This document shows positions 1 through 64,000 of a stretch of DNA of 64,000 nt, in pieces. The stretch is from positions 512,001 to 576,000 of the forward strand of contig CAVYXA010000001.1 in assembly GCA_963772365.1 (NCBI GenBank), written 5' to 3'. A model generated the notes under the pieces. That model was not told the origin of the DNA. It saw only the letters and a program-made list of their open reading frames with translations, and made no database searches. Positions within the stretch are counted from its first letter, which is position 1; each line of letters begins with the position of its first letter. This DNA is from an uncultured Verrucomicrobiae bacterium (GTDB lineage Bacteria; Verrucomicrobiota; Verrucomicrobiia; Chthoniobacterales; UBA10450). Made by a program: the position numbers and the translations under genes.

Positions 1-1
1 C

Positions 2-184
2 CCGAATAATCTCGTGGGCGTTCTCTGGATGGGCCTGAACAAACCGGGCATCGGCATTCATGGCACGAACAATCCGGAAACAATCGGCCGCGCCGCCAGC
101 CATGGCTGCATTCGTTTGGCCAACTGGGATGCCGCGCGAGTGAAAGATTTCGTCACGGTGGGTAATACCGTCATCATCTTTTGA
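2..184 (+). CDS. L,D-transpeptidase (YkuD family), C-terminal part (5' end outside window)
   Basis: Manual translation from base 2: PNNLVGVLWMGLNKPGIGIHGTNNPETIGRAASHGCIRLANWD...IIF*; HGT...SHGCIR catalytic motif. Confidence 0.9.
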   Translation, partial: PNNLVGVLWMGLNKPGIGIHGTNNPETIGRAASHGCIRLANWDAARVKDFVTVGNTVIIF

Positions 185-208
185 TAAGTTTCCGCCGGGC
201 GCCAGGAA

Positions 209-312
209 GATAGGCTTCCAGCCTGTCTCGGCCGATAGGCATCTTGCCTGTCGAAGAGAAGGACGACCGGCTGGAAGCCCGTCTGCCGAGTCAGGCAGGC
301 TGCCTGACCTCC
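209..312. repeat. REP/REPIN-like imperfect palindrome (AGGCTTCCAGCCTGT family)
   Basis: GATAGGCTTCCAGCCTGTC ... GACCGGCTGGAAGCCCGTC arms; related element at 25148-25271. Confidence 0.65.
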
Positions 313-369
313 GGAAAATATTTCGCGCGGAATCGCGTCCTCGAACGTCTAGGCTTTAGATCGACAAAA

Positions 370-904
370 ATGGATCCCAGTGAACGCGACCAATACCGGG
401 CAGCCATTCAAGGCGATCGAGAGGCATTTGAAATGATCATCCGCACCCATAGCCGAACACTTTTCGCCATCGCCTACGGCATTCTGCAAAACCGGGAAGA
501 AGCCGAGGACGTCGTGCAGGATTCGCTGCGTCAAAGCCTGGAAAACGCGCTGGCGCGTTCGCGATCCGGAAAAATTTCCCGCATGGCTGGCCACGATAGC
601 GCGTCATCGTGCCCATGATATTTTCCGCAAACGTAAGACAGTTTCTTTCGCGCACGAAAAACTCCAGAGAAGCGAAACCGGAACTACCGACACGATCGAC
701 TTAGATCGACAACTTCATTCCGCGCTTGCCGCATTGCCCGAACTTCACCGGGTCGCGCTCACATTGCGTTACTTCGAAGAAATGGATTATCGCACAATCG
801 AAAACACGCTGGGTCTCAGCAACGGCGCCCTGCGCGGAATTCTCGGGCGCGCCCTCGCGTCGATGCGCAAACAACTCAGACCCGCTCTCGTCGCTTTGGA
901 ATAG
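370..904 (+). CDS. ECF RNA polymerase sigma factor (frameshift near 528)
   Basis: Region 2 GDREAFEMII...EEAEDVVQD continues in another frame as KAWKTRWRVRDPEKFPAWLATIARH; region 4 ALAALPELHRVALTLRYFEEMDYRTIENTLGLS; TAG at 902-904. Confidence 0.85.
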
Positions 905-906
905 CC

Positions 907-2883
907 ATGATCATCGCACGATAACATCGACAACTTTCTTGCCGCCGATCTGCACGGCGACCTTTCCGAAGACGAACGCAATGCGCTTCATGCGCATCTC
1001 GTCGAATGCGCCGACTGCCGCAAAGCTCATCAGGAAACAAAAATCATGAACAACGTATCTAGAAGAAACACTGGCTCCAGAGAAAGCCGATCCCGCATTC
1101 GAACAACGAATGCTGGCCGGGTTTCATAATCGGGTTCCGGAACGCAGAGGGATTGTGAGGTCGGTTATCCATTTTATGCGTCTGCGCCCAGTTCAAATCA
1201 CAGCCCTCGCCGCCGTATTGCTCGGACTCGTCCAGATCGGACGAATGATTACCGCAGAAAGAGGATCGAAAACGCAGTCGGTCGCTGTTTTCGATTCGCT
1301 AAGGGATGAACGCCGCCCCAGGCAGAATCTCAGCGGAGGAGCACGCAAGGATGAAATGCGGGATTGCCTGCTGCAATGGAACCATCAGCTACCGGCGGTA
1401 GCGAAATCAGCGGGCACGCTAAGTATCGAGAAACAGAACGACCTCAAAGCGAAAGCCTTCCGCGAGCTCGACCGAACAATTACGGAATCAAATAGTCCTA
1501 TCTGCCGCCACAGAACCGGCAGCCCAACCGGCTGAACCCGCTTCTCCTCTGGCAAATCGCAAGCTCATCCGGAATGCAAACGTCGAGCTCGAGATTGCCA
1601 GTTTTGATCATGCGGTCCAGGAAATCACAAGTTTCGCGGCAGAAGCGAACGGCTATGTCGCAACGACGAGTTCAGAAAAACAAGCCAATGGGAAACTGCG
1701 CGGAACCGTAGTGGTCAAGGTGCTGCCTGAGAATTTGGATTCGTTTCTTCAGAAAGTTCGCGGCCTTGGCGAATTGAAAAATCAGACGCTCGGGACTGAG
1801 GATGTGACCAAGGCGTATCTTGACACAGATGCACGCCTGAAAAATGCGCGCGTGATGGAGCAACGTTTGATCGACATGCTCAAGAACAAGACCGGCAAAG
1901 TTTCCGATCTGCTCGAGGTCGAGAAGGAACTCGGCCGCGTCCGTGAGGAGATCGAGAAGATGCAGGGCGAACTGAAATACTGGGATTCGCAGGTGCAATT
2001 CGCGACGGTCACAATCCAGCTCGCCGAAAAAGATTTGGAAAAACCGGCAGCATTTCTCCTCAAAGAGCACGCGCAGCTCGCGCTCTACGCCCCGGAAGTT
2101 GAGAAGATTTACAACAATATCAAGACACTCGCGTCGCCCAAAGTGCAGATCACCAATGCGCAGCTCGATCGCGATTATTCCGGTCGTGTCTCAGCGCGAT
2201 TGTCGATCCTGATCGCGCCGGAGGAAAGCGACGCGGTAATCTCGAAGATCAAAGGATTCGGCCGGGTCGAGAATTTCCAAACGCAGACCGAGCGCATCGC
2301 GCAAGGTGGCGAAGGAATGTCGGAGAGCGCCAGGGTCAAGCGTGACAAAGTGGAATTGAACATCACGATTTCGCGCGAAGAACAAGAGCAGCCGCTCCAG
2401 CAGACGAGCCTGAGCATTCGGACATCGGATGTCGACGCGAAGGCGAAGAAGTTGCGCGAATTAACGGAAAAGCAGAGCGGCCACATTCGCAGCTCATCGT
2501 TTAACCGCGACCCGAACGGACGCGAAGTGGCGAACATTTCTGTGCGCGTCGCGATGAAGAACTACAACGCACTGATGCAATCGCTGGGTTTGCTGGGGAA
2601 AGTCGAGAACGTGGGCGTGCAGCGCCAGGATCGGACCGGCACGCAAATCGACGAAGCCAACGCCCCCGCCGACATCTCGATCGTCGTTTACAGTCAGGGC
2701 AACATCGTTTCCAGCGAGAGCGGTTTGTGGGCGACCTTGCGCAACACACTGGCCCAAAGCGCGGCCGCGATCATGTGGAGTTTGCGAATGATCGGCGTCG
2801 CCATTGCGTTTCTGGCGCCGTGGGTCGTAGCGATCGTGGTGATTATTTGGATCGCGAAGCGCATCGCGCGAGCGCGAAAATGA
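907..2883 (+). CDS. Zinc-finger anti-sigma factor fused to DUF4349-like domains (several frameshifts)
   Basis: HAHLVECADC (HxxxCxxC) near 990-1018; TM segment in ORF 1110-1535; RKLIRNANVELEI...EDVTKAYLDTDARLKN...LLEVEKELGRVREEIE in the frame of ORF 1711-2883; C-terminal TM helix. Confidence 0.7.
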
Positions 2884-2890
2884 TCGCGCC

Positions 2891-3448
2891 TGTAGCGGCG
2901 GTCTATGACCGTCGCTCGAATTGCTAGAAGTTCGCTATTGTCTCGTGTGCCGGAACGTCTCCGCAGAGTCCATCGCCTCTTTTACCGAGTTCCAATCTAT
3001 TATGTGACTGCGTGCACCTTCATACGCCGATCGAATCTGAACAATGGTGCGGTTCACGCCCGCCTGTTTGAATTCAGTAACGCGGGTCCCCATCGTGGAG
3101 CATGGTTGGGTGCGTACGTGCTCATGCCGGATCACCTGCACGCATTTGTCGGAATGAATGACGAGCTATTGACGCTGTCCGAATGGATGAAGTCGCTGAA
3201 AAATGCTCTGTCGCAGACGCTGCGACTTCAAAAAATTCCATCACCGCACTGGCAGAAAGGGTTCTTCGATCACATCCTGCGTAGCGAAGAATCTTACGAC
3301 GAAAAGTGGAGTTACGTTCGCGAAAACCCCGTGCGTGCTGGATTAGTTGAGCAATGGGAGGAATGGCCATTCTTGGGTGAAGTATTCGATCTGGAGTTCC
3401 TGGATGATCTCAATTGATAAACTGCGACGGTCATAGACCGCCGCTACA
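2891..3448. mobile_element. REPtron: RAYT gene flanked by perfect 25-bp inverted GTAG-type REPs
   Basis: TGTAGCGGCGGTCTATGACCGTCGC at 2891-2915 and its exact reverse complement at 3424-3448. Confidence 0.9.
2947..3417 (+). CDS. REP-associated tyrosine transposase (RAYT, HUH/Y1 family)
   Basis: YYVTACT, AYVLMPDHLH (HUH), WQKGFFDHILR, YVRENPVRAGLV (catalytic Tyr); GTG start inferred. Confidence 0.9.
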   Translation: MPERLRRVHRLFYRVPIYYVTACTFIRRSNLNNGAVHARLFEFSNAGPHRGAWLGAYVLMPDHLHAFVGMNDELLTLSEWMKSLKNALSQTLRLQKIPSPHWQKGFFDHILRSEESYDEKWSYVRENPVRAGLVEQWEEWPFLGEVFDLEFLDDLN

Positions 3449-3504
3449 AAAGCCGATGCACCTTGCCCAAATCGCGAACGAGTCGTACCATGCCTGCAAG
3501 GAGG

Positions 3505-5266
3505 ATGCCGATGAAATCTGAAAGCGGAATCAGCTACTCAACGCGGCAGTCGCCAGTTGCCCGAAACATTTGCTCCAGTTCGCTGTCGATCAGCGTTACG
3601 ACGATTATACGTCGGTCGATCATGCCGTGTGGCGATTTATCATGCGGCAAAACATTTTTTTCCTGAAGGAATACGCTCACAAGGTTTACTTCCAGGGATT
3701 GCTCGATACCGGCATTTCTTTCGAACGGATCCCGCGCATCGAAGAGATGAACGAAATTCTCGGCAAGATCGGCTGGGGCGCTGTGGCGGTGGATGGCTTT
3801 ATTCCGCCGGCCGCGTTCATGGAATTCCAGGCTTACAAAGTTCTCGTGATCGCGTGCGACATGCGCCAGATCCATCACATCGAATACACGCCGGCGCCCG
3901 ATATCGTCCACGAAGCCGCCGGACACGCCCCGATCATTGTCGATCGCGAGTATTCAAATTACTTGCAGCGCTTCGGCGAAGTTGGAGCGAAAGCGATGTC
4001 GTCGAAAAAAGATTTCGAGCTGTACCAAGCGATCCGGCATCTGTCGATCCTGAAGGAACAACCGAATAGCGACCCGAAGGAAGTCGAGGAAGCAACCCGC
4101 GAAGTTGAATATCGGCAGAAAAATCTCGGCGAACCTTCCGAGATGGCGCTCTTCTCGCGTTTGCATTGGTGGACGGTGGAATACGGCCTGATCGGCCCGC
4201 TCGAAAATCCTAAGATTTACGGCGCCGGTTTGCTCTCGTCGATCGGCGAATCGGTTTCCTGTTTGGAAGCGGAGGTGAAGAAGATCCCCTACTCCATCGA
4301 GGCGATGAATCAGCCATTCGATATCACGACCAAACAGCCGCAGCTTTTCATTTGTCGCGACTTCAAACATCTGAGCGATGTTCTCGAAGAATTTGCCAGC
4401 AAAATGGCGTTCATGGTCGGCGGCCTCGAAGGAATCAACAAGGCCATCGAATGCAAGAACACGACTACCTGCGAATATTCATCGGGCTTGGAAGCGAGCG
4501 GCACGTTCACAGAAGTCATCACAAAAGGCGAAGCGCCAATTTATTTGCGAACGACTGGCCCCACGGCCCTGGCTTATAGGGAGAAAGAACTTCCTGGTCA
4601 TGGCCGCGATTATCACAAGGACGGGTTCGGCTCGCCGATTGGGAACTGGAAACGCGACTGAGATCAACGGAAGGCAAGCAGACGAAATTGGAATTCGAAA
4701 GCGGTGTCACGGTTGAAGGCAAGATCGACAAGTTATTGAAGCGCGATGGCAAATTGATTCTGATCACGTTCTCAAATTGCACGGCGAAATATGGTGACCG
4801 CGTGTTGTTCGACCCGAGCTGGGGAACATACGATATGGCCGTAGGCGATCGAATCAGTTCTGTCTTCAACGGCGCGGCTGACAAAGACGCATACAATCAA
4901 GTCGCGCTCATTCCAAAGGAGCGCACGATCAAGGTGCCGTCCGATGCAAAACGCAAGCGTCTGGAAAATCTCTACGCGCAGGTCCGCAAGATTCGCGAAA
5001 GCAAAATGGGTTATGAACGACTTGGTGAAATTTGGGAGACACAGCAGGCCGAACACCCGGAAGACTGGCTCTTGTCGATGGAAATCTTCGAAATTCTCGA
5101 CACGACTGAACAACAACAGAATCTCAAGGCAAAGATCGAGAAGTTTTTAAATGAGAAAAAAGCAATGACGACAGATTTCTCGACTTTGATCGGTTGGGGC
5201 TTCCGTCTTGTTGAATATCACAAGAAACCGGAATACCAGGCGGCGCTGCACGCGTCGCCAAAATGA
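3505..5266 (+). CDS. phhA: Phenylalanine 4-hydroxylase, long form (frameshifts near 3535 and 4655)
   Basis: YTPAPDIVHEAAGHAP and LHWWTVEYGLI...KIYGAGLLSSIGES iron-binding motifs; ORFs 3570-4661 and 4688-5266 read as one protein. Confidence 0.85.
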
Positions 5267-5289
5267 GCTGCGGCTCCCTGACCGTCGAG

Positions 5290-5949
5290 CTACATGGGCA
5301 GCCCGTTGTACTTCTCAGCGACTGGACGAAGCTGATCGAAAACCTGTGCCGCTGGTAACGGCGTTCCGGCTTTCAACTGCAGGTCGGAATCGTCAATAAG
5401 TGAGATCAGCATCAAGTTGCCGTCCTGGCGGTAGCCGAGGAAATAGGCATTGAGCGCCGGGACCTGCACAACGAAGTAGGCGCCGGGTGCGAGATTGTTT
5501 GCTTTCTCGCTCTCATCGCGCGCTTTCGTGGCGAGACGCGCAAAGTTTGCCCCGCCGAAATCAGACGTCTTCCATCCTTCCTTGCCTTTCTGCAAAACAA
5601 TCGAAGTGCGGACCTGATCATCAGCGCTGACCGGATAAATCACCTTGTCGATCGGTTTGAGTAATCTGTTAGCGTCGGAGCCCGGCTGATAAGCGCGCAG
5701 ATCCTGCAGTTCCACCATGAACACAGAAAAAGGTTCGCCCAGTTTTGCATGCCCTATTTGATCAGCCGATTGGAAACCCATTTGTTTGAAGTTTGTACGC
5801 TTACCGAGTTCTTGCAACGTAGTCAGGCCACGAGTCGCGGCTTCTTTTGTCTGACTCAAGTCGCGCTGTTCACCGGTCTGTGCCGTTCCTTGTCCGCGGG
5901 CCGTTGTTAGTCCAACCAAAGATATCAATGCTGCCGCTAAGATCTTCAT
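5290..5949 (-). CDS. Exported hypothetical protein, probable partner of the adjacent cysteine peptidase
   Basis: Signal peptide MKILAAALISLVGLTTARG; starts 9 bp after the peptidase gene ends. Confidence 0.65.
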   Translation of the reverse strand: MKILAAALISLVGLTTARGQGTAQTGEQRDLSQTKEAATRGLTTLQELGKRTNFKQMGFQSADQIGHAKLGEPFSVFMVELQDLRAYQPGSDANRLLKPIDKVIYPVSADDQVRTSIVLQKGKEGWKTSDFGGANFARLATKARDESEKANNLAPGAYFVVQVPALNAYFLGYRQDGNLMLISLIDDSDLQLKAGTPLPAAQVFDQLRPVAEKYNGLPM

Positions 5950-5958
5950 CGCTTCTCC

Positions 5959-6522
5959 TTATTGTTTTGTGACATTGTAATAATCGTCCCAGTGAGTGTG
6001 ATCCGAGCCGCTCACATAATCATCGTAGGTCTTGGTGTATTGGTCGCCGACATTCGGTGGCCAGGGATTGTTTACCGAAACGTAGTTCACCCCATCGATC
6101 TCGACGTAACCGGTTGCAACCATCATGTGCCCGCCTCCGCCATTCCAGTGCCAGGCAAACGCAAATGGCTTTCGTTGGCAATAAATCTGATTTTTCACTG
6201 CGTCCCAGGAAAGCGCCGCATCAGACGTTTTCTGGAACGTGAAGCCATATTTATCGAACTCAGGCCATCCGCCATTTACGCAATGGTTAGGGACGGGCGA
6301 GTTACAACAATCATTGTGCCCGAAACGTTTATTCGCTTCGTCACACTGGGTCACGTTCACCCCGAGAAATTCCATCACCATTTGGCCGCTCGCCGCCCAG
6401 CACCACATCGATGTTTCCTGGGCGTGAAGATTAACCGGTTGCGACCCGATATTGGCATTTGGCCGGCAACACCCGCCAAGCAAGAACCAAATCAACAAAC
6501 ATTCGGACAATTTCTTACTCAT
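5959..6522 (-). CDS. Papain-like (C39-like) cysteine peptidase, probable lipoprotein
   Basis: QETSMWCWAAS (Gln/Cys), GGGHMMVATGY (His), VNNPWP; LLGGC lipobox-like sequence. Confidence 0.75.
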   Translation of the reverse strand: MSKKLSECLLIWFLLGGCCRPNANIGSQPVNLHAQETSMWCWAASGQMVMEFLGVNVTQCDEANKRFGHNDCCNSPVPNHCVNGGWPEFDKYGFTFQKTSDAALSWDAVKNQIYCQRKPFAFAWHWNGGGGHMMVATGYVEIDGVNYVSVNNPWPPNVGDQYTKTYDDYVSGSDHTHWDDYYNVTKQ

Positions 6523-6604
6523 GGTGACCTTTCGTTTTCCTATCAACTTTCCGTAGCCTGACGGCTGTCGACAGCCTAAGTCAAGCGATCAAAGGGACAC
6601 AAGC

Positions 6605-7450
6605 CTAGACTGTTTCGTCCTTGAAATGGCGCTTCCCCTTCAGCGCTTGGGCATATTCATCCTTGCTCAGAATATTTTCGTCGAGCTGCGTATCGGTGCG
6701 GAGAAAGTTGTGAAACCAGGTTATGATTCGTTCACGGTCCTGCAGCACCTGGTCTGTGATGTAGTTGGTGTCGATGTTGATGCAGATCCCGCCGACAATC
6801 CCGAATTCCTTGCGCTTGATTGGGATCGACGTGCACTTGAATTTTCGCGAACCGATATTCAGCTCGTAGTTGAGTTTGTCCTCGTTTGCCAGCTGACGGC
6901 GTTTGAAGTCGATGAGCAAATTGGTCGCTCCGTCGCGGAGGTGCCGTCCGGTGACATTGTTCTCAAGCGTAATCAACGAATGCGCTGGATCGGCCAGATT
7001 GTGCAGCAGAATTTCTATCCCGGTATTCTGAAATGATTTCCCGATCAATCGGACTATGCGCTCGTAATTTTCGAGAAACTCGTGCGTATCATCGACAACC
7101 TTCTTGCCGTCGTATTTCTCGAACAACTGCGCATAGACTTTTTGCTCGGCTGGTTCGAGCTGGGTTCGCACGTTATTTTGTTCGCCGATGAAAATAAGCT
7201 GTCGGGCGGCAGTATCGTCCTCGTTCTTGAGGAAGTAATGCATCCCGAGCCGGAAATCTTTCAGACTAAACTCGCCAAAGTTCTCCCGGCTAACTGTGAA
7301 TGGATAAAAATCGTATTCCTCGAGGTTCCGACCGAATTTCCGCCTCCGCTCCTTGTATTTCCCCCAGAGAAAACCGATTGCCAGGAAAATGATCGAGACG
7401 ACGATCGAAGCGATGATATTGATACCAATTTCGCTTTGGAGAGCTTTCAT
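6605..7450 (-). CDS. Membrane-anchored YheO-like PAS domain protein
   Basis: N-terminal TM helix; IEILLHNL...ENNVTGRH...KCTSIPI...IVGGICINID matches the YheO-type PAS pattern; no C-terminal HTH seen. Confidence 0.65.
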   Translation of the reverse strand: MKALQSEIGINIIASIVVSIIFLAIGFLWGKYKERRRKFGRNLEEYDFYPFTVSRENFGEFSLKDFRLGMHYFLKNEDDTAARQLIFIGEQNNVRTQLEPAEQKVYAQLFEKYDGKKVVDDTHEFLENYERIVRLIGKSFQNTGIEILLHNLADPAHSLITLENNVTGRHLRDGATNLLIDFKRRQLANEDKLNYELNIGSRKFKCTSIPIKRKEFGIVGGICINIDTNYITDQVLQDRERIITWFHNFLRTDTQLDENILSKDEYAQALKGKRHFKDETV

Positions 7451-7456
7451 TCCCGA

Positions 7457-8149
7457 TCAAAGATTTCCGCTCAAGCTCGACAACGAAATATTTTCCAGCG
7501 TGATTTCGTTCGGTCGAGAAAGCGCATAAGCCACAGCATCGGCTACGATTTCGGGTGACATCATTTTTTCCCGGGGCCAATCACCGGCCACATAATCCCA
7601 GATCTCCGTGGCGGTGGCAGCAGGATAGATGTTGATCACGCGAATTTTGTGCTCCCGCAGTTCTTCCCGGACAGATTGAGAAAATCCTTCCAGCGCGAAC
7701 TTGCTCATGCAATACGCGCTCCAATTGGGAAAACCGGTCCTGGCCGCGACCGAGAGAATATTCACGATGCTGGACCCTGGCGGCATTTGCGGAGCGAAGT
7801 GTTGAGTTAGCAGGAACGGCGCTGTGATATTGACGCCTACCGTCTGTTCCCATTCGACGGGAGTGATTTCGCAGAATGGTTTTACAACCGCAATACCTGC
7901 GTTGTTTACCAGCAAATCAATCGCCGTGCTACCGGCATTTGCGATCAAATCGGAGACACCTGCTGGCGTGGCCAGATCGTGAAGGAGCAGAATTACTTTT
8001 GCGCAGTCCTGTTGGACTGACTTTTTCGTTTCAGCCAAAGCGATTGTGTCGCGTCCATGCAAGAGCAAGGTGACATCTTTATCGGCGAGCTTTGCAGCAA
8101 TGGCGCGGCCAATTCCGCGACTCGCACCAGTTATCAGATACCGTTTCAT
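7457..8149 (-). CDS. Short-chain dehydrogenase/reductase (candidate sepiapterin reductase)
   Basis: TGASRGIG, NNAG and YCMSK motifs; 1 bp downstream of the PTPS gene. Confidence 0.8.
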   Translation of the reverse strand: MKRYLITGASRGIGRAIAAKLADKDVTLLLHGRDTIALAETKKSVQQDCAKVILLLHDLATPAGVSDLIANAGSTAIDLLVNNAGIAVVKPFCEITPVEWEQTVGVNITAPFLLTQHFAPQMPPGSSIVNILSVAARTGFPNWSAYCMSKFALEGFSQSVREELREHKIRVINIYPAATATEIWDYVAGDWPREKMMSPEIVADAVAYALSRPNEITLENISLSSLSGNL

Positions 8150-8150
8150 T

Positions 8151-9362
8151 TCAGGTTCGCCGCAAAGTAAATCGATTGTTGGGCGTTTCCCACAATCGCA
8201 ATCGAACGAGTTGCTGACTTACTCGACTGTCGATCTTCGGCCACAGCGTGCGCACTATGTTTTCCCCCGTGGACGGATTTTCTCGAAAATCGTCCGTCTC
8301 CAGATCGAGATGTCGATCCTGCCATGGTTCGAGCGATTCTTCGATTGCGCTTTTGAGTTTCACAAAATCATAAAGCGTTCCGCTGCGCGCGTCATAGTCC
8401 CCGCCCACGGTTGACTCGGTGAGATAGTGATGTCCGTGTCCCTGCGGGTTGTTGCATTTTCCGTAGAGCCGCGCGTTCTCGACATCCGAAAGTACCGCGC
8501 TGTGCAGGCGATGCGCAGCATCGAACGACATCCGCATTCCCAGAAAAACGCTCTCGTCATCCCACACTTCTGCGAAGAAATCTTCGCGCTCATGCAGCCG
8601 CACATTGTACAAATGCGGAAGCGCGCCGCTGACGCGCTCAAAAATGTAACCGGTCAGGCTTTCGGTCGTTACTGGGCGCTTCTTCAAATTAGAGTCGTCA
8701 TTCAAATAACGATGATCGAACTCGGCCTGGATCGATTTCATCGCTGCATCGATTTGATCGTGTCGAACCAATGGCGACCCACCCGACAGTTTCTCTGCGC
8801 GAAACGTAAGCCGGCATCGATAATGATGACCATGCGGCGATGTGGCCGCGCCAAAGAATTCCCGATTTTCTGTTTCGTTTAGATATGGCGAGACCGTCCG
8901 GCGCGCGGCTGAAAATTCCACCCAGTGGCTCGCCTCGCAGGCACCATCGGAGTAGAACGTTGCGCTTCGGTCAGCAGACTCGCTCAGGTGACAAGCGTAC
9001 AACTTTGCCTGGATATCCGAAAAGACCGGGGCAACATCGACAAACAATTGCCGAGCCACATTCTCGGTAGTCGGTGGCGAATCAGCAAAAGCGGGGTTTT
9101 GTTCGTTCAGGAATTTGTGATCGAATCCCTGCTGCAAAATTCTGGACGCTCGCTCCTTGATTTCGCTGATGTTGATGAGCATGCCCGTGGCTGTATCCAC
9201 CGGACCGGTAAAAATGAAGGAGGCGATGTAATTGCGGCCTGTCCCATATCGAGCACGACTTTCAGGACCGAATGCAATGAGGTTTTCCGCGTCGGTCCAA
9301 TCTCGCACAAACAGCCGGCGGGAGGCCGAGAATTCGAGCCGCTTGCTGACCGTCAGGAGCAT
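8151..9362 (-). CDS. 6-pyruvoyl-tetrahydropterin synthase family protein with three tandem domains
   Basis: Three repeats of F(S/D)AxxR...EN...G...xDHxxL...T.E; third repeat has AAHRLH...YGKCNNPQGHGHHY...ETPNN. Confidence 0.85.
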   Translation of the reverse strand: MLLTVSKRLEFSASRRLFVRDWTDAENLIAFGPESRARYGTGRNYIASFIFTGPVDTATGMLINISEIKERASRILQQGFDHKFLNEQNPAFADSPPTTENVARQLFVDVAPVFSDIQAKLYACHLSESADRSATFYSDGACEASHWVEFSAARRTVSPYLNETENREFFGAATSPHGHHYRCRLTFRAEKLSGGSPLVRHDQIDAAMKSIQAEFDHRYLNDDSNLKKRPVTTESLTGYIFERVSGALPHLYNVRLHEREDFFAEVWDDESVFLGMRMSFDAAHRLHSAVLSDVENARLYGKCNNPQGHGHHYLTESTVGGDYDARSGTLYDFVKLKSAIEESLEPWQDRHLDLETDDFRENPSTGENIVRTLWPKIDSRVSQQLVRLRLWETPNNRFTLRRT

Positions 9363-9482
9363 GATGCAGCAAACATACCATACAGAATCGCGCAAGGTGG
9401 AACGCATCTCCGAGCGCGTTAGTAAAACATATGCGGCTTTGCCGCCAAAACTTAACATCGCGACCGGAGGTCACGATCCACC

Positions 9483-10118
9483 TTATTCCTTGAGCAGCGC
9501 CAGGAACTCGGAGCGCGTGCGGGCATCCTCTTTGAATGTCCCAAGAAGGCACGAGGTTTTCATCACCGAATTCTGCTTTTCCACTCCGCGCATCATCATG
9601 CAAAGATGCTTCGCTTCAACGACGACGGCAACGCCAGATGGCTGCAAGCAATCCATTAGGGACTGAGCAATCTGCGTCGTAAGATTTTCCTGGATTTGCA
9701 ATCGACGCGCGAAAACATCGACAATCCGCGCGACCTTCGAGAGCCCGATCACCTTCCCGTTTGGAATGTAAGCAACGTGCGCCCGCCCGATGAAGGGCAA
9801 CAGATGATGTTCGCACATCGAATAAAGCTCGATGTCTTTCACCAGGATGATTTCGCTCGCGTCGGAATCGAAAATCGCGTTGTTGATGATCTCGTTCAGG
9901 TCCTGGCGATATCCCTGGGTCAGGAATTCAAAAGCGCGCGCGGCGCGGCCAGGTGTGCGAAGGAGCCCCTCGCGATGTGGATCTTCACCAATCGCCTCGA
10001 GCAACTCGCGAAACGATTTCTCGATGGTGCGCAAATGTTCTCCATCGAGACGGTTGACGTCACGAGTCAGCCGTTCCTGGCGTTCAAGAGTGGAAGAAGA
10101 CGTCCGCAAGATCGACAA
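9483..10118 (-). CDS. folE: GTP cyclohydrolase I
   Basis: [32 protein letters not shown]. Confidence 0.97.
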
Positions 10119-10181
10119 ATCTAGTGTGGCAATTGCTTCTTGCCAATGGACTTCATCGGCTCGAAGTCGATGCCGCGATTA

Positions 10182-11366
10182 TTAATCGAGCCAGCTCTCC
10201 GGATATTTCTCGTCGTCGAGCGCGACCGCTTGCTCCGTCAACTCAAGCGTGTGTTCGGTATCGAACATCACCGCAAGCTCTTCCGTGCGTGTGGCGTTCT
10301 TGCTCGCCATGATCGTGCCCGGATGCGGCCCGTGAGGAATGCCGCGGGGATGCAATGTGACCGACGCCGGCTCAATCCCACGGCGCGAGCCGAAATTGCC
10401 GCGCACATAAAAGAGTACTTCGTCGGCTTCCACGTTATCGTGTACCCAGGGAATTTTCACAGCGTCGGGATGCGTATCGAGCAGCCGCGGTGCGAATGTG
10501 CAGACAACGTAGCCACGAATCTCGAACGTCTGATGAATCGGTGGCGGCTGATGCACGGTGCCGGTAATCGGCTCGAAGTCTTGGGCATTGAATGTGAACG
10601 GATATAAATAGCCGTCCCAGCCGACCACATCGAACGGGTTCTGTGCCATGGTAACGCAGGTCCAGCGTGGTCCGTCCTTCACCAAAATCTCGGTGTCGCC
10701 CTCCTTGTCGATGGCGTTGATTTCCGTCGGGCCGTGGAGATCGCGCTCGGAATAGGGCGCGCCCATCTTGATCTGACCTTCGTGATTCAAATAGCGCTTC
10801 GGGATGCGAACCGGTCCGACCGATTCGAGAATCAGGTAATCTTCGTCTTCGACCTTATCCGGAACGATTTTGTAAGTGATGCCGCGGGGGATCACGATGT
10901 AATCCTCAGCCCGATAGCGTTGTTTGCCGAAAACCGATTCGAGCGTGCCGCTGCCTTTGAACACGAAGATGATCTCATCGGCGCCCCCATTACGATAATG
11001 TTCAAATTGATCGTAAGCCTTTGCCGGACGGCTGCGATACGCCACCACGTCCTGATTAAACAAGATCGGAACCCGCCCCGTGTAGAGATCACCTTTTCGC
11101 GGAATATTCGCGGTCTTGAGATGATGATGGCGCAGTGGGCTGTCGGTAACTTTCTTGAGCTCTTCGCATTTGAGCAGTTTCACATTGCGCACACGCGTAG
11201 GGGGTCGCAGATGATAACAAATCGAGAACGCTTCATCGAATCCCTGCGTCGTGAAGACGTGCTCGTAGTAAATGCCTTCGTTCTTGTAACCCGGTCCCGC
11301 GCCATTTCGATGAAACCAGATGTGGTGCTTTCTCGGTATCTCGCCGAGTCTTTGATAATACGGCAT
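10182..11366 (-). CDS. hmgA: Homogentisate 1,2-dioxygenase
   Basis: PFDVVGWDG, HQPPPIHQTF, PWVHDNVEADEVLFY, HGPHPG. Confidence 0.92.
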   Translation of the reverse strand: MPYYQRLGEIPRKHHIWFHRNGAGPGYKNEGIYYEHVFTTQGFDEAFSICYHLRPPTRVRNVKLLKCEELKKVTDSPLRHHHLKTANIPRKGDLYTGRVPILFNQDVVAYRSRPAKAYDQFEHYRNGGADEIIFVFKGSGTLESVFGKQRYRAEDYIVIPRGITYKIVPDKVEDEDYLILESVGPVRIPKRYLNHEGQIKMGAPYSERDLHGPTEINAIDKEGDTEILVKDGPRWTCVTMAQNPFDVVGWDGYLYPFTFNAQDFEPITGTVHQPPPIHQTFEIRGYVVCTFAPRLLDTHPDAVKIPWVHDNVEADEVLFYVRGNFGSRRGIEPASVTLHPRGIPHGPHPGTIMASKNATRTEELAVMFDTEHTLELTEQAVALDDEKYPESWLD

Positions 11367-11398
11367 TGTCGATCCTCCTCTTTCCTTACTCGCAATTT

Positions 11399-11497
11399 GT
11401 CATTCTGAGTGCAGCGAAGAATCTCTGATCATTCGAGTCTTCGCGTCCCTTCGCTAAAGACAATGACTGGAGATGTTTCGCGCCGCTCAACATGACA
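11399..11497. repeat. MITE/REPIN-like palindrome, GTCATTCTGAG...CTCA(G/A)(A/C)ATGAC family
   Basis: TGTCATTCTGAGTGCAGCGAAGAATCTC ... GAGATGTTTCGCGCCGCTCAACATGACA; related copies near 20673-20790, 37520-37772, 41236-41316, 42430-42503 and 63960-64000. Confidence 0.75.
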
Positions 11498-11502
11498 TAT
11501 GA

Positions 11503-12636
11503 CTACAAATTGCCCCGCGCTTCCTGTTCGCGCTCGATTGCTTCGAAGAGCGCCTTGAAATTGCCTTTGCCGAAGCTCTTCGCGCCTTTACGCTGAATAA
11601 TCTCAAAAAAGAGCGTCGGCCGGTCTTCCACGGGCTTCGAGAAGATCTGAAGCAGATACCCTTCGTCGTCGCGATCAACAAGGATGCCGAGCTCTTTCAG
11701 CGCGTTCAATTCTTCATCGATGTGGCCGACACGATCGAGCAGCGTGTCGTAATAGGTCGAAGGTACCTTCAAGAAATCGAGCCCGCGATTCTGCAAATTG
11801 GTAACAGTTTCGATGATGTTGTTCGTGCCCATGGCGATATGCTGCACGCCCTCGCCATCGTAAAATTCGAGATATTCCTCGACCTGTGATTTCTTTTTCC
11901 CTTCAGCCGGCTCATTGATGGGAAATTTCACAAATCCGTTTCCATTGCTCATGACCTTACTCATGAGCGCAGAGTATTCGGTGGAAATATCCTTATCGTC
12001 GAACGTGAGAATGTTCCGGAATCCCATCACTTCCTCGTAAAATTTTACCCACGGATTCATCTGATTCCATCCGACATTCCCGACGCAATGATCGACATGC
12101 TGTAATCCGGTCTCGGTCGCGCGAAATGTCGGCTCCCACTTCACAAAACCCGGCATAAACGGCCCGGTATAATCTTCGCGCTCAACAAAGAGATGGACGA
12201 CTTCGCCATATGTGTGAATACCGCTCAGCACGATTTTGCCGTGCTCGTCCGTGAGGGTTTTCGGTTCGAGATAACTCTTGCCGCCCCGCTTGGTTGTTTC
12301 TTTCCAAGATGACGTCGCGTCTTTCACCTTGAGTGCGATCACCTTCACGCCGTCGCCGTGTTTATAAATGTGATCGGCGATCGGATTCTTCGCCCGGACC
12401 GGAGTCGTCAGGACAAATGTGATCTTGTTCTGCCGAAGCACATAGCTGGCGCGCTCCTTAATTCCCGTTTCCGGACCACCGTAGGCTATGGGCTGAAAAC
12501 CGAGCACACTCTGATAGTAGTGCGCGGCTTGCTTGGCATTGCCGACATAAAACTCGATATGATCTGTCCCTTGAAGCGGCAAAAAATCTTCTTGTGCCGC
12601 TGGGGCTTTCTTTGGAGCAGCAATTGTTGTTGGCAT
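11503..12636 (-). CDS. hppD: 4-hydroxyphenylpyruvate dioxygenase
   Basis: DHCVGN, GEGVQHIA, YLLQIF, FFEIIQRKGAKSFGKGNFKALFEAIE. Confidence 0.97.
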   Translation of the reverse strand: MPTTIAAPKKAPAAQEDFLPLQGTDHIEFYVGNAKQAAHYYQSVLGFQPIAYGGPETGIKERASYVLRQNKITFVLTTPVRAKNPIADHIYKHGDGVKVIALKVKDATSSWKETTKRGGKSYLEPKTLTDEHGKIVLSGIHTYGEVVHLFVEREDYTGPFMPGFVKWEPTFRATETGLQHVDHCVGNVGWNQMNPWVKFYEEVMGFRNILTFDDKDISTEYSALMSKVMSNGNGFVKFPINEPAEGKKKSQVEEYLEFYDGEGVQHIAMGTNNIIETVTNLQNRGLDFLKVPSTYYDTLLDRVGHIDEELNALKELGILVDRDDEGYLLQIFSKPVEDRPTLFFEIIQRKGAKSFGKGNFKALFEAIEREQEARGNL

Positions 12637-12735
12637 ATAACCTCCTGCTTATTGGATGCGCTGCACACGCACCTCCAAATATAAGATCGACAGCCACACG
12701 TCGCAAGGTTGTCAGGCGGAGTTCGCTCAAATAGG

Positions 12736-12769
12736 AAAAAAGGCCAGGCCGGATAGCGACCTGGCCTTT
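12736..12769 (-). terminator. Rho-independent terminator of the small lipoprotein gene
   Basis: AAAGGCCAGG...CCTGGCCTTT stem with an A-run on + (U-tract on -). Confidence 0.7.
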
Positions 12770-12811
12770 GGTTAAAGGCCCTGTTTGAGGCCACAATTTC
12801 ACAAAACGACC

Positions 12812-12943
12812 TTACTTCGCGTAACCGGTCGTTGTGCCCGCAGTCGTCGTTGTCGTGGCTTCCTCGTTGTGGTGGGCGCAAGCCCCGAGACTTAAAGCCC
12901 CAGCCAAAATGGCCAGAAACGTAATCGCTTTTAAAAGTTTCAA
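12812..12943 (-). CDS. 43-aa Thr-rich small lipoprotein (not in ORF track)
   Basis: TTG start after AAGGAGGGG RBS; MKLLKAITFLAILAGALSLGACAHHNEEATTTTTAGTTTGYAK*; LGAC lipobox; downstream terminator. Confidence 0.8.
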   Translation of the reverse strand: MKLLKAITFLAILAGALSLGACAHHNEEATTTTTAGTTTGYAK

Positions 12944-13072
12944 TCTATATCCCCTCCTTTCTTTGCAAGGTGCTCCGTTTGTTTAGGCAATGAACTATAA
13001 CGAAGCAACGATTTTCTCTACCTTTTTGGATGTATAAAGGGTGTATTCCTCCCGGAAATTCCAGAATCCGAC

Positions 13073-13534
13073 CTAATGATCTATCACGACCGGCGTGTTT
13101 TCATCGACAAGATCGAACAGCTCTATCACATCCTCATTGCGCATTCGCACGCACCCATGGCTGTCAGGAGTGCCGATTTTATGCTCGTGCCTGGTCCCGT
13201 GGATGTAAATAAATCGCGCGCGCGTGTTCGCATTGTGCTCGTCCAATCCGTCGAGCCAAAGAATGCGCGATAGCACCAGATCTTCAGTGGGCGGAGCCGA
13301 ATCATCCGGCCCAAGTGCAATCCGACCTTTGAAAATCGTGCCGCTCGGCGCGTCAGCACCGATTTTTTCTACAATCCGAAACCGACCTGTCGGCGTTTTG
13401 TAGCTGCCGTTTTCGGCGCCAATGCCGAATCGCGAAGTCGAAACTTGATACGTGCGGATGATCGATTCACCCTCTTTTAGCGTAAGCCGCTGATCGCGAA
13501 TCGAAATGTGAATGCTTCTCGATGTTTGCATCAA
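13073..13534 (-). CDS. L,D-transpeptidase (YkuD family)
   Basis: TPTGRF, IYIHGT...SHGCVRM. Confidence 0.9.
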   Translation of the reverse strand: MMQTSRSIHISIRDQRLTLKEGESIIRTYQVSTSRFGIGAENGSYKTPTGRFRIVEKIGADAPSGTIFKGRIALGPDDSAPPTEDLVLSRILWLDGLDEHNANTRARFIYIHGTRHEHKIGTPDSHGCVRMRNEDVIELFDLVDENTPVVIDH

Positions 13535-13563
13535 ATTGGGCCGGCGATAGACTCCGGCTGCCG

Positions 13564-14559
13564 ATGAAAGGCTATCACATCGCCATCGCAGGCGCGACCG
13601 GGGCCGTCGGTCAGGAGCTTCTCCGCGTTCTGGCGAGGCGAGCTTTCCCGGTGCGCAGTATCCGAGCCATTGGTTCCGCGCGATCGGCGGGAAAATCGGT
13701 TTGTTTTCGTGATGAATCCATTCCGGTCGAGGAACTGGGTAAATCTTCCTTCGATAAGATCGACATCGCGTTCTTTAGCGCAGGCGGTGAGATTTCCCGA
13801 AAGTTTGTTCCGATTGCCTGCCAGGCCGAAGCGGTGGTAATCGACAACTCATCCGCATTTCGTCTGGAGCCGCATGTGCCGCTCGTAATTCCGGAAATCA
13901 ATGGCGAAGATGTGAAGTGGCACCGCGGTCTCATTGCCAATCCAAACTGCACGACTGCGGTAACGCTGATGGCGCTTTACCCATTGCATCGTGTTTTTGG
14001 TGTTCGACGAATTTTCGCTGCGAGCTATCAGGCAGTCTCTGGCAGCGGTGCTCGGGCGCTCGAGGAATTGAAACAGCAGGTCAAAGCCACCGTGGACGAA
14101 CGAGAGTCGACCACGAAAGTCTATCCGCACCAGATCGCGTTCAATCTCCTGCCCCACGTGGATTCGTTTCTGGAAAACGGTTACACGAAAGAAGAAATGA
14201 AAATGCAAAGCGAAGGTCGCAAGATCATGCATTTGCCGGAGTTTCGCGCCTCGGTCACGTGCGTTCGTGTGCCGGTTTACCGGGCCCACTCGGTGGCGGT
14301 CAGCGCCGAATTCGAGCGACCGGTATCGGTGGAACATGCTCGTGAAGTTTTGGCCAAAGCTCCCGGACTTGAACTTGTCGATGAACCGCAGTCGAATCGT
14401 TATCCAATGCCGCTCAGCGTCACGGGAAAGGACAATTGTCAGGTCGGGCGCGTGCGCTTGGATTCTGCTCTCGATAATGGCTTGGCCCTCTGGGTTTGTG
14501 GGGATCAGCTGCTCAAAGGTGCGGCCTTGAATGCGGTTCAGATCGCGGAACTCCTCTGA
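13564..14559 (+). CDS. asd: Aspartate-semialdehyde dehydrogenase
   Basis: GATGAVG, DNSSAFR, IANPNCTT, YQAVSGSG, CVRVPVYRAHS, LKGAALNAVQIAE. Confidence 0.97.
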   Translation: MKGYHIAIAGATGAVGQELLRVLARRAFPVRSIRAIGSARSAGKSVCFRDESIPVEELGKSSFDKIDIAFFSAGGEISRKFVPIACQAEAVVIDNSSAFRLEPHVPLVIPEINGEDVKWHRGLIANPNCTTAVTLMALYPLHRVFGVRRIFAASYQAVSGSGARALEELKQQVKATVDERESTTKVYPHQIAFNLLPHVDSFLENGYTKEEMKMQSEGRKIMHLPEFRASVTCVRVPVYRAHSVAVSAEFERPVSVEHAREVLAKAPGLELVDEPQSNRYPMPLSVTGKDNCQVGRVRLDSALDNGLALWVCGDQLLKGAALNAVQIAELL

Positions 14560-14654
14560 CCTCTATGGCCACGGGGCCTGTGGCCCGTCCAAGCGTACGC
14601 TGAACGACCCCGAAAAATCTCCGGGGCCGTCGGTCTTAACAGATTTCCGTCTTG

Positions 14655-16232
14655 TTATTCCGGCGAAGGCGATTCCTTCTCGCCTTTTTTCTTGTTGCCG
14701 CCTTCCGGTTTGCCGTGGCCATGTTCGGCGTCAGGTTGCCCGACAGCCTTCGGCGGGTGTTCCATGTTCTGCGGTTTTTCCTTACCCTGGTGGACGGGAT
14801 GATTCTCCGGACCTCTTCCGGCCATCGATTGCGTGTTCTCCGATTGATCTCCTTTATTTTTGAACGTTTCAGATCCGCCGGGTTTGCGGTTCTCCTGTTC
14901 GGAGGCGGCACTGAATTGATTACGCTCCGAAGATTCCTCGTGCGAAGCTTTCTGCCTCTCCTGCGAGTCCGGGTTGGCTACTGAGTCCAGCATGTTGGAT
15001 TTTTCCATCCCCTTTTCTTTGGCACTACCTTGAGCAGCTTTGCCAGTTCCAATGCCTTTACCTGTCACTTCTTCGCCCGGTTTGCCTTTATGTTTTCCAT
15101 GCTCAGCAGCCGCTGGAGAAGTCTGATCTTGTGGTCCTGCGGCTGCCGCTTGCCCGCGCTCCCCGCGTTTTCCATGTTTACCTTTTTCCTCCGGTGCGGC
15201 ACCAGCGCCACTTGCAGTGGCAGGCAAAGCTGCGGGACTTTCTATTGCGGGCGGCGAACCGCCGGCGGTCGCTTCTGCGCCTTTTTTCTCAGTGGGCGGC
15301 GGCACTTCCTTCAGATTTTGACTTTTGATCTTCTGTTTCAGTTGCTCTTGCGCATTCTCGTCGCCCGCTACCGACCAGCCGCGCTCGACTTTTACTTTCT
15401 CCTTCGCCACTTTGGTTTTCACCTTCGGTGGCGCAATTTGTTTGGCAGGTTTCTGAATCCTTTCTGGCGCAGCCACCACCAATTTGTCGCCCTGCACTTT
15501 CGTCAGTTCTCCCGATCGCGCCGCCGCGGCAACATTGACGTTGGATTCGCGCTGGATCTTCAGGCGTTGAATCGGACGCTCCGAGTGCCGAGACAACACG
15601 TCGTAATCCGGTCCGTAGTTGTAAACGATCTTGTTCTTAACGGTGATATTTGTGACGTTCACTGTCTCACTCACGTAAGTGATGTTCTGAGCGACAGGGT
15701 GGATATGACTGCGCAGAACAGGCGCTCCTATGTAACGAAGATCGACAAAGTTGTAATAGGCGGGGCCGATATCGAATTCGATATCCACATGGCCGCTGAT
15801 CGGGCGTCCTTCATATACCACCTCCGGCCCGCGCGGTGGCAATGGCGCCCAGCCGCAATAATCGTGACCAAAACGCCACGAGACCCAGGCCGGGCCCCAA
15901 ACCAAATCGGAACCCGGAAACCATACCCAGCCGTAATCTGCGAGGCGTGCCCAACGGCCGTAGTGATAAGTCGCCCAACCGAAATCCTCGTAGGACACCC
16001 ATGTCCACCCATAATCGGTGTAAGCCCAATAGCCATCAGTGTAGGGACGCCAATCGGCATTCCTCACCACGATATCTGGTTGCCATCCGTAACCATAATC
16101 ACCGACCTCGATCCAATCTCCACCCGACAGATTGTTGTAAAACAAATCGACGGAAACATCGGCTCCGTCCGCCCGCGGAATTGCTGTCATAACGAAAGAG
16201 CACAGCGCGAAGGCCAAAAGAATTCTTTTCAT
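14655..16232 (-). CDS. Exported protein with W/Y/G/P-rich (DUF6600-like) domain and low-complexity C-terminus
   Basis: Signal peptide; WRPYTDGYWAYTDYGWTWVSYEDFGWATYHYGRW, WGPAWVSW, GWAPLPP. Confidence 0.75.
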   Translation of the reverse strand: MKRILLAFALCSFVMTAIPRADGADVSVDLFYNNLSGGDWIEVGDYGYGWQPDIVVRNADWRPYTDGYWAYTDYGWTWVSYEDFGWATYHYGRWARLADYGWVWFPGSDLVWGPAWVSWRFGHDYCGWAPLPPRGPEVVYEGRPISGHVDIEFDIGPAYYNFVDLRYIGAPVLRSHIHPVAQNITYVSETVNVTNITVKNKIVYNYGPDYDVLSRHSERPIQRLKIQRESNVNVAAAARSGELTKVQGDKLVVAAPERIQKPAKQIAPPKVKTKVAKEKVKVERGWSVAGDENAQEQLKQKIKSQNLKEVPPPTEKKGAEATAGGSPPAIESPAALPATASGAGAAPEEKGKHGKRGERGQAAAAGPQDQTSPAAAEHGKHKGKPGEEVTGKGIGTGKAAQGSAKEKGMEKSNMLDSVANPDSQERQKASHEESSERNQFSAASEQENRKPGGSETFKNKGDQSENTQSMAGRGPENHPVHQGKEKPQNMEHPPKAVGQPDAEHGHGKPEGGNKKKGEKESPSPE

Positions 16233-16373
16233 AATTTCACCATTCAATTTAAGAAGTTCGACTTACCCGCCGCGCGGTTTATTCATGAGTGAACCGAACG
16301 TAAGACTTTTGACGGGCGTATTCTCGCCGAGCTTTGCGAGATAACCGGCAACACTGCGCGCTCCTGCAGCGAT

Positions 16374-17891
16374 CTAGTGCGGTTTCAGAACAACGAACGA
16401 ACGGGTCCGATGTCGACAAAGGGAAAGTACTTGTGGCTGGGCCGGATCGACCGAGCCGGCAATCTGGTTGTAATCTGCAACCGATTGGATCGGCTGTTGA
16501 TTAACTTCCTCAATGACGTCGCCCTTTTGCAATTCCGCCGCGCCGCTGTCAGGATCGACATCGGTGATGACGACGCCGTGCGCGTTGCCGGGTAAATCCA
16601 GCCGGCTCCTCAATTCTGGCGTTAAGTTGTCCACATGAATCGCTGCCAGCGGTCCGCTCGTCTCCGCTGGCCCTTCCTCTTCTTCCTGGTCGTTAGGTTG
16701 TTGAGGCTGACCTTGCTGTGGCGAACGTACCGCAGCCCGGAAATCGACCGGCTGTTCCTTGATTTGTGTATCCACTTTCATCGTCTTGCCATTTCGAACG
16801 ATTTGCAGCTCGATCTTCCTGTTTAGCTCGGCCTGGGCAACCAAGGTTCGAAGCTCGGGAAAACTTTTCACGTCATGCCCATCGAACTTCTGGATGATGT
16901 CGCCCGGTTTCAGATTCGCTTCGGCTGCCGGTGATCCGGGCAATACAGCGTTCACAACCACACCCTCATTATCAGCAGCGCCTCGCCCTGGTTGAACCGT
17001 TTGAATCCCGAGGTAACCCCGAATGATTCGCCCTTTTTTCAGCAAACTCTCGAGGGCCATGCGCACGGTATTGGATGGAATCGCAAAACCAATCCCCTGC
17101 GAGCCGCCGCTGCGCGAGATGATCGCGGTATTGATTCCGACTACTTCGCCGCGAAGATTGATCAGCGGTCCGCCACTGTTCCCAGGATTGATCGCCGCAT
17201 CGGTTTGCAACAAATCGCTGAAAATATCGGTACGGTTCGGTCGGCCTCGAGAGCTGATGATACCGTTGGTAACGGTCTCCTCGAATCCGAATGGATTGCC
17301 GATTGCCAGGACAATGTCGCCGGCTTGCACATCATCCGAATCGGCCAGCTTGAGCGGTTTCACTTCGGGATTGTCGATCTTGAGCACGGCGAGATCGAGT
17401 TCCGCATCCGCCCCTATCAGGCGTGCCTTCTTGGTGCGGCCATCGCTCAATTGCACCTCGATTTCGTCCACCTGATCCACCACGTGATTATTCGTTATGA
17501 TATGACCTTCCTTGGTTACAATCACCCCTGAGCCAAGCGAATTTTGAATTAACGCCTGCTCGCGCGGAGTTCGAAACTGGCCGCGATTGCCAAAGAAAAA
17601 TTCAAACGGATCCATCCCGTATTGTCGCCGGATTGCAATCTTCTTTGACGTCTTCACGGCGACCACCGAGGGAATCACACTTTTTACCAGGGCGCGTCTT
17701 TCCTGGTTGAGCGCTTCCAGAGAGGCAACTTGTTTGGGACTCACGTTTGGCTCGGTCGCCAGCGTATATTTTTCAGGCGTTCGATGACCTATCGGTCCGA
17801 GCTTTCCATTGTGGAGACGGTAATCGTAAAGAAGCGAGACGCCCGCGCTCACCAGCAGCACGAACAGAAGAAATTTGGCAAAGTTTTTCAT
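16374..17891 (-). CDS. DegP/HtrA (Do family) serine protease with two PDZ domains
   Basis: GSGVIV, ITNNHVV, DLAVLK, QTDAAINPGNSGGPL. Confidence 0.93.
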   Translation of the reverse strand: MKNFAKFLLFVLLVSAGVSLLYDYRLHNGKLGPIGHRTPEKYTLATEPNVSPKQVASLEALNQERRALVKSVIPSVVAVKTSKKIAIRRQYGMDPFEFFFGNRGQFRTPREQALIQNSLGSGVIVTKEGHIITNNHVVDQVDEIEVQLSDGRTKKARLIGADAELDLAVLKIDNPEVKPLKLADSDDVQAGDIVLAIGNPFGFEETVTNGIISSRGRPNRTDIFSDLLQTDAAINPGNSGGPLINLRGEVVGINTAIISRSGGSQGIGFAIPSNTVRMALESLLKKGRIIRGYLGIQTVQPGRGAADNEGVVVNAVLPGSPAAEANLKPGDIIQKFDGHDVKSFPELRTLVAQAELNRKIELQIVRNGKTMKVDTQIKEQPVDFRAAVRSPQQGQPQQPNDQEEEEGPAETSGPLAAIHVDNLTPELRSRLDLPGNAHGVVITDVDPDSGAAELQKGDVIEEVNQQPIQSVADYNQIAGSVDPAQPQVLSLCRHRTRSFVVLKPH

Positions 17892-20581
17892 TAGCTAACC
17901 GTTGAGAAAGTTTTTCCCCCTCTTTCGACAATCAATTGGCGGAAACGTTGATTCTCTGGCAGTTCCAGATAAGGATCGATGGCGAAGATCGACATCGCTG
18001 CGCTCCGGGCTTTTCTCATGAGTTCCGCATCAGTTTTCAGGTTGCCGATCTTTAACGCCGGCAAACCGCTTTGGGCTGTGCCTAGCAAATCGCCCGGTCC
18101 GCGCAAGTCCCAGTCCGCTTCGGCCACTTCAAAACCGTTGCTGGTTTTTTCCAGCACGCCCAGCTTTTCCATTGTTTCCTCTGATTGATCCGAGGTTAAC
18201 AAAATGCAATACGATTTATGCTCGCCGCGGCCGATTCGACCCCGAAGTTGATGCAACTGGGCGAGCCCGAAACGCTCCGCGTTTTCCACAAGGATCACCG
18301 TAGCGTTTGGAACATCGACACCGACCTCGATTACGGTTGTGCTGATTAATGCGTGTGTTTCACCCCGGCGAAATCGCTCCATGATCTCCTGTTTCTCCGG
18401 GGCAACAATCCGGCCATGAAGCAATTCACAGCGAAACGGCTGCAATCGTTCCCGCCATGATTCATATTCCGCCGCGGCCGCTTTTGCGTCCAGCTTCTCG
18501 CTTTCTTCGATCAAAGGGTAAATCACGTAAAGTTGTCGCCCTGCTTCGAGCTGTTCTCGCAAAAAAGTCAAAATCTCAGGCAGTTTTAATCGGTCGCGAA
18601 TTGCCGTGACAATTTTTCCACGGTTCCGCGGCATTTCGTCGATCACCGAAACATCGAGATCGCCGTAAACCGTCATCGTTAATGTCCGCGGTATCGGCGT
18701 TGCCGTCATGACCAGGACATCCGGCGCCGGCTCCCGTTCCGTTAGTCGCGCCCGCTGCGCGACACCGAACTTGTGCTGTTCATCGATGACCACCAGCCCG
18801 AGATTCGAAAACACAACGCTTTCGTAAAGCAAAGCATGCGTGCCGACAATAATTTGCGGCTGGTCCACAGAAATCCGGGGAGCGCACGCTTGTAGCGTGC
18901 TGATCGCCGCATTCTGCGGCGACGAACTTTGATCCAGGCGCATCTCATCGTCAGGCGTCCAAACCCATGGATAATCTTCGCCTTGTCGAGCAACACCCGA
19001 ATCCCACGGATTCCGCAGGATGTACTGAAACTTCTCGACCAAATCACTGTCCGATCGAACGTAGCGATCGAACGTTTCTTTTTCCCAAACCGGACCCTGG
19101 TTTCCCTCCACTCGATTAATTTCGCGGGCGGAAAACGATTTTATTGACCTCATCAATTCGCTCAGCGACCAGAACGTCGTCTCGCCATCGATGGATTCGT
19201 CCTTCGGCCAGGGTTGAAATAGTGCGTGCACATGATCGGGCATGACACAGACGGCGAATAGTTCGTAACGCGAATTGTGAAAATGTCGCCACGCGTTCAG
19301 AACAAGCGTCCGCGCGTCCGCGTTCAATCTGCGTCGATGCCCAGTGGTGAAAGTAACTGCATAGATCGCCCACGGCTTTTCAAAATGTGGAAGACGCCTG
19401 CGCCCGTACCTCGCGCCGTCCGCTGATGGCCTCAAAGTTCGCGATGGCAGAATGCCATCACCAGCACGCTGCAAGCGTGCGCTCCCCGGCTCCCCGTGCG
19501 CAAACAACGGTAAGGGTCCGCTCTCCTCTTGGCGGGCAGCGGTCCGAAGCGCGATCCGGACGCCTAACGGTTCCAGCCAGCCCCGGAGCACGGAATAATG
19601 TTGCTCGGCCAGGATTTGTGTCGGCGCCATGAATGCGGCTTGATAGCCTGCTTCGATTGCAAGCAACATCGCTGCAATCGCGACTACGGTTTTGCCTGAA
19701 CCGACATCGCCCTGGAGCAGACGGTTCATGGGATGATTCGCAGCCAGATCATGCCGGATTTCCGCGATCACCTTTGATTGCGATCGCGTCAATTCGAATG
19801 GCAGCGCCCCAAGAAATTTCTCGAGAAGCACAGCGTTCCCACAATGCGCTTCGCCGGCTCGATTGGAAGATTCCGAGCGCCTTGCCGCGATCAGCATTTG
19901 CATGGCGAAGAATTCCGAGAGCACGAGATGCTCGCGCGCCTGGTCGCGCGCCTCCCAGGTTTGTGGAAAATGAATGGCTCGAAGCGAGGAAAGCCGGTCG
20001 CCCGTCGCGAGATTTTTCGGTAGTAACGTTTCCAGCGGCTGCTCGGAAAATTCGCTTAACAATTTGTAAATCATGCTGCGCAGGATTCGCTGCGAGAGAC
20101 CCTCCGTGGCGGGATAAATTGGAGTAATCCGTCGAAAATGGATCGACATCTCCGCGTCATCTTCGATTACCTCAAACTCCGGATGATCCATGCAAATCCG
20201 TTTCCCGCGCAGACGCGGCTTGCCGAAAACAACGAGCCGTTGCCCGGTCGCGATCATCTTCTGCACATAGTGGAGATTGAACCACCGGCAGACCAACGGT
20301 TCGCTTAGCACATGCGGATTCGATTCCTCAAGCGTGGCTTCGAAAATCTTTTTCCATCCGCCGAACCGGCGCAATGAAGTTTTGACGACCTCGCCGCAAA
20401 GACAAATGGGCCGGTCGCTTTCCTCACGCGGAAACTCATCGAACTGCTGTCGATCTTCCCAACGCCGCGGATAATGCGTGAGCAAATCTTCGACCGTCTC
20501 GATACCGAGCCGGCGAAGCGCCAGAAGCTTCGGACGCGCGATCCATTCGAGCGTTTCGAGTTTTTGTGAAATATCGATCAT
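17891..20581 (-). CDS. recG: ATP-dependent DNA helicase RecG with an in-frame RAYT insertion
   Basis: LLQGDVGSGKT, MAPTQILAEQH, IIVGTHAL, IDEQHKFG, MTATPIPRT, GLAQLHQLRGRIGRG, RGPGDLLG; extra 205 aa between motifs Ia and Ib. Confidence 0.95.
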   Translation of the reverse strand: MIDISQKLETLEWIARPKLLALRRLGIETVEDLLTHYPRRWEDRQQFDEFPREESDRPICLCGEVVKTSLRRFGGWKKIFEATLEESNPHVLSEPLVCRWFNLHYVQKMIATGQRLVVFGKPRLRGKRICMDHPEFEVIEDDAEMSIHFRRITPIYPATEGLSQRILRSMIYKLLSEFSEQPLETLLPKNLATGDRLSSLRAIHFPQTWEARDQAREHLVLSEFFAMQMLIAARRSESSNRAGEAHCGNAVLLEKFLGALPFELTRSQSKVIAEIRHDLAANHPMNRLLQGDVGSGKTVVAIAAMLLAIEAGYQAAFMAPTQILAEQHYSVLRGWLEPLGVRIALRTAARQEESGPLPLFAHGEPGSARLQRAGDGILPSRTLRPSADGARYGRRRLPHFEKPWAIYAVTFTTGHRRRLNADARTLVLNAWRHFHNSRYELFAVCVMPDHVHALFQPWPKDESIDGETTFWSLSELMRSIKSFSAREINRVEGNQGPVWEKETFDRYVRSDSDLVEKFQYILRNPWDSGVARQGEDYPWVWTPDDEMRLDQSSSPQNAAISTLQACAPRISVDQPQIIVGTHALLYESVVFSNLGLVVIDEQHKFGVAQRARLTEREPAPDVLVMTATPIPRTLTMTVYGDLDVSVIDEMPRNRGKIVTAIRDRLKLPEILTFLREQLEAGRQLYVIYPLIEESEKLDAKAAAAEYESWRERLQPFRCELLHGRIVAPEKQEIMERFRRGETHALISTTVIEVGVDVPNATVILVENAERFGLAQLHQLRGRIGRGEHKSYCILLTSDQSEETMEKLGVLEKTSNGFEVAEADWDLRGPGDLLGTAQSGLPALKIGNLKTDAELMRKARSAAMSIFAIDPYLELPENQRFRQLIVERGGKTFSTVS
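18875..19489 (-). mobile_element. REP-RAYT-REP element embedded in frame in recG
   Basis: 56-58 bp inverted repeats at 18875-18932 and 19432-19489 enclosing RRRLPHF...YAVTFTT...VMPDHVH...WEKETFDRYVR...YILRNP; 615 bp = 205 codons. Confidence 0.9.
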
Positions 20582-20672
20582 CGACCAGTAGAACCCAACG
20601 GGCACCTACTACGAGCGCCCACGTGCGCACAAATTTCAGATTCGAATATCGTTTTCATCACTCGCGGTTCCC

Positions 20673-20790
20673 CGTCATGTCCGCCACGGCGGATTCGTCC
20701 GGTGGCGAATTGAGCGGAGCGAACCATCTCTCGCCATTATTCAACGCCCGAAGAAATGATTGAAGATTCTTCGCTCCGCTCAGAATGACA
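20673..20790. repeat. GTCATTCTGAG-family palindrome with a nested GTCCGCCACGGCGGA mini-palindrome
   Basis: Ends GATTCTTCGCTCCGCTCAGAATGACA; TGTCCGCCACGGCGGATT at 20678-20695. Confidence 0.7.
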
Positions 20791-20840
20791 TTCGGGCCCG
20801 CGATTTCTCTTTGCAAAGTTCAAGAGCCGAGCTTTGCCGG

Positions 20841-22601
20841 TCATGGTCGCTCTGCCTCGCGAACGGCTTCAATCTGCATTCCGAGGAGCGTTTCACCTTC
20901 GTAATCATCAGCTCGAACTCGAAATGCGATGTCCCATGGCGCGCCAGGCAGTTCTTCGCTGCCCCCGTCAAAGAAAATTGCGCGCCGATGATAATTATTC
21001 TGACGCAGCCGCAAAATGAGATGCTTTTCGTTTACCACTCGCGGCGGCGCCACCGGTTCGACCTGTCGGGCAAGAAACAGGGGCGCGGGATTTCCATTGC
21101 CGAACGGTTGGAGCATCTCGTGCCACTTAAGGAATCCCAGATTGAGCTCGGAAAATGCGAGCTCGTGGTCGAGGCGCAAATCCGCCGCGGCGGACAACTG
21201 TTCGTCAGACAACAACTCGCGCGCGGCACTTCGGAAAGCCTTAGAGAAAGGATCGACATCTTCCTCTCGAATCACCAGCCCGGCCGCCATTTCGTGTCCG
21301 CCGAATTTTTGCAAACTACCGCGGCACCGATCCAACGCTTCCACCAGGTTCAATCCTTCAATGCTCCGACCGCTTCCTTTGCCAGTGCCATTCTCCTCGA
21401 ACCCGATCACAACCGTTGGCCGATGATACTTTCGTGAAATCCGCGACGCCACAATTCCGAGCACGCCCGGATGCCAGCCGCGTCCGCTCACAACAATGCC
21501 CGCATCGCGCAACGGATCGAAATCACGCGTAATCTGCTCGTCCGCGGCTGCAAAGATTTCCTTTTCTACCGTTTGTCGGTCGCGATTTTCTTTATCCAGA
21601 AATTCCGCCAGCGAAGCGGCCTCACTTTCGTCCGCGGTCAGCAAAAGCCGGAGCGATCGCTCCGCGTTGCTCAATCTACCAGATGCGTTCAAGCGCGGAC
21701 CGAGTCGAAAGCCAATGTGCTCGGTCAGGATTGGCGGACGGATACCGCTGACCTCGATTAATTTTCTCAAGCCCGGTCTTGTCGATCTTGTGATCTCAAT
21801 CGCTCCGCGTTGGCCGAAAATTCTGTTCTCAGCTTGGAGTGGGACGATATCGGCGACTGTGCCAAGCGCAACGAGATCAAGTTTCGATTTCAGATCGAAC
21901 TCGATCGGGCGGGTCTTCAGAAGAGCATGGCAAAGCTTAAAGACGATCCCGACGCTGCACAGATAATGAAACGGTGATTCCGGATCGATCTTCGGATTTA
22001 CGATCGCGACGCAACTTGGCAGGCCCGATTTCGGTTCATGATGATCGAGAACGATCACATCGACGCAGCGCGTGGTAAGATCGACAATCTCCGAGGCTGA
22101 TGAAGTCCCGCAATCGACCGCAATCAGAAGTTGCGGCTGATATTGCTCGAAGCAACGCTCGATGCTTTCCGGGCTTAGCCCATAGCCCTCTTCCATTCGC
22201 AGCGGCAGAAATAGTTCCGGCGACGCGCCGTACGCCCGCAGCATCTCTGCCAGCAACGCCACAGAAGTAACGCCATCAACATCGTAATCGCCGAAGAGAA
22301 CAATTGGTTCGCCTCGGTCGATCGCACCCAGAATTCGCACGACCGCTGCGTCCATATTGGGAAGCAGAAATGGATCACTGAGCGACTTCAATCGTGGCCG
22401 CAGAAATGTTTCGACTTCCTCGGTGGTGGCGAACCCTTTGCGCATCAATAACCGCGCGATACAATCCGACGGACAGATTTCGCTCCACGAAACCGCTCCG
22501 CTATTCAGCTCTTCGGGCGGCGCAATAATCCAACGGCTCTGCCGCGTAAAAGACCCACGCGGACTTTCGCCGATCGAATTCTCCTCTACGCGGCTTTGCA
22601 C
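20841..22601 (-). CDS. recJ: Single-stranded DNA exonuclease RecJ (start uncertain)
   Basis: GDYDVDG, EGYGL, VDCG, LDHH, LGTVADIVPL, GPRLNASGR, GSGRS, FGGHEMAAG. Confidence 0.95.
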   Translation of the reverse strand: MQSRVEENSIGESPRGSFTRQSRWIIAPPEELNSGAVSWSEICPSDCIARLLMRKGFATTEEVETFLRPRLKSLSDPFLLPNMDAAVVRILGAIDRGEPIVLFGDYDVDGVTSVALLAEMLRAYGASPELFLPLRMEEGYGLSPESIERCFEQYQPQLLIAVDCGTSSASEIVDLTTRCVDVIVLDHHEPKSGLPSCVAIVNPKIDPESPFHYLCSVGIVFKLCHALLKTRPIEFDLKSKLDLVALGTVADIVPLQAENRIFGQRGAIEITRSTRPGLRKLIEVSGIRPPILTEHIGFRLGPRLNASGRLSNAERSLRLLLTADESEAASLAEFLDKENRDRQTVEKEIFAAADEQITRDFDPLRDAGIVVSGRGWHPGVLGIVASRISRKYHRPTVVIGFEENGTGKGSGRSIEGLNLVEALDRCRGSLQKFGGHEMAAGLVIREEDVDPFSKAFRSAARELLSDEQLSAAADLRLDHELAFSELNLGFLKWHEMLQPFGNGNPAPLFLARQVEPVAPPRVVNEKHLILRLRQNNYHRRAIFFDGGSEELPGAPWDIAFRVRADDYEGETLLGMQIEAVREAERP

Positions 22602-22693
22602 CGATCACTCTATTCGCTTGCCATTCGCTGACAAGATCGATGGGAAGAGTGGAATCCGTCGTAAGTACTCTTACCCATAAAAAGGACCCAAGT

Positions 22694-22768
22694 GCTGTAG
22701 CGTCCGCTGTCACAGCGGATTCCCCTCGCTGGACCAGCTCAGTGCGCTGAGACAGCGCACGCTACAGC
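22694..22768. repeat. GTAG-type REPIN (TGTAGCGTCCGCTGTC...GACAGCGCACGCTACA)
   Basis: Inverted REP pair; related copies at 28926-28990, 33709-33799 and 37316-37341. Confidence 0.8.
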
Positions 22769-22829
22769 CTAAGCTCGGTCCTCAGCGCAACCGAAGGCTT
22801 CAAAATGACAAGAGATTGGAAGGCTGCGT

Positions 22830-23519
22830 TTAGCCAATAATCCAGGTTAGTTCGCCCGCAGTCGGATTCACCCGGGAGGCGGGAAATTGCGGATCGCCTT
22901 GCAACACTTTCTCGATCAACTCGGAATTTTTCGCAGCGTTAACGAGAAAACAAATATGACGCGCCTGATTGATCAGCGGAAAAGTGAAGGTCAATCGCCA
23001 CACGTTAAGCTTCGGGACAAAATTTGCCACCACGCGCCGAGCCACCTCTTCGAGTGCGGCTGTTTCGGGAAACAGCGATGCCGTGTGACCATCATCACCG
23101 AGTCCGAGCAAGATCAGATCGTGGCGATAAATTGGCTCGCCCCGTTGTGTAGCCAGAAGATCGACATGGTCCTGGTAATCTTCCGCCGCGATTCCCGGAT
23201 CAAGTTCCCCGCGCATACGCACGATCGATTTCTCGGGAATATCGTCCGGGACAAAAAGCGTCTCGCGCGCCATTCGATAATTGCTTTGTGGATCGTCAGG
23301 CGGAACACAGCGCTCGTCTCCGAAAGTGAACAGAGTTCTTTCCCACGGAAAATCGGTGGCCAACCTCGCAATCTCTGCATAAACCGGCCGCGGAGTGTTC
23401 CCGCCGGAAAGTCCGATCCGGAATTCATTTCGCTCGCCCATCGCCCTGTGCGCCTGTTCGATGATGAAAGTGGCAGCGTCAGCCACGAAATTTTTGGTCC
23501 GAATAATCTCGCCAGCCAT
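22830..23519 (-). CDS. pgl: 6-phosphogluconolactonase
   Basis: LSGGNTP, GDERCVPPDDPQSN, LLGLGDDGHTASLFP, RLTFTFP. Confidence 0.95.
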   Translation of the reverse strand: MAGEIIRTKNFVADAATFIIEQAHRAMGERNEFRIGLSGGNTPRPVYAEIARLATDFPWERTLFTFGDERCVPPDDPQSNYRMARETLFVPDDIPEKSIVRMRGELDPGIAAEDYQDHVDLLATQRGEPIYRHDLILLGLGDDGHTASLFPETAALEEVARRVVANFVPKLNVWRLTFTFPLINQARHICFLVNAAKNSELIEKVLQGDPQFPASRVNPTAGELTWIIG

Positions 23520-23584
23520 TAGGCGTTTAAATTCGGGCAAACAAGAATTTCCGTCTAGTCCTCAGTATTGCGTCGTGAATAAAT

Positions 23585-23617
23585 AAAAAGAAGGCACCGG
23601 GTTTGCGCCCGGTGCCT
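23585..23617 (-). terminator. Rho-independent terminator of the PEP-CTERM gene
   Basis: AGGCACCGGG-TTTGCG-CCCGGTGCCT with an adjacent A-run on +. Confidence 0.85.
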
Positions 23618-23639
23618 CCAACACATTCGATTTCTGTAA

Positions 23640-24356
23640 TTAGGCCTTTTTGATTCGCCGTCTAAAGAGTCCCACGCCGGTCAAAGCTATCCCTAAGAGC
23701 ATCACAGTTGTTCCGCCGTCTGGGGTTGCCAGAGGGCTGGCATCGAGAGCGATATTGTCGAAATTCGCTTGCCCCAGGAAATCCGGCCTAAGCGACCCCA
23801 GCCTGATAACTATATTCTGGCCCAAGTCGGTGCCGACGTCAGTGAACGTCAGCGTCCAAGCACCAAAAGTCCCCTGAGTTGGTTCGGGAATCGTGTAGGT
23901 TGCGAGGACATCCCCGTTTGCCGCTTCCAGTTGGGCGTAAGCTGGCGCACCATTACCGAAATCCAATCGCCAACCCAGCGCGCCGGTTAGTGTGTAAGTA
24001 GTATTGGCAGCAAGTGTCGCCGTCAATGTTTGATAAATCGATCCGGTTCCATTCATGTACGCCACGTTAACGCCATCAGCTGGGGCGGGAAGGGTCCCGG
24101 GACTACCGGTTGTTCCTGCATACTGTGCGTTTCGTGGATTGAACGTGCCCCAGCCATCCGTTGTAGAATGGGACCAGCCGATTATGTCGCTGATGGCAGC
24201 GCCGTCCGCCAGCACGTTGGCCTCGAAACTGGCATTAACAATTGCGACAGGTACTGCCCCTGCCTTTTGCGGGCCGAGCAAAAAAGCAGCAGCCAGCATA
24301 CATACCAGGGCTAGCGGGGAGCCCCCACTACAGATCAATCGATTAGTTGTTTTCAT
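23640..24356 (-). CDS. VPDSG/PEP-CTERM sorting-domain surface protein
   Basis: Signal peptide; C-terminal TPDGGTT, TM helix, then RRRIKK. Confidence 0.88.
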   Translation of the reverse strand: MKTTNRLICSGGSPLALVCMLAAAFLLGPQKAGAVPVAIVNASFEANVLADGAAISDIIGWSHSTTDGWGTFNPRNAQYAGTTGSPGTLPAPADGVNVAYMNGTGSIYQTLTATLAANTTYTLTGALGWRLDFGNGAPAYAQLEAANGDVLATYTIPEPTQGTFGAWTLTFTDVGTDLGQNIVIRLGSLRPDFLGQANFDNIALDASPLATPDGGTTVMLLGIALTGVGLFRRRIKKA

Positions 24357-24386
24357 AGCTTAGTTCCAGTCTTACAGAAAATTAAA

Positions 24387-24403
24387 AGCAAAGCATATAC
24401 CAA
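24387..24403 (-). promoter_or_regulatory. Sigma-54 (-24/-12) promoter
   Basis: Minus strand TTGGTATATGCTTTGCT = GG-N10-GC, about 30 bp upstream of the PEP-CTERM ATG. Confidence 0.7.
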
Positions 24404-24513
24404 TTGGTTTTTTTGCTTTAACCGTACAACCTGAATTGGTTTGCGATCATGCACTTACGGACAAAGAAATTTTTGCCGTTCAAAAAATAGCGTCCCTATT
24501 TTCGGAGGAAAAT

Positions 24514-24530
24514 TGTAAAAATACCCGACG
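24514..24530. promoter_or_regulatory. Candidate enhancer-binding-protein site upstream of the sigma-54 promoter
   Basis: TGTAAAAATACCCGACG, about 110 bp upstream of -24; resembles the TGT...ACA motifs described upstream of PEP-CTERM genes. Confidence 0.45.
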
Positions 24531-24625
24531 TTTTTTGGCGATCTGCGTTTAAACCTTACCCGTTTTATCGGGACGCTTATCGCGTTACCACGTGGGTTCG
24601 ATAGCTGTTCGGCGACCACTAAATC

Positions 24626-25099
24626 TCAGATCGCGCAATGGGTCTGGCCGTGTTTCTCCAGATAACGTTGATGATATTCCTCGGCCGGCCAGAATTTCTG
24701 AGCCGGTTCGATTTGGGTCACGATCGGACGTTTGAACCGGCCACTGTTGTCCATTTTTTCCTTCGAAGCTCCAGCGGCGGCTTTCTGTTCGGGCGAATGA
24801 TAAAAAACCACTGACCTATATTGCGTGCCCATATCCGGGCCCTGGCGATTCAACGTTGTTGGATTGTGGTTCGACCAAAAAACATCGAGCAACTGGTCAT
24901 ACGTGACCTGTGATGGATCGAATTCCACTTCCACGACTTCGGCATGTCCCGTCTTATCCGTGCATACGTCCTGATAGGTCGGATCCTCCTTTGTCCCGCC
25001 GGCGTAACCGACTGTTGCATTGGTCACGCCTTTGACCTGTCGAAATATTGCTTCTACGCCCCAGAAACATCCTGCACCGAACGTCGCTTTTTCTGTCAT
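24626..25099 (-). CDS. msrA: Peptide-methionine (S)-S-oxide reductase
   Basis: [36 protein letters not shown]. Confidence 0.97.
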
Positions 25100-25147
25100 G
25101 ACATGATCATCCGGCGGAAATCTTTTTCGCGCAAGGAAACCATCGCT

Positions 25148-25271
25148 TGTAGCGGATGTCGGGCAGCTTGGCTGACTCGGCCGCCAGACTGCTAGCCTGG
25201 CGAAACGGATGCAGGCTAGCAGCCTGCTCGCCGAGTCAGGCTGGCAGCCTGACATCCGATGGCCCGCTACA
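25148..25271. repeat. GTAG-bounded REPIN-like palindrome
   Basis: TGTAGCGGATGTCGGGCAG ... GGCAGCCTGACATCCGATGGCCCGCTACA; shares GCCGAGTCAGGC with 209-312. Confidence 0.7.
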
Positions 25272-25280
25272 GGTTTTGAG

Positions 25281-25931
25281 TCAACGCGTGACAACGAATT
25301 GTCGATCCGGCGCTTCCTTTTCGTTCAGGATCGACATCTTCTTCACCCACATCAATTCGCATGCGCCGTTTCCAGAATCGGTGCGAGTGAGGGAACTTTT
25401 CCATGCATTGATATTGGGGCCGCTGGCTTCTACCAGGTCGCCGTCGAGCCGGACCAGCGACCCGACGCGCAGCCATTTGCAACGCCGCGCAATCTGCGAA
25501 GTGGAAGGAATGATGTGAATGTTTGTGCTGTGCGAAATAATTTCGTCCTTGGGAATCGGTGGCTGCCGTGGCCAATGGTACCAGTAGAAGCGTCCGCTCT
25601 GCGTAATGGACAACTGATCCAAAACCCGCTGGTCCGACATCGATCCCCAGCCGAGGGCAAGATCGACAGGGACCAGCGCCGATTCTTTGTCGAAATGATA
25701 AACCTTTCGGTGCAACACACGCGCTTCGATCGAAAAAACCGCCAGCGGTTTGAGTCGAAAACGGCCATGCTGAAATGCACGGGTATCTGCCGGGAGATTA
25801 ATTTGACTCGGATCGGTCTTGATCAATACGCCGGGCGGATAAGCGAGTGGTCGCAAGAAATTCCAGTAGCCGCCGGCTGCGATGATTAAGAACAGAACGA
25901 CACCGATTGATTTGCCAAACCTCACTCGCAC
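25281..25931 (-). CDS. Hypothetical membrane-anchored protein
   Basis: N-terminal TM helix; plausible globular domain ([35 protein letters not shown]). Confidence 0.7.
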
Positions 25932-26022
25932 AACAGGAGCAGTTTCGGTGCGCGCTCACTTTTCGTCGCGCTGTTTCTTGATTTTCTTCGCTTGATCTGC
26001 TGCGATGATCATGGCGCGCCAC

Positions 26023-26337
26023 ATGAAATTTCAGTGTAGCCGTGTAATTCCAGCGGATCATCCCAGTTTACCCGGGCATTTCCCCCGGCACCCGATCGTT
26101 CCGGGTGTAGTAATTCTCGATGAAGTATTTGCCGCTTTGCGCGATTGGCAGGAATCAATTTCAGTGAAGACGATTCCCTCAGTGAAGTTTCTGGTTCCCC
26201 TCAAACCGGAGCAACCTTTCACAATCAGCTTTTGCGAAATGGATCATAACCAGATTAGCTTTTCCTGTCGTGTGGAGAGTCAGGTAGTGGTTCAAGGCCA
26301 GATAGGAATTGATCGCAAGGCCGGCTCAAATTCATGA
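26023..26337 (+). CDS. FabA/FabZ-like hot-dog dehydratase
   Basis: HPSLPGHFPRHPIVPGVVILDEV, VKFLVPLKP. Confidence 0.8.
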   Translation: MKFQCSRVIPADHPSLPGHFPRHPIVPGVVILDEVFAALRDWQESISVKTIPSVKFLVPLKPEQPFTISFCEMDHNQISFSCRVESQVVVQGQIGIDRKAGSNS

Positions 26338-27560
26338 ATACATCGACATCGGAACCGCTTCTCTTCAAGTTCGCAGAGCGCGATCCACGTCTGGCGGAGT
26401 GGCTCAAAGCTTATCCGGTCTCGGTTTTTAGCGAGCATTCCTACCAGAGCATCGAACTCATGGAGCGATACAGTATCGAGCTCGCTGGCAGATTACTGGA
26501 CGAGCTCGGCTTGATCAGTCTGCTCCAAGACTGGAGGTCGCCCGAGGAGCTTTGCCAGGTGCGATCGTTTCAGCCTGGGTTTCGTTTCGCTTTGAATTGG
26601 ATTTTGCGCCGGCTGGATAAAACCGGCTGTCTCGAGATGCGTCACGACGGCGAGACTCCGCGTTATCATCTGCGAGGCGCACCCAAGCTGGCCGGCATAG
26701 ATCAGCTGCGGGCGATGGGCATTAGCATCAATCCTGCGAACGTGGCCACGTTAGATCTGCTTGATCACGCGGCGAATCTTTATCCCGCTGTAGCACGAGG
26801 TGAACAGAGCGGTGAGGCAGCATTGTTCGATTCTCATGGAATCGGGTTATGGCTGAATTACTTCAGCAATGACAATCTCACCTACGCTGTGAATAATTGG
26901 GTGGGAGGAGTAGTCGCGGCAAACCGGCTTTCTGATCGAACCCGCTTGCGAATTCTGGAATTGGGCGCGGGCGCCGGAAGCGGCACCGAAATCCTGCTCC
27001 ATTGCCTTGAGGAACGTGGACTTCTCCGTCACATAGAACGTTATGTTGTCACCGAGCCGAATGCGTTTTTTCGCCGGCGCGCTCAACGTGAAGTAAGTCG
27101 CCATTATCCCAATGTCCCAATGGAATGGAGGGCGCTGGACATCAACCTGTCTTGGGAAAACCAGGAGATCGCTCGAAACTCATTCGATCTGGTTTACGGA
27201 GTGAACGTGCTCCACGTCTCGAAAAACTTGGCTTTTACGCTTAACCAGGCGCGATCATCCTTGGCAGATCACGGCTGGTTAGTCATGGGGGAATGTTTGC
27301 GGCCATTTGCAGATCAGGCGATTTATCCCGAGCTGATGTTTCAGATTCTGGAGAGTTTTACCGACGTCGAGCTCGATCCTGAGGTTCGCCCGAACCCGGG
27401 TTTTCTTACTGCGGAGCAATGGCGTCGGGCGTTTGTGCATGCCGGTATCCAGCGAGTCGAAGTCGCTCCGGATGTCGAAAAGATTCACCGAGTCTATCCG
27501 CATTTTTTCACCGGAGCCATCTGTGGACAAGACAGCGCCAGCGGAAATCTCTTCGGTTAA
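26334..27560 (+). CDS. Class I SAM-dependent methyltransferase (PKS cMT-like)
   Basis: RILELGAGAGSGT, FDLVYGVNVLHV, GWLVMGE. Confidence 0.8.
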   Translation: MNTSTSEPLLFKFAERDPRLAEWLKAYPVSVFSEHSYQSIELMERYSIELAGRLLDELGLISLLQDWRSPEELCQVRSFQPGFRFALNWILRRLDKTGCLEMRHDGETPRYHLRGAPKLAGIDQLRAMGISINPANVATLDLLDHAANLYPAVARGEQSGEAALFDSHGIGLWLNYFSNDNLTYAVNNWVGGVVAANRLSDRTRLRILELGAGAGSGTEILLHCLEERGLLRHIERYVVTEPNAFFRRRAQREVSRHYPNVPMEWRALDINLSWENQEIARNSFDLVYGVNVLHVSKNLAFTLNQARSSLADHGWLVMGECLRPFADQAIYPELMFQILESFTDVELDPEVRPNPGFLTAEQWRRAFVHAGIQRVEVAPDVEKIHRVYPHFFTGAICGQDSASGNLFG

Positions 27561-28455
27561 AGCTTTACACGCGCGGCGCTGGACGGACTTGCCGGAACGC
27601 GGCAGCCCTGCATTACTGCGGGCGATCACCTGGATCGCACTGCACATCGGCCGACGAATCGCGCGCCTGTTTCTTTATCCCATCACATTGTATTTCCTGA
27701 TCACCGCTCGGACGGCAAGGCGCGTCTCCTACGATTATTTAAAACGGATCCTGGGTCGCGCGATACACTGGTGGGATGTATTTCGGCATCTTCACTGCTT
27801 TGGCGCGACACTTCTGGATCGCGTTTATCTGCTCCGGGGCGATTTCGCGCAATTCGACGTCACCGTTCATGGAAACGATCTGGTCCATCGACAAATCGAA
27901 AAGGGCAACGGCTGCATCTTGATCGGGTCGCATCTCGGCAGCTTTGAAGTGTTGCGCGCAATCTGTGTTACGCAGCAGCGTTTTCCGCTCAAGGTATTGA
28001 TGGATATTGAACACAACCAAAACCTCACTCGTTTCCTCGACGGCCTGAATCCGGAAATCGCGAACACAGTCATTGTGCCGGATCGGCCGGACACATTGTT
28101 GCGCGTCAAAGAGAATCTCGATGCTGGCTTCTTCGTCGGAATGTTAGGCGACCGCGCCACCGCTAACGAGAAGACCACGCGCTGCCAGTTTCTCGGTGAG
28201 GCGGCGGAATTTCCCGCGGGTCCGATGCTGTTGGCTTCCGTGATGCATTGTCCCGTTGTCCTCTTTTTTGGCCTTTATCGTGGTGAAAATCGGTACGAGA
28301 TCCATTTTGAACATTTCGCAGATGATATCATCCTGAATCGCGATCGACGCGCCGATGACGTTCAGATGTGGACTCAGCGCTACGTCGAGCGGCTGGAATA
28401 CTACGCGCGCCTTGCGCCCTTCAACTGGTTCAATTTCTATCCGTTCTGGGATTAG
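27523..28455 (+). CDS. LpxL-like acyltransferase (aryl-polyene cluster type; start uncertain)
   Basis: WTDLPERGS, GSHLGSFEVLR, MLGDR, FLGEAAEFPAGP, APFNWFNFYPFW. Confidence 0.8.
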   Translation: MDKTAPAEISSVKALHARRWTDLPERGSPALLRAITWIALHIGRRIARLFLYPITLYFLITARTARRVSYDYLKRILGRAIHWWDVFRHLHCFGATLLDRVYLLRGDFAQFDVTVHGNDLVHRQIEKGNGCILIGSHLGSFEVLRAICVTQQRFPLKVLMDIEHNQNLTRFLDGLNPEIANTVIVPDRPDTLLRVKENLDAGFFVGMLGDRATANEKTTRCQFLGEAAEFPAGPMLLASVMHCPVVLFFGLYRGENRYEIHFEHFADDIILNRDRRADDVQMWTQRYVERLEYYARLAPFNWFNFYPFWD

Positions 28456-28467
28456 TTAGCCGACGCA

Positions 28468-28934
28468 TGAAAATCTCCGAGGCAAAGCACGCAATCTTGA
28501 TTGCAAAAGAGGAGATTCGCACGCTCATCCCGCACACAGATTCGATGTGTTTGTTAGATGGCGTCATCGAATGGAACGGGAGTTCGATTGTTTGCGTCAG
28601 CAATACACATCGGGACCCGGCAAATCCGTTGCGCCGCGGCGAAACCTTGTCAGCCGTGCATGCTTTCGAATATGCCGCTCAGGCGACGGCGGTTCATGGC
28701 GGGTTGTTAGCGCGCTCGGCCGGGACAACCGCGCCGCCGGGATATTTCGCGGCCTTGCGCGATGCTCGTCTGCACGTCGGGCGTTTGGATGATTTGCCTT
28801 CGCCGCTGTGGATCTATGCCACTCATTTGTTTGGTGAAGCCGCGAATGTCGTTTACGAATGTCGCGTCTCGGCTGGCGATCTCCCCGTTGCCGATGGCCG
28901 GGTCACGATTGTACTGCGAACCGTGATGCGCTGA
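28468..28934 (+). CDS. Hot-dog fold 3-hydroxyacyl-ACP dehydratase-like protein
   Basis: LIPHTDSMCLLDGV, EYAAQATAVHG, PGYFAALR. Confidence 0.75.
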
Positions 28935-28995
28935 GGACAGCGCACGCTACAGCATGACAGTTTGTTGTAGCGTCCGCTGTCTCAGTGGACAGCAA

Positions 28996-29739
28996 TCACA
29001 TCACGATCCCGCCATCGACACAGAGAACTTGCCCGGTGATATAGCTCGCCTCGTTTGACGCCAGGAACGCTACCGCATTGGCGATATCCTCTGGCGTCCC
29101 GGTTTTACCCATTGGGATCTTTGATTGAATTCCCTGTTTAATTTCGTCCGACAATCCCGCGGTCATATCGGTCGTGATAAAGCCCGGAGCGATGGCGTTG
29201 ACAGTGATGGCACGACTGGCCAGCTCTCGCGCCAGCGATTTGGTAAAGCCGATCAGGCCCGCCTTGCTCGCCGCATAATTCGTCTGCCCGGCGTTGCCCA
29301 TGATTCCAATGACCGAGCTAATATTAATGATTCGCCCGCTGCGCTGTTTGGTCATGCCTCGCACGAAAGGCTGAACAAAATTAAATGCACCGCGCAGGTT
29401 CGTGTTGATCACAAAGTCCCAATCCTCCACCGACATGCGCATGGCCAATCCGTCCTTCGTCACGCCCGCGTTGTTCACCAAAATGTCGATCTTGAGAAAG
29501 TCCTGCAAAATTTGCGCGCCGATCTTCTGCACTGCCGCGTGATCGGCGACATCGACCGAGTAGGCCCTCGCCGCACCGGCTCGCAGCAGATTGATTTCAT
29601 CCGCTGTCCGTTTTGCGTTTGCTTCGGTTCTGCTCACGCAAGCCACTGACGCGCCTTCGCCGGCCAGACGAACAGCAATGGCATGTCCGATCCCCCGCCC
29701 CGCTCCCGTCACAACAGCAATCTGGTTCTCAAATCTCAT
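28996..29739 (-). CDS. fabG: 3-oxoacyl-ACP reductase
   Basis: TGAGRGIG, NNAGVTKD, GNAGQTNYAASKAG, APGFITTDMT, YITGQVLCVDGG. Confidence 0.95.
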   Translation of the reverse strand: MRFENQIAVVTGAGRGIGHAIAVRLAGEGASVACVSRTEANAKRTADEINLLRAGAARAYSVDVADHAAVQKIGAQILQDFLKIDILVNNAGVTKDGLAMRMSVEDWDFVINTNLRGAFNFVQPFVRGMTKQRSGRIINISSVIGIMGNAGQTNYAASKAGLIGFTKSLARELASRAITVNAIAPGFITTDMTAGLSDEIKQGIQSKIPMGKTGTPEDIANAVAFLASNEASYITGQVLCVDGGIVM

Positions 29740-30872
29740 TCGCTGACTTGCATCCATCGCTTCTTATGTGCGCTTTGGCTCACTGCGTCCAGCACACACT
29801 GATTTCGCATTCCCTCGGCAAAGCCTGGCTGCACGCCTTTTCCTTTCGCCACTGCTTGAACAAAATCCGCAATCGTATGGATGAACGAATGCTCGTATCC
29901 AATAATGTGACCAGGCGGCCACCACTTGTCGATGTAAGGATGGTCCGACTCGGTCACAATGATATTGCGGAAACCCTGTCGATCTTTGGAGTCGCGCATC
30001 GAGAAAAATTTAAGCCGATTCATCTTTTCCAAATTGAAAACCAGGGAGCCTGCGCTGCCGTTGATTTCCAGCTCGAGACCGTTCTTGCGGCCAGGGGCAA
30101 ATCGTGTCGCTTCCAGACTGGCCAGCGCTCCATTCTTAAATCGACCAATCATTGTGACGGCATCATCGACCGTAACCCGGCCGCGCGCATGGCGGCGTTC
30201 GATCGATGGCCGCTCTTTCACAAACGTCTCCATCGCGGCGCACACTTCTCGAAGTTCGCCCACTAAAAAGCGCGCAAGATCGACAATGTGCGAGAAAATA
30301 TCTCCCAGCGCACCGGAACCAGCCACGTCGGACTGCAATCGCCAGACCAGCGGAAATTTCGGATCGACAATCCAATCTTGCGCATAACGAGCACGAAAAT
30401 GAAAGATTTTGCCTAATTCCCCGCGACCGATCATTTGTTTCGCCAAAGCGATTGCCGGAACGCGGCGATAATTATGACAGACCATGTTCACCACTCCCGC
30501 TCGCTCCACGGCTCGCACCATTCTTTTCACTTCCTTCAAATTGCGGGCCAGCGGTTTCTCGCAAAGAATCGCTTTTCCCGACCGGGCCGCAGCGACTGCG
30601 ATTTCGCAATGCGAGTCGTTGGGCGTGCAGATATCGACGATGTCGATCCTCGGATCGTCCATGATCCGACGCCAATCGGCTTCGGCTTTTTCCCACCCGA
30701 ACTGCCGCGCTGCTTTTCTGGTCGCAGCAATGTCGCGTCCGCAGATCGTTTTCATTTCCACATTTGCCGGCAAATCGAAAAAATGCGGCGCCTGCCGCCA
30801 GGCATTAGAATGCGCCTTGCCCATGAACTTGTAACCGACCAGAGCGACTGCGAGGGTACGTCTGGTGCTCAT
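29736..30872 (-). CDS. Gfo/Idh/MocA family oxidoreductase
   Basis: GYKFMGKAH, DICTPNDSH, CEKPLA, GSGALGDIFSH, WWPPGHIIGYEH. Confidence 0.9.
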   Translation of the reverse strand: MSTRRTLAVALVGYKFMGKAHSNAWRQAPHFFDLPANVEMKTICGRDIAATRKAARQFGWEKAEADWRRIMDDPRIDIVDICTPNDSHCEIAVAAARSGKAILCEKPLARNLKEVKRMVRAVERAGVVNMVCHNYRRVPAIALAKQMIGRGELGKIFHFRARYAQDWIVDPKFPLVWRLQSDVAGSGALGDIFSHIVDLARFLVGELREVCAAMETFVKERPSIERRHARGRVTVDDAVTMIGRFKNGALASLEATRFAPGRKNGLELEINGSAGSLVFNLEKMNRLKFFSMRDSKDRQGFRNIIVTESDHPYIDKWWPPGHIIGYEHSFIHTIADFVQAVAKGKGVQPGFAEGMRNQCVLDAVSQSAHKKRWMQVSE

Positions 30873-30929
30873 GAGCAAATGCTATAAATTTGGAAGCTTA
30901 TCGAACGCAAGAAGCGAAATCTTTGCAGA

Positions 30930-31523
30930 ATGAAATGTCCCTCGTGTCACGCCCCGCTCCTTCAGCCATCGCCTCAGTGTCCGAGGTGCAACCTTACGCT
31001 CAGACAGCTCGAACGAAAGTTTGGATCGGTTCCGCTCTATTCCCGTTACATCACCGATCGAGCCGGCAGGTTATCTGCCCGCGACGTCAAACTATCGCGT
31101 GGTTTACTCCACCTGTTCGAACGCAAATTTCCGCAGACGCTTTTTTCCGTAATGGTGGTCAACCTTGGTTCGAAAGTATCTATTTCCGAATATGCATTCT
31201 GGCTGATCAATCGCGCCCGGTTCGGAACGCTCGACCAGATTGGATCGAAAAATTTCGAGTTACTCCTCGTAATAGATCCAGAAGGTCAAGCCGCCGCATT
31301 GACGGCCGGTTATGGACTGGAGAATTACCTTTCCGAGGAGGATCTGAAAAGTTGCCTCGCTGCCGGAAACCACGGTTTTCGTAGCGGCGATCTTGCTGGT
31401 GGCATCGAGCATTGTGTCGAAGGGATGATGGATCGGCTTCGCGAGATTGCTCTTCGGATCGAGAAAGCCAGCACCACGGCGGAGACGACAGATATCTCTA
31501 CAACGACCACAGAAATCCGATGA
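30930..31523 (+). CDS. Zn-ribbon plus TPM-like domain protein
   Basis: CPSC...CPRC; ITDRAGRLS...LLLVID...AGYGLE. Confidence 0.7.
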   Translation: MKCPSCHAPLLQPSPQCPRCNLTLRQLERKFGSVPLYSRYITDRAGRLSARDVKLSRGLLHLFERKFPQTLFSVMVVNLGSKVSISEYAFWLINRARFGTLDQIGSKNFELLLVIDPEGQAAALTAGYGLENYLSEEDLKSCLAAGNHGFRSGDLAGGIEHCVEGMMDRLREIALRIEKASTTAETTDISTTTTEIR

Positions 31524-31927
31524 TGCCAATAGACAAATTCCGAAAGCGCGCGCTCGTGACGGCCTTGTTCCTGTCGATCTCCGCCAGCGCGCTTCTGCCA
31601 CCAGCTCACTCGCAAGGCATTTTTATGACCACGCCGACTCCGACGCCGGAGGCTCGACAGGAAAACCCATTCGCAAAATTTGTAGCACCGCATCGGAAAC
31701 CGACTCCGCTGATATGGAAACTCGCGATTGTTCTTGCCGCGGTGGCGGCTGTGTCCGTCGCCTTGTGGATCTCGGTCCGCATGTGGCGATCGGCCAATTT
31801 GTTCGATCGCGAATATCGGTTTCCGATTCCGTCAACGGCCGCGCTCCGGCTGGGCGCCAGCCGATCGGGCGGCCACATGGCCACGATCCGGTTTTCGGAT
31901 CGAGCGGGACCGACGAGCGGAACATAG
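31520..31927 (+). CDS. Hypothetical membrane protein
   Basis: ATGA overlap with the upstream gene; signal peptide and TM helix. Confidence 0.65.
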   Translation: MMPIDKFRKRALVTALFLSISASALLPPAHSQGIFMTTPTPTPEARQENPFAKFVAPHRKPTPLIWKLAIVLAAVAAVSVALWISVRMWRSANLFDREYRFPIPSTAALRLGASRSGGHMATIRFSDRAGPTSGT

Positions 31928-32024
31928 GGCTGTGCCCTGTGCGGCCAGCGGGTTTGAAACCCGCTGAGGCCGAAACAGCGGAGAGAGTCTCCGCTGGGCA
32001 CACAGGCTGAAAGTCTATGTTCCG
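31918..32024. repeat. REPIN-like palindrome between convergent genes
   Basis: CGGAACATAG ... CTATGTTCCG terminal inverted repeat with internal hairpins CAGCGGGTTTGAAACCCGCTG and CAGCGGAGAGAGTCTCCGCTG. Confidence 0.75.
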
Positions 32025-32990
32025 GCGAAGATCCTTAAGAACGCCACTTCGATGGCGAGCGCTTCCTGAATATTGCGGCCCGAGATGATCGCGTAATTCC
32101 TCCACATAACCTATCCGGCGCAGGATCTCGGTGCTACTGAGTTGTTTGGCGATTATGCCGGTTTCCTTTCGCGCTTCGGGAAAATCCCGTCGATCAAGAT
32201 CAGTCGCAGCGCGAAGAACGTCCGTCCACCAGCATAGCAGGACTTCAATGAGGTCAGCCCTTCGTTGCAAATAGCGGCTTTCGGAAAGCGCCTTGTAATA
32301 TTGTTCTCGCTCTTCCAGCCAGACGCCATCCGTTGAATTGCGATAGCGTGCTTCCTCCATTTTCAATGCTTCGTCGGTGTTCGCTTTGATCTCTTCCCGG
32401 ATCGATCGCAGCAGAAGCTGAAATTCTTGGGCCAATCGATAGGCAGACTGAACGCTCCACGATCTTTCTTTCGCCGATTCCCGGAGCAAGTCTACAAATT
32501 TCATCTTGTCAGGATCGGATTGGGCGGCCCCGTTTGGAGAAAGAGAAATAGCGATGCACCGCGATACAATCGTGTCCGGCAACGCTTCAGGCAGGGCGCT
32601 CAAGAGAAGCAGCAACGAATCTTTGGGAGGTTCTTCGAGTGTCTTGAGAAACGCATTGGCCGCCTGCGGCTGAAGCCGGTCCGCCTCGAAAATAATCGCC
32701 ACCTTCAGGCGTCCGCCAATCGCACGCATTTGCAACGTGTGCTCCAGCTCGCGCACCTGCTCGATGACAATCCGTCGCGATTTCGATTCCGGTTCCGCGG
32801 TGAAAACCTCGCGCGAATTGGCCGAGAAGATCTCATTCGCATCGGTCTTATTGACGAACCCAGCCAGTTCCGCGGCGAGCTGCCGCTTTCCACTGCCGGC
32901 CGGACCCGAAATCAAATAGGCATGCGCAAGCCGGTTCTGGTCGTAAGCCCGCCGCAGATAATCGAGTGCTTTGTCTCGGGAAAAGGACAT
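32015..32990 (-). CDS. holB: DNA polymerase III delta' subunit (frameshift near 32080)
   Basis: HAYLISGPAGSGK, IEQVR, AANAFLKTLEEPP, TIVSRC; likely C-terminus GRNIQEALAIEVAFLRIFAGT* in the shifted frame; follows tmk. Confidence 0.88.
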
Positions 32991-32991
32991 T

Positions 32992-33666
32992 TCAGATTTT
33001 CGATTTTCGATTTTCGATTTTCGATTGCGACGCAAGCGCCGGAAATCGCGTCAAAAGTATTTGCCAGATTTCCTCGTCGATCTTCTCTGGCGACTGCGTG
33101 CCATCGATCAGCATCACCCGCTTGGGCTCACGAACGGCAAGCTCGCGATAAGCTTCACGCACTCGCTCGTAAAACTCGGCTGGCTGTTGTTCCATTCGAT
33201 CGGATCTGCGCGGTTGTTGGCGCATTCTTGTTTCTGCCGTCTCCGCATCGACATCGAGAACAAATGTAATATCCGGAATGCAGTCCCCGATCGCGAATGC
33301 ATTCAACTGCTCAACCATTTGGCGATCCAGTTTCCGCGCGGCGCCCTGGTACACAGTGGTTGAATCAAAAAAACGATCGGCGATTACGCAGACGCCGCGT
33401 TCCAGCGCCGGTTGGATCACTTCGCGCACAAGCTGACTCCGGCTCGCTTCAAACAAAAGCAGCTCGCACTCCGGCGTCATCGCGCTGTTATGCGGCGCGA
33501 ATTGAATCAGTTCCCGAATGCTTTCTCCGATCGGCGTGCCGCCCGGCTCGCGAGTCACCAGAAATGGAACGCCAAACTTTTCCAGACGCCTCGCCAGTCG
33601 CCGCACCTGCGTAGATTTCCCGCAGCCTTCCGATCCTTCAAATGTGATGAATGGCAAGCGCTCCAT
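32992..33666 (-). CDS. tmk: Thymidylate kinase
   Basis: FITFEGSEGCGKSTQ, REPGGT, DRFFDSTTVYQG, DRMEQ. Confidence 0.96.
   Translation of the reverse strand: MERLPFITFEGSEGCGKSTQVRRLARRLEKFGVPFLVTREPGGTPIGESIRELIQFAPHNSAMTPECELLLFEASRSQLVREVIQPALERGVCVIADRFFDSTTVYQGAARKLDRQMVEQLNAFAIGDCIPDITFVLDVDAETAETRMRQQPRRSDRMEQQPAEFYERVREAYRELAVREPKRVMLIDGTQSPEKIDEEIWQILLTRFPALASQSKIENRKSKI
32994..33026. repeat. Heptamer tandem repeat (GATTTTC)n at the tmk 3' end
   Basis: AGATTTTCGATTTTCGATTTTCGATTTTCGATT; encodes the tail SKIENRKSKI. Confidence 0.85.
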
Positions 33667-33820
33667 GATGTCGATCTTGAAGTAAATCGACGGCGATGTC
33701 GAACCCGCTGTAGCCCCGAATGCTTTCGGGGCTGTCCACAGCGGATGAATCGAATTGCCAGATTACGATGACGATGCGCTCAGGAAAGCGCACTCTACAA
33801 CCCGAACTGTTGCTTGCCGC

Positions 33821-36009
33821 CTAGGGCAAACCCGTGCCGATTTTCGATTTCAGGAGCGCAATGTCCACTGAATCGATAAAGCCGTTGGCAGTCACGTCGG
33901 ACCGGAAATTTGTCTGATTCATTTGTTGACCGATCCGCGATTTCGTCTGAACCAGATCGGAGGCGTTGACTGCGCCGTTCCCGTTCGTGTCACCGACGAG
34001 GATCGACATCGGAATTACGAAATTTGTCGAACCGTTCACACCATACAGTGTCACTTGAATGGTCTCTGCGTTAGCGACACTGGTGAGTGGAATGACCACA
34101 ATATTTCCGCTTACCTGAACCACGCCGCCATTGCCAACGCCGTTGCTTCCGACGGTTCCGACCCCTGACGTGACTGCTGCCTGCGGGCTACCGTTAATTG
34201 TTACGGTAGCTGAAAAAGTTATCACCATGGTATAATCGCTTGTGTTTCCGCCACTGCGGCATTCGATGCCATGCGCTCCATCTAACGGAAGAGAGATGTC
34301 AAAATCAGCAACAACGCCGTGCCTTTTTCTCGAAACAGCGCTCTGCAATGTAGGCAGCGGCGTCGCCGCGTAGTAAACTCCACCTGAATTCAAGTAGTCG
34401 TAGTTGTTGCCGACATAGTAGCCGCCGCCCCAGATCACCATTTTATCGCCAGTCCACACCGCCGTGTGTGAGTCCCGGGCATGGGGCACATTCAAGGTGC
34501 TCGTGGCTGTCCAGCTATCCATCCCAGGATCGTATCTGCCACCGGTGTCGAAATCCAGCCCGGGGCTGCAGCAGACACCGCCCCAAACGATCATTTCGCT
34601 GCCCGTCCACACCGCAGTGTGAGAATCTCGGCCAGAGGGGGCGTTGAATGTGCTAATCGCACTCCAGCTATTCGCGGAAGGACTGTATCTAGCTCCCGTG
34701 TCATAATCGTTGAGGTTCGAATCCAACCCACCCCAGATGATCATTTCGTTGCCGCTCCAGATACTTGTGTGAGCGAACCGGCCACCGGGCGCGTTCGCAG
34801 GACCTAGTAGCCGTCCAGCTATCCGTCGTCGGATTGTACTTGCCACCAGTGTTGAGCGCAATCGTTTGATTCGTCCCGCCCCAGACGACCATTTCACCGC
34901 CCGTCCACTCAACCGTATGATACCATCGTCGTTCTGGCGCGTTTGTTGTGCTCATCGCAACCCAGCTATCGGTCGCCGGATTGTATTTGCCGCCAGTGTT
35001 GTACCAGGTGGAGTAATCGTAGCCACCCCACACGATCATCTCAGTGCCGGTCCAGGCAGCACTGTGTAAGGCTCGCCCTATAGGTGCATTGACAATGCTG
35101 ATAGCCATCCAGCCATCATCGATAGGATCGTACTTCGCTCCCGTGTTAAAAAATTCGCCATTAGCGCCACCTCCCCAGACGATCATTTCACTCCCAGTCC
35201 ACACGGCAGTGTGAAGCCACCGGGGGGTAGGTGCATTTATGGTACCTGGTAGGTGTCCAAAGATCAGTCGTGGGATCGTATCTCCCTCCGGTGTTCAGGT
35301 TATGCCAACCGTTGTTAAGAAAAGCTCCACCCCATATTATCATTTCACTCCCGGTCCAAATTGCCGTGTGCCCGCTGCGGGCGTCCGGAGCACTCGCGCT
35401 AGTGGTAGCCGTCCACATGTTGCCTGCGCTGCCGGTCGGTACGACGATTTTCGGGAGCCTGTAAATGAAATTCCTCGAATCGTAGGGCGAAGGTGTTGTT
35501 CGGTCTATTGCTGCACTCCTTCGATTTTTGACGTCACGAATTAGGCGGTCTGTTACAACTGGCATGGCCAAACACTGTGCAATGAGAAAGGGATCATTGC
35601 CGAGTGCCTCAAATAACTCGCGTAACATCTCAGGGCGCTTGGTGTGACTGGCCATGCGATTGATCTCTCCCTGCAGCTCGCTGGTGGTGACTGACCACCC
35701 GCGGTGATCACTGATGAATTGTGACTGATGTAGATAATCCCTCACCTTCTGCTCAAGCCGCTCGCGCGAGATCACAGCATCTAGCGGAGGTTTTGCGCTT
35801 GCATTCCCCCTCGGCCAAATCCGATGTCTCCAATAAACCTCTTCGATCGCTTTCTGGTAAGTCACGCGATCGGCGAACGACAGTGTTCTGGGGGCATTGT
35901 CCTCCGGCGCTTTCGTGCCGGAGGACGTAAACTCAGGCAGCTGAGCATGCAGCGCGCCTATCCCCATCAGGCATATACCCGCCAGACGGAAAGCGTCAGT
36001 CAGGTGCAT
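33821..36009 (-). CDS. Secreted kelch-repeat protein with C-terminal dockerin-like module (frameshifts near 35245 and 34805)
   Basis: About six HTAVWTGSEMIVWGG repeats across three ORFs; SAVSRK...GIECR...GDTNGNGAVNASD...RSDVTANG. Confidence 0.8.
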
Positions 36010-36013
36010 TTGC

Positions 36014-37075
36014 TCAATTGCAAGAGGGATCAGGCTCGAGGTAAAGATAGACGTGATTATCGTCGTAAGTGATTGTCGGCGTAAAGCAGTTGCCGCTGGC
36101 GCCCTTGATTGAAACGATCGCGAACCTTGTGCTGTTCAGCCCGCCGCTCGCCTGCAGAAGAGTATAGGTCGTGCCAGCCGTGAAGGTACCGGTCATCGTC
36201 ACCGAGATACGTGCTCCAGTTAGCGATGCCGCACCTGAAACCGTGATATTATCCGCACCACTCGGCACAATGCTGCATTCGAGTGTAGCAGCGTGGCCGG
36301 AAAATGTCAGATCGCCAACGATGGCGAGCGTTCCACCACTTGGTGTGAGCGTACCCTCGACGGTCGTTCCGCTCGTTGCGGTGACAGTGCCGTTGCCGGT
36401 CAACGTACCGGACTCGTACACATGAACATTTACTGCGTTAACCATCCCATCGTTGGTGACGGTTAAGAGGCCAGTTCCGCCAGCACTGCTATTGGTTCCG
36501 CCGACAAACAAGTTCCCGTTACTGGTAACCGTCCACGTTGACTTTCTTCCATCTGGGTTTGTACCATCCACGGTTGTCGAGCCGCTCGATCCCGAATCTG
36601 CTGCGATATCCGCACCTACAGGCGTGGTAACAAGCCCGCCATTCTTAATTGTCAGCACGCCTTTGCCGTCGTAGCCGACATGCATCTCGCTGCACATGTC
36701 CAGGGTAGCATGATCTACAGACAGGTTGCCAGACTGCCCAGAATCCTTGCCAAGAAACGTCTCGCAGGCGTGAGCGGTCTGACTCAGCCCGCTAATTTGA
36801 GCCGTGCCACCGTTATTGATGTCCGCCTCGATCGTGCCTCCATCTTCGGGACAAGCGTTGCTGGCGCAAGCAGGCACGAAGTCGTGGTAGGGAGCCCAGT
36901 TCGACGGGTTGAACCAATCGCCTGCGCCGGCGTTGTCCCAAGACCTTATACAGCCACACAATGCGGCAGCGCGACTGCCTTGTGAGCTGAAAAGCACCAA
37001 GGCGGCTACGGTGAGTAGAATTATAGTTTTCGAAGAGAGTTTTGGTGCCCTTTGTGAAGCGGATTTCTTTTTCAT
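36014..37075 (-). CDS. Exported G/T/S-rich beta-strand repeat protein (autotransporter passenger-like)
   Basis: MKKKSAS leader and signal peptide; GDWFNPSNW, VGYDGKGVLTIKNGG, GTGLLTVTNDG, GTLTGNGTV. Confidence 0.7.
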   Translation of the reverse strand: MKKKSASQRAPKLSSKTIILLTVAALVLFSSQGSRAAALCGCIRSWDNAGAGDWFNPSNWAPYHDFVPACASNACPEDGGTIEADINNGGTAQISGLSQTAHACETFLGKDSGQSGNLSVDHATLDMCSEMHVGYDGKGVLTIKNGGLVTTPVGADIAADSGSSGSTTVDGTNPDGRKSTWTVTSNGNLFVGGTNSSAGGTGLLTVTNDGMVNAVNVHVYESGTLTGNGTVTATSGTTVEGTLTPSGGTLAIVGDLTFSGHAATLECSIVPSGADNITVSGAASLTGARISVTMTGTFTAGTTYTLLQASGGLNSTRFAIVSIKGASGNCFTPTITYDDNHVYLYLEPDPSCN

Positions 37076-37363
37076 AGTTCTCATCAGAGATTAAGGTTTG
37101 CGGAGATCAGAGTTTCAAGCCCTGCTTGTAGCGCCCCCCCCTCAACAAAATCAAGCTTTTCTTTTCACAAGTTGTCTTGATCGATGTGTTGATGTTTCGC
37201 CCTTCCAGTCCGGTGTTGGAGCCACTAGCATCTCAGTCGCTGCATTCCAGTGCCGATGCTGGATTTCACGATCTGCTGTCATAACGGATCAATCGAATCG
37301 CCAGATCACTTCAGGATGCGCTCAGGAGAGCGCACTCTACAACCCGAACTGTCATTTGCCGCC

Positions 37364-37471
37364 CTATGGCAGACCGGTGCTGATTTTCGATTTCAGGAGC
37401 GCAATGTCCACCGAATCGATAAAGCCGTTGGCAGTGACATCGGAGAGGAAGTTACCGGAATCACTTTGCCC
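37364..37471 (-). pseudogene. 3' remnant of a dockerin-terminated gene
   Basis: Translates GQSDSGNFLSDVTANGFIDSVDIALLKSKISTGLP*, nearly identical to the C-terminus of the gene ending at 33821. Confidence 0.75.
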
Positions 37472-37847
37472 ACACGTCATTTCATCAAATGAGTCGAGGA
37501 ACCCTGTGGCGTGCTCTGTTTGTCATGTTGAGCGAAGCGAAACATCTCAAATCATTGGCTTGTCACGCTTACTTTAAATGATCGGAGATTGAACTCGTTC
37601 CTCTCCCGACTCACTCGCCGCTACCCTTGCGGCCTTACAGTCCATGTCGTTGACTCGCGATCTCCCGATCCGCTCGGTCGGATTCCCATCGACCAATGCA
37701 GTCCATCCTCCGGCTTCCCAGCACGGTGTATTCATCCCATTCGCTCCATTCTTCGCTCCTCTCAGAATGACAAGAGAATGCTTTTCGCGCTCCCCACCTG
37801 CTTTATCCTCAGGCTTTGCGCCCCAACGCCGTTCATAGAAGAGCCTG

Positions 37848-40670
37848 CTACGGCAGATTCTGTTTGATTATCGTGATGTCGGCTGAGTTGATGCCGCCGC
37901 TGGCGTTTACATCCGAACGAAAATTAGATGCAGTGATTGGCTGGCCAATCCGCCCTTTGGTTTGAGCGACATCAGCCGAGCTCACGCTGCCGTTGCCATT
38001 GGTATCGCCGATGAGAATGCTTATCGGGGTCGTGAAATCCGTCGCTGGTGTGTCAGCTGCACTGTTCACGCCATTTATCCGGACATTGATCGTCTGCGCA
38101 TCCGCAATGTTCGTTAACGGAACAGTGACCGCGTTGCCGCTAACGGAAACGTTTCCATTACAAACACCGCTAATGCCAACGCATCCTGTACCCAATGTCA
38201 CCTCTGCCTGCGGGTTACTGTTGACGGTGACATTGCCGGAAAATGTCACCACCATCGTGTAGTCATTCGTTCCGCCTGTGGTTCGGCATTCAATTCCGGG
38301 CATGCCAGTGAGCGGAAGATCGACATCGAATGCGCCGGCACCGCCATGGGTCTTTCGAGAAACGGCGCTGGCGATCGTTGCCGTGCACGGCGCAACAGCA
38401 TAAGTGTGGCAACTGTTCGGCGGAGGATCGCCACAGAAGTCCTGCGTATAGAGCCCGTTGGGCCCCTGCGCGCCGCCGACAGACGGATTAAGACTACCGT
38501 TGAGCGGGCCGTAGATGACATCGAAGCGGGACTGCCCTTCATACAGGCGGACTTCGAATTGCTGCGTGGCGCTGCTGTCGCCAAACAGCACGGTGTGCCA
38601 CTCCATGTTGAAAATGCGGTTAGGCGGACTGCCGCTCACGGAAGTGAACACACCACAGCCATTCGAAAAATTGGAACAGCCCGAGCCAGCGTCGGTGCGG
38701 AGATCATTCCACAGCGGGAAGATCGTGTAGTCGTATGGGCAGATATTCGGCGGTGCTGGCAGACAGGAACTGGGAACGCCATCGGGTTCGTTGATGCAGG
38801 CGAAGTCGAGCCGCCCGTTAGAACTGACTCTCACCTGATTGAAGATTTGATCATACAACCCAACGCTAAATGGAACCGTGACAACCGTATCGCAATCGTC
38901 GCAGTGATTGCCCGTATCCACAACGCCGGGCACGATGGAGCAGTTCGATTGCGTAATCACATATTGGTTGGGCACGCACACGCTCGGTTCGCGATCAAAA
39001 TAGGCATCCGGCTGGGAGGCGCCGTTGATCGGGTTGCGTCCATCCACCCACGCGTGCATGTGCACGTTGAGCACATTGTTGCTGTAGTCGTAATCACTGA
39101 CGTAGTTCGGGATAATGTTCGGGTCGGGAAGTGGCAGCGGACTCACAACATCCGAGAATGGCATATCGGGCTGCCAGGTCACACCGCCGTCCGTCGATTT
39201 ACGCGCCCACATTCGATAGCATGGAGTGCTCGGACTCGACGGCTGACAACCGAGCGACGAGCGCTCGCGCTCGTCGTACCACACGGCGAGGAGACTATCA
39301 TCCGAACCGACGGAGAGATTCGGTTCCCACTGAGCTTTGTCGGGAGCGCCATCGGTGTTCAACATGAAAGGTGCACTGAAAGTCGCGCCGCCGTCTGTGG
39401 AACGGATGTAAAATATATTGCCCGGATCGCCGTTGCTGGTAGGACACCCGCCCGCACCGCACGCCGCATAGACGTAGTGAACGATGTTGTTGCGAGCAGC
39501 CGGTTGACCCCAACCCATGTACCGCCAGAAAGCGGGATTATCGAACATGTCAGCGAAATATCCCACGGCGGTACGGCACGGACCGACGAAAGCAGGTCCG
39601 GTGTAGGAATTGCTCCAAGTCACGCCACCGTCGGTGGACTTGTAGAGAACGTTCTGGCGCGTGCCGCCGCAGCCACCACCGCCCTCATTCATTGTCATCA
39701 GGTAAACGTTGCCGTTGGTCGGATCACCGGTGAGCTGAACATTGCGGATGAAGGTTGCGTTGATCTGCACCGGATTCCAAGTCGCGCCAGCATCACTGGA
39801 CCAGCGCACATATAATGCGCCGCCGCCAATGTTAAAGTCGTTGTACGAAACATACATCCGGCCATAGAAAGGCGAGCTCGGGTTGTTATCCAACCACCCC
39901 GACGCGCGATCGATTGAATTGGAGCCGGTGGCAACGCAAAAATGTGTCCAGCTTGTGACGTCGCCCGGAGTAGTCGTTTTGTATCCGCCAAGGCCACCGC
40001 AGAAGGTGTAGTCAGCCCAAATCGTAAACCACGTCTGGCTTGGACGATGGTAGAGAGCGATAGGATTGCCACCGGTCCCGGCGAACGGGCTCTGGCCGTC
40101 GCTGCCTGTCAGGCGTACAAAAGTGTTGCCGCCATCAGTTGACCACGATGCGCCGGAACCGTTGGTCGGGTTTTGGTTGGCGCCGCGCAAATCGTCATAC
40201 GCTACCAGCATCTCGAGCGGGTTATCCGGATTGCCCACCGCGAAAGTCGTCGACTGGGTAACGTGCGGAGAGGTCTCCGCGCCAGTGATCAGGTTCACAT
40301 CAGTGGCGCCATAGACCAAAGGATAGACCAGTTTTTTATAGGAATCGCTTAGCGAGCCAAGCAGGGATTTCCAAACCGAAGCGCGCGAATCTCCCTCAGC
40401 TTCGCCACAGGCGACCATGATTGCCCCAGCCCGCATATTCAGTTGCTTGTCGATGCCGAACTTCTCGATGTTCGCACAGTCGAACGGAACTGGAACGAGC
40501 GGATTATCGGAGTGCGTGATGACAACGGTTTTGTGTTGTCCCTTGGCAAAGCCTTGCGCAAGCAGACCGGAACCGGCGAGCGCCAGAAAGACCGCGGCCA
40601 GTACGAAACCAAGCCCAGTGAGAACACGCAGGTTAAAGAAAGCAGATCGCGAGGCGGATTTCTTTTTCAT
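37848..40670 (-). CDS. Secreted BNR/Asp-box (sialidase-like propeller) protein with C-terminal dockerin-like module
   Basis: Five SxDGGxT(W/F)-type Asp-boxes; SAVSRKTHG...GIECR...GDTNGNGSVSSAD...RSDVNASG. Confidence 0.85.
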   Translation of the reverse strand: MKKKSASRSAFFNLRVLTGLGFVLAAVFLALAGSGLLAQGFAKGQHKTVVITHSDNPLVPVPFDCANIEKFGIDKQLNMRAGAIMVACGEAEGDSRASVWKSLLGSLSDSYKKLVYPLVYGATDVNLITGAETSPHVTQSTTFAVGNPDNPLEMLVAYDDLRGANQNPTNGSGASWSTDGGNTFVRLTGSDGQSPFAGTGGNPIALYHRPSQTWFTIWADYTFCGGLGGYKTTTPGDVTSWTHFCVATGSNSIDRASGWLDNNPSSPFYGRMYVSYNDFNIGGGALYVRWSSDAGATWNPVQINATFIRNVQLTGDPTNGNVYLMTMNEGGGGCGGTRQNVLYKSTDGGVTWSNSYTGPAFVGPCRTAVGYFADMFDNPAFWRYMGWGQPAARNNIVHYVYAACGAGGCPTSNGDPGNIFYIRSTDGGATFSAPFMLNTDGAPDKAQWEPNLSVGSDDSLLAVWYDERERSSLGCQPSSPSTPCYRMWARKSTDGGVTWQPDMPFSDVVSPLPLPDPNIIPNYVSDYDYSNNVLNVHMHAWVDGRNPINGASQPDAYFDREPSVCVPNQYVITQSNCSIVPGVVDTGNHCDDCDTVVTVPFSVGLYDQIFNQVRVSSNGRLDFACINEPDGVPSSCLPAPPNICPYDYTIFPLWNDLRTDAGSGCSNFSNGCGVFTSVSGSPPNRIFNMEWHTVLFGDSSATQQFEVRLYEGQSRFDVIYGPLNGSLNPSVGGAQGPNGLYTQDFCGDPPPNSCHTYAVAPCTATIASAVSRKTHGGAGAFDVDLPLTGMPGIECRTTGGTNDYTMVVTFSGNVTVNSNPQAEVTLGTGCVGISGVCNGNVSVSGNAVTVPLTNIADAQTINVRINGVNSAADTPATDFTTPISILIGDTNGNGSVSSADVAQTKGRIGQPITASNFRSDVNASGGINSADITIIKQNLP

Positions 40671-40794
40671 GGAATTTCGGTTTAGCTGGAAGTGAAGCTC
40701 CGCTTATACCGGAAAAATCAGCATCGCGTCAATGCTGTGTTTCCTAATCGCAAGATGCGACTTCAAAGAATTCGTGAGAAGTTGCTCGTCTCGC

Positions 40795-41244
40795 ATGAAC
40801 AACTTTTGGCTGGTGAAACAGGAACCGAGCGCTTACTCGTGGTCGGATTTTGTTTCCGAAGGAAAAACCGCCTGGACCGGTGTCCGCAATTACACGGCGC
40901 GAAATAATCTGCGAAAAATGCGCAAGGGAGATGAGGTTCTCTTTTATCACAGTGGTCCGCCTTCGCGCGAGGCTACGGCGCGACAAGTGACGAAAGCCGT
41001 CGTCGGAATTGCAAAAGTCGTGCGCACCGGGTACCGCGATAAGACCGCGAAGGAAGGCGACTGGAGCGCTGTCGATCTTGTGCCGGTCAAAGCGTTGCGC
41101 AGGCCAGTCACGTTGCATGAGATCAAAAAGACGTCGGGACTTAAGAACATGCCGCTCATTCGCCAGTCGCGATTGTCGGTTATGCCAGTGAGCGCAGAGG
41201 AATTTCAAACCATTCTGAAAATGGGCGCTGCTCCATCATCCTGA
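40795..41244 (+). CDS. EVE domain protein
   Basis: WLVKQEP, WTGVRNYTARNNLR, VLFYHS, RQSRLSVMPV. Confidence 0.9.
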   Translation: MNNFWLVKQEPSAYSWSDFVSEGKTAWTGVRNYTARNNLRKMRKGDEVLFYHSGPPSREATARQVTKAVVGIAKVVRTGYRDKTAKEGDWSAVDLVPVKALRRPVTLHEIKKTSGLKNMPLIRQSRLSVMPVSAEEFQTILKMGAAPSS

Positions 41245-41331
41245 GCGGAGGGAAGGATCTCGCGGAATTAGCTTTAAGCTCGCGATTCGGGATCCCTCGA
41301 CTTTGCTCGGGATGACAGGGAGAGCAGGCTT

Positions 41332-41356
41332 GCGACGGTCATAGACCGCCGCTACA
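41332..41356. repeat. Dispersed copy of the REP that flanks the RAYT at 2947
   Basis: GCGACGGTCATAGACCGCCGCTACA, identical to 3424-3448. Confidence 0.92.
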
Positions 41357-41367
41357 AAGGAGAGAGA

Positions 41368-42177
41368 ATGGAATCGGCAGCAGCCATGGAATTCCTGCCG
41401 GTCGCGGCCGCACCCAGTGTGTCCCGCAATTTTTTCGTTGTCTCTCTTCATGATGTCGCGCCGTCAACTCGAGAGATTACCGAAAAAATTCTCGGCGAAT
41501 TGAAACAGATCGGCGTCCGCTCCTGTTCGCTGCTTGTTGTTCCGGATTATCATCACCAGGGAGTTGCTACCGAGGATCGAGAATTTGTTTCGTGGCTACG
41601 CAATCTCGAGGCCGCCGGTCACGAAATTGTGCTTCATGGGTATTTTCACGAGCGAACACGACGACGAAACGAGAGCATGCGCGATAAATTGCTGACTCGT
41701 GTTTACACGCAGGATGAAGGCGAATTTTACGACATCGATTATGCTGAGGCGCTTCGGCGAATTAACGCGGGCCGTGATCAATTGCGCATGAGTGGCCTAA
41801 ATCCAGTCGGCTTTGTCGCACCGGCCTGGCTGCTGAGCAAAGAAGCCGAGCGGGCTGCTCGCGACGCCGAGATGGAATACACCACCGGGCTGCGAACGGT
41901 GCGCGATCTGCGCTCCGGCGAGAACTTCGCGACCCGATCAATCGTTTACAGCGTTCGAAATCACTGGCGTCGCGTGGTCAGTTGTCGATGGAATGCCACG
42001 CTGTTCCGGCTTTTGCGCGGCAATCCGCTTTTGCGGATCAGTATTCATCCGCCCGATTATTCGCATCCGAGGATTTGGCAGCAGATTGTCGATCTTGTGC
42101 AGAAAGCGGCCGAATCAAGAACAGTCACGACCTATCAAGGCTGGATCAGCGAACAACGATTGAGACGCGGAATCTAA
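41368..42177 (+). CDS. Polysaccharide deacetylase family (DUF2334-like) protein
   Basis: VSLHDVAP, EIVLHGYFH, EGEF, GFVAPAWL, RISIHPPD. Confidence 0.8.
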   Translation: MESAAAMEFLPVAAAPSVSRNFFVVSLHDVAPSTREITEKILGELKQIGVRSCSLLVVPDYHHQGVATEDREFVSWLRNLEAAGHEIVLHGYFHERTRRRNESMRDKLLTRVYTQDEGEFYDIDYAEALRRINAGRDQLRMSGLNPVGFVAPAWLLSKEAERAARDAEMEYTTGLRTVRDLRSGENFATRSIVYSVRNHWRRVVSCRWNATLFRLLRGNPLLRISIHPPDYSHPRIWQQIVDLVQKAAESRTVTTYQGWISEQRLRRGI

Positions 42178-42259
42178 CCACATAAATATATGTTGAATTT
42201 ATCCAACACGTTTGGAGTGATTTGCGGCGCGAGGGTAACAGCATTGCATGGAAATCTGG

Positions 42260-42386
42260 CCCTCACTGCCGCGCTGCGCGCGTGCGTCTCTCCCACCGGG
42301 AGAGAGCAACTCCGGCAACTTTGCTACGCACAAAGCGATCCTCTCTCCCGCTGGGAGAGACGGACGCGAAGCGCCAGTGAGGGGGG
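42260..42386. repeat. CCCTCAC...TCTCTCCC-family palindrome pair
   Basis: CCCTCACTG...TCTCTCCCACCGGGAGAGAG ... CTCTCTCCCGCTGGGAGAGA...CAGTGAGGG. Confidence 0.7.
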
Positions 42387-42516
42387 AAACCGACTAGGAA
42401 GATGCAAACATCCTCATTGGCAGCAAACCGAAACATCTCCGACTATTTCCGTGGAGCAAAAGATCAGAGATTCTGCTCCGGCGGCCCCCGGATCAGAATG
42501 ACAGGAATAGGCTTGC

Positions 42517-44919
42517 ATGAGTAAGTGCGATCTTCACATCCATTCGCGGTGCAGTTCCCGCTCGGAAGAATGGCTCTTCCGCCGGCTTAGCTTCCCGGAT
42601 TCCTACTCCGATCCGAGGGAACTGCATCGACAATTGCTCGGGGCCGGAATGGATTTCGTGACGATTACCGATCACGACACGATCGACGGTTGTCTCCAAA
42701 TTATCGATCTGCCCAATACATTCATAAGTGAACAGGTTACAACCTATTTCCCGCAGGATCCGTGCAAGATTCATATCCTGGTCTGGGGGATTACCGAAGC
42801 GCAGCATGCCGACATTCTGATCGTGCGCGACAATATCTTTGGCCTTCAGAGATACCTGCAAATCGGTCGTATTGCCCATGCCGTGGCGCACCCGCTTTAC
42901 AGCATCAACGGGAAACTTGATGCGCCGCATCTGGAGCGGTTGATCCTTCTGTTTAAGCATTTCGAAGGGATCAATGGCTTGCGCGATGCCATTCTGAGCG
43001 AGCTTGCCCAGGATCTCTTTGGCTCGCTTACGCCGGAGAAGATCGACAAGTTTGCCAAGAAACATAGTCTGGCGCCGACTCATCCCGAGCCGTGGAAGAA
43101 AGTTTTCATCGGCGGTTCGGACGATCATGGCGGCCAATTCATTGCCTCAGCCTTCACCGAGACGCCTCCCGCTAGTTCCGCCGAGCAATTTCTCGAACAG
43201 GTCCGCAACGGCAACTGCCAGGCTCGCGGCAAAGGCGGAACTCCCCTCGCCCTTTCCCACGGTTTCTACAACACGGTTGGCTGTTTCATTCAAGATCGCT
43301 TCCACGAAAAACTTGGGCCGAGCGCGGCGTTGGTGGAGCAAATGTTCTCGCGGTTCATGGAGGGACGCGACCCGACCGAGTTCACTCTCACCGAAAAAGT
43401 GAACTTCATTGCTCAGGGCGTGCTTTCCGGAAAGCTGTTCGAGCTCGTTAAACCGGCGAATGTTTCGCTCTGGAAAGAACTCTCCGGCTATTTCCAGCGG
43501 CCGGACATAAAAGCGAAACTAGCCGAGGAACTCGATGGAGTTTCCGAACCCGAACGCCGCACGTTTCTCATGGCGAACCTAGTGGCGGAGCAACTGGCGT
43601 TTCGGTTTTTCAAAAAATTTGTTCAACAAATCAGCAGCGGAAATCTCGTGGAAAGTATGCAAGCGATCAGCGCGATCGCGCCGCTGCTGGTGATCCTCAC
43701 GCCATACATCTATGGATTTCACAGCCAGGCACCGTCGCGGAAATGGCTGCGCGGAATTGTTAAAGATTTGACGGGCGAAATTCCCGTTGCCCTGCAAAAT
43801 CGGAAACGGGCCTGGTTCACCGACACCCTCGACGACGTCAATGGTGTGGCGACAACGATCCGAAAGATGACCGCCGCCGGCGCCGCTGCGGGCAAGGAAT
43901 TAACCGTAGTCGTTTCGCGTAACGAATTACAGACCGACAATATCCCCATCAAAAACTTCAAACCGATTGGCGAATTTGAGCTGCCCGAATACGAGCTGCA
44001 AAAGCTCAGTTTCCCGCCGATCCTGCAAATGCTCGATTACATTCAACGGGAGAGATTCAGCGAAATCATCATCAGCACGCCCGGCCCAGTCGGTCTGACC
44101 GGTTTGCTCGCCGCCAAGATGCTGAACCTGCAAACGAGCGGGATTTATCACACCGATTTCCCCCAATACATTCGCATCCTGACCGAAGACGCGTTTCTCG
44201 AAAGTGTCACCTGGCGTTACATGCATTGGTTTTACGGCCAGCTCGACACCGTTTTCGTTAACTCGGAGGAATATCGCCAAAGCTGGATCAAACGCGGTTT
44301 TGATCCCGAGAAACTGAAGATCCTCCCGCGCGGACTCGAGACCGAGCTCTTTCATCCGACCCGCCGCGATCCCGCGTTCTTCGAAAAATTCGGCGGCGGA
44401 CGAAATGGCGAGGTGCGTCTGTTGTATGTCGGCCGGGTTTCCCGCGAAAAAGATCTCGATCTGCTCGCCGCGGCTTATCGGCGGTTGCGTGAGGAAGGAT
44501 TGTCGATCCAACTTTTCATCGTCGGGCACGGTCCATATTCCGAAGAGCTTTCCAAGTCTTTGCCCGACGCCGTATTCACTGGATATCTCACCGGCAAGGA
44601 ATTGGCTGCGGCTTACGCGTCCGCCGATGTTTTCGTTTTCCCCAGCACCACCGATACTTTCGGCAATGTGATCATCGAAGCCCAGGCTTCCGGTTTGCCG
44701 GTTGTGGTGTCCGACGCTGGCGGCCCGAAAGAACTGGTCCAGGAAAACGAAACCGGTCTGATCACCAAATCACACGATGTCGATGATCTGGTGCGCGCGA
44801 TTCGCGCTTTGGTTGTCGATCCTGCTTTGCGCCAGCGAATGGGCAATCAAGCACGTGAGAGCGTGATGAACCGAACGTGGCCCGCCGCCTTCCGCAAATT
44901 CTGGTCGATCACCGATTGA
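42517..44919 (+). CDS. PHP-like domain / family 4 glycosyltransferase fusion
   Basis: DLHIHS, TITDHDT, AHP, GGSDDH; C-terminal YVGRVSREK, FPSTTDTFGNVIIEAQASG. Confidence 0.87.
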   Translation: MSKCDLHIHSRCSSRSEEWLFRRLSFPDSYSDPRELHRQLLGAGMDFVTITDHDTIDGCLQIIDLPNTFISEQVTTYFPQDPCKIHILVWGITEAQHADILIVRDNIFGLQRYLQIGRIAHAVAHPLYSINGKLDAPHLERLILLFKHFEGINGLRDAILSELAQDLFGSLTPEKIDKFAKKHSLAPTHPEPWKKVFIGGSDDHGGQFIASAFTETPPASSAEQFLEQVRNGNCQARGKGGTPLALSHGFYNTVGCFIQDRFHEKLGPSAALVEQMFSRFMEGRDPTEFTLTEKVNFIAQGVLSGKLFELVKPANVSLWKELSGYFQRPDIKAKLAEELDGVSEPERRTFLMANLVAEQLAFRFFKKFVQQISSGNLVESMQAISAIAPLLVILTPYIYGFHSQAPSRKWLRGIVKDLTGEIPVALQNRKRAWFTDTLDDVNGVATTIRKMTAAGAAAGKELTVVVSRNELQTDNIPIKNFKPIGEFELPEYELQKLSFPPILQMLDYIQRERFSEIIISTPGPVGLTGLLAAKMLNLQTSGIYHTDFPQYIRILTEDAFLESVTWRYMHWFYGQLDTVFVNSEEYRQSWIKRGFDPEKLKILPRGLETELFHPTRRDPAFFEKFGGGRNGEVRLLYVGRVSREKDLDLLAAAYRRLREEGLSIQLFIVGHGPYSEELSKSLPDAVFTGYLTGKELAAAYASADVFVFPSTTDTFGNVIIEAQASGLPVVVSDAGGPKELVQENETGLITKSHDVDDLVRAIRALVVDPALRQRMGNQARESVMNRTWPAAFRKFWSITD

Positions 44920-45147
44920 CTGAAATCACTCTCCGCCGATCACCGCACCGTGCGTTTCAGTTTTTCAGAAGAGACCCAAAGAAACACTCACCTAATTAGG
45001 AAAGCAGGAATGCAGGAGATTTCATTCATACGGTCGGATGCATGCATCCCTTCCTGTTTTCCGCCCTTCCTGATTCATTTCTAGCTGCTTTCGAATTCAT
45101 TCCTTAACGCTCGCGAAACATTTCGGAGTAGCCTCGGCGAAGGCTGG

Positions 45148-45468
45148 TCACTTCTTGGCCAGGCCGTCGCGCCAGGCCATCACTTCCAGTTCGCCGCGGA
45201 CCGCGTCCTCTATCGGAATTACTGGTCGCGCTTCGAATTTGAACGCCGGCAACATCGTGGAGAATTTGTGAATCTCCAATGGATCGTCGCAATCCAACAA
45301 CATATAGCCGCCCCAATCGCCCACGCGGATCACGAACATCTCGATCTTAAAATTGGCCGGCGCTTTCCATTGCCGAAACACCTCCAGTATGCGTTTCTGC
45401 GCATTCTCATACTCTATCGGCGAACCTTGCGAGCGCTCCCACCAGCTGATCATGTACTTCATCGACAT
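45148..45468 (-). CDS. DUF3303-like protein
   Basis: MKYMISW...WKAP...GGYMLLDCDD...FEARPVIPIE pattern. Confidence 0.7.
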   Translation of the reverse strand: MSMKYMISWWERSQGSPIEYENAQKRILEVFRQWKAPANFKIEMFVIRVGDWGGYMLLDCDDPLEIHKFSTMLPAFKFEARPVIPIEDAVRGELEVMAWRDGLAKK

Positions 45469-45856
45469 CCTTTTCTGTTGAATTTAGATCCGTCGACGTG
45501 ACGCTGGCGATCCGGTCGCCGAAGCGCAAGCGGAAACGTCAGCGGCATAGCAACGCCCGTTTCTCTCTTAATCAAAATCAACACTGACTCCCGACCTGTG
45601 CCCTCTGAGATTCTCTTAACTCCGTAAAGGAGCGTGGCTGCCGAGAAGCTTTACGCCTCAACGTGCCGGCTTCTCCGGGCGAAATCGATTGACTTGCCGG
45701 TAGCATGGACTATCGGGCTCTAACGCCCAGCAAGCGAGCATCCGGTTTCTCAACCGGTTCGGCGGCAATAGCTAACATGACCGTTGCCCGTCGCGGTCTA
45801 AACATTGAGTCCGGTCCGCTCAAGCACACGGGGGTTTTTCCCCTTAGAAAATAGAA

Positions 45857-46345
45857 ATGAAAAAATTAATGTTCGTATTAATCGCATCGGCCTGTTGCTC
45901 GGCTTTCGTGATACAGGCGTCGGCTCAGCAAGCTGACCAGGCAACAGCTGATGCCGTCATTGCCATGACAAGGGCGCAATGGGCAGCCGGGATGAAAGAT
46001 CCAACGAATGTCGCCGCGCAGTCGAAAGACATGGCAGACGACTACACGGAGTTCAACGCCGATTTCGCCACGCGCATCGACGGAAAGGCAATGAATTCGC
46101 GACTGGCAGAAGGGGTCGCAAAAGACTCGAGTAAGGGCACCGCGGCGGAAATGCTCAACGAGAAGGTCCAGGTTTACAACGGCGATGTCGCCATCCTGAC
46201 CTATAACTACGCCGGAACGACCATGGACAAAGACGGCAAGACGACGCCGAGCCGGGCGAAATCGACGCGCGTTTTTGTGAAGAAGGGCGACAAATGGGTT
46301 ATGGTCCACGCCAACTTCGGGGCGGATCCAGTGCCAAAACAATAA
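45857..46345 (+). CDS. Exported NTF2-like (SnoaL/DUF4440) protein
   Basis: Signal peptide; VQVYNGDVAILTY...STRVFVKKGDKWVMVH. Confidence 0.8.
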   Translation: MKKLMFVLIASACCSAFVIQASAQQADQATADAVIAMTRAQWAAGMKDPTNVAAQSKDMADDYTEFNADFATRIDGKAMNSRLAEGVAKDSSKGTAAEMLNEKVQVYNGDVAILTYNYAGTTMDKDGKTTPSRAKSTRVFVKKGDKWVMVHANFGADPVPKQ

Positions 46346-46364
46346 GACTTAGAACCTGAAGAAT

Positions 46365-46829
46365 ATGAAAACAAAAACAATTGGTTTAGCTCTGCTGCTT
46401 TCAGTGGCGGCAGCCGGAATCTGTTTCGCGAACAACCCGACGTTGGGCACGTGGAAACTGAACGAAAGCAAATCCACCTTTGGCGACGGCGCGGGCAAGA
46501 GCACTCTGGTGGTGTGGGAGAAAGTTGGCGACCAGCAAAAATGCACGGTCGACGGAACTGACGCTGAGGGTAACAAAACTCACAGCGTGTGGACCGGTAA
46601 ACTGGACGGCAAAGATTATCCGATTACCGGCGATCCGAAGTCCGATACTCGCTCGTTCAAGAAAAACGGCGCGAAGACCCTCGACATCGTGAGCAAGAAG
46701 GATGGCAAAGTCGTTGGTGACGGAACCATCGTCGTGGCGGCAGATGGAAAAACGCGCACTGTCACAAGCAACATGACGAACGCCAAGGGCGAGAAGGTCA
46801 CGAGCAAATTAGCTTACGATAAATCGTAA
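46365..46829 (+). CDS. Exported hypothetical beta-rich protein
   Basis: Signal peptide; GTWKLNESKS, DGKDYPITG, AADGKTRTVT. Confidence 0.75.
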   Translation: MKTKTIGLALLLSVAAAGICFANNPTLGTWKLNESKSTFGDGAGKSTLVVWEKVGDQQKCTVDGTDAEGNKTHSVWTGKLDGKDYPITGDPKSDTRSFKKNGAKTLDIVSKKDGKVVGDGTIVVAADGKTRTVTSNMTNAKGEKVTSKLAYDKS

Positions 46830-46857
46830 CCTAAGGACGCCATAGATTGAATTAACA

Positions 46858-46889
46858 GCGGCCGAACGTTAAGACGTTCGGCCGTTTTC
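46858..46889 (+). terminator. Terminator between convergent genes
   Basis: GCGGCCGAACGT-TAAG-ACGTTCGGCCGT then TTT. Confidence 0.8.
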
Positions 46890-46948
46890 GTTGGTGCCGA
46901 GCGAGGAGAACACGATGAGATTTTTTGCGCAGTTCCTACCGCTAATTA

Positions 46949-48310
46949 CTAGCGGTGCCGTCGATAAGATTTGCGCGGCGGACGGTTGTTCGAGGAAGCA
47001 TTCCGAAAACGCCACCCGACATTGCCACGTGGAGCATCGCCGCTTCCGCGCGGAGAATTTCCCGGCAATCGCGGCTCGATCTTTCGTTGCGGAGTTCGCC
47101 TTACCCTGCTCCGCTCCTCGCGCGGGGGCGCTGGCTGCTCGTAATCGAAACCTTCCGCTTTTTTCCGCACGATCCCGCGGCCGATAAAACGCTCGAGCGA
47201 ACGCAACGGTCCCTGATCTTCAGGCGTGATGAAACTGATCGCGTCGCCCACCGCCTGTGCACGACCCGTGCGGCCGATGCGATGCACATAATCCTCCGAA
47301 TGCATCGGGAAGTCGTAATTCACCACGTGCGAAATCCCATCCACATCGATCCCGCGTGCAGCGATGTCGGTCGCCACCAGCACTCGCACCGCGCCCGACT
47401 TGAAATCTTTCAACGCGCGCAGCCGCTGATTTTGCGAACGATTCGAATGGATCGTGCCCGTCTTAATGCCGCTGCTTTCAAGGCGCCGCGCGATCCTGTC
47501 CGCGCCACGTTTTGTCCGCGCAAAAACCAGCACGGTGTCGAACTGCGGATCGCCTAACAAATGCAGGAGCAGCGCCGCTTTCAAATGCGGCCGCACTTCG
47601 TAAACGAACTGCGTCACCGTCTCTGCCGGATTCGCCCGACGACCGATCTCGATAATTTTGGGCGAACGCTGGAACTCATGCGTCAGCGCTTCGATCTCGC
47701 GCGAGAGCGTCGCGGAAAACATCAGCGTCTGCCGTTTCTGCGGCAACGCTTTCACGATCCGCCGAATCGGCGGAAGAAAACCCATGTCCAGCATTCGATC
47801 CGCTTCGTCGAGCACGAGAAACTCGATGCTCGAAAGATTAGCCACTCGTTGATCCATCAAATCGATCAACCGTCCCGGTGTCGCCACCACAAGATCGACA
47901 CCGGATCGCAGCGCCTCAATCTGCGGACGTTCGCTCACGCCGCCGAAAACCGTGGCCATGCGCAACGGAACGTGTTTGGCGTAAGCGAGTGAATTCTCTT
48001 CGATTTGCACCACCAACTCTCGCGTCGGCGCGACGACCAGTGCGCGCGTCCTCCGGTCCGAGGTGAATGGGCGATTACGTGCTCCGTTATGGGCCTGCGT
48101 TACCGCCTGTTTCGATTCCATCAGCTTCATCAAAATTGGCCAAACGAAAGCTGCGGTTTTTCCCGTGCCAGTTTGTGCGATGCCGATTACATCCTGCCCC
48201 GCGAGAATGTGCGGAATCGCCGCGATCTGGATCGGAGTTGGCTCGGTGTAGCCGGCGTCCTGCACGGCCTGCAAGATTTTCGGCGAAAGATTAAGCGCAC
48301 GAAATGACAT
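46949..48310 (-). CDS. DEAD-box RNA helicase (RhlE-like)
   Basis: AQTGTGKT, PTREL, TPGRL, DEAD, FSAT, ARGID, HRIGRTGR. Confidence 0.95.
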   Translation of the reverse strand: MSFRALNLSPKILQAVQDAGYTEPTPIQIAAIPHILAGQDVIGIAQTGTGKTAAFVWPILMKLMESKQAVTQAHNGARNRPFTSDRRTRALVVAPTRELVVQIEENSLAYAKHVPLRMATVFGGVSERPQIEALRSGVDLVVATPGRLIDLMDQRVANLSSIEFLVLDEADRMLDMGFLPPIRRIVKALPQKRQTLMFSATLSREIEALTHEFQRSPKIIEIGRRANPAETVTQFVYEVRPHLKAALLLHLLGDPQFDTVLVFARTKRGADRIARRLESSGIKTGTIHSNRSQNQRLRALKDFKSGAVRVLVATDIAARGIDVDGISHVVNYDFPMHSEDYVHRIGRTGRAQAVGDAISFITPEDQGPLRSLERFIGRGIVRKKAEGFDYEQPAPPREERSRVRRTPQRKIEPRLPGNSPRGSGDAPRGNVGWRFRNASSNNRPPRKSYRRHR

Positions 48311-48625
48311 GATGCAGCTACTATCGCCCGCCAGGCGTCTAAAGCACCTATTATATAATATATAGGCGCATCCCCGCGTTGCGATTTCGCCGCCGCGATG
48401 TATGCGCCTCGTCCGCAGCACAGGAAAAGCTCGGCGACAATCCCGCCGGCCACCACGGATTCAATCCGTTGCCGAACCAGAACAGGATCGCTGAGATAGA
48501 ACGACAGCGAGCGAAAGCATCGATTACTCTTTATCGCAAGTACGGCAGACCGAGCAAGTCAGGGAAAACGAAGAAGGAAAAAGTAAGAAGCCCTGTCCCA
48601 AATTGACACCAGATCCTCGGGCGAT

Positions 48626-49215
48626 ATGATCGGCGCCGTGGCGGAAGAAAAGGCGACGCGCGGAGCCAGCCGATATGACGCAATCATCGCGACCCTGGTC
48701 GGATTCTGCGCTTTGTGTCTTTCGGGTTATACCGCTTACGTACAACGGCAACAGGTGCGCGCCGCGGTCTGGCCAATTCTGGAGTTCGATACCGGCAACC
48801 AGCCCGACATTCACTTTACCCTGTCGAACAAAGGTGTCGGGCCCGCAATCATCCGTCATGTGATCGTGAGAGTGGACGACCAGCCGGTCCGGAATTGGAA
48901 GGAAGCATTTGAAAAATACTGGGACCGGGGAAGCATTGGTTCTCCGAAAGCGACATGAACGGACACACGCTATCGGCCGGTGAATCGATGATTGTTTGCA
49001 GCCCTCACGACGCCGACAACAAACCGCTCGCTTACGACCGGTCGAACCCGGCTTGGATCGAGATGGATAAGGAGCGCGCACGTGTTTCAGTCGAGATTTG
49101 TTATTCTTCTACGCTCGGCGAATGCTGGACTCTGCGGGGCGGCGGATCTTCACCGGGTATTACCACCGAGACTCATCATTGCCCCACTCGGTCGGAGCTT
49201 ACTTTTAAGCAGTAG
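48626..49215 (+). CDS. Hypothetical membrane-anchored protein (frameshift near 48920)
   Basis: ORFs 48626-48958 and 48955-49215 appear to be one gene: TM helix, AAVWPIL, NKGVGPAII ... EICYSSTLGECW. Confidence 0.6.
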
Positions 49216-49250
49216 GCGCGATTGTCTTCTGGCGATTGGAGAGAATCAGT

Positions 49251-49655
49251 CTAATTCAGGGCGGAAAAGTTGGTCGGATCCATAAAGTAGTGATCGATGT
49301 GATCTACTAAAGGCCCGTTCGCTTCCGATTCGGCCTTCACCTTTTTCCATTCCGGGTCGGCATGGAACGCGTCCCAATTCTTCTCTGCCTGATCGCGGCT
49401 GGGATGCTCCAAAATGTAAACGAACAAGTTTTGCCCGGCGTCTTCGGGCACCCAGTAACCGATGCTATTCATGTTATGGCGCCTGAAGATCGCGTCGGTG
49501 TGATCGCCAAAACGGGCTTTGAGCGCATTCATCTTGCCCGGGTTCACGTGATACATCCGCAATTCGTAAACGTGATGTGAAGGCTTGGGCGCTCCAAATG
49601 TGTTGAAAGCAATTACTATCGCGGCACCGCAAACGAACGAGAGAAATGTTTTCAT
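49251..49655 (-). CDS. NIPSNAP family protein
   Basis: YELRMYH..PGK, WDAFHADPEW, MDPTNFS. Confidence 0.85.
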   Translation of the reverse strand: MKTFLSFVCGAAIVIAFNTFGAPKPSHHVYELRMYHVNPGKMNALKARFGDHTDAIFRRHNMNSIGYWVPEDAGQNLFVYILEHPSRDQAEKNWDAFHADPEWKKVKAESEANGPLVDHIDHYFMDPTNFSALN

Positions 49656-49978
49656 AATGCGCAAGATAGCGCCGCGCTGCGGCAAACCACAAGCGATCGT
49701 CCTATCGATGGATTAGCGAGAGGGTAAATCCCAACAATTAACTCTGAGCCTTCAGCCGCTCGTTCTTAGTAAGTTGTCAGCCGACTCTGGCAGCATGCCA
49801 GCTTCCACCAGCTCTGCCCGCTCGATTTTTTAATCTCTTGACGGCCAGGCAATGAATAATCACTCTGCCAGACAAAACAAAGAGCGATTGCACCGACGCG
49901 GCGCGCGCGTCCTCCCTTAACGGCGCCACGGTTCTGGACACGCTTCCGTTAGTCCAACGAAAACAAAAAACCAATCCT

Positions 49979-50770
49979 ATGAAATCAAACCGCACCTCCT
50001 TAGCAACAATTGCGATCCTGTGCCTCGGCGTGGCACCGATGTCACGTGCCGCAGATGATTCCTTCGCCGGTAAATGGAAGTTGAACCCGGATAAAGGCCA
50101 GCTGAGCGGCCTCAGCTACAAGGTCGAAGATGCCGGGAAAAACAAAATGACATTCAAGTTCGGCGACACTGCTGAGACCGTCTCACTCGACGGTAAGCCG
50201 CACACGACAAGGTTCGGCAGTATCTGGGAGATTACCAAGAAGGACGCGAACACCTTTAAGTGGATCCGCAAAATGCATGGCAAAACCCTTTCCGACGCCA
50301 CCTGGACGGTGGCGGGTGATGGCGCCACCTCCACTTACGATACGACCGAGACGCGGCCGGATGGCTCTACCTCGCACGATGTCATCACACTCAAGCGAAC
50401 CGCCGGCGGCAATTCTGGCTTGGTGGGCACCTGGGAAAGCACGGAGATAAAGATTGGATCTCCCGGCACGATGGAAATAGAGAAGTCGGGAACAGACGGT
50501 TACTCCATGAAGAATCCTGCTTACAAGGAAGAGACGGATTTCAAGACCGATGGGAAATCGTATAAGCCAAAAGGCCCGAACGTGCCTCCTGGCACGACCA
50601 TCTCCGCCAAACAAGACGGCGATAACAAGATGGAGCTGACCTACAAACTAAAAGGTAAAGTGACCGAGACTGATGCCTACGAACTCTCGTCAGACGGGAA
50701 AACGCTAACCGAAACCATCACTTTCCCGGGAGAGAACAAGCAGGAAGTCGACGTCTTCGACCGAGAATAG
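49979..50770 (+). CDS. Exported hypothetical protein with two tandem beta-rich repeats
   Basis: FAGKWKLNPDK and LVGTWES repeats; DGK motifs resemble 46365-46829. Confidence 0.75.
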   Translation: MKSNRTSLATIAILCLGVAPMSRAADDSFAGKWKLNPDKGQLSGLSYKVEDAGKNKMTFKFGDTAETVSLDGKPHTTRFGSIWEITKKDANTFKWIRKMHGKTLSDATWTVAGDGATSTYDTTETRPDGSTSHDVITLKRTAGGNSGLVGTWESTEIKIGSPGTMEIEKSGTDGYSMKNPAYKEETDFKTDGKSYKPKGPNVPPGTTISAKQDGDNKMELTYKLKGKVTETDAYELSSDGKTLTETITFPGENKQEVDVFDRE

Positions 50771-50787
50771 AACGTATTAGCAGCGAG

Positions 50788-50822
50788 AAGCGCGCGGATG
50801 ATTATATCCCCGCGCTTTTTTT
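50788..50822 (+). terminator. Probable Rho-independent terminator
   Basis: AAGCGCGCGGAT...ATCCCCGCGCTT followed by a T-run. Confidence 0.6.
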
Positions 50823-50958
50823 GCTTGCATCGCCACGCGGCCCGCTTTCGACGACCAGCCACGACTGCGGCTGATTGAAAACTCGCTCGTTGGGCCGCGC
50901 GACAGCTGCCAACCGCCACGGGCGAAGAATCTTTGTCATTGTAATGTTAGATTCTGGC

Positions 50959-51420
50959 ATGACGACAAAATTGGATCATGCCCCGAATTTGGCTCAGCGT
51001 CCCCCGCGCAGTCCGCGGGTGAGACTTGGCGGTTACGTTGTTCTTCCACGCATCCTTGATAAGGGGCGCGCCGAACTGGCCGGAACTGCCGGAGAATTCA
51101 AATACAACAATCCAGGCGATTATCATTGGTTCCGGTTCACTGGAATCACGCCCGAAGCATTGAAAGCCGAGCTGGCCACCGGCAAAGGCGATGGCGAAAT
51201 ATTGGCCTGGGTCCAGGAGAACGCGCCTAACAAACGCAGCCCGTGGGAGATTCAACAATGGAGCGCCTATTTTTCCGAGCGCGGTCCCGATAGCGACGTC
51301 GAAACACTTGAGATGTTTGCCGACCGCATGAAAAAGTTCAACCCGACTCGCGAAGACGTGAAAACCTGGTTCGACCTGCTCGATTTGGACGACCACGTTA
51401 CTTTCGGAGGAAAAGCCTGA
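50959..51420 (+). CDS. DUF5069-like protein
   Basis: PRSPRVRLGGYVVLPRILDKGRA...GEFKY...FDLLDLDD. Confidence 0.75.
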   Translation: MTTKLDHAPNLAQRPPRSPRVRLGGYVVLPRILDKGRAELAGTAGEFKYNNPGDYHWFRFTGITPEALKAELATGKGDGEILAWVQENAPNKRSPWEIQQWSAYFSERGPDSDVETLEMFADRMKKFNPTREDVKTWFDLLDLDDHVTFGGKA

Positions 51421-51499
51421 GGAATTGATCCGGCCGAATAACCGGACGCCGTTCGCCGTCCCGATTAACAATTAAACGATAATCGATAATCGAACGCGC

Positions 51500-51973
51500 C
51501 TAGCGGTTGCAAGGAATATTCGTATCCTGCGCCGCCACGATCTGCCATTTCCCGGCGCGTTTCAGCCACGTGTCGGTCCAGATCAGACAATGCTTTGTCT
51601 CCCTGCCATCTTTAGCCTTGGAGACTGCGCTTTCCGCTCCATACGCGATCGCGATGGAGTCGCCGAAAAATCTCACCTTTACCTTGCCCAGTTGGCAGTC
51701 GCGCTCGAGCGCCTTGGTATCTGTGGTGATCGCGTCCTTCTTGCCGTAGCGCCGTCCGCTTGGCGATGTCCCCTGGAAGTCGTCCGCAATCACGTCCTTA
51801 AGATCCGGTTGCGGGCTACAGGCCGAGTTGGCCCACTTCGCCTCGGCCGCAATGATGAACTTCACGGTCTCCTCCCCCGGCGATCCCCAGCGAGATTCCT
51901 GCGCATGGCTGGGTGAGGCAAACCCACCGAGAAACAACAGTGCGAGCAAAGATGCTGGGATGACCGATTGCAT
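51500..51973 (-). CDS. Exported NTF2-like (DUF4440) protein
   Basis: Signal peptide; IADDFQG, VKVRFFGD, WTDTWLKRAGKWQIVA. Confidence 0.8.
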   Translation of the reverse strand: MQSVIPASLLALLFLGGFASPSHAQESRWGSPGEETVKFIIAAEAKWANSACSPQPDLKDVIADDFQGTSPSGRRYGKKDAITTDTKALERDCQLGKVKVRFFGDSIAIAYGAESAVSKAKDGRETKHCLIWTDTWLKRAGKWQIVAAQDTNIPCNR

Positions 51974-52242
51974 CGTGAATTCAGGCCCAAGGCACGCGCC
52001 ACTAGACCTTCTTAATATTATAGCATGGCTTTCTTTTCGTTTTTGAAAAATGTGAAACCGCAGTATGTCTCCCACGCGTTGGAGACAGGCCACACGTAAT
52101 CCTGCGTGGAACGAAGCGAGTGGAACGCTTGTTGGAAACAGGAAACCCACCCGGTGGACTGACCGCGCGCAAGATCGACAATCGCATTTGTGGAGCAGAC
52201 TTTGTACTGTGAGTTTTCCACCGGAAAAGTCATAACCAACAC

Positions 52243-55200
52243 ATGGCAGGTAGCACCGATTCGCCCGAAGCACCCACTGACGTAGCGCAGAGCCGCCTCA
52301 CGCAGGTCTTCAAATTTCTGAAAGCGCTAAACGAGCTCAGGAACCCGGTGCCCCGTGATTTGTCCGCCTATTCTCAAATACTCTGGCTTGATAAATGGCC
52401 GACGCATCCAACGATCGTGATTCAACGCGGCGACCGCGAAGATAATGAAGAGGAGACAGACGTCGATGCTGAGATGGAACCGACAATCCGCGTTCAACGG
52501 GCACGACTCACGGCCTGCCCCAACCCGCCGACGCTCCTTGACGGCTGGCTCAACCCAACGTGGCAATCCATCGATGCTGAAGTTGAAGTGCTTCACTCCC
52601 GCAACTTCGTAAACAAGGAAAAGGAAACGGTCACAATTCAGTTCGTCGATGAGGCCGCGCGCGTCGATGCGTTGAACGTTTGGAAAGCTACGCGAGAAAA
52701 ATGGGCGGCAGCAGAGCGACCGACGATTGAGGCGCGACAGCTGTTCGAACGGATTCACGCCTTGTGGACGACGATACAACGCGAAGGTGATCGCGTGGAG
52801 CTCGTCCTTGCTGAGGGGATACTGGAAGAGGCGACACAACTAATTCGGCATCCCATTTTATTGCAGCGCATCAATTTTGAATTTGATCCCGCAGTACCGG
52901 AATTCCGATTTTCGACTGGCACTGAAAACGTTGAATTGCATCGCGCGTTATTGCGCTTAGTCCCGACGATTGAAGGCCGAATGATCGCGCACTTCGACAA
53001 AGAACTTGAGAAACGCCCAGTCGAACCGCTTGGCGGCGAAAGTACAATCGGTTTTCTCCGCGCCGTTGTGCAGGGTCTTTTTACTGATGGCGAGTTTATC
53101 GAGAAAACGCCGGGCATTATCGGTAATCATCCGACCATCCATCGCGAAGCTGTGATATTCCTCCGCCCGCGAACTGCCGGACTAAGTACCACGGTGGATT
53201 CGATTATTGAGGACTTGGAAGGCGAAGTGACGATCCCGGAAGGATTGTCTACGATTGTGGGAGTCGAGACGGATGCTACTGGGGCTTCGCAAGATGACGG
53301 AAGGGATGACGAAAAGCCTGCAACTACACCAACGGCAGAACCGGACATTCTTTTCAGTAAGCCTGCGAACTCCGAGCAGTACGAGATTGCCGCTCGACTA
53401 GCGAAAAACAGAGCGGTGCTCGTGCAAGGCCCGCCGGGAACCGGAAAAACACATACGATCGCGAACTTACTTGGGTATTTGCTGGCCCAGGGAAAAACAG
53501 TGCTGGTGACTGCCCACACGACAAAAGCATTGAGAGTATTGCGGCAACAAGTCGATACAGCGCTTCAACCGCTTTGCCTGAGCGTTCTGGGAAGAGACTC
53601 CGAAAGCCAAAGTCAGATGAAAGAGTCCGCGCAAGAAATTGCGAATCGGCTTTCTAGTTCGAACGCCGCGACACTGCGCAAACAAGCAGCGCTTCTGCGA
53701 GAGAAAAGGCGCAAACTGCTTGATACATCGGCGGAATTGCGACGCCGACTTCGCGACGCGCGATTCAGTGAAGTCGAAGAAATCGTGGTTGCTGGAGAAG
53801 GTTTAAGTCCGATCGACGTTGCAAAGCGAGTGAAAGCAGATGAAGACCGCGACGGTTGGATTCCCGGACCGCTTGAAACTGGTCTCTGTCCACTCACCGA
53901 GTCGGAAGTCCGTCAGATGTACGCTACTCACGCCGTGCTAGCAATTTCCGACGAACGACAAATCGCTGTTAAGCAGCCGTTGCTCGCCCAGTTAGTGTCA
54001 CCTGCGGATTTCCGATTGCTCGCAAATGAACGAGCCGGCACGACCTCGCGCGCGAAATTGCATCGGCGCGAATTTTGGAACGACACGGCCATAGCTGGAT
54101 GTACGGCGAAGCAACTCCAAGAACTACATCAGCGTGTTTGCGCAGCTGCCGCAGTTCTGACCGAGAAAGAAGACTGGCTGCGCGAAGTACTATTCGCTGG
54201 ATGGACTGGAGGCGATCACCGCGAAGTCTGGAATGATCTATTAAGTTCCATTGATTCACTTGGAGTCGAAGCGGCTACCGCCATGCGCCTACAAAAGGCG
54301 CACGGACCGGAGCTCCCCGGCGACCGACCAGTCGAGCCTGTGGCAGCGACACTCGATGAGATTATTCATCATCTGGAGACCGGACATTCTCTTGGATTGA
54401 TGACAAAACTTCGTCATCGAAACTGGCATGAACTCATCGAGCTTTGTCGGGTTGAGGGTCACGTGCCCCAAACGATCGATGAATTTCGCGCGTTGCGTGC
54501 GATTGCGCGGTTACAAGAGGGCCGCACGCGTTTCGGAGGGCGTTGGCAGCGCACGGTCGAATCGTTAGGCGGTCCACGAGTAGAAGCGCTTGGGAATTCA
54601 CCGGAACGTGCCGCCCAAGGTTATGCTGCGGAAATTCGGAACAGACTCGAATGGCGTACAACTAAGTGGGAAGCGCTGACAAACGAGTTGCGGGCTGCCT
54701 CCTTTCGATGGGACGATTGGCTCGCCACGCACCCGCCGGTAACAGGCGATCATGGCGAACTTGCTCGCGTGCAGCGCGCAGCTTCCGAAGGATTGGCTGA
54801 CATCGTCGAGGCGCAAGCAGCGTTAATTCGCCAAACAGAACTCGCGACGGCACTTCAATCGCAGCGCACGTATCTCGCCGGCTTTCCAGAAAGCGATGCG
54901 GCCTCAGTGTTGCTCACCGCGCAGGATGCATGGAACACTGAAGAGTACAGAAGCTGCGTGTCGCGAACTAGCGAGATTGGAGGGTCTGCACACTGCATAT
55001 GATATTCGTTCGGAATTGCTCGCAAAATCGGAACATGCAGCGCCCGCGTGGGCGCTCGCAGTTTTTCAGCGCGAGAAACCACACGATGCTCCAGAGCCGC
55101 CGGGCGATGTAGCCGCAGCGTGGAGGTGGCGTCAATGGTGTCAAGAACTCGAGCGGCGCGCGTCAGTTTCAATGACGGACTTGCAAGAGCGACTTGAGAA

Positions 55201-56821
55201 AACAGAGAAAGATTTGCGAGAGATCGCGGCGCAAATTATCGAACATGAGACTTGGGCTGCACAGTGTGAGCGTACCGGCCTTCAGGCAAAGCAAGCGCTC
55301 ATGGGTTTCGTTCAGACGATTCGAAAGATTGGAAAAGGAACTGGCAAGCGCGTTCCAGAACTTCTTCGTAAGGCTAGAGAACTTCTTGCCTCAGCCCGAC
55401 GCGCCGTTCCGGTTTGGATCATGCCGTTAAGCAGGGTTTATGAAAGCTTCGATCCTCGCGAAACAAAATTTGATGTCGTTATCATCGATGAAGCCAGTCA
55501 GAGCGATGTCACCGCATTAGCCGCTCTTTACTTGGGATGTGAACACGTTGTTGTCGGCGATAAAGAGCAGGTGACGCCAGATGCAATCGGTCAACGTGTA
55601 GATCAAGTGACCCGACTCATCGCCACTGATCTGCAGGGCGTTCCTAACAATCATTTGTACGATGGGCAAACTTCGATCTATGATCTCGCCGAAACTGCGT
55701 TCGGCGGTGTCGTTGCGTTACGCGAGCACTTCCGCTGCGTACCAGAGATCATTCAGTTCAGCAATCATCTCTCTTACAACAATGCGATTCGACCGCTGCG
55801 TGAGCCTTTCTCTTCGCCAGTTCGCCCAGCATTAATTCCCCATCGAGTTCAGGGCTTTCGAAATGAAGCGGGAAAAGCGAATGAAGTTGAAGCGGAGGAA
55901 ATAGCGTCGCTCGTTGTCGCCTGTCTCGTTGATCCGGACTATGAGCTTAACGATTTCGGTCAACCGACAACATTCGGTGTGATTTCACTTTTGGGAGAAG
56001 AGCAAGCGCTCCTCATAGAAAATATTCTCCGACGACATCTCACGCCCGACAAATTCGCGAGACATCGGCTTCTCTGCGGGAATGCAGCGCAGTTCCAAGG
56101 TGATGAACGCGACGTGATGTTTCTTTCGATGGTGGACGGCCCACCGGACGATGGACAGTTGCGGATGTTGGATGCCGGGCCAAAAGACTTATACAAGAAA
56201 CGCTACAACGTCGCGGTCAGCCGTGCTCGTAATCAACTTTGGGTCGTTCATTCGATTGACATGAACAGGCATTTAAAGAGCGGTGATTTGCGGCGGCGTT
56301 TACTCTCGCACGTTCACGATCCGGAAGCGCTGCTGAGAGAAATGGAAGTACAAGGCAATCGCGTCGATTCGCCGTTTGAGAAACAGATCATGCAACGCTT
56401 GGTCGCTGCTGGCTATCGGGTTCGCTCGCAGTGGCCTGTTGGCGCATATCGCATCGATTTGGTCGCGGAAGGCCTTAATAGAAAATTGGCGGTCGAATGC
56501 GACGGCGAGAAATGGCACACACCCGAGCAACTTCAGAATGATCTGGAACGCCAAGCTATTCTCGAACGGCTCGGATGGATTTTTGTTCGCGTGCGAGGCA
56601 GCATCTTCTTCCGCAACCCCGATGCGGCGATGGCTCCGGTTTTTGCAAAACTCGCCGATCTCGAAATCGAACCGTTAGGTCCGGCATCAGACTCCGAGCG
56701 AAGAGGTGACTCTCCTTTGGTCGAGCGAATCAGGCGAAACGCCGAAGCTCTGCGGACGCAGTGGCTCGCTGAAAAAGAATTGGACGTCGAGATCGGAGCA
56801 GAGGAATACGTTCCGTTTTGA
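52243..56821 (+). CDS. Large Upf1-like SF1 helicase with C-terminal Vsr-like PD-(D/E)xK nuclease (frameshift near 54950)
   Basis: QGPPGTGKT, IIDEASQ, VVGDKEQ, LREHFRC, FQGDERD, YNVAVSRAR; DSPFE...YRIDL...AVECDG..WH...RQAILERLGW. Confidence 0.85.
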
Positions 56822-56860
56822 TTTCCCAGTTGCAGCGGTGCATCTCGGGGGTCTGTGATT

Positions 56861-56958
56861 GGGTCAGTCAACATATCTTGACTGGCGAAGCCGATTGAAG
56901 CGAATGAAAAACCCGGCTTTGGATCTGCCCGATTCTGTCAAGATTTGTTGACTGACCC
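56861..56958. repeat. 22-bp inverted repeat pair (REPIN/MITE-like)
   Basis: GGGTCAGTCAACATATCTTGAC and GTCAAGATTTGTTGACTGACCC (21/22 match). Confidence 0.8.
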
Positions 56959-57025
56959 CCTTTTCCCCTTTTGCGCCTTCGACTGCTATTGACTTCACGA
57001 AACGAGCGTCCCACGCTTTTCGATT

Positions 57026-58123
57026 ATGAAAGACGAGCGTCCATTATATGAGACCGATCGGGATTCGGAGCCAGATCCCGACGAAACACCAATACGCGAT
57101 CGACGTTTGTTTACCCAGCCTTACGACCTTGTCGTTGAATCATTGATCGAGCAGATCGCCGCCAAAACTATGTTTCTGCGGCCATTATCTGAGCGACCGC
57201 AATTCCAACGGCGATATGTCTGGTCCAATCAGCTGGCTTCAAGACTGATCGAATCGATTCTACTAAATGTCCCAATCCCACCATGCTATTTGTCACAAAG
57301 CGAGGAATTCGAACTCGACGTTATCGATGGTCAACAGCGACTCTTCTCAATCTATCGATTTCTTGAAAATCAGCTAAAACTTACAGGGCTTGAAGTCTTA
57401 ACAGAATTCGCGGGATTGCGATTTTTCGAATTGCCCGACCGTGCTCAGCGGCGCATCAAAACACACACCCTCCGGTGCGTTCTCATCACAAATGAATCGC
57501 ATCCCGAGATCAAGTTTGACGTTTTTCAACGCCTGAACACAAATACTGTTCCTCTAAATGCCCAAGAGCTGCGCAATTGCATTTATCGCGGGACTCTGAA
57601 CTCCTTATTAAAAGAAGCCGTGGAATATGAGCCGTGGCTAAGAATCCTGAACCGCCGAAAGCCGGATAAGCGTATGCGGGATGAGGAGCTCGTCTTGCGA
57701 TTCTACGCGTTTCGATTGCATGGCCTTCAGTCTTATCGCACGCCGCAGAAACATTGGCTTAATGACACGGCTCGACAGGGCAAAAGCTATGGCGCAAAGC
57801 GGATCGCTGAACTTGGGGATCTTTGGCGGCACTCAATAGATGTGTCTCTTATCTGGTTTGACCCGAAAGACTGTTTTCGGCGAGGAGCAGGTCCAAAATC
57901 GAAAGCTATCAATCGTGCCCTATTCGATTTGATAATGCTACTTGCTGCGGACATGACTACCGTACGTGCCCGCAAGGTCCGCAACAAGCTTCGCACGGCA
58001 TATAGGTCGCTATTCGATGGCGATGAGTTCGTAGATTTGATCAGCAAATCTGTAGATCATACGAAACGGACCAAGCGACGATTTACGATTTGGAACCAGC
58101 AAGTCGTTAACAAACTTGGGTAA
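57026..58123 (+). CDS. DUF262 (ParB-like, GmrS-type) domain protein
   Basis: PQFQRRYVW, SRLIESILLNVPIP, VIDGQQRL, FQRLNT..VPLNAQELR. Confidence 0.9.
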   Translation: MKDERPLYETDRDSEPDPDETPIRDRRLFTQPYDLVVESLIEQIAAKTMFLRPLSERPQFQRRYVWSNQLASRLIESILLNVPIPPCYLSQSEEFELDVIDGQQRLFSIYRFLENQLKLTGLEVLTEFAGLRFFELPDRAQRRIKTHTLRCVLITNESHPEIKFDVFQRLNTNTVPLNAQELRNCIYRGTLNSLLKEAVEYEPWLRILNRRKPDKRMRDEELVLRFYAFRLHGLQSYRTPQKHWLNDTARQGKSYGAKRIAELGDLWRHSIDVSLIWFDPKDCFRRGAGPKSKAINRALFDLIMLLAADMTTVRARKVRNKLRTAYRSLFDGDEFVDLISKSVDHTKRTKRRFTIWNQQVVNKLG

Positions 58124-58821
58124 TGCCACGCTATACCGTTGCGTATTCTTCCTTCCTGACCCGATTAGACGAGGTTCAGACTCTTCGCGGCCTCGCGGCG
58201 AAACAGGAGGAAGCCGACCCAATCGCACTTAGTGCGTCGATAAACGCGCTGTGTAGAGGGACGATCGTCCTTTTATCCAGCCACGTAGAGGGCTTCATCA
58301 AAGAATTGGGTGAATTGACACTCGAACGTGTTCACTTACGCGGCGTGGCGCGTGGCGCGATCGTTCCGCAATTCTTTTACCACTTGTCAAAAGACAAGCT
58401 GACTGAACTTCGGGATGCATCTCAACCAGATACAATCGCGACGCGACTGTTCGAGATTGTTCAACGAGACTTGGATCTATGGAATAAGGCTGGTCCGTTT
58501 CCCCGGGCGCTACCAGCCGAGATGTTCAACAGAGGCTTTGCAAATCCTGCATTCGTGAAAATCAAGACATACTTCAATCGATTTGGGTATGATACATTTA
58601 CGAACGACCTCGGGGCCGCGCTCGCCGCCAACTACCTCCCGACGACGAACATGATAAATCACGTTGTAGATCTTAGAAATAAGATCGCTCACGGCGATCC
58701 AACCGTCACGGAAACTCCAGCGGATTTAGGAGACATGATTCGCTTAGTTCGCACGTTTTGCCGAAGTACGGACGACGTGTTTGCGCGATGGTGTCGTGCA
58801 TCTCTTTGTTCAATCCGATAA
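58123..58821 (+). CDS. HEPN-like nuclease (MAE_28990/RiboL-PSP-like)
   Basis: IVLLSSHVEGFIKEL and RNKIAHG (RxxxxH); overlaps the DUF262 stop codon. Confidence 0.8.
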   Translation: MPRYTVAYSSFLTRLDEVQTLRGLAAKQEEADPIALSASINALCRGTIVLLSSHVEGFIKELGELTLERVHLRGVARGAIVPQFFYHLSKDKLTELRDASQPDTIATRLFEIVQRDLDLWNKAGPFPRALPAEMFNRGFANPAFVKIKTYFNRFGYDTFTNDLGAALAANYLPTTNMINHVVDLRNKIAHGDPTVTETPADLGDMIRLVRTFCRSTDDVFARWCRASLCSIR

Positions 58822-58946
58822 CCATTGCGTCGCTCCGGCGTGCAGCTGGCACGTTGTCGGTGCCGGCTCGTATTCTTTCTCGTGCTCCACGGGGACCGAA
58901 GCCCAATCCACTTATAATTTTCAGCTGAGGCGCGGGACGCCACGAG

Positions 58947-59021
58947 ATCTAACATTGAGCCAAAATGATCGTTCACCTCGTCGACGGCCGCGTAATCCCG
59001 TAAAAGGCTTCGCCTCACGTG
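58947..59021 (+). repeat. Array repeat R1 (MIVHLVDG leader plus hairpin)
   Basis: ATCTAACATTGAGCCAAAATGATCGTTCACCTCGTCGACGGCCGCGTAA then CGTAAAAGGCTTCGCCTCACG. Confidence 0.85.
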
Positions 59022-59158
59022 ATCTCATCGTTCATACGCCGGCCTTCGCAAAGTTGGCGAGGCGGATGGACGCGCCGCGGCCGCTGGAGCGCATTAAAAA
59101 ACTGACAACGGAAAGCTGAAAGCGACGAATGACGATGCGCGATTAGCGCGAGAGTTTC

Positions 59159-59449
59159 TTATATTTGCGGTTCGCGGCGAGCGGAATGCCAGTAGTCCAT
59201 GACCTCGATCACTTGTTCCTTTCGCCGGAGACGATAGTAAATGTAATACGACTTGCACAGGAGCCGTCGAACATTGGCTCGCTTTCGGTATGGCGTTCCC
59301 ATGTCTGGAAACCTAGCCAAAGATTCAGTACGGTCCGCCAAGTAGTCGCCAAACCGAATGGCAGCGAGCGGATCGTCTTGCGCGATGAAGCGAACGATTT
59401 GTTCGAGTTCTCCGAGCGCTTGCGGAGCAAAAATTATTCTCCAGCCCAT
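59159..59449 (-). CDS. RelE/ParE family toxin
   Basis: IIFAPQALGELEQIVRFIAQDDP...LARFPDMG...YYIYYR...YWHSAR. Confidence 0.88.
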   Translation of the reverse strand: MGWRIIFAPQALGELEQIVRFIAQDDPLAAIRFGDYLADRTESLARFPDMGTPYRKRANVRRLLCKSYYIYYRLRRKEQVIEVMDYWHSARREPQI

Positions 59450-59658
59450 TCGCGAATTTTCTCGCGAACGCGTTCGAGGGGGACGCCTTTGCCGGCATCC
59501 AGCTCGGCAGCAGCTTTATCGAGGCGGGCGAGCAAAGCCTTCTCTTCGGCTTCGGACATGATTGGTTCCTCTTGAGATTGAAGCCAGGCAGCGAGCGCCG
59601 ACTTCTCATTTGCCGGCAATTTGTCGATCGCTTTCTGGATCTCGGTGATCGTGCTCAT
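59434..59658 (-). CDS. Addiction-module antitoxin
   Basis: MSTITEIQKAIDKLP...LLARLDKA...GKGVPLERVR; overlaps the toxin start. Confidence 0.75.
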   Translation of the reverse strand: MSTITEIQKAIDKLPANEKSALAAWLQSQEEPIMSEAEEKALLARLDKAAAELDAGKGVPLERVREKIREWAGE

Positions 59659-59834
59659 GAAATCGGATTCGCCAGTTCGCGATTCGCCTGCAAAACCATC
59701 TCGACCGCTTCCTTCAAGTTTGCGCGCGCTTCCTCCAGCGTTGCGCCCTGCGTATTCGCACCGGGCAGCTCTTCCACGAATGCGGCGTAGCCTTCGGGAA
59801 ATTTTCGGAAGACCGCAGTCAGCTTGATTTCCAT
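59655..59834 (-). CDS. HicB-like antitoxin (short)
   Basis: GYAAFVEELPGANTQGATLEEARANLKEAV. Confidence 0.85.
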   Translation of the reverse strand: MEIKLTAVFRKFPEGYAAFVEELPGANTQGATLEEARANLKEAVEMVLQANRELANPIS

Positions 59835-59920
59835 GTCGATCTTGTAGCACAAAACACGAGTGCTGGACAGCTACGTCTTCGAATACAGCTTCGCTCCGGC
59901 TTTGAGGGCGCGGCCATAAA

Positions 59921-59984
59921 ATCTAACATTGACCCAAGATGATCGTTCACCTCGTCGACGGCCGCGTAAAGTGCTTCGCTCCAC
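59921..59984 (+). repeat. Array repeat R2
   Basis: 47/49 identical to R1 over 59921-59969. Confidence 0.85.
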
Positions 59985-60023
59985 CCGGCTGTCGCGGCGT
60001 TTTCATCCTCGAGCGGACTCGCG

Positions 60024-60266
60024 TTATCCGAACAGCGTTTGCACCTTCCTCAAAACTTCAGCGAGCTTTGTTCCCTTCACCTTTCCGACTGAATACAGAA
60101 TCACGTTTTGCTCAACCGTGAAGAGCCGTTGGGGACGGATAAAGCTCGCTTGATGGAGCTTTCCACGTTCGAAGTCGGGAGCGTCCAATGCGACTGAGGA
60201 TTCATCCGATCTGGCGCGGCTTGTGATCTGGCAAAGAATCACATCGTCGCCCGGAAGATCGACCAC
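60024..60266 (-). pseudogene. MazF/PemK toxin, 5'-truncated
   Basis: DLPGDDVILCQITS...SFIRPQRLFTV; lacks the N-terminal GDVV.VPFP...KRRPALV segment; break coincides with hairpin R3. Confidence 0.75.
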
Positions 60267-60291
60267 GTAAAAGGCTTCGGCTCACGTGGTC
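60261..60291 (+). repeat. Array hairpin R3
   Basis: GACCACGT-AAAAGGCTTCGGCTC-ACGTGGTC. Confidence 0.8.
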
Positions 60292-60296
60292 AGCGC

Positions 60297-60413
60297 GCCA
60301 GGTACCTCGGCGTCGCCACCGACCACATGATCGAGTCGTTTCGCAATCGGCTTTGGGCAGACGACAAGACCGGCGCCGGCATCGAGCCCGCGTTGCTCGC
60401 GCAATTCCATCCG
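60297..60413 (+). pseudogene. Internal fragment of a 5'-3' exonuclease / flap endonuclease gene
   Basis: Translates ARYLGVATDHMIESFRNRLWADDKTGAGIEPALLAQFHP, resembling the VAxD...SFR...YK region of bacterial FEN/PolA 5' nucleases. Confidence 0.65.
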
Positions 60414-60486
60414 AGCTTAATCGAATTATAGCGAGTTTACCGAGTTATATCTTGAATTGGATATAATCGGGTATAAACAGATACAA

Positions 60487-61671
60487 ATGGATCCAATCAA
60501 GAATCCTTTCTCACCGGGTGCCGGCTCCCCGCCTCCCGAACTAGTTGGGCGAGATCCAATCCTCGAGCAGGCTCGAATTCTCTTGGGGCGCGTCAAAGAA
60601 AGACGTCCTGAGAAAAGCATGTTGCTCACCGGATTACGCGGCGTGGGCAAGACCGTTTTGCTGAACGAAATCGATCGAATAGCGAAGGCGAGTACGTATC
60701 GCACCATCGTCGTTGAAGCACACGAAGACAAACCACTGGGACCTCTTCTCGCGCCATATCTGAGAAGCCTTCTCTTTGAGTTGGATCGAGTCGCAGGTGC
60801 AAGCAATAAAGTAAAACGCGGCCTTCGAGTGCTCCGCAGTTTTTTGGGAGTGCTAAAAATTACTTACAATGACGTAACGATCGGTGTGGATGTCGATCCT
60901 GAAAAGGGATCGGCGGACAGTGGTGATTTGGAGATCGACCTACCGAATCTTCTTGTGGCGATCGCTGAAGCGGCAGAAGAGCGGAAGACTGCGATCGCCG
61001 TGCTAATCGACGAAATCCAATACTTCGGCCAAAAGGAACTTGGCGCATTGATTATGGCGATGCACCGAGTGCAACAGCAAAGACTCCCGTTGGTCTTGCT
61101 CGGAGCTGGACTCCCTATTCTCCCTGCTTTGGCGGGCGAAGCGAAGTCTTATGCCGAGCGGCTATTCAGTTTTCCGGATATCGGTGCGCTCTCCGAGCCT
61201 GATAGCGCAAAAGCGCTGCAAGAGCCGGCACGCGTAGCAGGCGTCTCGTTCGCCCAGCGGGCGTTGCGAGAGATATTTCGTTTAACGAACGGCTATCCTT
61301 ACTTTTTGCAGGAATGGGGATATCAATCATGGAATTTGGCGACGACGAGCCCGATTACGTCCCGAGTCGTTGAGAATGCAACTCGCGCAGTAATTCCGCG
61401 TCTTGACCAAAATTTTTTCCGGGTGCGATTCGATCGACTTACACCAAGTGAAAAGAATTTTCTTCGGGCAATGGCGCAACTAGGTTCGGGCCCACAGCGT
61501 ACTGGCGACATCGCTCAACTTTTGCGCGTGAAAGTTACAGGTCTCGGCCCGCTTCGAGCTAAGCTAATCAAAAAGGGTATGATCTACAGCCCCGCGCACG
61601 GCGATCTGGCATTTACTGTTCCGTTGTTCAACGAATTTATGATCCGTGCGATACCGACATTCAAACCGTAG
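60487..61671 (+). CDS. Stand-alone AAA/STAND-like ATPase with C-terminal winged helix
   Basis: NPFSPGAG..PPELVGR, GLRGVGKT, LIDEIQ, TNGYPYFLQ, RAKLIKKGMIY. Confidence 0.85.
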   Translation: MDPIKNPFSPGAGSPPPELVGRDPILEQARILLGRVKERRPEKSMLLTGLRGVGKTVLLNEIDRIAKASTYRTIVVEAHEDKPLGPLLAPYLRSLLFELDRVAGASNKVKRGLRVLRSFLGVLKITYNDVTIGVDVDPEKGSADSGDLEIDLPNLLVAIAEAAEERKTAIAVLIDEIQYFGQKELGALIMAMHRVQQQRLPLVLLGAGLPILPALAGEAKSYAERLFSFPDIGALSEPDSAKALQEPARVAGVSFAQRALREIFRLTNGYPYFLQEWGYQSWNLATTSPITSRVVENATRAVIPRLDQNFFRVRFDRLTPSEKNFLRAMAQLGSGPQRTGDIAQLLRVKVTGLGPLRAKLIKKGMIYSPAHGDLAFTVPLFNEFMIRAIPTFKP

Positions 61672-61807
61672 GTATCGTCGTGGGGTGTCGCTTGCGTTAT
61701 CCGTGATGCTGCAAAGATTTATTCGACGATGTCGATCTTGCGCGCGCAGTGGCGACGCATGCGTTACGGGACGCAAAGCTCGTTGCCTTTCTCGACGAAC
61801 TCGCGCG

Positions 61808-61864
61808 ACATTGGCCCAAAATGATCGTTCACCTCGTCGACGACCGCGTAAAAGGCTTCGCCTC
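61808..61864 (+). repeat. Array repeat R4
   Basis: ACATTGGCCCAAAATGATCGTTCACCTCGTCGACGACCGCGTAAAAGGCTTCGCCTC. Confidence 0.85.
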
Positions 61865-62337
61865 GGTTTTGAAACTCGTTCGTTGCCCGCGCTTTGACTC
61901 ATGTGCTCCCGCCCATTTCGACCTCTCGGTTTGCCCATCTATGTTGCTCGCGTCCCCGCGGCTCCATTCTCGCTCCTACCCGCAATTCCCAATCGCAGTG
62001 CCCGGTTTCCTAGGTGCGCTCACTTTGCTCGGCACCTCCCACCGTAAGGTTCGCACCCTGTAAACGCCTCGTCGCTTTACCTTCTATGTCGCGCGTCCCA
62101 CGCGCTCCATTCGCAAGAACTCCTTGGGTTCCCGACCCAAGCTCTCGATTTCCCTAGGTCGACAAGCGACCCCCCATCGCAGAGTTCGCTCCCGCGAACG
62201 ATGGCCTCCAGAAATTTCCAATTCGGTGCCCGGCCTCCCTCCCGAGCACATCCCCGTCCAGCCGTAAAGTTGGCTCCCGAGCAACGCTCTAGACCGACTC
62301 AGTGCGAGCCGCACTGCCTCAGTATTTCAACAGTCTC

Positions 62338-62667
62338 CTAGGCCGGAGCGAGATCAGCCGCCACGTATCGGGTCTGATTGAGCACAGCGTCGGTGGCTTC
62401 GACCGGCACCTGCTTGATCAGTTCGCGGATGCTGAATTCCTGCTGCCCGACAACTTCAATCCCAATCACATTGTCCTTTTCGTCGAAATCGAGCATGACC
62501 AAGCCTTTCTCCGATTCGTGCTGTTCGGTGCGGGCAACTTTGCCGTCGCGAAGGCTGATGTACGCCGCGGTGGCTTCGGTATCGATCTCGACCACCGGAG
62601 GCTCGGTGATAGCAATGACGACGTCTTTACTATTCTTCCCAGTATCCGGTGATGATCCAGCACTCAT
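62338..62667 (-). CDS. DUF2283-like protein (TA-associated)
   Basis: EIDTEATAAYISL....VART...VMLDFDEKDNVIGIEV. Confidence 0.75.
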   Translation of the reverse strand: MSAGSSPDTGKNSKDVVIAITEPPVVEIDTEATAAYISLRDGKVARTEQHESEKGLVMLDFDEKDNVIGIEVVGQQEFSIRELIKQVPVEATDAVLNQTRYVAADLAPA

Positions 62668-62691
62668 TAGCAGATTGTCGATCTTAAGAAA

Positions 62692-62748
62692 AAAGTTCGC
62701 GATGGCGAGGGCGCCATCGCCAGCACGCGAGTCGCGTGCGCTCCCCGG
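62692..62748. repeat. Dispersed copy of the double-hairpin repeat that flanks the recG-embedded RAYT
   Basis: AAAGTTCGCGATGGCGAGGGCGCCATCGCCAGCACGCGAGTCGCGTGCGCTCCCCGG compared with 19434-19489. Confidence 0.85.
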
Positions 62749-62875
62749 AGAGGAAAATGCATTCGCGAGCGCGCTTTTCGATGTGCGCCGTGTCGTGAAA
62801 TTCATAAGCCATCGCACTCGTGATTACGCCTGCGAGCAAAGATCGGCGAGGTTATTTCCTTGAATTCTTCGCTAA

Positions 62876-63075
62876 CTACAGGTTTGCCCACGCGGCATTC
62901 TCTTCTGGGGAGTTCCAATCACGAGCCAGGACAGACTCTCTCAATTCTGCGCCGTTAAACGATTCATCGTCTCGGCTCTTCCTTAGACGCAGCGCAAAAT
63001 CGTAAACCTTGCGCTGCAGATTCTCAGGCAAGTTGGCGATTTCTTTCTCGATCAATTGTGCTCACCGTGGGACAT
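62876..63075 (-). CDS. DUF2281-like antitoxin (frameshift near start; not in ORF track)
   Basis: Manual translation ...LIEKEIANLPENLQRKVYDFALRL...ESVLARDWNSPEENAAWANL*. Confidence 0.65.
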
Positions 63076-63106
63076 TATCTCACAACCAGGTCTTGGCGTA
63101 AACTTC

Positions 63107-63193
63107 CCGCGTAAAAGGCTTCGCCTCACGCGGCTCCGATCGTGGTGCGGCGACGCTCTCCAACAGCCACGTGAGCCAACGCTCTTACGTGGC
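63107..63193. repeat. Array hairpin R5 and an inverted variant
   Basis: CCGCGTAAAAGGCTTCGCCTCACGCGG (63107-63133) and GCCACGTGAGCCAACGCTCTTACGTGGC (63166-63193). Confidence 0.75.
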
Positions 63194-63258
63194 CTGCGAA
63201 GCGCAAAAATCCCGGGTGCTATTGACCCCTTCCACACTGCTGCTAGCATCGACAACAC

Positions 63259-63921
63259 GTGAAAATTCCGTTCCTCGCGAATCGTCTTTTAGTTCCGATC
63301 CTCTTCTTAGCGGGTTCATTCGCTACCCGCCCTCTCCTTGCTCAGGAAGCTGTGACTGATAAACCGGTGACGGAAACAGAGGAAACGGAAACGCCGACCG
63401 AGGAAGCAACACCGGCGGAAGAGACCACGCCTGCCGCCGAGACGGAGAAGGAAAGTTCGAAGCAAAAGAAATCGGCAAAAGATCTTCGGCAAATGATGAC
63501 TCCGGAGGAATTCAGCGCTGCCGGGTTAGATAAGTTGTCGCCGGAAGAGCTGGAAAAACTGAATTCCCTGCTACAGGGCTACCGCAAAAAAGCGGAAACG
63601 AAGGCGGCCGAAAAAGCAGCAGCTGAGGCGACGGCGAAAGCAACCAAGGAAACAACCAAGAAGGTCCGGGCAAGTTTTTTTGGTGGGGGAGAGCCGATCG
63701 TTAGCCGGGTGGATGGCACCATGATTCCCTTAACCGGGCACACAGTGATCCGGCTGGAAGATGGCACCAGGTGGAAACAGGCAAATATTGAGGATCGCTA
63801 CCGGCCGCGAGTTAGCGATCGCCCGGCCGTGCTTGTCGTCCATACTGCGTTCGGCTACAAAATGCGCATCGAAGGCATGCCGGATTTCTACGTCAATCCG
63901 GCGCCGGAAAAGAACCGCTAG
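63259..63921 (+). CDS. Exported hypothetical protein
   Basis: Signal peptide, E/T-rich linker, MTPEEFSAAGLDKLSPEEL, IRLEDGTRWKQ. Confidence 0.75.
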   Translation: MKIPFLANRLLVPILFLAGSFATRPLLAQEAVTDKPVTETEETETPTEEATPAEETTPAAETEKESSKQKKSAKDLRQMMTPEEFSAAGLDKLSPEELEKLNSLLQGYRKKAETKAAEKAAAEATAKATKETTKKVRASFFGGGEPIVSRVDGTMIPLTGHTVIRLEDGTRWKQANIEDRYRPRVSDRPAVLVVHTAFGYKMRIEGMPDFYVNPAPEKNR

Positions 63922-64000
63922 GCTCCTTTTCGCCAAGGCGCGCTGCGACCATATCTCATTGTCATTCTGAGTTCTCATAATGATTGGAGATGTTTCGCTA

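Follow-up and report, generated by a model that had tools for sequence, protein, structure and literature searches.

An in-frame REP-RAYT-REP cassette within recG of an uncultured verrucomicrobium and its relatives in other housekeeping genes

RAYTs are usually described as single-copy, stand-alone and largely vertically inherited genes, and both their mobility and their benefit are debated. To our knowledge, no experiment has yet demonstrated that any RAYT moves an entire cassette. In recG of an uncultured Verrucomicrobiae bacterium, we noticed a 615-bp unit that departs from this description (positions are those of the window, i.e., the whole stretch of 64,000 nucleotides that was analysed). 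As characterized in the sections of Quentin et al. (2018; PMC6006769) and Di Nocera et al. (2013; PMC3733652) that are drawn on here, REPtrons such as E. coli TnpA-REP (PDB 4ER8) share with the cassette the RAYT family, the inverted flanking REPs, the single-copy RAYT body, the dispersed REP singles and inverted doublets (REPINs) and, in relatives, the GT[AG]G-type feet. In the same sections, classical RAYTs are stand-alone genes between REPs, whereas in the cassette the REPs lie inside coding sequence and the unit, without start or stop, is nested in frame. To judge from the part of the REP survey of Quentin et al. (2018; PMC6006769) used here, nested cases may have been filtered out. That part also describes the subclass 2.4 tnpA-REP genes, in which, as in the cassette, in-frame REPs are tolerated in peripheral loops, but the nesting is reversed, with a REP inside the RAYT there and a RAYT plus REPs inside a host gene here.

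Inteins with a homing endonuclease and mini-inteins are, like the putatively selfish cassette, in-frame inserts that occur sporadically in conserved housekeeping genes, with empty alleles in close relatives and with the same site re-occupied by different lineages, and mini-inteins resemble the REP-only inserts in recG of one relative (genome G012) and in dnaE of this genome in being reduced derivatives without the enzyme. The Hint fold and the splicing residues of inteins are, however, absent from the cassette, which most likely stays in the mature protein and encodes an HUH single-strand transposase rather than a double-strand homing endonuclease. HUH nucleases and helicases are also joined in Helitron Rep/Hel, in relaxases (e.g., TraI) and in viral Rep, which are tandem, co-evolved fusions. 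RecG-RAYT likewise has both on one polypeptide, but the domains of those proteins work together, whereas the HUH domain of the cassette is a loop insertion that is also found in hosts other than helicases. IStrons consist of an IS605-type element fused to a group I intron and are removed by RNA self-splicing. They have in common with the cassette a related transposase superfamily and an insertion into genes that is made harmless; in contrast to RNA self-splicing, the cassette keeps the frame open, and Rfam gave no ribozyme match at recG.

Ogata and colleagues reportedly described, in 2000, Rickettsia palindromic elements as palindromic repeats that lie in frame and are translated. Such elements, and the intragenic REPs as presented in the part of Di Nocera et al. 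(2013; PMC3733652) used here, resemble the REP arms of the cassette and the REP-only inserts, which are in frame and translated too, but they are short and non-autonomous, whereas the translated insert here is a whole autonomous unit with a transposase. Many in-frame REPs are listed in the same part for genes of DNA replication and repair and for tRNA synthetase genes, with examples from the verrucomicrobium Opitutus terrae. Both cassette arms, the dnaE insert and the recG insert of G012 have the properties of intragenic REPs, i.e., they are in frame, are translated and have copies elsewhere. Given that the complete 615-bp unit is far larger and codes for an enzyme, it is not simply an insert of an intragenic REP or a Rickettsia palindromic element. 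We found no literature account of complete RAYT cassettes that are inserted in frame into host genes; the supplements of PMC6006769 and PMC3733652 might list such "long" proteins.

The insert occupies RecG residues 373-577 (18875-19489, minus strand; 615 nt), begins and ends on codon boundaries, and consists of two 56-nt double-hairpin REPs that flank a RAYT with intact HUH and Tyr (Table 1). Its junctions with RecG read ...GE/PGS... and ...APR/ISV.... The host frame has no stop across the insert, while each of the remaining five frames has 5-9. The inverted arms (18866-18932 and 19432-19498) are 67 nt long and 78% complementary, and each of them folds into two hairpins (z -3.1 to -3.7). The first-pass annotation of this DNA had described a 615-bp in-frame insert with codon-boundary ends at residues 373-577, bounded by translated inverted repeats, free of stop codons and containing MPDHVH and YILRNP, with the RecG motifs intact around it, and all of this was borne out by the open frame, the coordinates, the strings and the RecG domain and equivalog matches given below. 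Its statement that no ATG lies between the repeat and the RAYT held for in-frame ATGs, with one correction: in-frame TTG codons are present at RecG residues 378 and 391 in the left linker, from which an internally started product may be made for the RecG copy of this genome.

Table 1. Features of the cassette-bearing recG and a related dispersed REP in the window (C1, contig coordinates).
Feature	Position	Strand	Description
recG ORF	17891..20605	minus	904 codons, GTG start as listed; reads on through the cassette without a break
recG part 5' of cassette (residues 1-372)	19490..20605	minus	wedge and helicase motifs I, Ia; ends ...PLPLFAHGE
Upstream REP	19434..19489	minus	double hairpin, z -3.3; terminus CCGGGGAGCGCACGC...; translated as PGSARLQRAGDGILPSRT; nhmmer match C1:531489-531434
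RAYT catalytic core (RecG residues 412-559)	18929..19372	minus	confident fold, pLDDT 84-97; NF047646 match over residues 407-547
HUH motif H458-V459-H460 in MPDHVH	19226..19234	minus	string present; columns kept in relatives
Catalytic Tyr codon, Y528 in YILRNP	19022..19024	minus	string present; column kept in relatives
Downstream REP	18875..18930	minus	double hairpin, z -3.6; terminus ...GCGTGCGCTCCCCGG; translated as SSSPQNAAISTLQACAPR; nhmmer match C1:530875-530930
recG part 3' of cassette (residues 578-904)	17891..18874	minus	ISVDQPQIIVGTHAL, DEQH, Helicase_C, dom3_C
Single dispersed REP, same family, outside recG	62692..62747	minus	GGAG-type end; C1:574747-574692

The insert alone scored 88.4 bits on NF047646 ("REP-associated tyrosine transposase"; cut-off 80) over profile positions 4-145 of 146, the full RecG protein scored 84.1 bits on the same profile, and Pfam Y1_Tnp matched the insert at 29.6 bits (cut-off 23). 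The lack of a Y1 or RAYT match, which had been named beforehand as a reason to abandon the assignment, was thus not encountered. The IS200 profile NF033573 gave only 23.4 bits against a cut-off of 55, and the insert is therefore not assigned to IS200/IS605. A model of the insert alone (pLDDT 83) had 4ER8_A as its top PDB match (E 1e-5; TM 0.65 on the target; 155 columns), and 4ER8 also ranked first in a sequence-profile search of the PDB (E 7e-6); nothing relevant was returned when the insert was searched as a single sequence against those of the PDB. The insert has the RAYT features of a profile score above cut-off, an HUH motif with a single Tyr, the 4ER8 fold and inverted, dispersed REPs around a single-copy RAYT, the body of which matches nothing else in the genome at the nucleotide level; unlike a classical RAYT, it does not stand alone between REPs with a start and a stop of its own. 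A stand-alone RAYT ORF is present elsewhere in the window (2905-3417), with its own ATG and stop. It had been offered for comparison, at about position 2947, in the first-pass annotation, and the comparison is fair, though the relative is a distant one (35% identical).

The product of the interrupted recG, 896 aa in the gene-caller version, exceeds the cut-offs of three RecG equivalogs (NF008168, 789.6 vs 718; NF008165, 741.6 vs 711; TIGR00643, 685.9 vs 659.4), and its Pfam domains are RecG_wedge, a split DEAD, Helicase_C and RecG_dom3_C. The strings APTQILAEQH and IIVGTHAL, which we take to be the helicase motifs Ia and Ib, respectively, are both found in the ORF. The cassette-bearing recG is the sole one: a search of the genome found no second copy able to stand in for a broken one. 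The RecG model is closest in structure to RecG of 1GM5 (E 3.6e-42). In the full-length AlphaFold model of RecG-RAYT (pLDDT 84.9), RecG and the RAYT core are confident, with pLDDT of ~85-97 up to residue 360 in the upstream part, both RecG halves are placed within one normal RecG fold, and linker residues 367-411 and 560-576 have pLDDT <50. The model thus predicts that RecG and RAYT are folded and connected by disordered linkers.

The recurrence of the cassette was surveyed in 301 genomes of the order, 65 of which contained a close homologue (E<=1e-25). Of the 86 homologues, 81 lay within open frames of at least 646 aa, none with a stop. A single in-frame case has a chance of about 1 in 20-30 by rough estimate and is hence not very improbable; it is the recurrence in long frames that excludes chance. 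Hosts of 101 ORFs, called by Pfam or by BLASTP of insert-masked ORFs against Pfam-annotated ones, were AlaRS (35), RecG (32, plus the one described here), ThrRS (12), CarB (6), MetH (5), ValRS (2) and LeuRS (1), with 8 short ORFs. At least seven different housekeeping genes therefore carry the same cassette lineage in frame, and seven short "stand-alone" ORFs of the lineage start upstream of the left REP and stop downstream of the right REP. Of 91 cassettes, 49 lack any in-frame ATG, GTG or TTG ahead of the RAYT core, and 83 lack an ATG there; some such codon is present in the left linker of the other 42, 10 of which also have a Shine-Dalgarno-like motif. The two His and the Tyr are jointly intact in 97/102 cassettes, an H or Y being lost in the other five, and in 92/93 metagenome RecG fusions. 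The metagenome RecG-RAYT proteins (93 distinct) are 71-79% identical in the core, and the fusion is also found in 31 other reference genomes. A search of clustered representatives gave 80 proteins at E<=1e-30, 26 of which have at least 400 aa; many of the entries are fragments, which makes this search less informative. Such inserts are rare across the phylum, with a match in 6 of 401 evenly sampled genomes (at most seven candidates scored per genome). This RAYT lineage is almost confined to the reading frames of other genes.

An alignment of RecGs for empty sites, suggested by the first-pass annotation, placed all 32 of the 32 aligned inserts in one window of the alignment, i.e., in the same loop. 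Among the 51 RecGs aligned, 32 have the cassette, 18 do not, and that of G012 has a REP-only in-frame insert. The RecG of the same-genus sister (G001) lacks the cassette and is left with a scar that matches a cassette end at 17 of 18 nt. In a footprint scan of alleles without the cassette, G001 stood out, with 0/100 shuffles reaching its score; the same was true of G010, but that footprint is unsafe because the matched left-end stretch includes host codons. Apart from these two, the REP-only G012 alone was conspicuous. The 8-residue empty loops look clean of footprints. By eye, neither a clear target motif nor a target-site duplication was found at the recG junctions of 17 alleles, and the distance of the cassette from PLPLF varies in codons among alleles. 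On the RecG tree (quick or FastTree, without bootstrap), presence, absence and cassette lineage are interleaved, the starred branches require that the empty state changed no fewer than 10 times, and sister hosts differ in cassette lineage or carry none; RecG hosts only 0.047-0.049 apart bear different lineages. A quick tree of 102 cassettes, likewise without bootstrap, has 22 host switches compared with a minimum of 7. The histories of cassette and host are in conflict, and the insert of one family, f16, seems to have been inherited mainly vertically when placed on the host tree.

The dN/dS of the RAYT core ranged from 0.033 to 0.433 in the 6 of 14 pairs with measurable dS, which is far from neutral and supplies the value that had been called for at the outset; in the remaining 8 pairs dS was saturated, with dN of at most 0.27. 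The RAYT core is under purifying selection. For the linkers, dN/dS was 0.26-1.16 (14 pairs), and linker dS, calculated from just 46-53 codons per pair, was below host dS in 12 of the 14 pairs, host dS being saturated in the other two. The REP-coded linkers are constrained at the DNA level. The dN/dS of the RecG flanks was 0.05-0.10 where both alleles bear a cassette (L049/L050, L009/L049, L091/L103 and L016/L084), and that of RecG between this genome (G000) and G001 was 0.070. The low flank values and the lack of a second recG lend indirect support to a RecG that is still active with its insert.

On these sequence comparisons, we consider it probable (roughly 0.7) that the 615-bp segment represents a selfish REP-RAYT-REP cassette, devoid of start and stop codons of its own, that is translated through as a tolerated loop domain of RecG, in an intein-like niche without splicing motifs. 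This was the first of two readings in the first-pass annotation, which had proposed an intein-like parasite expressed by its host as a tolerated domain, and it is favoured by the at least seven hosts, the interleaved RecG tree, the scars and REP-only remnants, and junctions unlike those of inteins. The cassette interrupts RecG at a variable loop on its surface, flanked by ...PLPLF... and ...IIVGTHAL, and ribosomes would pass straight through it. The product would be a ~100-kDa RecG to which a RAYT domain is additionally attached by two disordered tethers encoded by the REPs, and in which RecG would still work and RAYT would still nick and join REP hairpins on single-stranded DNA, mobilising REPINs and, rarely, the cassette itself. 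Location in an indispensable gene would give the cassette its expression, and the host gene would also shield it because a frame-breaking deletion would be lethal or costly; the logic would be that of inteins, minus protein splicing.

It is unlikely that the cassette is instead removed before the mature protein is formed, be it from RNA by pairing of the repeats, from the protein by an unknown splicing or by proteolysis of the linkers, or from DNA by seamless excision in part of the population. The arms could pair in RNA, given their complementarity over 67 nt, but RNA splicing would make an open frame needless, whereas nearly all homologues (81/86) lie in long stop-free frames and the host frame alone stays open across the 615 nt. 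Scanning 18400-20000 with Rfam (E<=1) gave only two matches, both far under their gathering scores (26.7 vs 196 and 20.5 vs 55 bits), and a known intron or ribozyme was rejected. The linkers, predicted to be disordered, could be accessible to proteases; an intein or other protein splicing is rejected, as the nine RecG inserts printed have no conserved Cys/Ser/Thr at the start and no terminal Asn, neither an intein nor a Hint family was reported by Pfam, and the fold of the insert is that of a RAYT. The related IS200/IS605 transposases are known to excise seamlessly, and close relatives include alleles without the cassette, but losses in relatives leave scars, so not all of them are seamless. 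A split gene is highly improbable. In that case recG would be broken, with RAYT translated from an internal start such as TTG 391 into the C-terminal half, or with the halves made separately. The two TTG codons, and the 42 of 91 left linkers with a possible start (10 with a Shine-Dalgarno-like motif), are consistent with it; the other 49 cassettes offer no possible start, 83 of 91 have no ATG and no cassette ends with a stop, while both RecG halves are under strong purifying selection in a genome without a second recG and the model unites them in one normal fold.

The second reading of the first-pass annotation, a domesticated helicase-HUH nuclease that brings nicking activity to forks, was not supported, and a RecG-specific HUH domain that nicks at forks, R-loops or D-loops and is kept for the benefit of the host is in our opinion quite unlikely. 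RecG acts on branched, partly single-stranded DNA, the type of substrate used by HUH enzymes, RecG is among the two commonest hosts, and the selection on the RAYT core, with its catalytic residues kept, and the largely vertical insert of f16 are as expected of a domesticated domain. Against this, the same lineage occurs in AlaRS (35 cases), ThrRS (12), CarB, MetH, ValRS and LeuRS, most hosts other than RecG being tRNA synthetases and biosynthetic enzymes, which are unconnected with forks, and the cassette tree has 22 host switches where 7 would be the minimum. Furthermore, 18 of the 51 aligned RecGs have no cassette, including that of the same-genus sister, which lost it, one more has a REP only, closely related RecG hosts (0.047-0.049) bear different lineages, and the REP ends are under DNA-level constraint, which is expected of a mobile element and not of a linker. 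A passive relic drifting in the loop, or a chimeric assembly, is scarcely credible. The first-pass annotation had held that degenerate HUH or Tyr residues and neutral dN/dS would mark such a relic, and 5 of 102 cassettes have indeed lost an H or Y, but both motifs are intact in the RecG copy of this genome, core dN/dS is far below 1 and the REP ends still fold as hairpins. The fusion recurs in 93 distinct metagenome protein clusters and 31 other reference genomes, and the 93 independent metagenome proteins rule out an assembly artefact.

On comparative sequence grounds, we regard it as slightly better than an even chance that these cassettes represent a distinct kind of mobile element, namely HUH units that lack translation signals of their own, exist only as translated inserts in loops of essential proteins, have REP-only "mini" derivatives, use fixed sites (the recG loop in at least two lineages) and carry an enzyme that is active while tethered, i.e., a splicing-free counterpart of inteins; the transposase at work behind the REPINs of this genome would then be the RAYT carried by RecG. 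In the cassette lineage, the ends have been conserved as hairpins in the DNA and the catalytic residues in the protein. Should the fusion proteins be produced in active form, they would provide a second solution, mechanistically unlike that of inteins, for a selfish element in an essential gene. A foreign domain of 200 residues is probably tolerated in particular loops of the large enzymes RecG, AlaRS, ThrRS, MetH and CarB, and the cassette sites would be natural insertion-tolerant positions for protein engineering. Caution is also needed in annotation, where such proteins are labelled as odd "RecG/RayT" hybrids or thrown out as fusion errors. The bacteria concerned are Candidatus Udaeobacter-like and among the most abundant in soil; the habit of start-less RAYT units in essential genes of soil Verrucomicrobia is little known, and splicing is apparently absent from it.

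Beyond recG, this genome contains 38 REP copies, 13 inverted doublets among them, and one REP doublet lies in frame in its dnaE as a REP-only insert. The REP ends in this genome are more often of the GTAG type (14) than of the GGAG type (8), and in 5 genomes, all related, the end types follow those of the resident cassettes.

The 904-codon recG frame exceeded the equivalog cut-offs of the curated RecG profiles, and its Pfam domains were the RecG wedge, a DEAD domain in two pieces, Helicase_C and RecG domain 3. The cassette that it carries, in which a REP-associated tyrosine transposase (RAYT) lies between two double-hairpin repeats (REPs), was open in the recG frame only, with 5–9 stops in each of the other five frames. 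Searched alone, the insert scored 88.4 bits (cut-off 80) over nearly the full length of the NCBIfam profile NF047646 “REP-associated tyrosine transposase,” and each of its inverted arms formed two hairpins when folded as single-stranded DNA (z −3.1 to −3.7). These results confirmed the in-frame REP-RAYT-REP unit that the first-pass annotation had described in recG. Its further statement that no ATG precedes the RAYT holds for the cassette of this genome (G000), but TTG occurs in frame at residues 378 and 391. No second recG was found in the G000 genome. The recG neighbors on the minus strand encode an HtrA-like protease and RecJ; as recJ adjoins recG, two recombination genes stand side by side.

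Coordinates of the recG cassette, its surroundings and related features in other genomes (window positions unless a locus or genome is named)
Feature	Position	Strand	Remarks
recG ORF	17891-20605	minus	904 codons; sole such ORF in the window
Insert, residues 373-577	18875-19489	minus	615 nt
Inverted arms of the insert	18866-18932 and 19432-19498		67 nt, 78% complementary
HtrA-like protease gene	16374-17891	minus	Trypsin_2 + PDZ
recJ	20841-22601	minus	DHH, DHHA1, RecJ_OB
Stand-alone RAYT-like ORF	2905-3417	plus	170 aa; own ATG and stop; MPDHLH and YVRENP
Single dispersed REP	62692-62747		GGAG-type end; same family as recG REPs; far from recG
dnaE REP doublet	L129:3640-3753 = G000:C3:270639-270752		in frame; GGAG-type; same family as recG REPs
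“Empty” recG loop of G001 (same genus)	L029:2586-2651		right-end remnant of a lineage-A cassette
recG of G012 (a relative)	L035:1479-3719		REP-only in-frame insert at the same site
Two cassettes of G017 (a relative)	G017:C2:395012-395588 and G017:C2:833105-833718		GGAG ends in metH, GTAG ends in recG

When the 205-residue insert was used as query against 41 related genomes, close homologs (44–67% identity) turned up within very long open frames. An even sample of the order gave 86 matches from 65 of 301 genomes (E ≤ 1e-25), 81 of them in stop-free frames of 646–1522 aa, including one from the unpublished genome G008, on which no claim rests, and five in frames of 219–274 aa. We classified the 101 ORFs surrounding the homologs at 100 loci, 41 by Pfam and 60 by BLASTP, with the insert masked, against ORFs annotated earlier. 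The hosts were AlaRS (35), RecG (32, in addition to that of the window), ThrRS (12), CarB (6), MetH (5), ValRS (2) and LeuRS (1), and the remaining eight ORFs were short. In-frame cassettes were rarer across the phylum, where an even sample of 401 genomes contained at least 6 with a match (E ≤ 1e-30; up to seven candidates scored per genome), four of them outside the order, all in frames of 730–1164 aa. A collection of 5.8 billion proteins returned 1178 matches of 360 aa or more at E ≤ 1e-20. Selected by the strings GTHAL and DHVH, at least 93 of the 120 matches listed, excluding the protein of G000 itself, were RecG-RAYT fusions of ~900 aa whose RAYT cores were 71–79% identical to that of G000; the source names of several were “RecG-like helicase/REP element-mobilizing transposase RayT” or RecG of Candidatus Udaeobacter sp. 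The existence of such fusions among metagenome proteins rules out an assembly artefact.

The cassette appears to lack signals for its own translation. In the stretch from the left end to the first conserved RAYT motif, 49 of 91 cassettes contained no in-frame ATG, GTG or TTG, ATG was absent from 83, and a Shine-Dalgarno-like motif preceded a start in 10 of the 91. Seven of the short “stand-alone” ORFs belonged to the cassette lineage; their ATG preceded the left REP, their stop followed the right REP, and both REPs are read through there too. The eighth encoded a distantly related RAYT that had a start of its own.

The dN/dS of the insert, one of the checks proposed in the first-pass annotation, was estimated by the Nei-Gojobori method for 14 RecG pairs. 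For the RAYT core it was 0.033–0.433 in the six pairs with measurable dS; in the other eight, dS was saturated and dN was at or below 0.27. The RecG flanks gave 0.05–0.10 where both alleles carried the cassette, and RecG of G000 compared with that of G001 gave 0.070. The linkers encoded by the REPs had a lower dS than the host in 12 of the 14 pairs (e.g., 0.20 vs. 0.69 and 0.34 vs. 1.86), host dS being saturated in the remaining two, and a dN/dS of 0.26–1.16, estimated from only 46–53 codons per pair. In the linkers, this combination of dS and dN/dS is the signature of constraint at the nucleotide rather than the peptide level. The two His and the Tyr were all intact in 97 of 102 cassettes and in 92 of the 93 metagenome RecG fusions among the matches listed; in these 93 the right linker was more conserved than RecG (median identity 89% vs. 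79–83%).

An alignment of 51 RecGs placed all 32 inserts (189–253 residues) in one interval, from PLPLF to IIVGTHAL. Alleles without the cassette, anticipated in the first-pass annotation, were found in 18 of the 51, including the same-genus G001, with just 4–19 residues at the site, while the loop of G012 had 68 residues and a REP-only insert. On a FastTree phylogeny of the RecG host parts, these states were interleaved: G000 (cassette lineage A) was sister to the cassette-free G001 (support 99), G217 (A) to the cassette-free G010, G017 (A) to the lineage-D G053, with the REP-only G012 adjoining both, and G087 (A) to G004 (D). The branches supported at 95 or above require the empty state to have changed no fewer than 10 times. 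A quick IQ-TREE phylogeny of the cassettes grouped them by host gene, yet required 22 host changes against a minimum of 7 and at least two origins of the RecG cassettes. Pairwise distances agreed with the trees on the cassette-host mismatch. The hosts of G028 and G043 were just 0.047 and 0.049 apart, and their cassette lineages differed, with dN between these two genomes of 0.047 in RecG and 0.436 in the cassette core. The recG alleles L107, L109, L120 and L121, from four genomes of one family, had hosts that were about equidistant (dS 0.35–0.49), and their cassettes split into two sub-lineages: within pairs the core dS was 0.16 and 0.07, and between pairs dN was 0.38–0.43. Within each pair the cassettes were closer than the hosts, which suggests recent cassette exchange between these alleles.

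Further analyses revealed remnants at sites without a transposase. The G001 loop retained GGACGCGTGTGTTACCCA, which matched the right terminus of lineage-A cassettes at 17 of 18 nt; in the comparison with the relative G019, the match extended past the terminus into flanking host sequence (21 of 25 nt). The score of the remnant was reached by 0 of 100 shuffles. Its translation is DACVTQ, as against DACATQ in filled alleles. The G001 loop is therefore a deletion scar rather than a never-occupied site. The G012 insert combined a 23-nt stretch, an exact match to the second hairpin of the downstream REP in the window, with a lineage-D REP doublet, which suggests that two cassette lineages held this recG site successively. 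Given these scars, cassettes have entered the recG site, left it and entered it again, and the surviving deletions preserved the frame.

Iterative nhmmer searches counted 38 double-hairpin REPs in G000, 13 inverted doublets among them; the RAYT body has no second copy in that genome. One doublet lies in dnaE, which encodes Pol III alpha in a frame of 1097 aa. It is positioned between the HhH and OB domains, is translated as 38 residues, LGSARFQRAGECILHSRTF...STPEARAPQ, and is a counterpart of the recG insert minus the transposase. The termini of lineage-A cassettes in relatives were GGGTAGCGC...GCGCTACCC, and those of the G000 cassette were GGGGAGCGC...GCGCTCCCC. The two classes of REP end were counted as exact 13-mers (reversed-pattern controls 0–1). 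GGAG-type and GTAG-type ends numbered 8 and 14 in G000 (resident GGAG ends in recG), 7 and 11 in G001 (cassette lost), 3 and 33 in G019 and 2 and 32 in G217 (resident GTAG ends in both), and 25 and 24 in G017, where both types are resident. In these five related genomes only, the counts fit a role of embedded RAYTs in driving REPs with matching feet.

AlphaFold2, run on a 109-row alignment, gave a full-length model with mean pLDDT of 84.9 and pTM of 0.72. The RecG body and the RAYT core (residues 412–559, pLDDT 84–97) were confident, and pLDDT was below 50 at residues 367–411 and 560–576. The best match of the whole model was T. maritima RecG (1GM5, E 3.6e-42); that of the insert modeled alone (pLDDT 83) was the REP-bound RAYT 4ER8 (E 1e-5), followed by the IS200, ISDra2 and IS608 transposases. 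The predicted picture is of an independent RAYT domain hung by two floppy tethers from a normal RecG.

The first-pass annotation had offered two readings, an intein-like insert that does not splice and a domesticated helicase-HUH nuclease acting at forks; the former is supported by the present analyses and the latter is not. For such an intein-like insert, we propose that recG transcription and translation would include the cassette, with the essential host gene supplying expression and filtering out frame-breaking deletions. The tethered RAYT would work on REP hairpins exposed in single-stranded DNA, copying REPINs and, on rare occasions, moving or replacing cassettes. RecG may tolerate the cassette because its loop varies (4–19 residues in cassette-free alleles) and because of the disorder predicted for the linkers. 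Di Nocera et al. (2013; PMC3733652) reported short REPs within genes, many of them repair genes, tRNA synthetase genes and dnaE, with a verrucomicrobium among the organisms. Quentin et al. (2018; PMC6006769) reported REPs in frame within RAYT genes and stated that proteins of unexpected length were set aside as fusions or errors of annotation. Our literature search, which covered articles without their supplements, found no account of complete RAYT cassettes inserted in frame into host genes. As judged from sequence comparison, start-less in-frame cassettes appear to be a new lifestyle of an element whose kind is already known.

Two minor observations should be noted. The stand-alone RAYT-like ORF of the window shared only 35% identity with the recG insert and was weak on Y1_Tnp (23.4 bits), with no match at 1e-5 in another search. 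Among the metagenome proteins, MetH P0004 and P0012 (1648 and 1654 aa) and AlaRS P0005–P0009 and P0042 (1299–1408 aa) exceeded the single-cassette forms by ~200–250 aa and scored far above what one copy at 50% identity would give, which hints at two cassettes within one host gene.

Follow-up and report, generated by a model that had tools for sequence, protein, structure and literature searches.

Remnants of a FEN-type exonuclease gene, probably colonised by a small selfish element, in a Verrucomicrobiae genome

Known hairpin systems and their partner enzymes

Hairpin repeats paired with a single small nuclease gene are known from the Ssn/NTS/SRM system, described for SsnA of Neisseria meningitidis (Chenal et al., Nat Commun 2025, PMC11893778). 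As described there, Ssn proteins are GIY-YIG nucleases that cleave ssDNA beside flanking hairpin repeats; such site-specific cleavage affects only one strand and defines the system (PMC11893778). The authors themselves make the comparison with REP/RAYT (PMC11893778).

The REP/REPIN and RAYT pairs likewise combine short imperfect palindromes, some of them arranged as inverted doublets, with one small enzyme gene that they flank. Integron attC sites and CALINs resemble our locus in that folded sites on ssDNA, with bulged bases, recur between accessory or toxin–antitoxin (TA) blocks. Rickettsia palindromic elements (RPEs) are short palindromic elements that are tolerated in frame within protein-coding genes, as are some of the hairpins described here. 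To our knowledge, RPEs have no partner nuclease gene; here, in contrast, such a gene is evident in relatives. The Seg proteins of phage T4 are free-standing GIY-YIG homing endonucleases, which spread with co-conversion of their flanks. Phage genes of this kind resemble ours in being small and inserted beside or within conserved genes and tRNA clusters. However, phage GIY-YIG homing enzymes have extra DNA-binding domains, cut dsDNA and lack flanking hairpin repeats, whereas the protein here has a single domain and its gene is flanked by hairpins.

We analysed a stretch of 64,000 nucleotides (the window; C1:512001-576000) from a 3.35-Mb genome, G000, and compared it with relatives, which carry the other G numbers. 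Among published systems, Ssn nucleases with NTS/SRM hairpins are the closest (PMC11893778). In both cases a single-domain GIY-YIG protein of about 94–100 aa is encoded by a gene bracketed by a hairpin repeat of 20–50 nt, and a conserved non-palindromic 5′ tag orients the hairpin (CGTCA in the published repeats, CGTAAA here). Clustering of the repeats around genes is common to both systems, as is a repeat–gene–repeat layout resembling an insertion sequence. A GIY-YIG gene flanked by the hairpin was found in relatives, but not in G000. The differences concern copy number and placement. Our hairpin occurs in 1–11 copies per genome, versus hundreds for NTS, and is concentrated at two targets, the FEN gene and tRNA-Gln. 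Some copies lie in frame inside a coding gene, whereas the paper places 2% of NTS in genes (PMC11893778). Furthermore, G000 lacks an intact cognate nuclease gene; for the protein of the relatives, membership of the Ssn family cd10448 would be hypothetical, and ssDNA cleavage is a prediction. The published SRM pattern, HGTCWYN(0-2)YYVSBRHN(0-5)WNVSBRGN(0-2)RNCYNB, had no match on either strand of the three window hairpin copies that are not truncated (copies 1, 2 and 4, at 58996, 60263 and 63107). A relaxed version had none in these three either. A search with the NTS motif for the SsnA gene yielded no GIY-YIG ORF in 80 loci.

Remnants of a FEN-type exonuclease gene

The array borders on a strain-specific defence island (52243-58821). 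An earlier note on this DNA had reported three direct copies of a repeat here, and these are real. The 57-nt direct repeats (family D1) span 58939-58995, 59913-59969 and 61795-61851. Over 57 nt, R2 is 91% and R3 75% identical to R1, and the identity of R3 begins at 61808. R1 and R2 agree at 47 of the 49 positions in 58947-58995, as the note had counted, and the 31-mer ATGATCGTTCACCTCGTCGACGRCCGCGTAA has three matches with 0 mismatches, against a shuffle expectation of 0 (100 shuffles). The features of the array are as follows.

58939..58995, + strand: R1, native upstream region and FEN codons 1-8, ATG at 58965
58988-58995, + strand: 3′ end of R1, partial hairpin start CCGCGTAA
58996..59022, + strand: hairpin copy 1, TCCCGTAAAAGGCTTCGCCTCACGTGA, outer stem weakened; joins FEN codon 8 to the FEN 3′ end
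59036..59119, + strand: FEN 3′-end relic, about aa 261-282, stop at 59117-59119; not in frame with the start in R1
59159-59449, − strand: ParE toxin (Pfam ParE_toxin, E 4e-16)
59434-59661, − strand: small antitoxin in the ParE block
59655-59852, − strand: HicB/UPF0150-like gene (Pfam UPF0150, E 3.5e-6)
59913..59969, + strand: R2, FEN upstream region and codons 1-8, ATG at 59939
59962..59988, + strand: variant hairpin at R2, CCGCGTAAAGTGCTTCGCTCCACCCGG, followed by ‘ctgtcgc’; folds at -9.8 kcal/mol
60024..60266, − strand: C-terminal two thirds of MazF (Pfam PemK_toxin, profile positions 37-109), N-terminal third missing
60263..60289, + strand: hairpin copy 2, CCACGTAAAAGGCTTCGGCTCACGTGG, extended stem 60261-60291
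60290..60413, + strand: FEN fragment, about aa 57-99 (47-99 in tblastn), breaking off at 60413
60457..61671, + strand: AAA_16 ATPase (Pfam AAA_16, E 1.3e-16), inserted material
61808..61864, + strand: R3, short FEN upstream stretch and codons 1-8 (ATG at 61821), joined to hairpin copy 3
61844-61864, + strand: hairpin copy 3, fused to R3 and truncated after GCCTC
61865..62330, no strand: non-coding stretch of short repeats dispersed in family genomes, with internal repeat D7
62338..62667, − strand: DUF2283 gene, ATG at 62667 (Pfam DUF2283, E 1.8e-8), inside ORF 62338-62817
62868..62918, − strand: N-terminal 17 codons of MazF, overlapping the antitoxin gene (14/17 identical to G019, E 1e-8)
62876..63055, − strand: DUF2281/VapB-like antitoxin, the MazF partner in G016 and G019
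63107..63133, + strand: hairpin copy 4, which has the consensus sequence of the family
63166..63191, − strand: degenerate inverted hairpin of variant type CCACGTAAAAGCGTTCGCTCACGTGG; folds at -11.4 kcal/mol, z -3.7

The repeats are the 5′ end of a gene that in relatives is intact and encodes a 291-aa FEN-type 5′-3′ exonuclease, and it is this gene that is shattered in G000. The intact G017 protein matches PF02739 (5_3_exonuc_N, E 4.5e-26) and PF01367 (5_3_exonuc, E 2.4e-19). The FEN genes that are intact in G010, G002 and G017 match R1 at their 5′ ends as far as GACGG, after which R1 diverges into the hairpin. All three repeats likewise match intact FEN genes (MIVHLVDGTYELFRHFYGL...) upstream and for 26 nt of coding sequence, and then switch to hairpin. 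Judged by sequence, the direct repeats are leftover 5′ ends of one broken FEN-type exonuclease gene. The earlier note had read them as a ‘gene start’. They are indeed a real gene 5′ end, but of one specific FEN-type gene, not a generic cassette boundary. What it called a nuclease fragment is a nuclease piece, but a part of the same FEN gene as the repeats, and so is the stretch after R1.

The pieces of this gene that survive in G000 are codons 1-8 (three times), about aa 57-99, about aa 92-124 and the 3′ end. Those in the window are collinear with aa 1-8, 47-99 and 261-282 of the intact orthologue; apart from aa 47-99 at the locus, tblastn of the genome returned only aa 104-124 at C1:201617-201679 and a paralogue with 29% identity. 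The fragment at 60290-60413 has 75-78% identity in tblastn (E 5e-20). In nucleotides it is 88-94% identical to FEN genes from 9 genera, and the next part of the gene (about aa 92-124) stands in inverted orientation at C1:201622-201709, 370 kb from the array. The 3′ relic is 85% identical in nucleotides to the FEN 3′ end of G002 and 80% to that of G020, and 13 of its 22 residues are identical to aa 261-282 of G017 FEN (E 3e-6).

We identified six junctions, and a hairpin stands at all of them except the one at 60413. At R1 the gene is deleted from codon 8 to about codon 258. Between R2 and 60289, codons 9-56 are replaced by an inverted MazF fragment.

The ancestral order can be read in G020, which carries the ParE block, FEN and a DEAD-box helicase in succession. 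The helicase corresponds to the window gene at 46949-48421 (85% nucleotide identity), and the distance from the homologous ParE block to the FEN gene downstream of it is about 0.8 kb in G020; in G005 such a block is separated from a FEN relic by about 3 kb. By this gene order, the ParE–antitoxin–HicB block is a native upstream neighbour of FEN, outside the repeat system. R2 is probably the native 5′ end of the gene, because its upstream TA neighbour matches the G020 arrangement; its upstream sequence is similar to the upstream region of the intact G010 FEN. The three copies may have arisen by tandem duplication, by unequal exchange or by Campbell-type insertion at the 57-80 bp of homology, each of which would be compatible with the locus.

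The hairpin family and its nuclease gene in relatives

The 27-nt hairpin CCGCGTAAAAGGCTTCGCCTCACGCGG is a member of a low-copy repeat family. In the window, CGTAAAAGGCTTCGCCTCACG matches at 58999 (0 mismatches), 60266 (1), 61847 (3; the truncated copy) and 63110 (0), where 0 matches are expected. The recurrence noted earlier is far above chance, and the inverted copy noted at 63166 is a degenerate variant. The canonical hairpin has four copies in the 3.35-Mb genome, all at the array, and the genome-wide search confined the direct repeat to the same locus; hence the hairpin is no genome-wide REP in G000. Three diverged hairpin relatives lie elsewhere, at C1:72331, 74049 and 1752478.

As ssDNA, the bulged hairpin folds at -8.4 kcal/mol (z -1.9) in the copy at 63107 and at -8.0 kcal/mol (z -2.5) in the copy at 60263; the copies at R1 and R3 fold no better than shuffles. 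The covariation of the outer stem proposed in the earlier note holds when the window and its relatives are taken together, with 27 distinct hairpin variants. Of all cells, 91.5% pair, and 12 cells at four pairs have both sides changed; 0 of 500 shuffles reach the observed score. The letters CGTAAA and AC are invariant among these variants.

Several hairpin positions in the window recur in relatives. The variant hairpin at 59962-59988 and its leader are also found in G062 and G019, and ‘ctgtcgc’ is, in relatives, the heptamer with which the GIY-YIG or FEN leader begins. Copy 2 lies where intact FEN genes of relatives hold a hairpin in frame, and a hairpin occupies this FEN position in G017, G062, G076 and G009. 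The truncated junction of copy 3 (GCCTC/GGTTTT) reappears in G053 (L039:4785) and in G002:C7. Copy 4, a 32-nt spacer and the inverted hairpin form a ‘right-end’ module that adjoins the GIY-YIG unit in G076; window positions 63107-63194 are 86% identical to L042:5104-5193.

In relatives, the hairpin brackets a gene for a 100-aa single-domain GIY-YIG nuclease. The ORF that follows the hairpins matches PF01541 (E 7e-16), and among solved structures the best relatives of the protein belong to UPF0213, namely 1zg2 (E 1e-8) and 1ywl. The hairpin–gene–hairpin unit measures 295 bp and was found in five places. It is placed exactly at the FEN start codon, with the FEN leader re-used, and also behind tRNA-Gln. 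Among 20 close GIY-YIG homologues with a full start, 12 have the canonical hairpin at most 80 bp upstream and 8 do not. Solo hairpins form a 9-residue in-frame insert in intact FEN genes, for example as the peptide RVKGPASRG in G017; as PREAKPFTR the hairpin makes an N-terminal FEN extension in G057 and G075.

Across 61 genomes of the family, a set that includes related, non-independent genomes and the unpublished G003, G008 and G014, the hairpin is present in 31, with 118 copies in total. For 44 of these copies there is a FEN match at a distance of up to 5 kb, for 74 there is none; by genome, FEN occurs without the hairpin in 12 and the hairpin without FEN in 13. More than 130 stretches contain exact hairpin 25-mers; among the 80 public records listed, 77 are titled Verrucomicrobiota. 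The 80 phylum-wide hairpin loci include a GIY-YIG gene in 21 cases, FEN in 13 and a tRNA in 8, always tRNA-Gln.

Duplication of target fragments is a family trait: the 3′ end of tRNA-Gln is present on both flanks of the element in G022, and G001 carries four tandem FEN 5′ ends, each terminating in a hairpin and each ending at a different codon. The evidence supports reading the repeats as scars that repeated events left at a single target. Since G000 has no intact cognate nuclease gene (best match 36% identical), the array is a relic. The genome has nine PF01541 matches, none of them in the window, and a 15-codon relic of the GIY-YIG gene follows the variant hairpin at C1:1752478.

Gene blocks and the origin of the array

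The earlier note had proposed an integron-like or tandem-island array with the inter-repeat blocks as cassettes. The blocks themselves argue against this. MazF is truncated, as noted before, and cut exactly at hairpin copy 2. Its C-terminal piece shares 58 of 79 residues with aa 39-117 of G019 MazF, and the missing N-terminal third turned up separately, at 62868-62918. The DUF2281/VapB-like gene there has 79-88% nucleotide identity to the gene adjoining intact MazF in G019 and G016; its NCBIfam TA_VapB match is weak (E 1e-3). The ParE block is native in G020. Close homologues of the ATPase (74% identical, G020:C2, locus L008) and of the DUF2283 gene (a paralogue 84% identical at C1:709389 of G000) have no hairpin at their loci, the latter by the genome-wide hairpin searches.

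The best explanation, and a quite probable one, is that a small selfish element colonised a FEN-type 5′-3′ exonuclease gene, of which the locus is now the wreck. By analogy with the published Ssn/NTS pairs, the hairpin would be a candidate recognition and cleavage site on ssDNA for the GIY-YIG nuclease. Breaks at hairpins, followed by repair through annealing or unequal exchange between hairpin copies, could produce deletions, extra copies of the ‘gene start + hairpin’ unit and a shuffling of the neighbouring genes. On this view, the TA and ATPase genes would be neighbours or debris of a variable island region rather than mobilised cassettes, and the array would now be inert.

That the hairpins are instead folded ssDNA recombination sites, with blocks captured serially at one site, has some points in its favour. 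Repeats bound the blocks in the window, TA genes are typical integron cargo, and relatives do not all have the same genes at this locus, as the earlier note had anticipated. In particular, G057 and G075 carry different whole genes between directly oriented hairpins upstream of the same FEN (a MacB-like permease with PadR; a histidine kinase), and G062 has the same ends without cargo; therefore, a cassette-like role still fits there. Yet the note's own remark that no integrase or canonical attC is visible stands: PF00589 (tyrosine recombinases) has eight matches in G000 but none in the window, and PF00239 (serine recombinases) has none in the genome. The 27-nt hairpin is far below attC length and lacks paired R/L boxes, IntI is absent, and the 50-nt repeat needs no explanation beyond that of a gene 5′ end. 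Integron cassettes consist of one mostly promoterless ORF with its own attC in a single orientation; the window instead holds a three-gene TA operon, a split MazF, FEN fragments and an ATPase on the opposite strand. We consider serial capture distinctly unlikely, and the array does not qualify as an integron-like gene-cassette system. Accretion of islands by an integrase at an att site in the FEN 5′ end, each island supplying a replacement gene start, would account for direct repeats of a gene end around accessory blocks and for the adjoining defence island. However, no PF00589 integrase lies in the window, mid-gene and 3′-end FEN fragments are scattered too, and the gene starts of G001 end at variable codons, always at a hairpin, which a fixed crossover site would not explain. 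This makes accretion highly improbable.

The note had also suggested a structure-specific ssDNA recombinase or RAYT acting in trans. An ssDNA enzyme is a reasonable partner, but the enzyme that co-occurs with the hairpin is a GIY-YIG nuclease, not a recombinase or RAYT. Spread and rearrangement of REP-like hairpins by a Y1 HUH transposase would suit the short imperfect palindromes, their conserved 5′ tag and occasional inverted doublets, and G000 has nine PF01797 matches, seven above the cut-off. None of these adjoins a hairpin, though; the two in the window (3010-3273 and 19070-19348) are at least 39 kb from the array, and a Y1 gene flanked by repeats of high extragenic copy number was not found in G000. 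With so few copies per genome and a GIY-YIG rather than an HUH gene between the hairpins of relatives, we regard this as very unlikely. There is a slim chance, on the other hand, that the hairpins are working joints of a recombinase-free segment exchange, and not just scars; an ssDNA-specific GIY-YIG nuclease would nick at hairpins, and FEN, adjacent and in the same orientation, would be a functional partner that processes the flaps, more than a mere victim. If so, DNA between any two hairpins could be deleted, duplicated or swapped, giving variable defence, TA and accessory arrays upstream of FEN (G057, G075 and the window), and this would be a new bacterial way of building gene-cassette arrays.

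The non-coding stretch at 61865-62330 had no Rfam match and no tandem array (TRF). In G017, where FEN is intact, an element related to it follows directly downstream of that gene, with similar ORF text at L016:2357-2593.

Fragments of a FEN gene at the repeat locus

The three direct repeats (R1, R2 and R3) that the earlier note described at this locus were confirmed, as was the hairpin into which each of them runs. The 31-mer repeat core gave three matches at 0 mismatches against 0 expected, and the hairpin motif was found at 58999, 60266, 61847 (truncated) and 63110, again with 0 expected. The gene blocks named in the note were upheld by Pfam.

Features of the repeat locus and its upstream surroundings (window positions)
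58939-58995: direct repeat R1
59913-59969: direct repeat R2
61795-61851: direct repeat R3
58996-59022, 60263-60289 and 63107-63133: 27-nt bulged hairpin
61844-61864: truncated hairpin
59962-59988: variant hairpin
63166-63191, inverted: degenerate hairpin variant
Block between repeats: ParE, antitoxin and HicB-like gene (Pfam)
MazF gene without its N-terminal part (Pfam)
AAA_16 ATPase gene (Pfam)
DUF2283 gene and DUF2281/VapB-like antitoxin gene (Pfam)
52243-58821, upstream of the array: defence-type island of a two-ORF helicase with an MTES_1575/DUF559 nuclease domain, then GmrSD_N (DUF262), then a RiboL-PSP HEPN gene

A BLAST search of the locus against 40 relatives returned several short pieces conserved across genera. 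In these relatives, ATGATCGTTCACCTCGTCGACGG runs on as MIVHLVDGTYELFRHFYGL..., which is the start of a 291-aa protein with PF02739 and PF01367, both domains of 5'-3' exonucleases or flap endonucleases (FEN). Alignment with the intact FEN genes of three relatives (G010, G002 and G017) showed that R1-R3 match them through the upstream region and 26 bases into the coding sequence, after which the hairpin follows. The 'gene start' recognized in the note is thus real, but it is the 5' end of FEN and not a cassette boundary. Likewise, what had been read as a nuclease fragment at 60290-60413 is indeed a nuclease piece, and more precisely amino acids 57-99 of the same FEN protein. Positions 59036-59119, behind the R1 hairpin, are the FEN 3' end, with 85% nucleotide identity to the end of the G002 gene and 13 of 22 residues matching FEN amino acids 261-282.

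The FEN gene resumes in inverted orientation at C1:201622-201709, a distance of 370 kb, and is joined there to a HicB-like fragment. In this second scar (C1:201622-201802), inverted FEN codons ~92-124 directly adjoin 78 bp that match the window's HicB-like gene at 91% identity; its FEN piece overlaps the FEN fragment of the window by 23 bp. Because FEN is present only as scattered pieces, the genome of the window (G000) has no intact copy. The sole other FEN match in G000 is a paralogue with 29% identity.

Gene order in the relative G020 is ParE block, FEN and DEAD-box helicase, and the same helicase is the window gene at 46949-48421. Judged from this order, the window locus is the ancestral site of the FEN gene. 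Horizontal transfer of FEN was considered as the cause of its 88-94% nucleotide identity across genera. The neighbouring housekeeping helicase, however, is 85% identical between the same genomes, so the FEN identity is not exceptional. Downstream of the array, G000:C1:575001-586000 was compared with 16 loci, and all they had in common were short pieces of hairpin or antitoxin sequence and a single unrelated gene. At E 1e-20, G001, G020 and G002 contained no nucleotide match to the upstream island, whose helicase-nuclease, GmrSD and HEPN genes lie between the DEAD-box helicase and the FEN locus in G000.

The hairpin family and its GIY-YIG partner

Within G000 (3.35 Mb, six contigs), both motifs are confined to the window locus, and a looser scan added three diverged hairpin relatives (C1:72331, 74049 and 1752478). 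With a single locus of this kind, the hairpin is not, in this organism, the abundant genome-wide REP that the note had named as evidence against its own reading. A Rfam scan of 58700-63400 at permissive thresholds gave no matches. The locus also contains a 58-nt double-palindrome repeat, at 62691-62749 between the DUF2283 and antitoxin genes. It has many copies at 83-98% identity in most family genomes, and is therefore a true REP-like element, unlike the hairpin studied here.

In the family, the 19-mer core of the hairpin (≤2 mismatches) occurred in 31 of 61 genomes, with 1-11 copies each and 118 in total. By a count from coordinates, 44 of the 118 have a FEN match no more than 5 kb away, two of these 44 coming from the unpublished genome G014. 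These tallies describe related, non-independent genomes, among them the unpublished G003, G008 and G014, and no sequence-level conclusion hangs on those three. In a species-level genome collection, an exact 25-mer matched at least 130 stretches; among the matches listed, 77 of 80 were titled Verrucomicrobiota, from several orders. The covariation of the outer stem that the note had described also held across 27 distinct variants: 91.5% of cells were paired, with 12 double changes at four pairs. None of 500 shuffles reached the pairing score of the hairpin. CGTAAA and AC were invariant across the 27 variants.

Many hairpins are followed after ~25 nt by an ORF starting MFYVYLL..., which encodes 100 aa with a GIY-YIG domain alone (E 7e-16) and has UPF0213 proteins as its closest solved relatives. 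Units of 295 bp in the order hairpin-gene-hairpin were found in G057, G075, G076 (twice) and G019, and 12 of the 20 close GIY-YIG homologues with a full start had a hairpin ≤80 bp upstream. Among the 80 hairpin loci listed phylum-wide (400 bp on each side), this GIY-YIG gene was present at 21, FEN at 13 and a tRNA at 8, all eight of the latter being tRNA-Gln. Hairpin, GIY-YIG gene, FEN and tRNA-Gln are thus linked across the family.

In G076, one and the same leader comes after the hairpins of the nuclease gene and of the FEN gene behind it, and a second leader type is likewise common to nuclease and FEN genes in G019 and G062. The common leaders show that the nuclease ORF substitutes for the FEN ORF precisely at the start codon. 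Solo hairpins also occur in frame in intact FEN genes: one lies within the FEN of G017, where it reads RVKGPASRG, and one on the opposite strand reads PREAKPFTR in an N-terminal extension in G057 and G075. The same two internal FEN positions, read from coordinates, carry hairpins in several genera.

Duplicated fragments of the target are typical of the element. In G001, of the same genus as the window, four tandem FEN 5' ends are each cut by a hairpin at a different codon. At tRNA-Gln in G022, the element has a copy of the tRNA 3' end on either side.

Loci at which the hairpin/GIY-YIG element immediately follows tRNA-Gln and a repeat of the tRNA 3' end lies on its far side
L048 (G022:C3:432000-440000), 3800-5120
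Further loci: L204, L211, L212, L252, L257, L262, L265 and L267

In G000, a close homologue of the cognate nuclease was absent: the best match was 36% identical, and none of the nine GIY-YIG matches falls in the window. The only trace is at C1:1752478, where the opening 15 codons of the cognate gene stand behind a variant hairpin (inner stem GCGC). What the window retains is no more than a relic of the hairpin/nuclease element.

Junctions in the window and a possible mechanism

R2 with its upstream toxin-antitoxin block looks like the native FEN start. Between a hairpin at codon 8 and a hairpin at ~codon 56, an inverted MazF fragment stands in place of the FEN sequence, and its end falls exactly on the hairpin. 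The first 17 codons of MazF are 2.6 kb away, still overlapping the antitoxin gene; in G016 and G019, both halves form one gene beside that antitoxin. R1 is a FEN copy from which codon 8 to ~codon 258 has been deleted, and the joint carries a hairpin. A third FEN start, R3, has a hairpin truncated at GCCTC/GGTTTT; G053 and G002 show the same junction. The pair at 63107-63191 shares 86% identity with the right-end module beside the nuclease unit in G076. In total, a hairpin lies at five of the six definable junctions, the exception being the break at 60413.

The truncated hairpin of R3 also contains the start of a non-coding stretch (61865-62330) composed of short repeats dispersed across related genomes, with no Rfam match. 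Tandem Repeats Finder returned no rows for 61700-62500. The stretch may represent a second small element, one whose insertion target is the hairpin.

Ssn proteins are GIY-YIG ssDNA nucleases described as binding to a flanking hairpin repeat and cleaving ssDNA next to it (PMC11893778). By analogy, the hairpin would be the site of the small GIY-YIG nuclease, and the system may work like the Ssn/SRM pairs. Breaks at hairpins, repaired via annealing or unequal exchange between copies, could then give deletions, duplications and swaps. The whole package of fragment identities, element and repair at hairpins seems to us likely. Our confidence in the fragment identities is considerably higher than that, whereas for the repair mechanism the balance is close to even.

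Alternative readings and relation to known systems

The earlier note proposed an integron-like or tandem-island array. Blocks of this kind do exist in relatives: different whole-gene blocks lie between directly oriented hairpins before FEN in G057 and G075, while G062 has the same ends and no cargo. In the window, however, the long repeat is a gene fragment, the hairpin measures just 27 nt, the cargo includes the two halves of a split gene, and cargo homologues occur elsewhere without hairpins. As for recombinases, the window lacks an integrase, and no serine recombinase was found across G000. An integron-like array is therefore unlikely, which removes a candidate for a new integron-like system. 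An attC reading was also considered, since ATCTAAC in R1 and R2 fits RYYYAAC and, on the opposite strand, GTTAGAT fits GTTRRRY. On inspection, no matching partner box was seen at attC distance, and the reading was dropped because the ATCTAAC stretch is native FEN upstream region. The FEN end points vary in G001, which is at odds with tandem integration of islands at a fixed att site. A REP/RAYT system, a RAYT acting in trans being one possibility raised in the note, is unlikely as well, because no Y1 gene adjoins any hairpin. The window has two matches to the Y1 (IS200-like/RAYT-type) transposase domain (3010-3273 and 19070-19348), one of them within a 904-aa open frame, and no link to the hairpin array was seen.

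Instead, small GIY-YIG/hairpin elements that leave duplicated fragments of their target genes explain the recurrence of gene start and hairpin. Unlike the Ssn repeats, the hairpin fails the published SRM pattern, which had 18 matches across G000, none in the window and none on hairpins. A scan with the published NTS motif for Neisseria-type ssnA gave 129 stretches, and none of the 80 loci checked had a GIY-YIG ORF (tblastn and motif scan). In the accessible part of a preprint (10.64898/2026.09.22.753630), SsnA loci serve solely as a benchmark. Our literature search found the Ssn paper, whose supplements may list homologues from the phylum, and nothing on this hairpin, on FEN or tRNA-Gln targeting, on in-frame copies or on GIY-YIG repeats in Verrucomicrobia.

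Our results would extend the recently described Ssn-type partnership to a hairpin that spans the lineage and escapes the published search pattern, with sharp preferences for one exonuclease gene and tRNA-Gln. They would further extend it to hairpins tolerated in frame as 9-residue inserts, and to clear cases in which hairpins coincide with the breakpoints of deletion, duplication and replacement. In annotation, arrays of this type should be treated as gene wrecks, with no genes called from the short ORFs that begin at each repeat.

Outside the window, at C1:376978-379072, G000 also has six tandem copies, ~321 bp apart, of another small GIY-YIG gene, which shares 34-36% identity with the one associated with the hairpin. 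In the two units that were read, a sequence resembling the 3' half of a tRNA precedes this gene.
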